Below, one piece after another: positions 1 to 28,060 of a stretch of DNA of 28,060 nucleotides (position 1 is its first letter; each line of letters begins with the position of its first letter). The position numbers and the translations under genes are program-made. This stretch comes from an uncultured Lentisphaerales bacterium (GTDB lineage: Bacteria > Verrucomicrobiota > Kiritimatiellia > RFP12 > UBA3636), in assembly GCA_964451695.1 (NCBI GenBank), contig CAYVJM010000001.1:1-28060 (forward strand), in the 5' to 3' direction. The notes beneath the pieces are model-generated. The model worked only from the letters and a program-made list of their open reading frames with translations. It had not been told where the DNA came from and did no database searches.

Positions 1-2
1 GC

Positions 3-869
3 TTCGAGTTCATGGCGCGCGGGCTCGTGGACGGCTTCATCTCGGGCCGCCACCGCAGTCCGCGCAAGGGCTTTTCGGTCGAGTTCGCGGAGCACCGGCA
101 GTACGTGCCGGGCGACGACATCCGCAACATCGACTGGCGCGTGCTCGCGCGCAAGGACCGCTACTACGTCAAGCAGTACATGGAGGAGACGAACCTGCGC
201 GCCACGATCTTGCTGGACTGCTCCGGCTCGATGGCGTACGCGGGCGCCGCCGCGGCGTCGTTCGAGGGGCGCGTCCTTTCCAAGTTCGACTACGCGCGCT
301 ATCTCGCCGCCGCGCTGGCCTACCTGCTCGTGGGGCAGCAGGACGGCGTGGGGCTCGTGACCTTCGACAGCCGCATCCGCGACTTCCTCCCGGCCAAGGC
401 GATGGCCTCGCAGGTGCGCCACATCCTCCACCGCATCGACGCCGCCGAGCCGGGCGGCGAGACCGCGCTCTCGGACATCTTCAACGAAGTCGCCGAACGC
501 ATCCCGCACCGCGGCGTCGTCATCATCGTCAGCGACTTCTTCGACGACACGGCGGCCCTGGTCAAGGCGCTCCATCACTTCACCTTCCGCAAGCACGAGC
601 TGATCCTGCTCCACGTGATGGCGGAGGAGGAGCTGCGCTTCCCCTTCAACAGCTTTGCGCACTTCCAGGACCTCGAGTCGCCTCTCGAGCTCCAGCTCGA
701 CCCCAAGACGATCCGCGCCCTCTACCTCGAACGCATCGACGCCTTCGTCAAGACCCTCAAGGAGGGGAGCGGCCGGATGCAGGCGGACTACGTGCCGATC
801 AACACCCGCGACCCCTTCGAGAAGACGCTCGCCGACTATCTGGTGCGCCGACGCACCGGGGCGGGCTGA
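3..869 (+). CDS. DUF58 domain (vWA-like) protein, typical MoxR ATPase partner; probably 5'-truncated by the window edge
   Basis: Contains the motifs GRHRSPRKGFSVEFAEHRQYVPGDDIRNIDW, YYVKQYMEETN, LLDCSGSM and IVSDFFD. The frame is open from base 3 (FEFMAR...), and family members normally have extra residues before the GxHxS motif, so the ATG at 12 is probably internal. Confidence 0.9.
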   Translation, partial: FEFMARGLVDGFISGRHRSPRKGFSVEFAEHRQYVPGDDIRNIDWRVLARKDRYYVKQYMEETNLRATILLDCSGSMAYAGAAAASFEGRVLSKFDYARYLAAALAYLLVGQQDGVGLVTFDSRIRDFLPAKAMASQVRHILHRIDAAEPGGETALSDIFNEVAERIPHRGVVIIVSDFFDDTAALVKALHHFTFRKHELILLHVMAEEELRFPFNSFAHFQDLESPLELQLDPKTIRALYLERIDAFVKTLKEGSGRMQADYVPINTRDPFEKTLADYLVRRRTGAG

Positions 870-886
870 CAACGGGATTCCGACGC

Positions 887-3796
887 ATGCAATTCATTCA
901 CACGGCCATGCTCCTCGGTCTGCTCGCGGTGGCGATCCCCGTCGTCATCCACCTGCTGAACCGCAAGAACCTCGCCACGATCCGCTGGGGCGCGATGCGC
1001 TTCCTCCTGGACTGCGTGCGCCGCCGCCGTCGCCGCGTCCTCCTCGAGGAGATGCTCCTGCTCGCCTGCCGCTGCCTGATCCCCGCGCTGGCGGCGCTCG
1101 CCTTCGCGCGCCCCTTCATCCAGCCCGATTCGCGCATCCCCTGGGCGGTCGTGATGCCGATGACGCTGCTCGCGATCACCGGCTTCGGCATCAGCTTCGC
1201 CCTCTGGCAGCAACCCCGCTGGCGTCGCGGCCTCCTCATGGGCTCGACGGCGCTCTTCGTCCTCGCCCTCGCCGCCATCCTCTTCGAACGCCAGCTCAAC
1301 CTCCGCCGCTTCGGCCGCGGCGCGCACAAGGACGTCGTGCTCCTCGTCGACGGATCCTCCTCCATGGCGATGGTCTCCGAGGGGCGCAGCAACTTCGAGC
1401 GCGCCTGCGAAGAGGCGCAGAAGTACATCGACGAGGCGCCCCGCGGCACCGCCTTCAGCATCGTCCTCGGCGGCCCCGTTCCGCAGGTGCTCAATCCGGT
1501 GCCCATCTCCGACAAGCGCATCCTGCGCGAGACGCTCGCCCAGCTCAAGCCCGTCCACGGCACCCTCCAGATCATGGGCGCGCTCACCGCCTCCGCCGTG
1601 ACGCTCGCCTCCGGCAACAACGCCGTCAAGCAGATCGTCGTCATCGGCGACGGCCAGACCGTCGGCTGGAACCTCGGCGCCCCCGAGCGCTGGAAGACGA
1701 TCCAGCAGATCTTCGCCCAGCTCTCCACGACGCCCCAGGTCGTCTGGCGCACGCTCCCGCTGCCCGCCTCCATCCGCAACGTCGCCGTCGTCGATGTGAC
1801 CCTCGCGCGCGCCGTCGTCGGCACCGACCGCGAGGTGGGCATCCGCGTCACCATCCGCAATACGGGCGGCGAAGCCGTCACGCCCGACGCCGTCACCGTG
1901 AAGGCGGACGGCGCGGTCCTCGCGAGCCAGTCGCCCCCCCAGCTCGAGCCGGGCGCCAGCCACACGCTGCTCTTCCAGCATAAGTTCGTCAAGCCCGGCG
2001 CCGCCCTCGTCGAAGCCGTCGTCGCCGCCCAGGACGACCTGCCCGCGGACGACGTCTACCGCCGCGTCGTCCAGGTCGTGGACGCGCTCAAGGTGCTCAT
2101 CGTGGACGGCAGCGCCGCGTCCGGCCTCTTTGCCAAGTCCTCGACCTTCGTCGCGCTGGCGCTCCGCCCCGAGCTGGCGCGCCTCCGGGGCGGCGCCACC
2201 GCCGCCGCGGCGGACTTCCTTCTCGACCCCCAGGTGGAGCCTGCCGTCGCGGCCGCCGCGCGGACGTCCTTCACGGGCTTCGGCGTCGTCGTCCTGGCCG
2301 ACGTTCCGAAACTGCCGGACGCCGCCGCGAAGGCGCTCGCCGAGCACGTCGCCGCCGGCGGCGGGCTGCTCGTGCTGCCCGGCGCCTCGGCCTCCCCGGC
2401 CTTCTACAACGGCTGGACGCTCGACGGCCGCGCGATCCTGCCGCTGCCCCTCGGGCGGTGGCGGAGTGTGGACGCCGCCACGCCGGGCGATCCGATCGAT
2501 CCCAACGGCTTCACGCACGACGCGCTGCGCGGCGTGCGCACGGGCGGCGACCTGGGCGGCGTGCGCCCGCTCCAGCTCTGGACGCTCGACGAAGGGCTCT
2601 CCGGTGCCGCCCACGTCGCGGGCCGCCTCGCCTCGGGCGCTCCGTTCATGGCCGTGCGGCCCTTCGGCCGCGGCACCGTGGCGCTGGCCGCGTTCCCGTT
2701 CGACGCCACCGTCTCCGATCTGCCTGCGCGGCGCAGCTTCGTGCCGCTCATGCACGAGCTGGCCTACCACCTCGCCCGCCCCGTCTCCGCGGACTTGAAC
2801 CTCCTCCCCTCGGAAGGCGCCACGATCCTGCTGGCCCCGGCCGCCGGCGCCGTCGCCGGGGACGCCGGCGGGCGCGGCCTCGTCGGCCGCTACTTCAAGC
2901 GCCAGGGGCTGCGTGGCGAGTCCCTGCGGCGCGTTGATTCGAAGATCGACTTCAACTGGGGGACGGGCAGCCCGATGAAGGGAATCCCCGGCGACCGCTT
3001 CTCGGTCGTCTGGACCGGATCGCTCGTCCCGCCGGTCTCGGGCCAGTACGCGTTCAGCCTCGACTTCGACGATCGCGCCTCGCTGACGATCGACGGGCGC
3101 GCGCCCTCCGGCCCCCTCGCGCTCGATGCGGGGCGTCCGCACGCCCTGCGCATCACGCTGGAGGAGGATTGGGAGCACGCCTACATCCACCTCTTCTGGT
3201 CCCGCGACGGCGGGCCGAAGGAGATCGTGCCTCCCGAGGCGCTCAGCCCGGCCTCGCCGGGCGGTGGCGAGGGCTCCGGCGACATCGTCGACATCCTCGA
3301 CCCCAACGGCGAGCGTTTCCACGGCGAAATCTTCGCCGCGGAGGGCGGCCTGTCGCTGCGCGTCGCCCGCAGCCTGACTCCCGGTCTCTACCAGGTCTCC
3401 GTTCCCTCGGCGTTGGCGCCGCGCCTGGCGGGCGTGACGGCGGCGGACGGCCGGATCCTCTTCAGCGTGGCGGCTGGCTCGGAGGAGAGCACGCTGGAGG
3501 CGCTGTCGACGGCTCAGACGGAATTCCTGCTCAAGTACATTTCGCTCTCGACGGCCACGCGCATGGAGGACGTGCTGAGCGCGCTGCGCGGCCAGGCCTT
3601 CGGCAAGGAAATCTGGCGGATTCTCGCCTTCGCGGCGTTCGCCTTCCTCGTCGCGGAAGTCGCGCTCACGCGGTGGATTTCGATCCAGCGGCGGATGGGC
3701 GACGAGCGGGACGTGGACTTCACCAACGCGGGACGGGCCGGGACGGTCGCGTTCCGGGATTCGCTCGCCCAGATTCGCGAGCTGCAAGACGGCTGA
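887..3796 (+). CDS. BatA N-terminal/vWA membrane protein with Ig-like, class I GATase-like and PA14-like domains (969 aa)
   Basis: BatA-type N-terminus (LLAVAIPVVIHLLNR...RRRRRRVLLEEMLLLACR); MIDAS motif DGSSS plus IGDGQ; GATase-like segment VVLADVPKL...ALAEHVAAGGGLLVLPG; PA14-like segment GLVGRYF...RRVDSKIDFNWGTGSP...FSVVWTGSL; C-terminal TM helix EIWRILAFAAFAFLVAE. Confidence 0.85.
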   Translation: MQFIHTAMLLGLLAVAIPVVIHLLNRKNLATIRWGAMRFLLDCVRRRRRRVLLEEMLLLACRCLIPALAALAFARPFIQPDSRIPWAVVMPMTLLAITGFGISFALWQQPRWRRGLLMGSTALFVLALAAILFERQLNLRRFGRGAHKDVVLLVDGSSSMAMVSEGRSNFERACEEAQKYIDEAPRGTAFSIVLGGPVPQVLNPVPISDKRILRETLAQLKPVHGTLQIMGALTASAVTLASGNNAVKQIVVIGDGQTVGWNLGAPERWKTIQQIFAQLSTTPQVVWRTLPLPASIRNVAVVDVTLARAVVGTDREVGIRVTIRNTGGEAVTPDAVTVKADGAVLASQSPPQLEPGASHTLLFQHKFVKPGAALVEAVVAAQDDLPADDVYRRVVQVVDALKVLIVDGSAASGLFAKSSTFVALALRPELARLRGGATAAAADFLLDPQVEPAVAAAARTSFTGFGVVVLADVPKLPDAAAKALAEHVAAGGGLLVLPGASASPAFYNGWTLDGRAILPLPLGRWRSVDAATPGDPIDPNGFTHDALRGVRTGGDLGGVRPLQLWTLDEGLSGAAHVAGRLASGAPFMAVRPFGRGTVALAAFPFDATVSDLPARRSFVPLMHELAYHLARPVSADLNLLPSEGATILLAPAAGAVAGDAGGRGLVGRYFKRQGLRGESLRRVDSKIDFNWGTGSPMKGIPGDRFSVVWTGSLVPPVSGQYAFSLDFDDRASLTIDGRAPSGPLALDAGRPHALRITLEEDWEHAYIHLFWSRDGGPKEIVPPEALSPASPGGGEGSGDIVDILDPNGERFHGEIFAAEGGLSLRVARSLTPGLYQVSVPSALAPRLAGVTAADGRILFSVAAGSEESTLEALSTAQTEFLLKYISLSTATRMEDVLSALRGQAFGKEIWRILAFAAFAFLVAEVALTRWISIQRRMGDERDVDFTNAGRAGTVAFRDSLAQIRELQDG

Positions 3797-3818
3797 TTTC
3801 GGAGGCGGCGGCGCGACT

Positions 3819-6800
3819 ATGGACCAGAACATCGCAAGAACGGACATCCTTCCACCGACCGTGCCGACCCTGGCTCTGTGGGGCATGGCGCTCACGGGCC
3901 TGGCGGTCTGGATCGTCGCGCATCGGCTGGTCGCGCGCCGCGCCGGGTTCCCGGCGCGCACGCGCCTGGCGATCCTCGCGCCTGTCGGCACCGCCGCCTC
4001 GTGGCTCGTCATGCAGCTCATGGCGCGCCACCTCTTCCTCGCGGCCCCCGTCCATCTGCTGCTCATGGCGCTTCTCGGCGGCGGCGGGGTCGAGGCGGTC
4101 TCGCTGCTCTACGCCCGAGAAAGTTCGCGCCTGCCGCGCCTCCGCGGCACCGCGCTCGTGGCCTGCCGCATCGCCGCGCTGCTCGCGATCCTCTTCATGT
4201 TGCTCCAGCCGGTCAAGGTGGGGGAGAAGACGCGCACGATCCGCCGCCGCGTCGTCGTGCTCCTCGACGACTCCGCTTCGATGCAGTTCGTCGATCGCCA
4301 CTGGACGCTCGTCGAGCGGCTCGACGTCGCCACGGCGCTCGGTCTGCTCAAGGCTTCCGGTCCAGATCTCAAGGGCTTCGCCGGCGACGTTTCCGAGGCG
4401 GTGGAACGCTTCGCGGTGCTCCGCCAGCTCGGGGCGGCGCCCGGGGCGGAAGCGGGCGCCGCGGGGGACGCCGCGGCCACCGCAAAGACCGTTCGCGACA
4501 TGCTGGTGCGCCGGACGGATGCGATGGAGGCTCTCGCCGCGGCAGTCCCGGCGCAGGAGCATGTCGAGCTGCATGACAATCTCGGGCGCGTCGCCCAGTT
4601 CATCCGGGACAACGTGATCCCCGGCCTCGAACGGCTCGCCGCCAGCGAGACGGAGAAGGATCGCGCGTCCCTTGTCGCCGGATGCGCGGACGCCCTTGCG
4701 CAGATCGCCCAGATCGCGCCGTCCCTCGAGCCCGCCGGCGCCATCGCCGCCTTCGGCGCGCTCGACGCCCCGGCGCGCGAGGCCGTTCTGGCCGCCTCGG
4801 ACACGACTCGCGCCGCGATCGCCGCGCGGCTGCTGCGCGAGAAGGGGGCGCGGCCCGAACCGCTCCTCGACCATCTGCGCGCCCGCTACGACCTCGACAT
4901 CTACCGATTCGGCTCGATGGCGCAGTATGCGAGCGGCCTCGAAGACGCGAAGCCGGAAGACGCCGCAGACGAGGCGGCGGCGGCTCGGCTCCAGGCCTTC
5001 CGCTCCGCCACGGATGTCACCGCCGCGCTGGAGAACGCGCTCAAGGAGATCCCTTCGGAGGAACTGGCCGGCTTCCTCCTCGTCACGGACGGCCGCCACA
5101 ACGGCGACGCCGGCGTCGACGCCGTGGCGCGCCGCCTCGGCAGCTCCGGCATGCCCGTGTCCTCGATCGTGATCGGCGGTTCCCAGCCCCCGCTCGACGT
5201 CGCGTTGGCCGACGTGCGTTCGCCGGACTCCGTCTTCCTCGGCGACAAGGTGCGGATTTCGGGCGCGCTGACCGCCACCGGCGCCTCGGGCCGCGAGACG
5301 AAGATCGTCCTGATGCTCGGCGACGAGGCGATCGACGAACAGCGCGTCTACATCGAGAACAACGACTTCGCCAAGGAGTTCCGCTTCACCCACCTTCCGG
5401 CTGAGAAGGGCGTGCTGCGCTACACGGTCGCCGTGGAGGCGATCGCCGACGAGGCGTTCCCCGACAACAATCGCTGGAGCGTCGACGTCTCCGTGACGGA
5501 CGACCGCACGAACGTGCTGCTCGTGGACGCGCGTCCGCGCTGGGAATTCCGCTATTTGCGCAACCTTTTCTACGGGCGCGACAAGTCGGTGCACCTGCAG
5601 GAGTACCTGATTCATCCGGACCTGGTCGAGGGCGCGCCGGCGGACCGGCTCCCGCCCGCCTCCGCCGCGCGGCGCTTCGGCGATTCCGAATCGGGCGACT
5701 ATCCCGCAGGCCGCGACGCCTGGCGGAAGTTCGACGCGATCATCCTCGGCGACCTCGATTCGACCGAGCTGCCTGACTCGGTCGTCGAGGACATCCGCTA
5801 CTGCGTCGAGGAGCGCGGCGCGCTGCTCGTCGTCATCGCCGGCCCCGAGGCGATGCCGCACCGCGTCCGCAGCGCGACGTTGCGCGAGATGCTCCCGGTG
5901 GTCTTCACGCCTTTCGACGGGGATCGCCGGACGCCGCCGGAGGCGGAGTTCTACTTCCGCCTCACGCCGGCCGGCCGCGGTCATCCCGCGATGATGCAGT
6001 CCAGCTCGTCCTACGAGAACGAGTCGATTTGGGGCGATCTGCCCGTGATGCGCTGGCGTCTTCCGGTGGACGGCGTGAAACCCGGTGCCGAAGTTCTGGC
6101 CTATGCGGTTCCCGCGGACGCCGAGGACGTGTCGGCGGCGCAGCTCGCGGTGCGCGAGATCGAGGAGGATCCGGAGGCGGCGGTGCGCCGCCTCGCGGAG
6201 CTGCGCGAAATGCAGGCTCGCAACGCGCTTGTCGTGGCGCGCGGCTTCGGCCAGGGCAAGGTGCTGATGCTCAATACGGACCAGACGTGGCGCCTGCGCT
6301 ACCGCGTCGGCGACACCCGCCACCACCGCTTCTGGGGGCAGGTGCTGCGCTGGGGCGCGGGCGAGAAGCTGCGCGCCGGCAACACGTTCGTCCGACTCGG
6401 CACGGACAAGCTGCGCTACAAGCCCACGGAGCCCGTGAAGGTCTACGCCCGCGTCTCCGACGCCCGGTACAACGCGATGAACGGGCTGAAGCCGACCGTG
6501 GAGCTGGCGTCGGAAGGTCGCGTGGTCAAGACGATGGCGCTGACCTGGCGGGAGGACTCCAATGGCTTCTACGATGGGTTGCTCGATCCGATCCCCGATC
6601 CGGGGCTCTACACGATCGCCTTCTCGTGCGAGCCGGCGCGTCGCGCGCTCGGGGGCGAATATCCCGAGAATCTCCAGACGCGGTTTGTCGTCGTCACGGC
6701 GGACAAGCCGGCGGAATTCGTGGCGGTGACGGCCTCGCGCGACGTCCCGGAGAAGCTCGCCACGATGACGGGCGGCCAGGCGGTCGGGCCGTCGGGTGTC

Positions 6801-6950
6801 GAGACGGTCTGGGATGCGTTTGGCGAGGGCAATCGCGTGATGCACGAGCGCACGGAGCTTCCGTTGTGGAATTCCGGGCTGCTGTTTCTGCTGGTGGCGG
6901 GGCTGCTGACCGCCGAATGGCTGGTGCGCAAGCGCTCGGGCATCGCCTGA
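3819..6950 (+). CDS. Large membrane protein with vWA, Ig-like and GATase-like domains (1043 aa)
   Basis: Four to five N-terminal hydrophobic helices; MIDAS VVLLDDSAS...ATD...LVTDG; VLLVDARPRWEFRYLRN; FDAIILGD; GFGQGKVLMLNTDQTWRLR...FWGQVLRW; C-terminal TM helix LLFLLVAGLLTAEWLVRKR. Confidence 0.8.
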   Translation: MDQNIARTDILPPTVPTLALWGMALTGLAVWIVAHRLVARRAGFPARTRLAILAPVGTAASWLVMQLMARHLFLAAPVHLLLMALLGGGGVEAVSLLYARESSRLPRLRGTALVACRIAALLAILFMLLQPVKVGEKTRTIRRRVVVLLDDSASMQFVDRHWTLVERLDVATALGLLKASGPDLKGFAGDVSEAVERFAVLRQLGAAPGAEAGAAGDAAATAKTVRDMLVRRTDAMEALAAAVPAQEHVELHDNLGRVAQFIRDNVIPGLERLAASETEKDRASLVAGCADALAQIAQIAPSLEPAGAIAAFGALDAPAREAVLAASDTTRAAIAARLLREKGARPEPLLDHLRARYDLDIYRFGSMAQYASGLEDAKPEDAADEAAAARLQAFRSATDVTAALENALKEIPSEELAGFLLVTDGRHNGDAGVDAVARRLGSSGMPVSSIVIGGSQPPLDVALADVRSPDSVFLGDKVRISGALTATGASGRETKIVLMLGDEAIDEQRVYIENNDFAKEFRFTHLPAEKGVLRYTVAVEAIADEAFPDNNRWSVDVSVTDDRTNVLLVDARPRWEFRYLRNLFYGRDKSVHLQEYLIHPDLVEGAPADRLPPASAARRFGDSESGDYPAGRDAWRKFDAIILGDLDSTELPDSVVEDIRYCVEERGALLVVIAGPEAMPHRVRSATLREMLPVVFTPFDGDRRTPPEAEFYFRLTPAGRGHPAMMQSSSSYENESIWGDLPVMRWRLPVDGVKPGAEVLAYAVPADAEDVSAAQLAVREIEEDPEAAVRRLAELREMQARNALVVARGFGQGKVLMLNTDQTWRLRYRVGDTRHHRFWGQVLRWGAGEKLRAGNTFVRLGTDKLRYKPTEPVKVYARVSDARYNAMNGLKPTVELASEGRVVKTMALTWREDSNGFYDGLLDPIPDPGLYTIAFSCEPARRALGGEYPENLQTRFVVVTADKPAEFVAVTASRDVPEKLATMTGGQAVGPSGVETVWDAFGEGNRVMHERTELPLWNSGLLFLLVAGLLTAEWLVRKRSGIA

Positions 6951-6974
6951 GGCGTGGCGGAAGGGGAAAGTGAC

Positions 6975-9900
6975 ATGAAGATTGGAATGCGCAAGACGGG
7001 CCAGGCAGACGCCTCGGCGGTCTCGTTCGACGCGCTGCCGGCGGACATCGCGGCCAAGTTGCGCCAGACGGCGCGGCGCATCCAGGCGATCATCTGGATG
7101 CGCGGCCTTCTCGCGGTCGTCGCCGCGCTGGCCGTCTCGATCCTGGCGATCATGGCGGTGGACGCGATGGTGACGATCTACGCCTCCGGCGTCCGCTGGG
7201 CGCTATGGGGCTGCGGGGTGGCGGCGGTCGCGGCGACCGCGTTCCGCATGCTGGTGCGCCCGCTGTCGAAGCCCTTCACGCCCGCGAGGCTCGCGGCGCT
7301 CATCGAGCGCAACCATCCCGAGTTGGAGGAGCGCCTCTCCACGGTCGTCGAGCTGCTCTCCGAACCGGGTACCGTGGCGGAGGGCTCGTCGCAGCTCCTC
7401 GAGGTGCTCACGGTGGATGCCGTGCGCGACGTCATGCACGTGTCGCCGCGGCGCGAATTCACCGCGCGCACCGTGAAGCCCAAGCTCGTCGCCGCGGCCA
7501 TCGCGCTGGGCGTACTGGCGTTGCTCTTTGCGATCTGGCCCAAGTCGATGGGGCGTCTCGTCCTTCGCGCCGTCCTGCCCTCCGCGCAGGTGGACAACCT
7601 GTACGCGGAGAATCTCGCCGTGACGCCCGGCGACGCCTTTGTGCTCAAGGGGCAGCCCCTCGCGTTCGAGCTGGCGATCGCAGGCGGCCATCCGCAGCGG
7701 GCCTTCCTGCGGACGCAGTACTCGGGGCGCGTCGGCGAGGTCGTCGAGCGGATGCGCCAGACCTCCTCCGAGAAGGGCGAGGGCGAGGAGGTCCGCTACT
7801 TCCAGCACTTCATTCCGGAGGTGGCGGAGTCCTTCCGCTACCGCGTCGCGTGCGGAAGCGCGCTGACGCGCTTCTACGCGATCGAAGCCGTGCCGATCCC
7901 CGCCTACACGAACCTCGCGATCTCCTGCGCCTACCCGGACTACACGGGCGTCGGCGTCCGTGAAAACCCCGTCGGCGAGATGGCGGTCGAGGCCGTGGCG
8001 GGCAGCCGGATCACGATCGGAATCGAGCCCGAGCGACCGCTGACCACCGCCTTGGTCCTCGCCGACGGCGAGCATCTCGGCGTGCTCGGCGAGGACGGAC
8101 GCGTGACGTGGACGTTCGAGCTGGGCGAGGCGACGGCGGGCCTTTGGAGCGTGCGGCTCAACGACGAGCACGGCTTCACGAACGCGCCGGCCTTCCATCC
8201 TGTCCGGACCGTCAAGGACACCCCTCCCGAGGTCGAACTCGTCGAGCCCGACCGCCTGGCCCTGACGCTCCCGCCGCATGGGACGCTCCCGATCGCGTTC
8301 ATCGCGAAGGACGATTTCGGCATCAAGTCGGCGGAGCTGCGGGCCGGCGCCGGCCGCGAGCCGATCGCGCCCGTGCGGACTGTGGCGATCGCGCAGGAGT
8401 CGCCCGGCGTGTGGCGCGGCGCCGATGCGATCGAGCTTGGCAAGCTCCAGACGGACGCCTCGGGCCGCGCGCGGGTCCAGATCGTGGTGGGCGACGGCCT
8501 TCCCGAGTTGCTCGGCGGCCCGCAGCAGGCGTTCAGCGCCGTGATCGAAATCACGATTGACAAGGCGGCGCAGTCGCTCGGCGCCCAGCTTTTGCAGGAG
8601 CAGTACGAGAAGATCGCGGCCGCCGCGGACGCGGTGGCCGATGCGCTCGAGGTGGCCCGCCGCGAGGCGAAGGCCGCGCTGGACGAGATCGACCGCCAGG
8701 CGGACGAGCCGGCCGTGCGGCGGCTCGGGGCTTCGCAAGCCGCGATCGTCAAGGCCGAGACGCTGATCCGCGACGCGTTGACGGCTGCCGAGGACGGGCC
8801 GTTCGCCGATCTCCTCCCCGAGATGCGCCGCCTCCTCGAGACGCGGGTCGCGCCAGCCCATTCGCAGGCGGACGTGGCGATGCTCTCCAACCCCTCGGAA
8901 CGGCGTCGGGAGACGGTCGAGTTGCTGGCGATCCTCGATGGGGCCCTCGAGGCGGCCAAGAAGCTGGCCGAGGCGATCGACGAACGCAAGGAGCAGATCG
9001 AGGAAGCGACGGAGATGACCGATCTCGCCGACCGCCAGGAGTCCCTCGCGGAGGAGGCGAAGCAGGCGGAGGACGAGAAGCCGATGACGTCGGAGGAAAT
9101 GGAGGCGTGGCGCAAGGAGCAGGAAGCCCTCAAGCAGGAGTTCGAGCAGAAGGCGCAGGACCCTGCGGCGCCGGAGCCGCTGGAGGCCGCCCGGAAGCAG
9201 ACGGAGGAGCTGGCCGGCAAGATCGACGACTTGAAGAAGGAGCAGGAGCAGCTTCGCGACACGACGGCCAAGCTGGACGATCCCGAGTCCCGCGCGGAGG
9301 CGGAGGCCGAGCTGGCGAAGCAAACCCCCGAGATGCCCGCCGACACCGCGCCCGAGGCGCGCGCGGAGGCGCTGCAGGAGGACATCGCGAAGCGCGCGGA
9401 TGCGCTCAAGGACCAGGTGTCCGAGATGGCCGACGATTTCAAATCCCCCGGTGAAGCGTTCGAGGATCTGACCAAGCCCGTTTCCGAGCCCCTCGACGGC
9501 GCTTCCGAAAGCATGGACAAGGCCAGCCAGGAGGCGCAGGAGGCGGGCGACAAGCTGGACGTGGCGCCGCCGCAGGAGGGAAGCCCCGAAGCGAAGCCCG
9601 ATCTGAAGGGCGCGGGCGAGAAGATGGACGACGCGGCCGAGAACATGGAGACCGCGTCCGAAGCGCTCGACAAGGCCGGCCAGGCGATGGACGAACTCGC
9701 CGGCAAGCTTGACCAGATGGCCAAGGAGGCGGCGGAGGCCGCCAAGGCCGCGATGGAAGCCGCGATGGAGGCCGCAAAGGAGGCGCAGGGAGAACCTCAA
9801 CAGGGTGAACCGCAACAGGGCGAACCGCAACAGGGCGAACCCCAGCCGCCGCAGCCGGGCGCGCCGCAGCCGCCGCAGCCGGGCGCGATGCAGAAGGCCG

Positions 9901-10238
9901 CCGCCGAGGCCCAGAAGGCGGCGGAGCAGATGAAGAGTCTGGCGGAGCAGTTGGCGCAGCAGGCCGGGCTTCCGCAGCCCGGGCCGCCTGGACAGCCGCC
10001 GCCGCCGGGGAAGCCGGGCGAGCCGTCTCCGGATGCTCAGGAAGGAAAGCCCTCTGATAGTCCCCAGGCCAAGGGCGAGCAGGGAGAAGGGAGCGCGCTG
10101 GACATCGCGACTGACTGGTTCAAGACGCGGGGCGAGATGTCCGAGGAGGCGCTGGACGCCGCGCTGGAGTCGGTTCCGGCCGAGTACAGGGAGCTGGTAA
10201 AGGCGTACTTCACCGAGCTCTCGAAGGAGGCGAAATGA
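6975..10238 (+). CDS. DUF4175-like membrane-anchored coiled-coil protein with Gln/Pro-rich tail (about 1087 aa)
   Basis: ATG at 6975 follows a purine-rich RBS, so it is preferred to the GTG at 6954. Has N-terminal TM pairs, IERNHPELEERLSTVVEL, an Ig-like region (PxYT...PERP), a long E/A/K/Q helical region and the terminal VPAEYRELVKAYFTEL. The family name is an inference. Confidence 0.7.
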   Translation: MKIGMRKTGQADASAVSFDALPADIAAKLRQTARRIQAIIWMRGLLAVVAALAVSILAIMAVDAMVTIYASGVRWALWGCGVAAVAATAFRMLVRPLSKPFTPARLAALIERNHPELEERLSTVVELLSEPGTVAEGSSQLLEVLTVDAVRDVMHVSPRREFTARTVKPKLVAAAIALGVLALLFAIWPKSMGRLVLRAVLPSAQVDNLYAENLAVTPGDAFVLKGQPLAFELAIAGGHPQRAFLRTQYSGRVGEVVERMRQTSSEKGEGEEVRYFQHFIPEVAESFRYRVACGSALTRFYAIEAVPIPAYTNLAISCAYPDYTGVGVRENPVGEMAVEAVAGSRITIGIEPERPLTTALVLADGEHLGVLGEDGRVTWTFELGEATAGLWSVRLNDEHGFTNAPAFHPVRTVKDTPPEVELVEPDRLALTLPPHGTLPIAFIAKDDFGIKSAELRAGAGREPIAPVRTVAIAQESPGVWRGADAIELGKLQTDASGRARVQIVVGDGLPELLGGPQQAFSAVIEITIDKAAQSLGAQLLQEQYEKIAAAADAVADALEVARREAKAALDEIDRQADEPAVRRLGASQAAIVKAETLIRDALTAAEDGPFADLLPEMRRLLETRVAPAHSQADVAMLSNPSERRRETVELLAILDGALEAAKKLAEAIDERKEQIEEATEMTDLADRQESLAEEAKQAEDEKPMTSEEMEAWRKEQEALKQEFEQKAQDPAAPEPLEAARKQTEELAGKIDDLKKEQEQLRDTTAKLDDPESRAEAEAELAKQTPEMPADTAPEARAEALQEDIAKRADALKDQVSEMADDFKSPGEAFEDLTKPVSEPLDGASESMDKASQEAQEAGDKLDVAPPQEGSPEAKPDLKGAGEKMDDAAENMETASEALDKAGQAMDELAGKLDQMAKEAAEAAKAAMEAAMEAAKEAQGEPQQGEPQQGEPQQGEPQPPQPGAPQPPQPGAMQKAAAEAQKAAEQMKSLAEQLAQQAGLPQPGPPGQPPPPGKPGEPSPDAQEGKPSDSPQAKGEQGEGSALDIATDWFKTRGEMSEEALDAALESVPAEYRELVKAYFTELSKEAK
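9786..9887 (+). repeat. Coding tandem repeats: 4 x 15 bp (QGEPQ) followed by about 2 x 24 bp (QPPQPGAP)
   Basis: cagggagaacctcaa / cagggtgaaccgcaa / cagggcgaaccgcaa / cagggcgaaccccag (9786-9845); cagccgccgcagccgggcgcg at 9843 and at 9867. Confidence 0.95.
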
Positions 10239-11293
10239 GACCGACGAGAGGGTGGGGAAGTCGTTTTGCGGCGTGCGCGCTGGCGTTGTTCGCGATGGGG
10301 ACCCGAGGTCAGGACGCGTCGTTCGACACGGAGGTCGACAAGTCGATCGACGCGGGCCTCGCGTATCTGGCGGGCGTGCAGCGGCCAGACGGTTCCTTCC
10401 CCGGCGAGCACGGACAGGGCGGGGCGATCTCGGCGCTGGCCGGCATGGCGTTTCTGGCCAAGGGCTATGTGCCCGGCGAGGACGCCTACGGAGTGTGCCT
10501 CGACAAGTCGGTCGATTACATCCTAGGCGTCGCCGACGCGAACGGATTCTTCGGCGCGAAGCAGGAGGGCAACGGCAAGATGTACGCGCACAGCATCTGC
10601 ACGCTCTTCCTCTCCGAAGTCTCGGGCATGGTGGACGCCGAGCGGCAGAAGCGCCTCGATGCGCTGCTGCCCAAGGCGGTGAAGATCCTTCTCGACGCGC
10701 AGAACATCAAGAAGGGCGAGCGAGACACGGGCGGCTGGCGATATCAACGGACCTCCAACGACAGCGACATGTCCTGCTCAGGCTGGGCGCTGATGGCGTT
10801 GCGCTCGTGCCGGCTCAACGGCGGGCGCGTGCCGTCTGACGCGATCGAGCGCGCGGTGGCCTACGTCAAGCGCCACCACGACCCCGCCCAGGGCACCTTC
10901 GTCTACCAGAAGGGGGGCGATTCCTACGCGGTGACACTCACGGGCGCGGGGATCCTCTGCCTGGAGCTGTGCGGGCGGCACAACGATCCGGATACGTTGC
11001 GGGCGGCGCGCTACCTGATGCGCGTCTATCGCGAACTCGAGAACCAGGATCGCGCCTTCTACGGCATGTACTACACGGCGCAGGGGCTTTTCCAGATTGG
11101 CGGCGAGGGCTGGAAGGTGTTTTCGAGTTGGATGTATCGCACGTGGATCCCGAAGCAGGGTAGCGATGGCGGCTGGGGGAGCGACCGGGAGACGAGCCGT
11201 CCCTACTGCACCTCGCTCATGCTGCTGGCCTTCACCGTCCCCTACCGCCAACTCCCGATCTACCAGCGCGACGAGACCGTGGACGAAGAGTAG
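10235..11293 (+). CDS. Prenyltransferase/squalene oxidase repeat protein (single alpha/alpha barrel) with probable signal peptide (352 aa)
   Basis: ATGA overlap with the upstream gene. QW-like repeats QRPDGSF, QN...GGWRY and QGSDGGW; SDMSCSGWALMALRS; C-terminal YRQLPIYQR; N-terminal RxxRxxxxR followed by a hydrophobic stretch. Confidence 0.8.
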   Translation: MRPTRGWGSRFAACALALFAMGTRGQDASFDTEVDKSIDAGLAYLAGVQRPDGSFPGEHGQGGAISALAGMAFLAKGYVPGEDAYGVCLDKSVDYILGVADANGFFGAKQEGNGKMYAHSICTLFLSEVSGMVDAERQKRLDALLPKAVKILLDAQNIKKGERDTGGWRYQRTSNDSDMSCSGWALMALRSCRLNGGRVPSDAIERAVAYVKRHHDPAQGTFVYQKGGDSYAVTLTGAGILCLELCGRHNDPDTLRAARYLMRVYRELENQDRAFYGMYYTAQGLFQIGGEGWKVFSSWMYRTWIPKQGSDGGWGSDRETSRPYCTSLMLLAFTVPYRQLPIYQRDETVDEE

Positions 11294-11356
11294 AGCGGGA
11301 CGCCACCGGATGCGAAATGAGGTGGCGGAGCGCGCTTGCAGAAGGCGTGGCAGGGG

Positions 11357-11851
11357 TCAGTGCGAGGGCGCGTAGGCGGCGACGATTTTGGCGATCACGC
11401 GGGTCGTCGAAAGACCTTCGACCATGTCCGCGAGGACGACGCGCCCGCCGTGCGCCTCCACAATGTCACGTCCGCTGACGTAATGCGCCCAGTCGCGCCC
11501 CTTGACCAGCACGTCGGGCAGGATTTGCGCGATGAGGTCCTTCGGCTCCTCCTCGTCGAAGATCACGACGTAGTCCACGGCCCGCAACGAGGCCAGCAGG
11601 ATCGCGCGGTTGGCCTCGTCGACGACCGGCCGCAACGGCCCCTTGTTGCGCTTGACCGAGGCGTCCGAATTGAGACCTACGCAGAGGGCGTCCCCCTGCT
11701 CCCGCGCAAACGCCAGGTACGTCACATGGCCGGCATGCAGGATATCGAAGCAGCCGTTCGTGAAGACCAGCTTCCGTCCGGCGGCGTGAAGCCGGTCGCG
11801 CTCGGCGCGCATTTCGGAGGCCGTGAGAATCTTGCCTTGCAGGGTGTTCAT
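11357..11851 (-). CDS. rfaE2: D-glycero-beta-D-manno-heptose 1-phosphate adenylyltransferase (stand-alone RfaE/HldE domain II)
   Basis: VFTNGCFDILHAGHVTYL (HxGH), VGLNSDASVKRNKGPLRP, VDYVVIFDEEEP, VLVKGRDW, GLSTT. Confidence 0.9.
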   Translation of the reverse strand: MNTLQGKILTASEMRAERDRLHAAGRKLVFTNGCFDILHAGHVTYLAFAREQGDALCVGLNSDASVKRNKGPLRPVVDEANRAILLASLRAVDYVVIFDEEEPKDLIAQILPDVLVKGRDWAHYVSGRDIVEAHGGRVVLADMVEGLSTTRVIAKIVAAYAPSH

Positions 11852-11856
11852 GGGTA

Positions 11857-11891
11857 GGGTGAAGGGGCTAGGGGCTAGGGACTAGGGTTCA
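11857..11891. repeat. Intergenic heptamer array
   Basis: gggtgaa ggggcta ggggcta gggacta gggttca, lying between tsaC and rfaE2. Confidence 0.8.
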
Positions 11892-11901
11892 GTTTCAACC
11901 A

Positions 11902-12489
11902 TCACAGGCACGCGCGGAGGTCCGCTTCGGCGACGGGGCCGGGGCGGAAGACGCGGACGCCGGCGTCCGAGACTTGGGCGACGGTGCTGGCAACGGTGCC
12001 GGCGGCGGGACCGCCGTCGACGAGGATGTCGGCCTCGGGGAGGGCGGCTGCGGCGGCTGCGGCGTCGAGGGCGGGCGGTTCGCCGCTGGCGTTTGCGCTC
12101 GTGCAGCGCAGCATCCCGCCGGCGGCGGCGCAGATTGCGCAGGCGGTGGCGTCCGCCGGGACGCGGACGCCTTCGGTGCCGCCATCGGGGCGGTCGAGGA
12201 CGAGGGTGAGGGCGCCGGGCCAGAAGCGCGCGGCGGCGCGTTGCGCCGGAGCGGAGGCGCGGAGACCCGCGCGCAGCGCGGAGGCGAGCGAGTCCGCGAG
12301 GAGCGGAACGGGCTTCGCCGCGTCGCGGCCTTTGAGCGCGAAGAGGCGCGCGAGGGCGTCGGGGCGGTCGGGATGAGCGGCGACGCCGTAGACGGTGTCC
12401 GTGGGCATGAGGACGACGCCACCGGCGCGGAGGCAGTCCGCGACGGCGGCGAGGTCGGCCGGGGCGAGAGGGGTGGCGAGGCGCCGCAT
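11902..12489 (-). CDS. tsaC: L-threonylcarbamoyladenylate synthase (YrdC/TsaC type, no SUA5 C-terminal domain; 195 aa)
   Basis: GGVVLMPTDTVYGV, KGRDAAKP, FWPGALTLVL, GVRVP, CTSANASG, ASTV. Start placed at the ATG at 12489, 4 nt after the purE stop; the track's longer ORF overlaps purE. Confidence 0.9.
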   Translation of the reverse strand: MRRLATPLAPADLAAVADCLRAGGVVLMPTDTVYGVAAHPDRPDALARLFALKGRDAAKPVPLLADSLASALRAGLRASAPAQRAAARFWPGALTLVLDRPDGGTEGVRVPADATACAICAAAGGMLRCTSANASGEPPALDAAAAAAALPEADILVDGGPAAGTVASTVAQVSDAGVRVFRPGPVAEADLRACL

Positions 12490-12493
12490 GCGG

Positions 12494-13000
12494 CTAGAGG
12501 GCGAGCTGGGTCTGGATGCGCGCGTTGGCGGCGACGACCTTCTCGCGGAGTTCGCGTTTGCGGGCGAGGAGCGCGTCGGCGATGCGCGCATCGGCCACCG
12601 CGAGGATTTCGGCGGCGAGGAGGGCGGCGTTGGCGCCGCCGGCGGCGCCGAGGGCGACGGTGGCGACGGGGATGCCGGCGGGCATCTGGACCGTGGCGAG
12701 GAGGGCGTCGATGCCGTTGACGGCGCCGCCTTGGACGGGGATGCCGATGACGGGCAGGATCGTGTGCGCGGCGAGGACGCCGGCGAGGTGGGCGGCGCCG
12801 CCGGCGGCGGCGATGATCACGCGCAGGCCGCGATCGCGCGCGCTGGCGGCGTAGTCGAACGCGATGTCCGGCGAGCGGTGGGCGGAGATGACGCGCACCT
12901 CGTGGGGGATGGCGAGTTCGTCGAGGATTTCATGGGCCTTGCTGATCAGGGGCCAGTCGGAGTCGCTGCCCATCACAATGCCGACAAGGGGGGTGTCCAT
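12494..13000 (-). CDS. purE: N5-carboxyaminoimidazole ribonucleotide mutase (class I PurE)
   Basis: [47 protein letters not shown]. Confidence 0.97.
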
Positions 13001-13006
13001 GGGAAT

Positions 13007-14284
13007 CTAGTCCTTTCCTTTGAGTGCGCGGTAGGCGATGTCGGTGCGGTATTGCGCACCGTCGAACTTGATCTTGAGCACGGCGGCGTAGGCGCGCTTG
13101 AGCGTTTCGTCGAGGTCGGGAGCGGTGGCGGCGACCCCGAGCACGCGGCCTCCTGCGGTGACGACTTCGCCGTTGGCGAGGGCGGTTCCGGCGTGGAAGA
13201 CCTGGACGCCCGGGACTTTGGCGGCGTCGGCGAGGCCCGCGATGGGCATGCCTTTGTCGTAGTGGCCGGGGTAGCCGCCCGCGGCCATGACGACGCAGGC
13301 GCAGGGGTCGGGGTTCCAGCGGATGTCGCAGTCGGCGAGCTGGCCGGCGATGCAGGCATGCATCGCCTCGGCGAGCGGGGAGGCGAGGCGCGGAAGGATG
13401 GCCTGCGTCTCGGGGTCGCCGAATCGGCAGTTGAATTCCAGCACGCGCGGGCCGTTGGCGGTGAGCATGAGGCCGGCGTAGAGGATGCCCTTGTAGACGA
13501 TGCCGCGCGCCTGGAGTTCGGCGAGGGCGGGCTTGAAGACCTGGCTCTGGACGACGGCGAGCATGTCCGGGGTCATGCACGGGGCGGGGGAGTAGGCGCC
13601 CATGCCGCCCGTGTTCGGCCCCAGGTCGCCGTCGCGGAGGCGCTTGTGGTCCTGAGCGGAGGCGAGGGGAACGGCGATGGCGCCGTCGACGAACGCGAGC
13701 ACGGAGGCCTCTTCGCCGTCGAGAAACTCCTCGACGAGGACCTCGGCGGCGGCGGCGCCAAAGACGCGGTCGACGAACATGGCCTGGATGGCCGCCTCGG
13801 CTGCCGCTTCGGTGAGGCAGACGGAGACGCCCTTGCCGGCGGCGAGGCCGTCGGCCTTGATGACGACGGGGATGCCGAATTCGGCGACGGCGCGGCGCGC
13901 CTCGTCGGCGGAGCGGACGATGGCGCTGCGGGCGGTGGGGATCTGGGCGGCGGCCATCACGTCCTTGGCGAAGGACTTGCTGCCTTCGAGGCGGGCGGCG
14001 GCCCGCCGGGGGCCGAAGGCGGGGACGCCGATGGCGTCGAGGGCGTCGACGAGGCCGAGGCAGAGGGGGGCTTCGGGGCCGACGACGACGAGGTCGGGCC
14101 GGTTGGCGCGGGCCCAGTTGACGAGGGCGATGACGTCGTCGGCGGGGATGGCGACGTTGGCGGCGACCTCGGCGGTTCCGGCGTTCCCGGGGGCGCAGAA
14201 GAGATTGGCGGCGGGGTCGTCCGCGCGGAGTTTCCAGACGATGGCGTGCTCGCGGCCGCCGTTTCCGATGACGAGGATTTTCAT
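13007..14284 (-). CDS. purD: Phosphoribosylamine-glycine ligase (425 aa)
   Basis: MKILVIGNGGREHA start at 14284; VVGPEAPL, LEGSKSFAK, KADGLAAGKGV, DHKRLRDGDLGPNTGGMGAYSP, EFNCRFGDPETQ, GGRVL, YRTDIA. Confidence 0.97.
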   Translation of the reverse strand: MKILVIGNGGREHAIVWKLRADDPAANLFCAPGNAGTAEVAANVAIPADDVIALVNWARANRPDLVVVGPEAPLCLGLVDALDAIGVPAFGPRRAAARLEGSKSFAKDVMAAAQIPTARSAIVRSADEARRAVAEFGIPVVIKADGLAAGKGVSVCLTEAAAEAAIQAMFVDRVFGAAAAEVLVEEFLDGEEASVLAFVDGAIAVPLASAQDHKRLRDGDLGPNTGGMGAYSPAPCMTPDMLAVVQSQVFKPALAELQARGIVYKGILYAGLMLTANGPRVLEFNCRFGDPETQAILPRLASPLAEAMHACIAGQLADCDIRWNPDPCACVVMAAGGYPGHYDKGMPIAGLADAAKVPGVQVFHAGTALANGEVVTAGGRVLGVAATAPDLDETLKRAYAAVLKIKFDGAQYRTDIAYRALKGKD

Positions 14285-15729
14285 GTGGCGGGGGTCGGGG
14301 CTGGCGTGGCGGCGGTGGTTTGGGGGGCGGCGGATTCCGTGCGGGGGCGGTGGCGGCGGTGGCGGCTGCGCCGGCGTTTGTGCTGGGTCGGGGGGAAGAG
14401 GCTGTCGTGCTGTTCCTCTTCGGTCTCGAACGCCTCGGGATCGAGGGGAGCGCCGTCTTTGGCGGGGCGCTGGCCGGCGTGGCCGGCGATGAACGCCTCG
14501 TAGGCTTCGGACCAGGCGTCGATCGCGGCCGTCGCGGACTTGTGCTCGCCTGCGAGGGCGCAGATGCGCCAGAAGGTGAGGGCGGTGTAGAACCACGGCT
14601 GGCGGAAGTAGCGGTTGCGGCGGATGCCGGGGTTGAGGTGGTAGGAGAGGGACTCGAGGACGTGGGCCGTGTCCTGGCACATGAGCCGCGGGACGCGCCA
14701 GGAGGGCGTGGAGAAGGGGGCCACGAGCGCGTCGGCGATCAGGGTCTCGGCGATGTCCATCGCGTCGATTCGGCCCGCCTCGCCGGCCGCTTTGCAACGG
14801 GCGAGGTAGATCGGGGCGAGGAGGACGGCGAAGCGCAGGGAAGTTTCGAAGACGTAGTGCGGGGAGCGGCGGTCGTCGACGACGAGCTGGGCACCGGCGG
14901 CGTCGAGCATGGCGAGGTGGCGCCAGAGCGGGGACCTGGCCTTGCCGGATTGGCCGACGTAGGCGTCGACGACGGGGAGGAGCTCGTGCATGAGACCGGT
15001 TTCCCAGAGCCCCTTGAAGGCGGCCTCGGCGTGGCCGTAGGTGAAGAGACGGACGATCTCCTCGAAGAGTCGGGGCTTGGAGGCCTGCATGATCTCGCCG
15101 CAGTGGCGGGCGATGGCCTTGGCGCTGTCGGCGTGGATCGTGAAGTCGAGGCGTGCGGAGAGGCGCACGGCGCGGAGCATCCGAACGGGGTCTTCGCGGA
15201 ATCGGATGTTGGGATCGCCGATCGAGCGCAGGACGCCTTTGGCGAGATCGCGCAGACCGCCGGTGTAGTCGATGACCTGGGCGGAGGCGATGTCGTAGAA
15301 GAGCGCGTTGACGGTGAAGTCGCGGCGTCTGGCGTCCTCTTCAGGGGTGCCCCAGGCGTTGTCCGCGTTCTGGTAGAGGGCGCCCGGGGTTCCGGCATCG
15401 GCCGAGTCGATTTCGTCCGGCTCGGGGGAGCGGCGGAAGGTGGCGGTTTCGATCTGCTTGTCCCCGAAGCGGATCAGGGCGAGGCGGAAGCGCCGGCCGA
15501 TGAGGAAGGCGTTGCGGAAGAGGCGGCGGATCTGGTTGGGGTTCGCGTCCGTGGCGATGTCGAAGTCCTTCGGCGTGCGGCCGAGGAGGAGGTCTCGAAC
15601 GCCGCCGCCGACGAGGTAGGCGGTGTAGCCGGCCTTGTTGAGGCGGTGGAGGACGGACGCGGCGTCGGGATCGATGGACTTGGCGGGGAGCGTTTGGGGG
15701 ATTTTCTTGCGGGTGAGGAACGACATCAT
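14281..15729 (-). CDS. pcnB: Poly(A) polymerase I (about 482 aa)
   Basis: YLVGGGVRDLLLGRTPKDFDIATDA, PAP-specific motif LIGRRFRLALI, EDARRRDFTVNALFY, RFREDPVRMLRAVR and basic tail RRRSRHRRHRPR. ATGA overlap with purD. Confidence 0.9.
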   Translation of the reverse strand: MMSFLTRKKIPQTLPAKSIDPDAASVLHRLNKAGYTAYLVGGGVRDLLLGRTPKDFDIATDANPNQIRRLFRNAFLIGRRFRLALIRFGDKQIETATFRRSPEPDEIDSADAGTPGALYQNADNAWGTPEEDARRRDFTVNALFYDIASAQVIDYTGGLRDLAKGVLRSIGDPNIRFREDPVRMLRAVRLSARLDFTIHADSAKAIARHCGEIMQASKPRLFEEIVRLFTYGHAEAAFKGLWETGLMHELLPVVDAYVGQSGKARSPLWRHLAMLDAAGAQLVVDDRRSPHYVFETSLRFAVLLAPIYLARCKAAGEAGRIDAMDIAETLIADALVAPFSTPSWRVPRLMCQDTAHVLESLSYHLNPGIRRNRYFRQPWFYTALTFWRICALAGEHKSATAAIDAWSEAYEAFIAGHAGQRPAKDGAPLDPEAFETEEEQHDSLFPPTQHKRRRSRHRRHRPRTESAAPQTTAATPAPTPAT

Positions 15730-15758
15730 GCGTGGGGAGTCCGTTGCGGAGGGCGGGT

Positions 15759-16475
15759 TCAGGGGTGCGGGGCTTCGGCGGCGCGGAAGCGGCGGCGCTG
15801 TCTGCGGAAGTGCGCCAGCATCTTGATGAATTTGATCGCGTCCCGGACGGGGCGGATCTTGCTGCGCTCCGTGCCGTAGACGGTCGAGACGGGCACTTCG
15901 CGCATCGCGTAGCCGCGCAGCGCGAGCTGCAGGAGAATTTCGGATTCGGCGGAGAAGCCGCCCGAGGTGCAGGAGAGCGCCACGGGGAACGCCCGTCGGG
16001 CGATCAGGCGGAAGCCGCACTGCGTGTCCGTGATCCGGCAGCCGAGCTGGCGACTCAGCAGCCAGCTCATGAAGCGGTTCGTCAGGCGCCGGACGACGGG
16101 CATCGTCGCGGCGTCCGCCATGCGGGTGCCGATGACGAAGTCGGGCCGGGACTCGGCGAACGCGTCGAGGAAGCGGCCGATCTCGACGGGCAGGTGCTGC
16201 CCGTCGCCGTCGAGCATGACCACGGCGTCCCAGTCGCCAGCCAGGGCGTGGGCGAGACCGGTGGCCACGGCCGGTCCCTTGCCTTGGTTCACCTCGTGCC
16301 GGATCACCTTGGCGCCGGCCGCCTCGGCCTCGGCGGACGTGTCGTCGTCCGAGCCGTCGTCGACGACGACCACGGGGTGGCCGAGGGCGACGGTTTCGCT
16401 GACGACGGCGCCGATTCGCCCCTGCTCGCGGAAGCAGGGGACGAGGACCAGGACTTTCGGCTTGTCGTTCGGCAT
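15759..16475 (-). CDS. Glycosyltransferase family 2, DPM-synthase-like (238 aa)
   Basis: VLVPCFRE, VVVDDGSDD, NQGKG, LDGDGQH, FVIGTR, ITDTQCGFR, EVPVSTVY...SKI. Start taken at the ATG at 16475. Confidence 0.88.
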   Translation of the reverse strand: MPNDKPKVLVLVPCFREQGRIGAVVSETVALGHPVVVVDDGSDDDTSAEAEAAGAKVIRHEVNQGKGPAVATGLAHALAGDWDAVVMLDGDGQHLPVEIGRFLDAFAESRPDFVIGTRMADAATMPVVRRLTNRFMSWLLSRQLGCRITDTQCGFRLIARRAFPVALSCTSGGFSAESEILLQLALRGYAMREVPVSTVYGTERSKIRPVRDAIKFIKMLAHFRRQRRRFRAAEAPHP

Positions 16476-16553
16476 GGGCGTCGGGGCGGGGGTGGTTGTT
16501 GCGGTTCGCCAGCGCGGGCCCGAACCGCATTTCATGGGCCGCGCGCGCATGAA

Positions 16554-16582
16554 ATTAAACCAGAAACGCCAGGCAGGCACAA
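16554..16582 (-). promoter_or_regulatory. Putative sigma70 promoter for the GT2-pcnB-purD-purE-tsaC-rfaE2 operon
   Basis: On the minus strand, TTGTGC-N17-TTTAAT with a TGn extension (tgg), in an AT-enriched intergenic patch. Confidence 0.6.
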
Positions 16583-16606
16583 GGGAATAGTTGCGCGTGG
16601 TTTCTG

Positions 16607-16635
16607 TTGTCTTCCGGTTGGCAGTTTGCTAGAAT
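16607..16635 (+). promoter_or_regulatory. Putative sigma70 promoter for the gspF/pseudopilin operon
   Basis: TTGTCT (16607-16612)-N17-TAGAAT (16630-16635) with an extended -10 TGC. Confidence 0.7.
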
Positions 16636-16743
16636 GCACAAGAAAAGGGCGGAGCTTTCCGGAACGGAATATGCTGCTGGCAGCGCGTAGGTGGCGCTCC
16701 CGGACGGCGCCGCCGGGCGAAGACACTCCTGGAGAGGCACGAC

Positions 16744-18012
16744 ATGCAGAAGTTCAACTATGTGGCGCTGGATGCGCAGGGCAAGGAGCAGCGGGGCGTG
16801 GTCGAGGCGAAGGACCAGAGCCAGGCGATCGCGGCGCTGCGGCAGCACAACTTGGTGCCGCAGACCGTTTCGCCGGTCGCCGGCGGGGGCAAGGCGAAGT
16901 CCAAGTCCATGGGCGCCATGGAGATCAACATCAAGATGCCGGCCTTTCTCCGCGGGCGGGTGAAGCCCAAGGACCTGATGGTGCTGACGCGCCAGCTCGC
17001 GACGCTGGTCGATTCCGGCCTGCCGCTCATCCGGGGTCTGCGCATCCTGACGAAGCAGACGAAGAACGCGCAGCTCAAGGATGCGCTCCAGGGAATGGGC
17101 ACGGCCGTCGAGGGCGGCGCGACGTTCTCCGAGGCGCTGGCGCAGTATCCGAAGATCTTCGACCACCTCTACGTGAACATGGCCAAGGCGGGCGAGGCGG
17201 GCGGCGTGCTCGAGCAGTCGCTGTCGCGTCTGGCGGAGTTTCTGGAAAAGGCCGAGAAGATCAAGAACAAGGTCAAGAGCGCGATGACGTACCCGACCGT
17301 CGTGCTCATCGTGGCCCTGGGCATCACGGGCTTCCTGATGGCCGCGGTCATTCCGAAATTCGAAAAGGTCTTCACCGACCTCCTCGGCGAGGGCAAGCAG
17401 ATGCCGCCGCTCACGAAGTTCGTCATGAACCTGAGCAGCACGGTGACGGAGCGGGGGACGGTGATTCCGATCGCCGTGGGCCTGGCCCTGATCTTCGTCG
17501 GGACGAAGCTCTGGTACAAGACGGCCACGGGCCGCCTCGTCCTCGACCGCCTGAAGCTCTACATCCCCGGCGTGGGGCCCCTGATCCTGAAGTCCTCGAT
17601 CGGTCGCTCCACGCGCACGCTGGGCACGCTCATGCAGTCGGGCGTGCCCGTCCTCCAGGCGCTGGACATCGTGCGCGACACGTCGGGCAACGCCGTGATC
17701 GCCAACGCCTACCAGGCCATCCACGAGAGCGTCAAGGAGGGCGAGAGCATGACGCCGCCGATGGAGCGCGCGAAGGTGTTCCCGGCCATGGTGGTCAGCA
17801 TGGTGGACGTCGGCGAGGAGACGGGCGCGCTGCCCAACATGCTCGGACGCATCGCCAACACGTACGACGACGAGGTGGACAACGCCGTCGACGCGATGAC
17901 CTCGATCATCGAGCCGGTCATGATCGTGTTCCTCGCCGTCGTCGTCGGCACGATCGTCATCGCGATGTTCATGCCCCTCACCACGATCATCAGCGGCATG
18001 AGCGGCAACTAG
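16744..18012 (+). CDS. Type II secretion F / type IV pilus PilC inner-membrane platform protein
   Basis: MQKFNYVALDAQGK, TRQLATLVDSGLPL, FSEALAQYPKIFDHLYVNMAKAGEAGGVL, KVKSAMTYP, SGVPVLQAL, VGEETGAL, IEPVMIVFLA. RBS GGAGAGG. Confidence 0.95.
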   Translation: MQKFNYVALDAQGKEQRGVVEAKDQSQAIAALRQHNLVPQTVSPVAGGGKAKSKSMGAMEINIKMPAFLRGRVKPKDLMVLTRQLATLVDSGLPLIRGLRILTKQTKNAQLKDALQGMGTAVEGGATFSEALAQYPKIFDHLYVNMAKAGEAGGVLEQSLSRLAEFLEKAEKIKNKVKSAMTYPTVVLIVALGITGFLMAAVIPKFEKVFTDLLGEGKQMPPLTKFVMNLSSTVTERGTVIPIAVGLALIFVGTKLWYKTATGRLVLDRLKLYIPGVGPLILKSSIGRSTRTLGTLMQSGVPVLQALDIVRDTSGNAVIANAYQAIHESVKEGESMTPPMERAKVFPAMVVSMVDVGEETGALPNMLGRIANTYDDEVDNAVDAMTSIIEPVMIVFLAVVVGTIVIAMFMPLTTIISGMSGN

Positions 18013-18040
18013 CCGCGCGCCGCGGGAAAGGATCAAGCGC

Positions 18041-18877
18041 ATGAAAGGGAAATCCAACCGCCGCGGAGGCTTCACGCTCATCGAGATCATGGTCGTGATC
18101 CTCGTCATCATCCTGCTCGCGGGCATGGTCTTCAAGCTCATGGGCGTCGTTGGCGCCAAGAACGAGGAGGCCAACACCAAGGCCGTCCTCCAGAAGCTGG
18201 CCAACGCCCTCGAGGAGTACCGCGCCATCTACGGCAAGTACCCCCCCGTCTACAACTACCCCGGCCTTGGGCAGCCCATCCGCTACGAGTACGCCAACGC
18301 CAAGTACCTCGAGGCGGAGGTCGGCCCGGAGTTCGCCCAGACGCTCAAGAACGCATCCAAGGACAAGGACATCTGGGGCGAGGGCGGGCGGCTCTACACC
18401 TTCGGCCTGCTATCCTACTTCGTCCCCCGCTACAAGGGCCATGCGGATCGCTCTCCGGCCATCTTCGTCGGCGGCGAGCCGGACGACCCCAAAACCGCCT
18501 CGGACGAAAGCGACACGTACAACAAGGACCGGACCATCAACCAGTGGGAGACCCACAACGTCAGGCGCTCCCGCGAGCGCATGAGCCAGTTCGATCTCCA
18601 GGAGAATATCGATTCCGCCCGCAAGATCCTGACCCACCTCGACGGTGCGCTCAACGCGGACGGCAGCGTGTCGAGCTACGGCATCATCGGGGGCGGCTGG
18701 ATCGGTTGCATGTACAATGACATTCCGTACCACAACGACCACCTCTATGTCTTGGACGGCTGGAAGCGCGAGCCGCGCTACCAGTCCAACCCGCCGCACG
18801 ACACCTACAAGCTTTGGTCCGTCGGTCCCGACGGCGTCAGCGGCACCTCGGACGACATCGTCCTGACAAGCGAATAG
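18041..18877 (+). CDS. GspG-like pseudopilin 1 with large central insertion (278 aa)
   Basis: Class III signal RRGG|FTLIE; LANALEEYRAIYGKYP; LDGWKREPRY; C-terminal YKLWSVGPDGVSGTSDDI. Confidence 0.85.
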   Translation: MKGKSNRRGGFTLIEIMVVILVIILLAGMVFKLMGVVGAKNEEANTKAVLQKLANALEEYRAIYGKYPPVYNYPGLGQPIRYEYANAKYLEAEVGPEFAQTLKNASKDKDIWGEGGRLYTFGLLSYFVPRYKGHADRSPAIFVGGEPDDPKTASDESDTYNKDRTINQWETHNVRRSRERMSQFDLQENIDSARKILTHLDGALNADGSVSSYGIIGGGWIGCMYNDIPYHNDHLYVLDGWKREPRYQSNPPHDTYKLWSVGPDGVSGTSDDIVLTSE

Positions 18878-18890
18878 GAGCGCGCCGCCC

Positions 18891-19631
18891 ATGAATCCCG
18901 TCATCTCATCGCCCCGCAGGGGCTTCACGCTGATCGAGTTGCTCGTCTCCCTCGCCGTCATCGGCATTTTGGCGAGCCTCTTCTACCCCGCGCTCAACAA
19001 AATCCGCCAGAAGGCCTGGGACACGTCCGCCCACGAACTCTGCGTCCAGGCCGCGACGGCCTGGAACCAGCTCCTGCTCACCCATCGGCGCTTCCCCTCG
19101 CGCGACCTCATCGAGTGGGCCGCCGACCTCGACAAGGACGGCGACGTCGAGAAGGTCGATGGCGACATGGCCTTCCCGATGATGACGGGCACGACGTGCC
19201 TCCTCAACTGGTGGAAGCCCACCCATCCGCTCCCCGAGTTCGACCTGCCCAACTACAAGAAGTGGCTCAAGACAGCCGCGCGAGGCAACAAGGAGGTCGA
19301 CTTCGACGACTGGGACCAGATTCCGGACTGGCCGAACGACCTCGTGCTCGAGCGCTCCGTCGAGCAGAAGAAATGGGGCCTTGTCGCCCCCTGGGCGAAC
19401 CGCTGGATCAAGAACGCAGCGACGCCCACGACCGAAGGGCTCCAGAACGTCGTCACGGCGACTGTCTGGGTGCTGCTCGATCTCGACGGCGACGGCAAGG
19501 TCACGCTGCCCGGTTCTCTGCCCGGCGGCGTCGGGCTCGATTCCGAGGGCAAGTCGCTGATCATTCCCAAGTCCGTCGTCGCCTGGGTTTTCACCGGTTC
19601 CAAGCGGGACAAGGTCGTTACAAGCTGGTAG
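18891..19631 (+). CDS. Prepilin-type (G-like) protein 2 with two DxDxDG loops (246 aa)
   Basis: RRG|FTLIELLVSLAVIGILASLFYPAL; DLDKDG and DLDGDG. Confidence 0.85.
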   Translation: MNPVISSPRRGFTLIELLVSLAVIGILASLFYPALNKIRQKAWDTSAHELCVQAATAWNQLLLTHRRFPSRDLIEWAADLDKDGDVEKVDGDMAFPMMTGTTCLLNWWKPTHPLPEFDLPNYKKWLKTAARGNKEVDFDDWDQIPDWPNDLVLERSVEQKKWGLVAPWANRWIKNAATPTTEGLQNVVTATVWVLLDLDGDGKVTLPGSLPGGVGLDSEGKSLIIPKSVVAWVFTGSKRDKVVTSW

Positions 19632-19666
19632 CGTGCGCCGGCGCCGCCGGTCAGGAGGTTTTCGCC

Positions 19667-20371
19667 ATGGACAAGCCATTTTTCAAGCGAACCGCGGGCT
19701 TCACCCTCGTCGAACTGCTCATTGTCGTGGGCATTCTCGCCGTGCTGCTCAGCCTGCTCACCCCGGCGATTCTCAAGAACATCGCCGTCGTCAGCGAACG
19801 ACAGCACGACAACGAGCGCAAGCTGCTCGAGGCCGCGCTGATGGAGTACTGGCACGACCAGGGCGAATGGCCGATTCCGAAGAAGGGCAAGGACGGCTAC
19901 AAAAAGCCCGATGCCAACTCCCGCTTGTCGTTCCGCTACGACAACTACGTCGTCTTCAACACCCTGCTCCGCAAGTCCCTGCTCAACGAGCGCAGCGGGA
20001 AGGACTACATCGACCCCGCCGTCCATACGACGACCCGCGAGAAGTGCGACGAAAAGGACTATCCCAACTTTCTCGTCGCCCGGCTCGTGGACGCCATCGA
20101 GGGGGACCACGACGTCAGCGCCCGCAAGGAGCTGACGCTCGTGTACTGGAAGAAGCTCATCGAGTGCCCGGAATGCCCGACCGACGACCTCCGCCGCTTC
20201 CAGGGCATCGGGGCCTCGAAATGCAGCAACCCGAACTGCAAATTTCTGAAGTCCAAGGGCTATGCCTATGCGTTTTCGCCCTCCCAGAAGCGACGCTTTG
20301 TGAAGGGGCTTCTGCCCTACAGGGTCACGATCGATCTGCTCAACAACCGCGCCATCGTGACCGACGACTAG
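19667..20371 (+). CDS. Prepilin-type (G-like) protein 3 with Cys4 knuckle (234 aa)
   Basis: AGGAGGT RBS before the ATG at 19667; KRTAG|FTLVELLIVVGILAVLLSLLTP; YWHDQGEWP; CPEC-x15-CSNPNC. Confidence 0.85.
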   Translation: MDKPFFKRTAGFTLVELLIVVGILAVLLSLLTPAILKNIAVVSERQHDNERKLLEAALMEYWHDQGEWPIPKKGKDGYKKPDANSRLSFRYDNYVVFNTLLRKSLLNERSGKDYIDPAVHTTTREKCDEKDYPNFLVARLVDAIEGDHDVSARKELTLVYWKKLIECPECPTDDLRRFQGIGASKCSNPNCKFLKSKGYAYAFSPSQKRRFVKGLLPYRVTIDLLNNRAIVTDD

Positions 20372-20418
20372 CCGGGGCGCCGGGCCTCGACACCAATCCC
20401 GATCCAAGGAGAATCTGA

Positions 20419-21294
20419 ATGACCAGACAGGACACGCACACGCGAGAAACGCGCCGTCCGCAGGGCTTCACCCTGCTGGAGCTCATCGCCGTGATGGGCA
20501 TCATCGTGGCGATGTCCGCCATCGTCGTGGGCGGCTACAAAGGGATGATGCGCGCCATCGCCCAGCGCACCGGCGTGGACGCCCTCGCCAAGGCCATCAC
20601 GCTCTGCCGTCAATACGCCACGATCGACGGCAAGGACACGTACTTCTGGATCACCGGCTTCGACACGTATGTCATCTGCCGCAAGGCCGGCCAGGTCGAC
20701 GCCAGCACCGAGCGCGTCAGGAACCGCCCGCTCGAAGACTACGAGCGCAGCGCCTGCGGCTACCTGCCCAAGTCGGGCTCCTTCTCCGCCTACTGGATCA
20801 CCGATTCCTACGCCGATCTCGGTTCGGCGGAGGACTATACGCGCAACATGGACGAAGACGCCAAGGAGGGGGCCGTCGAGCAGATGAAGGAGAAGACCTA
20901 CAACGGCGGTCTCGTCTTCGACTTCACGGCCGGGGAGGTCGCCAGAATCCGCTATCCCGCCTGGTTTGTCGCCTCCCAGGGCTATTGGATCATCGGCCTC
21001 ATGGGGCCGGATCGGGAGGACACCCCGCCTGGCTTCAAGCCCAGTAGCGAATACGGCTGGATGGTCGGGCCCGAATACCAGCTCCCCAAGGGCTATGTGT
21101 TCGACCCCGGCCATTACCAATACGACAAAACCAGCGGCGAATTCAAGGAGGGCGAGCGCTTCTTCTTCCGCCCCGACGGCACGCCGGACGAGAATACGAC
21201 GATCACCCTCAACGAGGTCGGCTCCGAGAAGAAGCCCTTCGTCACCATCCGCGGAGACGGGACGATCTCGTGGGACTATCAGGACGGCAAATGA
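20419..21294 (+). CDS. GspH/FimT-like minor pseudopilin (291 aa)
   Basis: AAGGAG RBS; RRPQG|FTLLE; ITLCRQYATIDGK; C-terminal YQLPKG...FFFRPDG...VTIRGDGTI. Confidence 0.75.
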   Translation: MTRQDTHTRETRRPQGFTLLELIAVMGIIVAMSAIVVGGYKGMMRAIAQRTGVDALAKAITLCRQYATIDGKDTYFWITGFDTYVICRKAGQVDASTERVRNRPLEDYERSACGYLPKSGSFSAYWITDSYADLGSAEDYTRNMDEDAKEGAVEQMKEKTYNGGLVFDFTAGEVARIRYPAWFVASQGYWIIGLMGPDREDTPPGFKPSSEYGWMVGPEYQLPKGYVFDPGHYQYDKTSGEFKEGERFFFRPDGTPDENTTITLNEVGSEKKPFVTIRGDGTISWDYQDGK

Positions 21295-21314
21295 AGGTCA
21301 GGGGAGGCCACACC

Positions 21315-21920
21315 ATGCGCGGCATATTCAACAGGACGGGATTCTCCCTCATCGAGGTCAACATGGCGATCCTCATCGCCGCCGGGGGGCTGATGTCGCT
21401 CTTCTCGCTCCTCCCGGGCGGGCTTCGCCACAGCGTCATGTCCCAGGAGGATCTCTACCAGTCCACTTTCGCCAGTTCGCTGCTCGACACCATTTCCGCC
21501 AACGTCAAGAAGATCGACGATGTCGGCGATTGGAACAACGCGAAGACCTTCTGGGAATACGCCGTCGGCAAGCAGGGCGACCAGTGCGTACAGATCAAAG
21601 GCATCCCGGCTGCCCTGAAAAATGCCACCGCGGCGAAGAGCGACGGCGCCATTTCCGACGCCACGAAGCAGCTCCTGACGGATGAAAATGGAAGCGTCTG
21701 GTTCGCCTGCCAAGAAGAAGACGAGGTCGACGACGACCCGCCCTCCGTCACCGTGCTGCTCCCGACCCAGTATTTCATCCGCCTCAAGCAGGAGGCTGGC
21801 ATCGGGGGCGCACCGGCCCGCTACACGGTTTCCGTGACGTCGACCCAGATGCCGTCCCCGGCGGCCTACCACCGCAACGCCATCTACACGATGGACTACT
21901 ACTTCTGCGGCCAGCCATGA
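21315..21920 (+). CDS. GspI/PilV-like minor pseudopilin (resembles Verru_Chthon cassette B type; 201 aa)
   Basis: GGAGG RBS before the ATG at 21315 (alternative start: ATGA overlap at 21291); NRTG|FSLIEVNMAILIAAGGLMSLFSLLPGGL. Confidence 0.72.
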   Translation: MRGIFNRTGFSLIEVNMAILIAAGGLMSLFSLLPGGLRHSVMSQEDLYQSTFASSLLDTISANVKKIDDVGDWNNAKTFWEYAVGKQGDQCVQIKGIPAALKNATAAKSDGAISDATKQLLTDENGSVWFACQEEDEVDDDPPSVTVLLPTQYFIRLKQEAGIGGAPARYTVSVTSTQMPSPAAYHRNAIYTMDYYFCGQP

Positions 21921-22648
21921 GCCGCCGCGCCGTTTCGCCGCAAGGAACCCCGAACATGATCGAAAGACAACGTAGACACGGAGCCGCCGGCTTCTCGCTC
22001 ATCGAGGTGATGGTCGCCACCGGCGTCCTGCTTGTCGTGGTGCTCATGGTAGGCGCCGTTTTCCGCCAGGCCTCCTCGTCCTGGGACGGCGGCTACGCCC
22101 GCGCCGAAGGCGGCATGATCGTGCGCGGCGTCCTCGGCGCCATCCAGCGCGACCTCTCCCAGGCCGTCGATGGACGTCGGTTCCTCGAAGATTGGGATGT
22201 TCCCGTCAAGGTGAGCGGCGGCGAGGTGCAATTCGTCCGCCCCTACTTCGACCAGGAGACGAAGGAGGAGCAGTACCACCTCGTCACCTACACGGCGGGA
22301 GCGGGCAGCGTCAAGCGCAAGTGGCAGCTCCTCAAGTGGAACAACACCGACAAGACCTGGTCGGCCGGCAAGGGGGGCGACGACGATGTCGAGATCTACA
22401 AGGACGGCAAGGGCATGCGCCCCGGCTATGGCTTCCGGGCGCGCTTCGAGATCGCGGGGGACGAAGTGACGGATCCCGGCGTCGGCCTCGGTCCCGACGG
22501 CAAGCCGAAGAAGGGCGTCTTCTGGACCGTGCCCACCGTGTCCCTGCGCGTCGACCTCGTCCGCACCGGAAGCTTCAGCGGGCTGCGCGTGCGCTCGCTC
22601 GGCCGCGACGGCAAGAAGGACACGGACGACGACATCCTGGTTCGTTGA
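21917..22648 (+). CDS. GspJ/PilW-like minor pseudopilin with GspG-like C-terminal motif
   Basis: ATGA overlap (alternative ATG at 21956 with AAGGA); AAG|FSLIEVMVATGVLLVVVLMVGAVF; IQRDLSQAV; ends with RSLGRDGKKDTDDDI. Confidence 0.75.
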   Translation: MSRRAVSPQGTPNMIERQRRHGAAGFSLIEVMVATGVLLVVVLMVGAVFRQASSSWDGGYARAEGGMIVRGVLGAIQRDLSQAVDGRRFLEDWDVPVKVSGGEVQFVRPYFDQETKEEQYHLVTYTAGAGSVKRKWQLLKWNNTDKTWSAGKGGDDDVEIYKDGKGMRPGYGFRARFEIAGDEVTDPGVGLGPDGKPKKGVFWTVPTVSLRVDLVRTGSFSGLRVRSLGRDGKKDTDDDILVR

Positions 22649-22665
22649 TTCGCGAGGAACGCATC

Positions 22666-23115
22666 ATGAAAGACCATTTCCAGAGAAACGGATTCAGCCT
22701 GATCGAGCTGCTCGCGGTCACCGCGATCATCGCCATCCTCGCCGGCATGATCGGGGTCGCCGCTTTCAACGCCCGGCAGAAGGCCTACAACACGATCGCG
22801 CGCACCGAGGTCCAGCAGCTCGCGACCGCCCTCAAGTCCTGGTGGGTCGCCAAGGGGGAATGGCCCAAGGGCTTCCCGGCGGGCTCCGACACCGGCATCA
22901 GCGCCGACGTCATCCGCGAGTCCGGCCTGCGCGGCGACGTCGACGGCAACGTCTACCTCCAGATCCCCGACGACCGGTTCGAAGACGGGCTCTTCCTCGA
23001 CCCCTGGGGCCACCCGTATTTCGTCGAGATCGACGAGGTCACCGAGACCGAGGATGTCGAAACCTATCAGATCACCGTCAGCTTCGTGAACTCCGACAAG
23101 TACTATTTCGAGTAA
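22666..23115 (+). CDS. Short GspG-like pseudopilin 4 (149 aa)
   Basis: GAGGA RBS; QRNG|FSLIELLAVTAIIAILAGM; QQLATALKSWWVAKGEWP; FLDPWGHPY. Confidence 0.85.
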   Translation: MKDHFQRNGFSLIELLAVTAIIAILAGMIGVAAFNARQKAYNTIARTEVQQLATALKSWWVAKGEWPKGFPAGSDTGISADVIRESGLRGDVDGNVYLQIPDDRFEDGLFLDPWGHPYFVEIDEVTETEDVETYQITVSFVNSDKYYFE

Positions 23116-23125
23116 CGCCCGCGAT

Positions 23126-23191
23126 GAGGAACCACGAATGGACACGAATGGACGCCAATTCGTGTCTATTCGCGTCCATTCGTGGTTCTTC
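23126..23191. repeat. Intergenic hairpin built from decamer units
   Basis: gaacc-acgaatggac-acgaatggac-[gccaattcgt]-gtctattcgc-gtccattcgt-ggttc: a stem of about 25-28 bp with one mismatch and G-T pairs. Confidence 0.92.
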
Positions 23192-23222
23192 CTTCCCGCG
23201 CACCATTTGAGGTTCGTCCACT

Positions 23223-26222
23223 ATGAACAAACAGCAACAGCAACAACACCAGCGGCAATCCGGATCGGCCCTCGTGGTCGTCCTCGGCCTGCTGGCCGTG
23301 ATCATGCTCATGGCCGTGGCCTTCTCCATCTACATGCGCACGGAGCGCGCCGGCACGACGAACCTCCGCCACGCCCTCGTCGCCAAGCAGATGATGCAGT
23401 CCGCCATCGCCCGGACGATGCAGACCATCGACGAATCCTTTGAAGATCCGAAGAACACCTGGGCGGCGCCCAACTGGGACGAACCCTATCTGACCTCCCA
23501 CGAGCCGACCTCCGCCGACACGCGCCTCTACCAGTCCGCTCCCTGCGCCAACGACGCCGAGCGCACCAAGAACGCCCGCGTCCTGACGCGCGAAATCATG
23601 ATGCACCTGACTCCGGGGCAGCTCGCTCTCGCGGGCAATGCCAAGATCGACTGGGCCAGCATCAACTCCGGCGTATCCGCCGATTCGAGCAAGGACCCCA
23701 TCATGGGGCGCTACGCCTTCGTCGCCTTCGACGTCTCCGGCCTGCACGACATGAACAAGGCCGGCGCCGACGATCCCAAGAACGTCGCCAAGACGTACAA
23801 GGCCCGCGCCACCGACTTCGCCACGAACGCCGTCAACTACCAGGTCGGGGAGTCCCTCTTTTTCAACGCGACGTCCGGCACGTTCAAGCCCGACTATGAC
23901 AAGTTCGTCGAGGCGCGCGCCGAGCAGCCGTTCATGTCGATGGCGGACCTCTGGCGGAGGAGCGGGATTCCCAATGGCCCGGAGTCCTACAAGTTCGACA
24001 TCGACAAGGAGATCGTGCCCGACATCTTCACCACCTATTCGATGTCGCTCGAAGGCCTCGCCCCCGACGGCGCCATGAAGCTCCCCCTCGCGACCCTCGA
24101 GAACGATGCGCAGAAGACGGCCTACGCCAAGCTCGCGGCGCCGGTCTTCAAGAAGATGTTCGACGAGAACGGCGGCGAACGGGAGTTCCGGTTCAAAGTC
24201 GCGCCGAAGTTCACCCGATCGCAACTCGCCACCCAGGCCCTCGTCGACTACCTCGACGAGGACGACGTCCCCTGCGGCGGCATCGACAACGGGCGGAACG
24301 GCAGCGGCGGCCACCTGAATTTCCCCTGCACCGAGCCCGTCCCCCTCATTACCCAGGCCATGGCGAATTTCTCCATCGGCGCGCCGAAGAAATATGAGGA
24401 TCCCAGCGATCCGCTCAAGTCCTATCAGGAGTGGGAGGTCTCGTTCTTCGCCGTCTGCGAAGCGCAGTTTCTCAACGACAAGGTTCCCGCGAACCTCGCC
24501 TCGAAGAAGTATCAGTTGAAGATGGAGCTGGAGTTCATCGACCTGTACGATCTCCTGCCCGTCCTCTGGGGCCCTGAATGGCAGACGGGCACCGCCGGCT
24601 GGAAGGTCGATTTCATCGATGCGCCTTTCATGGCCAACGTCCAGACGATCTCCAGCCCATCCAAGAGTTTGACGGCGGGAAGCTACACCCAGCGCACGCT
24701 ATTCGCGAAGACACCCGACGCCGGGGTGAAGGTCCTGCGGGTCAGGGCCTACAACAAGGCCAGCGGTTCCCGCAAGTTCTCCCAATGCGAGGAGCAACTT
24801 GCCAAGGACTCCGTCCGAACCGAGATTCGCATCAAGGCCCAGGTCCTCAGCGGCTCCACGGTCGTCCAGCAGGTCCCGGCGCCGATTCTCGAAGCCAGGG
24901 CCGCCGAAAGCGGCTACCGCCTCAAGCTCGCTCCGGGGCTCTACCGGAACCCCGCGGAAGCGGGCAGGGCGGTCGAGAAGTTCGAGTTCGGCTGGGCGAT
25001 GTGCCTCGATCCGCGCTTCGCCTACAACACGGAGACGATGGGCAGGAACGGACTGACCGGCAGCGTCGGCCCCCGGTTCTGGGTGAACAACGACCACGCC
25101 CATGACGACCTCCTGGCCGGCGGGGACGCGGTGATGAAGCAGATCGCCGGCATGCTCACCGACGCCGAGCTGGCGGGCGCCCTTCAAATCAACGCGCTTG
25201 GAAACTGGTTGATCAAGGAGACCGTGTTCGCCGATTCCGCGCCGTCCTCCGCCAAGAACATCGCGGACATGTGGACGAACAAGTTGAAGATCTACCCGGA
25301 CGCATACCACCTCTCCAAGAAGGGGGGCAAGACGTTCCTCGAGACGGACATGAACGACCTGGCGACGATGCTGCAATCGCGCATCACGAACCTCCCGATG
25401 GTGTCGCCCGGCGAACTCGGCAACTTGCTGATCGGGCCCTGGGAGACGCTCTCGCTCTTCGCCTGCTTCCCCCCCGATTCCGGGGTCGAGCCCACCTTCC
25501 ACCGCGCGCTGGACTACTTCTGCATGGGCGAGGCGCGATATCCGACGATGGCCCAGATCGCCTCTGGGGCGACGACGGACCGACACCTCGCCGCCCTGCA
25601 GTCGGGCCGCATCAACTTGAATCCGCAGCGCCTCGTCGTCTCGAAGAGCGACATCTCCCCGCGCGGCGAGCAGATCCTCGATGGCGACAACTACCCCGAG
25701 TACAACAGCGATCCCCTCGTCTGCGTGCTGACCGGCGCTTGCATCAACGAAAAGCAGGCGACCCAGTTGGAGGCGGACGACGCCGAGAAGATCGCCGAGG
25801 CGTTCTACGCGGAGGCGAAGCAGCTCGAGAAGAAGGGCTCCAATCGCGGCGCGCTGATGATCTCGCGCGTCTCCGAACTCGGTCAGGGCAACGCGGCGGG
25901 CGACGCCAATCCCGTGCTCCAGGTGCTCATGGACGCGGCCACTCCTCTGAAAATCACCTGCGACGCCCACCGCGAAGCGCTCATCGCCAACTCGGTCAAC
26001 GCCCTCACCACCCGCGGGCAGAGCTTCCTCGTCATCATCCGCGCCGAGGCGTTCTCACCGCGCTACGGCTCCGACAGCCCCGACAACGGCACCACGCTCT
26101 CGACCACCTACGCCGTTGTCGAACTCTGGCGTGATCCCGAGCCCATGCGGGATCCCCAGGGCGCCATTATGAAGGGCTCCCCCACCCATCCCTGGGTGAT
26201 CCGCTCCATCCGCTGGTTCTAG
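23223..26222 (+). CDS. Giant GspK/PilX-like minor pseudopilin (resembles Verru_Chthon cassette A type; 999 aa)
   Basis: SG|SALVVVLGLLAVIMLMAVAF with no Glu+5, as in GspK/PilX; RYAFVAFDVSGLHDMN; PFMSMADL; ALVDYLDEDD; GRINLN; ISRVSEL; TTRGQSFLVIIRAE. Confidence 0.72.
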   Translation: MNKQQQQQHQRQSGSALVVVLGLLAVIMLMAVAFSIYMRTERAGTTNLRHALVAKQMMQSAIARTMQTIDESFEDPKNTWAAPNWDEPYLTSHEPTSADTRLYQSAPCANDAERTKNARVLTREIMMHLTPGQLALAGNAKIDWASINSGVSADSSKDPIMGRYAFVAFDVSGLHDMNKAGADDPKNVAKTYKARATDFATNAVNYQVGESLFFNATSGTFKPDYDKFVEARAEQPFMSMADLWRRSGIPNGPESYKFDIDKEIVPDIFTTYSMSLEGLAPDGAMKLPLATLENDAQKTAYAKLAAPVFKKMFDENGGEREFRFKVAPKFTRSQLATQALVDYLDEDDVPCGGIDNGRNGSGGHLNFPCTEPVPLITQAMANFSIGAPKKYEDPSDPLKSYQEWEVSFFAVCEAQFLNDKVPANLASKKYQLKMELEFIDLYDLLPVLWGPEWQTGTAGWKVDFIDAPFMANVQTISSPSKSLTAGSYTQRTLFAKTPDAGVKVLRVRAYNKASGSRKFSQCEEQLAKDSVRTEIRIKAQVLSGSTVVQQVPAPILEARAAESGYRLKLAPGLYRNPAEAGRAVEKFEFGWAMCLDPRFAYNTETMGRNGLTGSVGPRFWVNNDHAHDDLLAGGDAVMKQIAGMLTDAELAGALQINALGNWLIKETVFADSAPSSAKNIADMWTNKLKIYPDAYHLSKKGGKTFLETDMNDLATMLQSRITNLPMVSPGELGNLLIGPWETLSLFACFPPDSGVEPTFHRALDYFCMGEARYPTMAQIASGATTDRHLAALQSGRINLNPQRLVVSKSDISPRGEQILDGDNYPEYNSDPLVCVLTGACINEKQATQLEADDAEKIAEAFYAEAKQLEKKGSNRGALMISRVSELGQGNAAGDANPVLQVLMDAATPLKITCDAHREALIANSVNALTTRGQSFLVIIRAEAFSPRYGSDSPDNGTTLSTTYAVVELWRDPEPMRDPQGAIMKGSPTHPWVIRSIRWF

Positions 26223-26230
26223 CGGGGGGT

Positions 26231-26315
26231 GAGACTGGAGACCGGAAACTGGAAACTGGAAACTTGAAACTGGATCCGCCCCCTTGGCGGGACAGGTCTC
26301 CCAGTCCTGAGTCCT
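26231..26315. repeat. Heptamer array (GARACTG x6) followed by a partial inverted copy
   Basis: gagactg gagaccg gaaactg gaaactg gaaactt gaaactg (26231-26272). ggtctcccagtc (26295-26306) is complementary to gactggagacc (26233-26243) with one bulge, and is overlapped and followed by cagtcct gagtcct. Confidence 0.88.
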
Positions 26316-26391
26316 TTCCGTAGATGCGACGAAGCACGTCTGCCGCGAAGCGAGGTAGGGCGCAGCCGTCCCGGCAATCCGCTGTGCAAGA

Positions 26392-26502
26392 CCTGCGCCC
26401 AGGAGCCTGGGCGCAGGAGGCGGGTAAAAGCTTCGCAGGGGTTCACGAGGCGCTTTCCGGCAGGTTTTACCCTCTCCCCGCAGGCAGGCCCCTGCCTGCG
26501 GG
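26392..26502. repeat. Cluster of inverted repeats upstream of corA
   Basis: cctgcgcccagg-ag-cctgggcgcagg (26392-26417); gggtaaaa...ttttaccc (26422-26472); cccgcaggcagg-cc-cctgcctgcggg (26477-26502). Confidence 0.9.
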
Positions 26503-26603
26503 TCTTCGATTGACTCGCCACTCGCTCCCCCCGCCGCCGGGCGCTCGCCGGCCTGCGGGGCTCGCCACGCACGCCTCCGCGCCTCTGCGCCGCGCTTCCG
26601 CAG

Positions 26604-26632
26604 TTGCCGATCCGGTTCAGGCGGTGTACAAT
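26604..26632 (+). promoter_or_regulatory. Putative sigma70 promoter of corA
   Basis: TTGCCG (26604-26609)-N17-TACAAT (26627-26632), 46 nt upstream of the ATG at 26679. Confidence 0.6.
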
Positions 26633-26678
26633 CCTCGCAAAACCTAGGGCGCGCACGGTGCCCAGTCACGAGGCGGAT

Positions 26679-27800
26679 ATGAAGAAAAGCGGAAATGGCA
26701 AAGGGCTCCCGGCCATGGCGGCCTGGAAGCAGCGGAAACAGGCCAGGAACCGGAAGGCGGGGCAGCCGCCCGGATATCTGGCGCCGTCGGAACGCTCCGA
26801 GAACGACCGGGCGAAGGCTCTGATCATCGAGTTTTCGCCGGAGAGCTTCGTCCAGCGCGAGGTGGCGGACGCCGCGGCGTTGCGAAACATCGACTTTGGC
26901 GATGGCCGTGTCCGATGGATCAACGTGTTCGGCGTCCGGGACGTGGCGCTGCTCAAGGCCCTCGGCGATCTGCTCGGCCTTCATGCTCTCGCGCTCGAGG
27001 ACATCGCCACCACCGATCAGCGGCCGCGCACCGAGGACTACGGCGAGAACCTCCACATCGTCATGCGCGAACTCAAGGCGGACGAGGCGGGCAACATCGT
27101 CGCGGAGCAGATCAGCATCGTGCTCAACCGGCGTCTGCTGGTGACCTTTCAGGAAGCCGGGGCCGCGACAGGCGCCGATTCTCTCGATCCGTTGCGCGAG
27201 AAGCTTCGTACCGGCTCGGGCGCGCTGCGCACCGGACGGGAGGACTACCTCGCCTATCGGATCGTCGACGCGATCATCGACAACTACTTCGTCCTCGTCG
27301 AGCGCGTCGGCGATGGCATCGACCGGATCCAGGAGCAGGCTCTCGAAGAAACGGGCGCGAGCTTTCTCGCCAGGGCCCACCAGATGCGACGCAACATGAT
27401 CTTCCTGAAGCGCAGCCTCTGGCCGATCCGGGGCGTGGTCTTCGGCATGCGGCATACGGAGGACGGCCTGTTCTCGCCTCCGACGCTGATCTTTCTGCGC
27501 GACGCGGCCGAGCACGCCGAGCAGGTCGTTGACAGCGTGGAGATGCTCAACGAGAGTCTCACGAGCGCCCTGGACATCCACCTGACCGGCAACGGCAACC
27601 GGCTCAACGAGACGATGCGCGTGCTGACCGTGATGTCGGCGGTCTTCATCCCGCTGACCTTCATCGTGGGCGTCTACGGGATGAACTTCGTCCACATGCC
27701 CGAGCTGGGCTGGCGCTATGGCTATTTCGCGGTCTGGCTGCTCATGCTGGCGACGACCGCGGCGCTGGTGGCGTTCTTCCGTCGCCGACGGTGGCTCTGA
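26679..27800 (+). CDS. corA: Magnesium/cobalt transporter CorA (about 373 aa)
   Basis: KAGQPPG, WINVFG, LHALALEDIATTDQRPRTEDY, EQISIVL, YLAYRIVDAIIDNYF, LNETMRVLTV, FIVGVYGMNF (GMN), MPELGWRYGY. Start at 26679 (or 26715). Confidence 0.95.
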   Translation: MKKSGNGKGLPAMAAWKQRKQARNRKAGQPPGYLAPSERSENDRAKALIIEFSPESFVQREVADAAALRNIDFGDGRVRWINVFGVRDVALLKALGDLLGLHALALEDIATTDQRPRTEDYGENLHIVMRELKADEAGNIVAEQISIVLNRRLLVTFQEAGAATGADSLDPLREKLRTGSGALRTGREDYLAYRIVDAIIDNYFVLVERVGDGIDRIQEQALEETGASFLARAHQMRRNMIFLKRSLWPIRGVVFGMRHTEDGLFSPPTLIFLRDAAEHAEQVVDSVEMLNESLTSALDIHLTGNGNRLNETMRVLTVMSAVFIPLTFIVGVYGMNFVHMPELGWRYGYFAVWLLMLATTAALVAFFRRRRWL

Positions 27801-27813
27801 ACCTGGGATCGGT

Positions 27814-28059
27814 TCATCCTCCCAGAAAGTCAACGCGGTCCAAGCTCGGCACAACCCAATCGGCCAGCGTCGTGTCCTGCGCGAATGCCTCGGGACGCGC
27901 CAGGGCGATCACCTTGGTGCCCGCTCCCTTTGCGGCCTGGATGCCGACGGCGGAGTCCTCGACGACGACGGTCGCGCCCGGCCGCGCGCCGAGGCGCTCC
28001 AGCGCGAGCTGGTAGCAAAGCGGATCGGGCTTGCCCCGGGGCAGGCCGCTTGTGCTCTG
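27814..28059 (-). CDS. HAD-superfamily hydrolase (subfamily IA, beta-phosphoglucomutase-like), 3' part only
   Basis: Manual translation of the minus strand gives ...RGKPDPLCYQLALERLGARPGATVVVEDSAVGIQAAKGAGTKVIAL...DRVDFLGG*, containing HAD motifs III/IV (KPDP, EDS). The start lies beyond the window. Confidence 0.88.
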   Translation of the reverse strand, partial: QSTSGLPRGKPDPLCYQLALERLGARPGATVVVEDSAVGIQAAKGAGTKVIALARPEAFAQDTTLADWVVPSLDRVDFLGG

Positions 28060-28060
28060 G

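What the first reader, a model, noticed from the sequence alone, without database searches (positions are those of the whole stretch)
16744..26222. Stand-alone F-G-G-G-H-I-J-G-K pseudopilus cassette with enlarged subunits and no motor or secretin
Seen: gspF/pilC followed by seven G|F[TS]L[ILV]E prepilins and one E5-less K/X-like giant, in nearly canonical T2SS order but with four G-like genes. The block runs from its own promoter to a repeat-rich end and has no ATPase, secretin, L/M/C or peptidase gene. Six of the seven prepilins are 201-291 aa, versus roughly 130-200 aa for most classical G/H/I subunits. Established: T2SS operons run FGHIJK with a single major G; Verru_Chthon cassettes encode A-D minor-pilin sets of unknown function. 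Inference: an interchangeable filament-and-tip kit with a dedicated platform protein that plugs into a shared ATPase and secretin. It may be a PVC-specific type IV filament variant for substrate-specific secretion, adhesion or polymer capture. This is the best candidate for an undescribed system in the window.
Basis: partly seen in the sequence, partly recalled or inferred. Interest (0 to 1): 0.72.

Follow-up and report, generated by a model that had tools for sequence, protein, structure and literature searches.

The report
Pilus platform and pilin operon
This nine-gene block encodes the membrane platform, seven enlarged pilin subunits and a 999-residue cap protein of a type IV pilus-like machine; its motor and outer-membrane parts lie elsewhere in the genome, so it is an uncharacterised variant of a known machine, not a new kind of system.

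Summary
Window 16744-26222 carries gspF/pilC, seven G|F(T/S)L(I/V/L)E prepilins (149-291 aa) and a 999-aa E5-less GspK-like protein. The 28-kb contig has no ATPase, secretin or peptidase.

The reading as an interchangeable kit using a shared ATPase and secretin is only partly supported.
- The organism is a wastewater Kiritimatiellia MAG.
- The platform gene is the single-copy PilC of the phylum (128/151 good genomes).
- Outside this order it sits directly after pilB-pilT-pilB2.
- One relative (G101) has pilB-pilT-pilB2-pilC-four pilins-giant K as one run.
- Another (G046) has six pilins-giant K-Amuc_1102/1101(PilM)/1100/1099/1098(secretin)-like genes as one run.

So the cassette is the platform and filament part of one scattered type IVa pilus-like machine. 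The MAG holds the other parts on contigs C32/C397/C299, C128/C191 and C290.

Separate gene sets lie on other contigs: a G-H-I-J-K set and F45, which form one E-F-G-H-I-J-K operon in relatives, and gspD, gspE and F_C2, which form a D-E-F operon in relatives.

Structure models show the giant has a GspK fold (Z 12.7) with a ~600-residue insertion. Pilin 1 has a GspG core with a ~135-residue insertion.

Verdict: a new variant of a known kind. The scan met this module before on other Kiritimatiellia DNA.

The parts
16607..16635 (+). sigma-70-like promoter candidate in the 163-nt divergent gap before pilC
   Evidence: Consensus scan, 9 of 12 matches with TG extension. Pattern match only, not shown to function.
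16744..18012 (+). F1: PilC/GspF platform protein, 422 aa
   Evidence: Two T2SSF domains, 219.8 bits. PilC and GspF profiles score equally, 387-391 bits, all below the equivalog cut-offs. Single-copy orthologue in 38/41 relatives and 128/151 phylum genomes. The cassette F1 sequences form one clade (95/92) whose sister is the PilC that follows pilB-pilT-pilB2 in G064 (89/90).
18041..18877 (+). P1: GspG-like prepilin with a ~135-residue insertion, 278 aa; candidate major subunit
   Evidence: GspG N-terminus 51 bits and T2SSG C-terminus at residues 229-272. Model pLDDT 86.4. Best solved match is EpsG 4lw9_A, Z 8.4, rmsd 1.5 A over 73 residues, 27% identity. Sixty-one orthologue hits of 250-377 aa in the 92 fetched loci, five of which are re-fetches of the same region.
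18891..19631 (+). P2: prepilin, 246 aa
   Evidence: N_methyl 35 bits; only the N-terminal helix matches G/H/ComG profiles. Syntenic orthologues.
19667..20371 (+). P3: prepilin, 234 aa
   Evidence: N_methyl 27.7 bits; GspG N-terminal match 35.6 bits. Syntenic orthologues.
20419..21294 (+). P4: GspH/ComGD-like prepilin, 291 aa
   Evidence: ComGD 25.7 bits and GspH 24.4 bits over residues 15-97, below cut-offs. Syntenic orthologues of 246-411 aa.
21315..21920 (+). P5: PilV/GspI-like minor prepilin, 201 aa
   Evidence: PilV 34.2 bits, Verru_Chthon B 24.9 bits and XpsI 20.4 bits, all below cut-offs.
21917..22648 (+). P6: GspJ/PilW-like minor prepilin, 243 aa (start may be the Met at 21956)
   Evidence: Verru_Chthon C 22.4 bits and GspJ 16.4 bits, below cut-offs. 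Overlaps the P5 stop by 4 nt.
22666..23115 (+). P7: small GspG-like prepilin, 149 aa, sitting where the H-like/linker pilin of a tip set is expected
   Evidence: GspG profile 35.4 bits over 113 residues; carries DPWGHPY. It is the best conserved pilin of the block, 78% identity to the same-genus genome.
23223..26222 (+). K: 999-aa GspK/PilX-fold cap protein without Glu5, with a ~600-residue inserted region
   Evidence: GspK profile matches only residues 12-88, 36 bits. No Pfam family. Model pLDDT 82.9, pTM 0.83. Best solved matches are GspK 3ci0_K (Z 12.7, 248 of 280 residues), XcpX 5vtm_X (Z 11.3) and ComZ (Z 6.3); the next is Z 4.3. AFDB relatives include 'Verru_Chthon cassette protein A' and a 'PilX' entry.
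26231..26502 (.). operon end: five 7-nt repeats (26231-26265) and two perfect 12-nt palindromes (26392-26417, 26477-26502)
   Evidence: Repeat search. No T-tract terminator was found on the + strand here. Role as terminator is inferred.

Best explanation
The block is the platform-plus-filament operon of a type IVa pilus-like machine common to Verrucomicrobiota/Kiritimatiellia. In this order its genes are scattered over at least four loci.

Parts shown by homology and linkage:
- F1 is the PilC partner of a pilB-pilT-pilB2 ATPase trio. In this MAG the trio lies on C32 (end), C397 and C299.
- The pilin/K set belongs with an Amuc_1102/1101(PilM)/1100/1099/1098(secretin)-like operon, here on C128 and C191.
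- The single prepilin peptidase is on C290.

Inferred mechanism:
- The peptidase cleaves the seven prepilins at G|F.
- P5 (I-like), P6 (J-like), P7 (linker) and the Glu5-less GspK-fold giant K form the priming/tip complex.
- P1, a GspG-core pilin with a large insertion, and possibly P2-P4, polymerise beneath the tip on PilC, driven by the PilB-type ATPases.
- The fibre leaves through the Amuc_1098-type secretin, and PilT can retract it.
- K's ~600-residue insertion, exposed at the tip, is the likely binding (adhesin or polymer-capture) module.

Whether the fibre is a long pilus or a short secretion piston is not resolved.
For: Orthology of the platform gene:
- There is one F1 orthologue per genome in 128/151 phylum genomes that are at least 90% complete.
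- It lies directly after Ea-PilT-Eb (or Ea-Eb) in closed or good genomes of other orders and classes (L169-L174; L181-L190).
- Cross-referencing, F1 is adjacent to the trio in about 19 of 23 same-class genomes outside this order and in 0 of 15 within it.
- In the F tree the cassette F1 clade is sister to a trio-adjacent PilC. The paralogue clades F67, F45 and F_C2 are separate, each with 100% support.

Physical linkage of the modules in relatives:
- G101: Ea-PilT-Eb-F1-four prepilins-842-aa K in one run.
- G046: six prepilins-743-aa K-Amuc_1102/1101/1100/1099/1098-like genes on one strand.
- G177: F1-seven prepilins-K, then 13 kb further a prepilin-Amuc_1102-like-PilM run.
- G090: trio-F1, then at least six prepilins.

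Elimination:
- In the closed 6.1-Mb chromosome G041 the two other F genes each have an adjacent E.
- Only F1, the trio and the PilM-secretin locus lack partners.
- In G034 (98% complete) the only extra E groups with the E genes that are adjacent to F45.

Co-distribution:
- F1 is present in 128/151 genomes and the Amuc_1101-like PilM in 127/151.
- At least 16 genomes from about 6 families lack both.

Component identities:
- PilT-family ATPase, TIGR01420, 455 bits against a 319-bit cut-off.
- PilM, TIGR01175, 179 against 133.
- Amuc_1099 family, 86 against 50.
- Amuc_1098 family, full-length match of 419 bits.
- All parts are present in this MAG.

Folds:
- K matches GspK and XcpX (Z 12.7 and 11.3).
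- P1 matches EpsG (Z 8.4).

Literature:
- The Amuc_1098-1102 cluster is treated as the type IV pilus cluster of Akkermansia (PMC5332112, PMC10688800).
Against: - No direct evidence of a fibre, of expression (no RNA run holds the sequence), or of which pilin is the major one.
- The pilins look T2SS-like (GspG core and motifs, GspK fold) rather than like classical type IVa pilins.
- F1 is below every PilC and GspF equivalog cut-off.
- PilN/O/P were not identified; Amuc_1100- and Amuc_1099-like proteins sit in their place.
- The tip-complex model was not supported or refuted by the one complex prediction, which gave no answer.
- The MAG is 75% complete, so its gene inventory is partial.
- Related genomes are not independent, so the co-distribution counts overstate the support.
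Confidence: 0.82

Rival explanations
1. The cassette is the pseudopilus module of the genome's gspD (C52)-gspE (C8)-gspF (C2) type II secretion system, which has no pilin genes of its own nearby.
For: - D_C52 passes the GspD equivalog cut-off (364.7 against 351) and E_C8 scores best as GspE.
- D-E-F_C2 operons in G033 and G032 have no pilins next to them.
- In the same-genus genome G002 the gspE orthologue lies 10 kb downstream of the cassette.
- In L069 an F1 orthologue lies 6.4 kb upstream of gspD-gspE.
- P1 and K have T2SS-type folds.
Against: - F1 (and in most cases K next to it) is kept in families f5, f6, f11 and f12, where no D_C52 or E_C8 orthologue was found.
- The D-E operon carries its own F.
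- F1 is orthologous to the PilC of the PilT-containing operon.
- The pilin/K block is contiguous with the trio in G101 and with the Amuc-type secretin operon in G046.
- The genes between F1 and gspD in L069 are housekeeping genes.
Confidence: 0.07
2. One reading: an interchangeable filament-and-tip kit with its own platform that plugs into whichever ATPase and secretin the cell shares among several type IV filament systems.
For: - The genome has at least 5 GspF-type platforms, at least 8 T2SSE loci and 3 secretins.
- One relative of the same class, the closed genome G064, has about six K-like giants at separate loci.
- Some same-order genomes have a second K-like gene.
- Verru_Chthon cassettes are described as multi-copy (recalled from the NCBIfam/TIGRFAM family descriptions, not checked here).
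Against: - There is one F1 and one K per genome in this family.
- Synteny is conserved with identities of 57-84% down to 25-60% across the order, the pattern of vertical inheritance.
- The partners are specific, as shown by linkage in G101, G046 and G090.
Confidence: 0.06
3. Same parts list, but the machine works as a secretion piston (a T2SS-like short pseudopilus that pushes substrates through the Amuc_1098-type secretin) rather than as an extended, retractile surface pilus.
For: - P1 has the GspG core and the DxWG...SxGPDG...DDI C-terminus, conserved in 36 orthologues.
- K has the GspK fold, and its helical domain (about 794-930) weakly matches a ComEA structure (Z 4.3).
- Kiritimatiellia are exoenzyme-rich polysaccharide degraders (from my own knowledge).
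Against: - A PilT-family ATPase is embedded in the motor operon across the phylum. Retraction ATPases are a hallmark of pili, not of T2SS.
- The Akkermansia homologues are associated with pili-like surface structures (PMC5332112).
- Separate T2SS-like gene sets exist in the same genome.
Confidence: 0.2

Closest known systems
Type IVa pilus machinery (PilB/PilT/PilC, PilMNOPQ, PilA, FimU-PilVWX minor pilins; e.g. Pseudomonas, Myxococcus)
   Same: - PilB-type and PilT-type ATPases sit in one operon with PilC in relatives.
- There is a PilM-like protein and a secretin in a second operon.
- There is a prepilin peptidase, and a minor-pilin set with an I-like, a J-like and a Glu5-less K/X-like member.
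- The genes are scattered over several loci, as in Pseudomonas.
   Different: - Two PilB paralogues flank PilT.
- Amuc_1100/1099-like proteins stand where PilN/O/P would be.
- The filament subunit is GspG-like with a ~135-residue insertion.
- There are seven pilins of 149-291 aa.
- The cap protein is 999 aa.
- In this order pilC has moved from the motor operon to the head of the pilin operon.
Type II secretion pseudopilus operon gspF-G-H-I-J-K and the GspI-J-K tip complex (PDB 3CI0; XcpVWX 5VTM)
   Same: - The gene order is F, G-like, H-like, I-like, J-like, K-like.
- K has the GspK fold (Z 12.7).
- P1 has the GspG core (Z 8.4).
- K lacks Glu5.
   Different: - No gspE, D, C, L or M lies with it.
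- The motor operon contains PilT.
- There are extra G-like genes.
- The subunits are 1.5-3 times larger.
- Every sequence score is far below the equivalog cut-offs.
- The genome holds separate gene sets (F45 and G-H-I-J-K; gspD, gspE, F_C2) that form canonical E-F-G-H-I-J-K and D-E-F operons in relatives.
Akkermansia muciniphila Amuc_1098-Amuc_1102 'type IV pili' cluster
   Same: - The MAG's C128/C191 locus and the G041 and G046 loci match the Amuc_1102, 1101 (PilM), 1100, 1099 and 1098 (secretin) families in the same order.
- Akkermansia-like closed genomes carry an F1 orthologue (about 50% identity) after two PilB-type genes.
   Different: - That cluster holds no platform or pilin genes.
- The cassette studied here supplies exactly those parts.
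- No K-like giant was detected in the Akkermansia-like genome searched.
Verru_Chthon cassette proteins A-D (TIGR02600, 02598, 02599, 02596)
   Same: - It is a four-gene module of three prepilins plus a GspK-like giant of more than 1000 aa.
- K aligns over its full length with a model named 'Verru_Chthon cassette protein A' (Foldseek E 4.8e-9).
- The order P5-P6-P7-K is consistent with B-C-D-A.
   Different: - HMM scores are 18-31 bits against cut-offs of 51-332, so these are not members by sequence.
- Here the module is single copy and fused to pilC and four further pilins.
Thermus thermophilus ComZ (PDB 6QVI), a large competence-associated minor pilin
   Same: It is a pilin fold carrying a large inserted domain, presumably at the pilus tip. 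It is the third-best structural match (Z 6.3).
   Different: The inserted domains are unrelated. There is no evidence here for a role in DNA uptake.

Membership tests
Type II secretion system (canonical Gsp) | GspF equivalog (TIGR02120) score above the cut-off | tested here: not met
   386.8 bits against a 424-bit cut-off. The PilC profiles score the same, 388-391 bits.
Type II secretion system (canonical Gsp) | Major pseudopilin GspG equivalog (TIGR01710) | tested here: not met
   P1 scores 51 bits, P7 35 bits and P3 36 bits against a cut-off of 88.85. The fold of the P1 core is GspG-like (Z 8.4).
Type II secretion system (canonical Gsp) | Dedicated GspE and GspD partners, and no retraction ATPase | tested here: not met
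   F1 orthologues sit in pilB-pilT-pilB2-pilC operons. The PilT family scores 455 bits against a 319-bit cut-off. GspD/GspE orthologues were not found in families that keep the cassette.
Type II secretion system (canonical Gsp) | GspC/L/M assembly platform proteins | not tested
   No search for T2SSL, T2SSM or T2SSC was run. None lies in the window.
Type IVa pilus | PilB-type extension ATPase and PilT-type retraction ATPase genetically tied to the platform protein | tested here: met
   Ea scores 621-642 bits on the PilB profile, just under the 675-bit cut-off. PilT is above its cut-off. Both are adjacent to F1 orthologues in other orders.
Type IVa pilus | PilM plus secretin operon | tested here: met
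   PilM TIGR01175 scores 179 bits against 133. The secretin domain scores 117 bits. The locus is contiguous with the pilin/K block in G046 and is present on C128/C191 of this MAG.
Type IVa pilus | PilN, PilO and PilP alignment proteins | tested here: inconclusive
   The two genes between PilM and the secretin have no Pfam hit and match only the Amuc_1100/1099 families. PilM carries a ~200-residue C-terminal extension.
Type IVa pilus | PilC equivalog | tested here: not met
   388-391 bits against 700-bit cut-offs of the Thermus- and Myxococcus-specific models. These models are clade-specific, so this says little.
GspK / PilX-type cap pilin | GspK sequence family (NF037980) | tested here: not met
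   36.4 bits against a 130-bit cut-off, covering residues 12-88 only.
GspK / PilX-type cap pilin | GspK fold and absence of Glu5 | tested here: met
   3ci0_K gives Z 12.7 with 248 of 280 residues aligned, and 5vtm_X gives Z 11.3. Both are well above the next unrelated hit at Z 4.3. The N-terminus is SG|SALVV.
Verru_Chthon cassette (TIGR02596/02598/02599/02600) | HMM scores above cut-off for proteins A, B, C and D | tested here: not met
   A: 30.9 against 332. B: 24.9 against 51.4. C: 22.4 against 256.5. D: 18.4 against 70, and that hit is on P3.
Verru_Chthon cassette (TIGR02596/02598/02599/02600) | Architecture: three prepilins plus a GspK-like giant; fold relation to protein A | tested here: met
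   The order P5-P6-P7-K fits. The AFDB entry named 'Verru_Chthon cassette protein A' aligns to residues 1-999 at E 4.8e-9, with a low TM-score of 0.3.
Amuc_1098-1102-type pilus system | Presence and order of the five families in the partner locus | tested here: met
   In G041, NF042424, NF045709, NF038287, NF042425 and NF042912 hit in order. Only NF042425 is above its cut-off. The same order is found on own contigs C128/C191 by tblastn.

The most novel reading that the evidence does not exclude
The cassette may be one third of a distinct, phylum-wide class of type IV filament machine that is neither a classical T4aP nor a T2SS. Its features would be two PilB paralogues around PilT, Amuc_1100/1099-type proteins in place of PilNOP, a GspG-derived filament subunit carrying a large surface insertion, and a giant GspK-fold tip protein. 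The variable ~600-residue middle of that tip protein would be a lineage-specific ligand-binding module, for example for glycan or polymer capture. In this reading Amuc_1100 of Akkermansia would be part of the same machine, and its true filament subunits would be the pilins encoded next to pilC.
Probability: 0.25. Interest if true: 0.7.

Novelty: new variant of a known kind. Interest (0 to 1): 0.47.

Why it matters
- It assigns the platform and filament genes to the Amuc_1098-1102-type pilus system. The Akkermansia literature read here describes that system from its secretin/PilM cluster alone (PMC5332112, PMC10688800). This makes the composition of the fibre testable in cultured Akkermansia, Kiritimatiella or Pontiella.
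- It shows how a T2SS-looking pilin set (GspG core, GspK fold) can be driven by a PilT-containing motor, which bears on how T2SS and T4aP diverged.
- The 700-1400-residue GspK-fold tip proteins form a large family with no Pfam model. They are obvious candidates for the adhesive or substrate-binding end of the fibre in polysaccharide-degrading PVC bacteria.
- For annotation, it warns against calling such blocks 'incomplete T2SS'.

Tried and rejected
- Complex prediction of the soluble parts of P5 and P6 as an I-J-like pair gave no answer: score 0.00, chains poorly folded without alignments. It is no evidence either way. K is too long to include with partners.
- Foldseek against the PDB gave nothing usable for K, and only a 37-residue GspG match for P1. 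The exhaustive aligner was needed.
- A profile search of the K alignment against PDB sequences found nothing.
- Literature searches returned no relevant paper. They covered Kiritimatiell* with pseudopilin or type II secretion, 'Verru_Chthon cassette', and Akkermansia with PilB/PilC.
- No RNA run holds the locus, so expression could not identify the major pilin.
- I first considered gspD (C52) and gspE (C8) as the partners, because their family-level distribution seemed to track K. I rejected this when F1 (and in most cases K next to it) turned up in families lacking them, and when D-E-F_C2 operons appeared.
- I considered the C32 G-H-I-J-K set as a competitor for the trio. I rejected this because it forms E45-F45-G-H-I-J-K operons elsewhere.
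- One call with a placeholder name (36), one oversize region (74) and one bad search word (110) were slips.

Full report
**What is there.** The window is the whole 28,060-bp contig C1 of a 2.57-Mb, 75%-complete MAG. Record titles of the nearest relatives mostly read Kiritimatiellia/Kiritimatiellae, with some filed as Lentisphaerae or Verrucomicrobia. The sequence is held by wastewater and bioreactor metagenomes from eight studies.

On the + strand, nine tightly spaced genes run from 16744 to 26222:
- a 422-aa PilC/GspF with two T2SSF domains
- seven prepilins of 278, 246, 234, 291, 201, 243 and 149 aa, each with G|F(T/S)L(I/V/L)E and a hydrophobic helix
- a 999-aa protein whose N-terminus (SG|SALVVVLG...) is GspK-like and lacks Glu5

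Upstream lie divergent glycosyltransferase and pcnB genes. Downstream lies corA. No ATPase, secretin or A24 peptidase is on the contig.

**It is conserved, single copy and genuinely detached.**
- The K protein has a match in 37 of 41 related genomes and the F protein in 38 of 41. In this family there is one copy each.
- The order F-P1...P7-K is syntenic across the family and order.
- Most of 80 Kiritimatiellia loci fetched by F show the same order. An ATPase or secretin lies within 10 kb in only two of them.
- In a closed 6.1-Mb chromosome the cassette lies about 0.2 Mb from the nearest T2SSE gene and 0.35 Mb from the nearest secretin.

**The genome has many type IV filament systems.** The MAG has five GspF-type platforms plus Tad-type ones, at least eight T2SSE loci, three secretins and one prepilin peptidase. 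Sorting them gave the following.
- A PilQ-type secretin, an MshE-like ATPase, an F gene and three small pilins lie on C23.
- An E-F pair lies on C67.
- gspD (above the equivalog cut-off) and gspE lie on C52 and C8. In relatives they form a gspD-gspE-gspF operon with the C2-type F.
- A normal-sized G-H-I-J-K set lies on C32. In relatives it forms a canonical E-F-G-H-I-J-K operon with the C45-type F.
- A universal trio of PilB-like, PilT-like and PilB-like genes has no platform gene nearby in this order.

**Who the partners are.** Four lines of evidence converge.
1. *Orthology.* F1 has exactly one orthologue (44-69% identity) in 128 of 151 phylum genomes that are at least 90% complete. In closed or good genomes of other orders and classes it sits immediately after the trio, or after the two PilB-type genes in Akkermansia-like genomes. 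Cross-referencing the positions of F1 and the PilB-type Ea shows adjacency in about 19 of 23 same-class genomes outside this order and in 0 of 15 inside it. In the tree, the cassette F1 sequences form a clade whose sister is a trio-adjacent PilC, apart from all paralogue clades.
2. *Direct linkage.* G101 has Ea-PilT-Eb-F1-four prepilins-842-aa K in one run. G090 has trio-F1 followed by at least six prepilins. G046 has six prepilins-743-aa K-Amuc_1102/1101/1100/1099/1098-like genes on one strand. G177 has the cassette 13 kb upstream of the same PilM locus.
3. *Elimination.* In the closed genome the two other F genes each have an adjacent E. That leaves F1, the trio and the PilM-secretin locus as the only incomplete pieces. 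In a 98%-complete genome the only extra ATPase groups with those that accompany the C45-type F.
4. *Co-distribution.* F1 is in 128/151 genomes and the PilM-like gene in 127/151. At least 16 genomes from about six families lack both. Related genomes are not independent, so this is supporting evidence only.

The PilM-secretin locus matches the Akkermansia Amuc_1102-1098 families in order. The literature treats this cluster as that organism's type IV pilus cluster (PMC5332112, PMC10688800). This MAG has all the pieces:
- Ea on the end of C32
- PilT and the start of Eb on C397
- the rest of Eb on C299
- the Amuc-type operon on C128 and C191
- the peptidase on C290

**The proteins.**
- *K.* The model is confident (pLDDT 82.9, pTM 0.83). 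Its only strong solved relatives are GspK of the ETEC GspI-J-K complex (Z 12.7, 248 of 280 residues) and XcpX (Z 11.3), followed by the large competence pilin ComZ (Z 6.3). The next hits are at Z 4.3. The GspK core is built from the N-terminal ~190 residues and the C-terminal ~200 residues. About 600 residues in between, including beta-sandwich domains, are inserted. Predicted-structure relatives include entries named 'Verru_Chthon cassette protein A' and 'Tfp pilus assembly protein PilX'. Language-model neighbours are unannotated Verrucomicrobiota/Lentisphaerota proteins. K-like genes of 713-1042 aa occur in 29 of 41 class genomes, mostly once per genome. One closed genome has about six.
- *P1.* The model (pLDDT 86.4) superposes on the major pseudopilin EpsG at 1.5 A over 73 residues (Z 8.4). 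It carries a ~135-residue mostly helical insertion. The enlarged size and the DGWG...SAGPDG...DDI C-terminus are conserved in orthologues.
- *P4-P7.* P4 is H/ComGD-like, P5 PilV/I-like and P6 J-like. P7 is a small G-like pilin at the position of the linker subunit. All are far below family cut-offs.

**How it most likely works.**
- *Shown:* the gene content, the orthology and linkage of the three modules, and the folds of K and P1.
- *Inferred:* the single peptidase processes the seven prepilins. P5, P6, P7 and K prime assembly and cap the fibre, with K's insertion exposed. P1, perhaps with P2-P4, forms the shaft on PilC, powered by the two PilB-type ATPases. The fibre passes through the Amuc_1098-type secretin and PilT retracts it.

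Whether the fibre is a long adhesive pilus or a short secretion piston is open. I give the piston reading about 0.2. It is tempered by the PilT gene in the motor operon and by the separate T2SS-like gene sets in the same genome.

**Comparison and novelty.** It works like a type IVa pilus with T2SS-like subunits. It is not a member by score of the GspF, GspG, GspK, PilC or Verru_Chthon families. It does meet the fold test for GspK and GspG, and the genetic tests for a PilB/PilT/PilC/PilM/secretin machine.

It differs in several ways:
- a duplicated PilB
- Amuc_1100/1099-type proteins where PilNOP would be
- enlarged pilins
- a giant cap protein
- in this order, the move of pilC to the head of the pilin operon

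I found no paper describing it. The scan has noted the same module on other Kiritimatiellia DNA, and the pilB-pilT-pilB'-pilC operon elsewhere. I read those notes after reaching the reading above, and they agree with it.

**Verdict.** This is a real, conserved, uncharacterised variant of a known kind of machine. Its 'stand-alone interchangeable kit on shared motors' interpretation is replaced by 'the platform-and-filament locus of one scattered, dedicated pilus system'.

Noticed in passing
G000 contigs C45 (1185-2447) and C32 (1538-5261); relatives L136 and L087: Parts of a separate T2SS-like set lie elsewhere in this genome: F45 on C45 and normal-sized G-H-I-J-K genes on C32 (133 aa in the frame as read from an in-frame site upstream of the start; then 274, 129, 341, 362 aa). 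The GspK scores 113 bits. In relatives these form one E-F-G-H-I-J-K operon, divergently adjacent to the cassette in L087.
   Followed up: partly
G000 contigs C52, C8 and C2; relatives L146, L147 and L069: gspD (above the equivalog cut-off), gspE and a divergent gspF form a D-E-F operon in some families, with no pilin genes beside it. In this MAG and in L069, gspD follows fabZ-lpxA. It is unclear which pseudopilins serve it.
   Followed up: partly
It is followed by a single 207-aa prepilin, a candidate filament subunit for the Amuc_1098-1102 system.
   Followed up: no
G064 (closed 2.95-Mb genome, same class), loci L175-L180: About six K-like giants of 730-947 aa lie at separate loci. One is preceded by H-, I- and J-like prepilins. 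So multi-copy tip cassettes exist in some lineages, although not in this family.
   Followed up: partly
window 26231-26502: Five tandem 7-nt units (GAGACTG/GAAACTG) begin nine bases after the K stop codon. Two perfect 12-nt palindromes lie at 26392-26417 and 26477-26502. They may act as terminators or as regulatory sites before corA.
   Followed up: no
window 1-11293: The upstream genes are a BatA/vWA/PA14/CARDB membrane protein, two large proteins without Pfam hits and a prenyltransferase-like (SQHop_cyclase_C) protein. They are unrelated to the cassette.
   Followed up: no
G000 contig C32, 6067-12170: Between the G-K pilin set and the PilB-type gene lie a 931-aa protein with an ExbB/TolQ-like C-terminus, an ExbD-like gene (judged from its N-terminal sequence only; not scanned against any family library) and a 943-aa protein with no family match.
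   Followed up: no
I did not test its conservation.
   Followed up: no

What the first reader, a model, noticed from the sequence alone, without database searches (positions are those of the whole stretch)
23223..26222. 999-aa GspK-like tip protein with a roughly 370-aa insertion
Seen: K-like landmarks in order, namely the E5-less N-terminus, FDVSGLHDMN (like DExGKxNxN), PFMSMADL, VDYLDEDD (24246; like DWxDxD), then about 370 aa of beta-rich, Cys-containing sequence (about 24270-25400), then SPGELG, GRINLN and TRGQSFLV. Established: GspK is about 320-340 aa, caps the pseudopilus and has an acidic Ca2+-binding region. Inference: the protein is three times normal size because an adhesin or substrate-selection domain has been inserted at the filament tip, and it probably determines the cassette's specificity.
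Basis: partly seen in the sequence, partly recalled or inferred. Interest (0 to 1): 0.66.

Follow-up and report, generated by a model that had tools for sequence, protein, structure and literature searches.

The report
Giant GspK-like pilus tip protein
This 999-residue protein is a three-fold enlarged version of GspK, the cap subunit of type II secretion and type IV pilus filaments; it carries a large inserted domain of unknown fold and belongs to an unannotated family found across Kiritimatiellia bacteria.

Summary
It has a prepilin-type N-terminus without Glu+5. It ends a conserved operon: F, G, G, G, H, I, J, G, K.

Sequence models see only the N-terminal helix (GspK 36 bits against a cutoff of 130; TIGR02600 31 against 332; Pfam nothing). 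A confident AlphaFold model (pLDDT 84, pTM 0.82) was aligned to 48,161 PDB chains. GspK (3CI0_K, Z 11.0) and XcpX (5VTM_X, Z 10.8) came top, and the next hit scored 5.7.

Corrections:
- The extra mass comes in three blocks: aa 181-348, aa 349-725 (the noted insert) and aa 851-930.
- The insert is a beta-sandwich plus a helical part with no significant structural relative (best Z 4.7). An adhesin or lectin identity is therefore unsupported.
- The insert is present in all 38 aligned homologues. It evolves about twice as fast as the frame but is not hypervariable.
- Only one copy was found in this genome.
- This genome also has a canonical-size G-H-I-J-K set, and all 66 sampled class genomes have a canonical-size GspK. 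The cassette is therefore a second filament system.

Verdict: new variant of a known kind (modular GspK-class tip pilin). Function of the insert is unknown. The only earlier scan notes are on this same stretch, none on other DNA.

The parts
23223..26222 (+). Gene for the 999-aa GspK-class giant minor pilin (P0001)
   Evidence: ORF and translation; AF2 model pLDDT 84.2, pTM 0.82; top structural hits GspK and XcpX
23223..23264 (+). Class III (prepilin) leader, aa 1-14, ending in invariant Gly14
   Evidence: G14 invariant, S15/A16/L17 nearly invariant in 38 homologues; NF037980 and TIGR02600 N-terminal matches
23265..23435 (+). Hydrophobic alpha-1 helix (aa 15-71) lacking Glu at +5
   Evidence: DSSP helix 16-71; +5 is I, V or M in 38/38; hhalign to a canonical GspK profile, E 2e-4
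23487..23762 (+). First strands of the pilin beta-sheet (aa 89-180), ending in the G-x-x-D-x-N motif (FDVSGLHDMN)
   Evidence: Strands 145-149 and 160-170; G173, D176 and N178 invariant or near-invariant; most conserved part shared with distant 700-1150-aa relatives
23763..24266 (+). Helical expansion 1 (aa 181-348), ending in the DxxDxD helix (VDYLDEDD)
   Evidence: Helices 185-344; D342, D345 and D347 conserved; weak colinear hhalign to the DWxDxDD motif of canonical GspK
24267..25397 (+). Nested insert (aa 349-725): beta-sandwich aa ~374-600 plus helical part aa ~611-725
   Evidence: Folded alone: pLDDT 84.3, pTM 0.86; no structural relative above Z 4.7 or TM 0.4; present in 38/38 homologues, 34-40% identity in close ones; conserved motifs PLNxPCTEPVP, VQQVPAP and GWAxCxDPRFAYDT
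25398..25772 (+). GspK alpha-domain core (aa 726-850): SPGELG ... GRINLN, helix-hairpin-helix / SAM-like region
   Evidence: hhalign of aa 717-801 to canonical GspK 186-264, ending GRvNLN/GKVNVN, E 0.0036 (weak); G733, N798 and N800 invariant; weak AFDB hit 'T2SS protein K first SAM-like domain' over aa 721-999
25773..26012 (+). Helical expansion 3 (aa 851-930)
   Evidence: Helices 851-871, 897-904 and 914-927; no counterpart in length in the 362-aa canonical GspK
26013..26219 (+). Closing strands of the pilin beta-sheet (aa 931-999), including the C-terminal strand 991-998
   Evidence: Strands 933-946, 956-970 and 991-998; 66% identity in close orthologues, the most conserved region together with the N-terminus; R931, G932, Q933, H989 and W991 conserved
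16744..18012 (+). Platform protein GspF/PilC homologue, first gene of the operon
   Evidence: PF00482 x2, E 1e-65; scores equally as PilC and GspF; what lies upstream of it differs among the 10 upstream ORFs checked in 8 related loci
18041..23115 (+). Seven prepilin genes: G1 18041-18877, G2 18891-19631, G3 19664-20371, H 20419-21294, I 21270-21920, J 21917-22648, G4 22666-23115
   Evidence: N_methyl/GFxxxE and GspG/H/PilV/XpsI/GspJ-type N-terminal matches; N-termini GFTLIE, GFSLIE and similar; same order in about 25 related loci

Best explanation
The gene encodes the GspK/PilX-class apical minor pilin of a second type IV filament operon (F-G-G-G-H-I-J-G-K) that is conserved across Kiritimatiellia. 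The protein keeps the GspK plan. It has a prepilin leader and a hydrophobic alpha-1 helix without Glu+5, so no subunit can dock above it. It has a small pilin beta-sheet closed by its own C-terminal strand, and an alpha-domain inserted into that sheet. In this family the alpha-domain has grown from about 180 to about 750 residues, through two helical additions and one nested module of about 375 residues (beta-sandwich plus helices). By analogy with GspK-GspI-GspJ and with ComZ and CpaL (inferred, not shown here), it would pair with the I- and J-like pilins encoded just upstream. That complex would prime polymerisation on the adjacent F platform, using an ATPase encoded elsewhere, and the protein would stay at the filament apex. 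The insert would then face outward, so it is the most likely site for contact with a ligand, surface or cargo. What it binds is unknown, as is whether the filament is a periplasmic pseudopilus or a surface pilus.
For: The ORF is intact and the family is conserved over its full length in 38 homologues of 1000-1400 aa. GspK and Verru_Chthon_A HMMs match the N-terminus only. Glu+5 is absent in 38/38. The full-length AF2 model has pLDDT 84.2 and pTM 0.82. VIA-align against 48,161 PDB chains put 3ci0_K first (Z 11.0, 234/280 residues aligned) and 5vtm_X second (Z 10.8, 215/259), both spanning model 43-999, with the next hit at Z 5.7. AFDB clusters returned large PVC proteins named 'PilX', 'Verru_Chthon cassette protein A' and 'T2SS K first SAM-like'. 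Weak but colinear profile alignments link the DxxDxD and ELG...GRvNLN regions to canonical GspK. The gene order F-G1-G2-G3-H-I-J-G4-K is conserved in about 25 loci from Kiritimatiellia, Lentisphaerae and Verrucomicrobiota MAGs. What lies upstream of F is variable and mostly housekeeping, and no gene downstream of K is broadly conserved, so the operon runs from F to K. A prepilin peptidase, several T2SS-E ATPases and three secretins lie elsewhere in the MAG. The family was found in 22/22 sampled genomes of the same order and 48/66 of the class, usually as one copy. Precedents from the literature: GspK lacks Glu+5 and supplies the C-terminal strand in cis, and CpaL carries an approximately 470-residue middle region (PMC13533445); ComZ is a GspK-like tip pilin with an approximately 380-residue inserted domain (PMC6561018); modular pilins are widespread (PMC8179133).
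Against: Beyond the N-terminal helix, sequence similarity to GspK is statistically weak (E 0.0036 and 0.1; hhalign probabilities below 10%). Foldseek against PDB did not find GspK. I could not inspect coordinates, so the exact insertion points and the in-cis C-terminal strand rest on DSSP order and motif colinearity. No complex with I and J was modelled. Nothing shows that the protein is processed, assembled or tip-located. No ATPase or secretin can be assigned to this operon in a 404-contig MAG. An extra G-like gene lies between J and K, unlike classic gsp operons. The insert has no recognisable binding fold.
Confidence: 0.7

Rival explanations
1. It is the tip of the organism's main type II secretion pseudopilus, and the insert selects or pushes secreted substrates such as the many polysaccharide-degrading enzymes of Kiritimatiellia.
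For: G1 and the J-like protein end in the GspG-type SxGxDG...DDI motif. The fold is closest to the T2SS proteins GspK and XcpX, and a C-terminal strand appears to be supplied in cis as in T2SS. No PilY1-like gene lies in the operon.
Against: The same genome has a separate G-H-I-J-K set of canonical sizes. Its K carries PF21687, PF12836 and PF14341 and scores 113 bits on the GspK model, and a GspE lies on the same contig. A canonical-size GspK was found in 66/66 sampled genomes of the class, including every genome that has the giant form. A cap of roughly 110 kDa (size estimated from 999 aa) is about three times the mass of the 362-aa canonical GspK here; whether it would fit a secretin vestibule was not tested (my own reasoning).
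Confidence: 0.15
2. It is a member of the Verru_Chthon cassette protein A family (TIGR02600), the large first protein of the multi-copy four-gene cassettes of Verrucomicrobia and Chthoniobacter.
For: TIGR02600 matches aa 14-82 (E 7e-8) in this protein and in 28 of 38 homologues. The I- and J-like neighbours give weak hits to cassette proteins B and C. An AFDB cluster named Verru_Chthon cassette protein A is a Foldseek hit at E 2e-11.
Against: The score is 30.9 bits against a curated cutoff of 332.3, and only 71 of 1296 model positions match. No protein in the genome reaches the cutoff. TM-scores to the AFDB entry are 0.28 and 0.25. The operon has nine genes including an F platform, not four, and was found as a single copy.
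Confidence: 0.05
3. It is not a filament subunit. It is an inner-membrane-anchored periplasmic or envelope protein that merely retains a pilin-like N-terminal anchor, and it acts as a scaffold or regulator of the neighbouring pilins.
For: The leader is atypical (Gln-rich) and cleavage is unproven. All subunits of the cassette are enlarged. No motor or secretin lies nearby.
Against: The Gly at -1 and the Ser-Ala-Leu after it are conserved in 38/38 or nearly so. The complete GspK pilin sheet is retained and is the most conserved part of the protein. The position after I and J in an operon that starts with the platform gene is conserved across the class.
Confidence: 0.1

Closest known systems
GspK / XcpX, the T2SS tip minor pseudopilin (PDB 3CI0 chain K, 5VTM chain X; NF037980, PF03934/PF21687)
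   Same: Prepilin leader; alpha-1 helix without Glu+5; pilin beta-sheet with an alpha-domain inserted in it and closed by C-terminal strands; DxxDxD and G(R/K)xNxN motifs in the same order; gene placed after I and J homologues. Best structural match, Z 11.0 and 10.8.
   Different: 999 aa against about 320-360. The HMM score of 36 bits is far below the cutoff of 130, and no Pfam T2SSK domain is detected. The alpha-domain is expanded about four-fold and includes a nested module of about 375 aa with an orphan fold. A G-like gene sits between J and K. It coexists with a canonical GspK in the same genome.
ComZ of Thermus thermophilus (competence pilus tip pilin, PMC6561018)
   Same: A GspK-like pilin fold carrying an inserted domain of about 380 residues, argued on steric grounds to fit only at the filament tip.
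   Different: The ComZ insert is a beta-solenoid placed between the penultimate and last strands. Here the insert is a beta-sandwich plus helices nested inside the GspK-type alpha-domain. ComZ was not among the 50 rows shown for the structural scan.
CpaL of the Caulobacter Tad pilus, and PilY1/PilC-dependent tip complexes (PMC13533445)
   Same: A large tip-complex subunit (about 600 aa) with a pilin-like domain, a big middle region and a C-terminal beta-strand that completes the sheet.
   Different: A different filament class (Tad/T4c). No sequence or structural match was recovered here. The present protein has the GspK alpha-domain motifs.
Modular pilins such as PilB and PilC of Streptococcus sanguinis and CofB (PMC8179133)
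   Same: The principle of grafting a bulky module onto a pilin so that the filament presents it, probably at the tip.
   Different: In those proteins the module is appended after the pilin module and usually has a recognisable domain (vWA, lectin). Here the module is nested and has no recognisable family.
Verru_Chthon cassette protein A (TIGR02600)
   Same: A large PVC-group protein with a GspK-like N-terminal helix, encoded next to prepilin-type proteins. A weak N-terminal HMM match and a Foldseek hit were found.
   Different: The score is a tenth of the family cutoff, TM is below 0.3, and the operon composition and copy number differ.

Membership tests
GspK (T2SS minor pseudopilin K; NF037980, PF03934/PF21687) | Whole-protein HMM score above the curated cutoff | tested here: not met
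   NF037980 gives 36.4 bits against a cutoff of 130, matching aa 12-88 only. Pfam gives no family even at E 10.
GspK (T2SS minor pseudopilin K; NF037980, PF03934/PF21687) | Class III signal peptide with no Glu at +5 of the mature protein | tested here: met
   G14 is invariant and +5 is V, I or M in 38/38 homologues.
GspK (T2SS minor pseudopilin K; NF037980, PF03934/PF21687) | Pilin fold with an alpha-domain inserted into the beta-sheet | tested here: met
   3ci0_K scored Z 11.0 (234/280 residues aligned) and 5vtm_X Z 10.8, both spanning model residues 43-999. They were the top two of 48,161 chains, with the next at Z 5.7.
GspK (T2SS minor pseudopilin K; NF037980, PF03934/PF21687) | C-terminal beta-strand supplied in cis that completes the sheet | tested here: inconclusive
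   DSSP shows a terminal strand at 991-998 after strands 933-946 and 956-970, with H989 and W991 conserved. Coordinates could not be inspected and no I/J complex was modelled.
GspK (T2SS minor pseudopilin K; NF037980, PF03934/PF21687) | Encoded directly after gspI and gspJ within a gsp cluster that includes E and D | tested here: not met
   H-, I- and J-like genes do precede it, but an extra G-like gene intervenes. No E ATPase or secretin lies in the window or next to the operon in the related loci examined.
GspK (T2SS minor pseudopilin K; NF037980, PF03934/PF21687) | Forms the GspI-GspJ-GspK tip trimer | not testable with these tools
   No multimer prediction or experiment was available.
Verru_Chthon cassette protein A (TIGR02600) | HMM score above the cutoff over most of the 1296-position model | tested here: not met
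   30.9 bits against 332.3, covering positions 1-71 only. No hit over the cutoff was found in the genome.
Modular type IV pilins (sensu Raynaud et al. 2021, PMC8179133) | N-terminal pilin module plus an additional structural module not specific to filament biology | tested here: met
   There is a pilin frame plus a confidently folded extra module of about 375 aa with no filament-related match. Unlike the appended modules of that definition, this module is nested, as in GspK and ComZ.
ComZ-like tip pilins | Beta-solenoid inserted between the last two strands of a GspK-like pilin domain | tested here: not met
   The insert is an antiparallel beta-sandwich with helices (DSSP). No solenoid or ice-binding-protein hits were found. 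The insert lies inside the alpha-domain, between the DxxDxD and ELG motifs.

The most novel reading that the evidence does not exclude
The F-G-G-G-H-I-J-G-K operon encodes a distinct, PVC-restricted class of type IV filament in which every subunit is enlarged. Its apex would carry a cap of about 110 kDa, perhaps too bulky for a standard secretin vestibule (not tested). The orphan beta-sandwich module of that cap would be a new ligand-binding fold, for example for capturing sulfated or other complex polysaccharides or for attaching to particles. This system would work alongside the canonical T2SS found in the same genomes.
Probability: 0.2. Interest if true: 0.7.

Novelty: new variant of a known kind. 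Interest (0 to 1): 0.5.

Why it matters
GspK-class proteins are the apical minor pilins thought to prime assembly of type IV filaments and pseudopili and to face whatever the filament touches. Only a few enlarged tip pilins have been studied (ComZ, CpaL, CofB). This family shows that the GspK alpha-domain itself can act as a scaffold for a nested module of 375 aa or more. It is also not a one-off. It was found in 22/22 sampled genomes of the same order and 48/66 of the class Kiritimatiellia. A profile search of 1.84 billion cluster representatives found about 200 strong hits (E <= 1e-30) and about 1,700 at E <= 1e-3. None of the 43 close homologues carries a name or a real Pfam domain (one has an unrelated PF01554 hit), and the 10 distant representatives scanned gave only sub-threshold N-terminal matches. 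Kiritimatiellia include isolates reported to degrade sulfated polysaccharides (my background knowledge, not checked here). A second filament system with a large, faster-evolving apical module is therefore a reasonable candidate for substrate or surface recognition. The practical gain is an annotation: these ORFs can now be labelled GspK-like giant minor pilins, and the insert (aa 349-725) is a defined target for binding and structural studies.

Tried and rejected
1. Pfam on the full protein at E <= 10 gave nothing.
2. A profile of the family searched against all PDB sequences gave no hit at E <= 10.
3. Foldseek of the full model against PDB gave only noise (best E 0.02; haemolysins and Cys-loop receptors) and missed GspK. 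The exhaustive VIA-align scan was needed.
4. hhalign of the family profile against the genome's own GspK and against a 34-sequence canonical GspK profile aligned only the N-terminal helix. After slicing the alignment, the C-terminal and middle frame gave colinear but weak matches (E 0.0036 and 0.1). I treat these as consistent with the structural result, not as proof.
5. The insert folded alone was searched in PDB (Foldseek and VIA-align wide), AFDB clusters, the ESM Atlas by structure and the ESM Atlas by features. No significant relative appeared. The recurring GH2 Ig-like sandwich resemblance (Z <= 4.7, TM <= 0.37) is below the tool's stated noise level. An adhesin or lectin assignment is rejected as unsupported.
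6. TIGR02600 membership is rejected on score.
7. No within-genome paralogue of the giant K was found, so the test of a conserved frame with hypervariable inserts among paralogues could not be run as proposed. The orthologue comparison shows a roughly two-fold faster insert, not hypervariability.
8. I looked for a conserved partner gene downstream of K and for an ATPase upstream of F in related loci. Neither is conserved.
9. The F protein could not be typed as PilC or GspF, because the scores are equal.
10. Literature searches for this family in Kiritimatiellia, or under the name 'Verru_Chthon cassette', found nothing.
Full report
**Observation**

Window 23223-26222 (+) is a single open frame of 999 codons. 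A GAGG lies about 9 nt upstream of the ATG.
- FDVSGLHDMN at aa 169
- PFMSMADL at aa 236
- VDYLDEDD at aa 341 (nt 24243)
- SPGELG at aa 728
- GRINLN at aa 795
- TRGQSFLV at aa 930

The N-terminus (MNKQQQQQHQRQSG|SALVVVLG...) is a short polar leader ending in Gly, followed by a hydrophobic helix. Position +5 is Val.

**The family**

A word-indexed search of 5.8 billion proteins returned 43 homologues, mostly 1000-1400 aa. None is named, and none carries a Pfam domain except one truncated 732-aa hit with an unrelated PF01554 match.

In a 38-sequence alignment (A1, down to 25% identity) the family is colinear over the whole length. Position +5 is I, V or M in 38/38 and never Glu. The motifs are therefore real, selected features.

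A profile search of 1.84 billion cluster representatives found 1703 proteins at E <= 1e-3, 1044 at E <= 1e-10 and 206 at E <= 1e-30.
- About 45 of the listed hits match end to end.
- The remaining listed hits are largely 700-1150-aa proteins that match in several stretches. The recurrent ones are profile positions about 4-245, 765-826 and 940-1042. These correspond to aa 9-249, 711-771 and 874-975 of this protein.
- At superfamily level there is thus a conserved frame with differing or very diverged middles.

Within the orthologous group the insert is always present, with coverage of about 0.9.
- In close orthologues it is 34-40% identical, against 50-66% for the N- and C-terminal frame.
- In distant ones the figures are 18-24% against 34-52%.
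- The insert therefore evolves faster, but it is not hypervariable.

**Sequence-model tests**

- Pfam finds nothing, even at E 10.
- NCBIfam finds only the N-terminal helix: T2SS_GspK gives 36.4 bits (cutoff 130) over aa 12-88, and Verru_Chthon_A (TIGR02600) gives 30.9 bits (cutoff 332.3) over aa 14-82. The same pattern holds in 27-28 of 38 members and in most of the ten distant relatives scanned; two gave no match at all.
- The protein is therefore not a member of either curated family by score.

**Structure**

AlphaFold2 with A1 gave pLDDT 84.2 and pTM 0.82. The order of elements is:
- helix 16-71
- strands 89-91, 145-149 and 160-170
- a helical block, 185-344
- a beta-rich block, 374-600
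- helices, 620-720
- a mixed block, 729-850
- helices, 851-927
- strands 933-946, 956-970 and 991-998

Foldseek against PDB found nothing. The exhaustive VIA-align scan of 48,161 representative chains ranked GspK (3ci0_K, Z 11.0, 234 of 280 residues aligned, model 43..999) first. XcpX (5vtm_X, Z 10.8, 215 of 259) came second. Rank 3 onward scored Z <= 5.7 and matched only the long N-terminal helix.

Three things make this a convincing fold assignment. Two independent GspK orthologues were found, most of each target chain is covered, and the gap to the background is clear.

AFDB cluster hits are large PVC-group proteins. Some are labelled PilX, Verru_Chthon cassette protein A, or 'T2SS protein K first SAM-like domain' (the last over aa 721-999).

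**Where the extra mass sits**

The genome's own canonical GspK is 362 aa (contig C32). It carries PF21687, PF12836 and PF14341, scores 113 bits on NF037980, and aligns to XcpX around its DWTDEDD motif.

| Interval | Canonical GspK | This protein |
|---|---|---|
| Leader Gly to DxxDxD | about 145 aa | 327 aa |
| DxxDxD to the 'EL..G' motif | about 28 aa | about 380 aa |
| 'EL..G' to G(K/R)xNxN | about 55 aa | about 62 aa |
| NxN to the C-terminus | about 100 aa | about 199 aa |

Sliced profile-profile alignments give weak but colinear support for these equivalences. Residues 717-801 align to canonical GspK 186-264 at E 0.0036, and the DxxDxD helix aligns at E 0.1.

The tripling in size therefore comes from three expansions, all inside what is the alpha-domain in GspK: aa 181-348, aa 349-725 and aa 851-930. 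I could not view coordinates, so the exact boundaries are inferred from DSSP and motif order.

**The insert**

Residues 349-725 were folded alone with a sub-alignment (A2). The model has pLDDT 84.3 and pTM 0.86. It shows long antiparallel strands (model residues 27-246) followed by helices (275-368).

It has no significant structural relative:
- The best VIA-align Z is 4.7, to Ig-like sandwiches within GH2 glycosidases. The tool's own stated noise level is 7-8.
- The best Foldseek PDB E-value is 0.008, with TM 0.13.
- The only AFDB hit with E < 1e-3 aligns to the same entry (A0A7X7RG30) that matched the full-length model at E 2e-18, so it is probably a fragment of the same family.
- ESM Atlas TM is at most 0.37, and the feature search returns unnamed Verrucomicrobiota clusters.

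The most conserved insert motifs are PLNxPCTEPVP, VQQVPAP and GWAxCxDPRFAYDT. The only two conserved cysteines, C369 (28/38) and C594 (32/38), lie in the first and last of these. A stapling disulfide is possible but unverified. Nothing supports a specific adhesin, lectin or enzymatic identity.

**Context**

The gene is the last of a tight operon:
- GspF/PilC-like platform, 16744-18012
- three G-like prepilins: 18041-18877, 18891-19631 and 19664-20371
- H-like, 20419-21294
- I/PilV-like, 21270-21920
- J-like, 21917-22648
- a short G-like prepilin, 22666-23115
- K, 23223-26222

CorA follows. The same order recurs in about 25 loci from Kiritimatiellia, Lentisphaerae and 'Verrucomicrobia' MAGs.

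What precedes F differs from locus to locus; the ORFs that could be annotated include transhydrogenase, an RNA methyltransferase, alanine racemase, DnaA and a sigma-54 activator. No gene after K is broadly conserved. The unit is therefore F to K, with no ATPase or secretin attached.

The MAG is 2.57 Mb in 404 contigs and 75% complete. Elsewhere it holds at least nine T2SS-E ATPase genes (13 matches, some on contig fragments), three secretin matches, several more F genes and a prepilin peptidase.

It also has a second G-H-I-J-K set of canonical sizes on contig C32, with a GspE on the same contig, and a 605-aa K-like ORF on C234.

In an even sample of 200 high-quality genomes of the phylum:
- The giant K profile hit 22/22 genomes of the same order and 48/66 of the same class, but only 1 outside the class. 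It usually appeared once per genome.
- The canonical GspK profile hit 66/66 genomes of the class.

The two therefore coexist, and the giant-K operon is an additional filament system rather than the sole T2SS pseudopilus.

**Mechanism**

Shown here:
- GspK fold
- no Glu+5
- operon position after I and J
- a conserved terminal strand
- conservation across the class

Inferred from the literature on GspIJK, PilK/PilX, ComZ and CpaL:
- The protein is processed by the prepilin peptidase.
- It nucleates a tip complex with the I- and J-like pilins on the F platform.
- It stays at the apex because nothing can dock on a subunit lacking Glu+5.
- It displays its enlarged alpha-domain, including the 375-aa module, at the very tip.

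I give about 0.7 to the tip or initiator pilin reading. I give about 0.35 to the insert being a ligand- or surface-binding module. Whether the fibre is periplasmic or surface-exposed stays open.

**Novelty**

The principle is known: modular or insert-bearing tip pilins, and GspK itself as a pilin with an inserted domain. This particular family is new in several respects: its four-fold expanded alpha-domain, the orphan fold of the nested module, and its class-wide conservation beside a canonical GspK. It is not described in the searchable literature and is not covered by Pfam or NCBIfam. I rate it a new variant of a known kind, of moderate interest.

Noticed in passing
window 23124-23196 (spacer between the short G-like gene and K): A near-perfect long hairpin fills most of the 107-nt spacer. 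The RNA MFE is -57.7 kcal/mol and the z-score is -8 against shuffles. No U-tract follows. A partial palindromic copy lies on contig C6:10286-10319. It could be an attenuator or processing site that sets a lower K:pilin ratio, or a REP-like element.
   Followed up: partly
window 19633-20418 versus 19664-20371: The mechanical ORF 19633-20418 is an Arg-rich wrong-frame artefact of the high GC content. The real gene is 19664-20371, a third G-like prepilin (MDKPFFKRTAGFTLVELL...).
   Followed up: partly
G000 contig C32 (L062: 1566-5261 and 12743-14569): A second pseudopilin set of canonical sizes: G, H (274 aa), I (129 aa), J (341 aa) and K (362 aa, with PF21687, PF12836 and PF14341). It is followed by ExbB/ExbD-like genes and a GspE with an MshEN domain. 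Homologues of this K are annotated GspK in Kiritimatiellae and Lentisphaerae MAGs.
   Followed up: yes
G000 contig C234 (L041:1492-3309, minus strand): A 605-aa ORF whose last 150 residues match the C-terminal third of the GspK model (54 bits). It is a third, intermediate-size K-like protein in the same genome and is unrelated in sequence to the 999-aa one.
   Followed up: no
window 21917-22648 and 18041-18877: The J-like protein ends in RSLGRDGKKDTDDDI and the first G-like pilin ends in WSVGPDGVSGTSDDI. Both are the GspG-type C-terminal acidic motif. All pilins of the cassette are 1.5-2 times the usual size (G1 278 aa, H 291 aa, I about 200 aa, J 243 aa).
   Followed up: partly
window 12-11293: A DUF58 gene and a BatA/vWA/PA14 gene are followed by two proteins of about 1000 aa with no significant Pfam match and then a prenyltransferase/squalene-cyclase-like protein. 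This is a Bat/MoxR-type envelope module upstream on the same strand, separated from the pilin operon by Sua5, purD and a CCA-adding or poly(A) polymerase gene on the minus strand.
   Followed up: no
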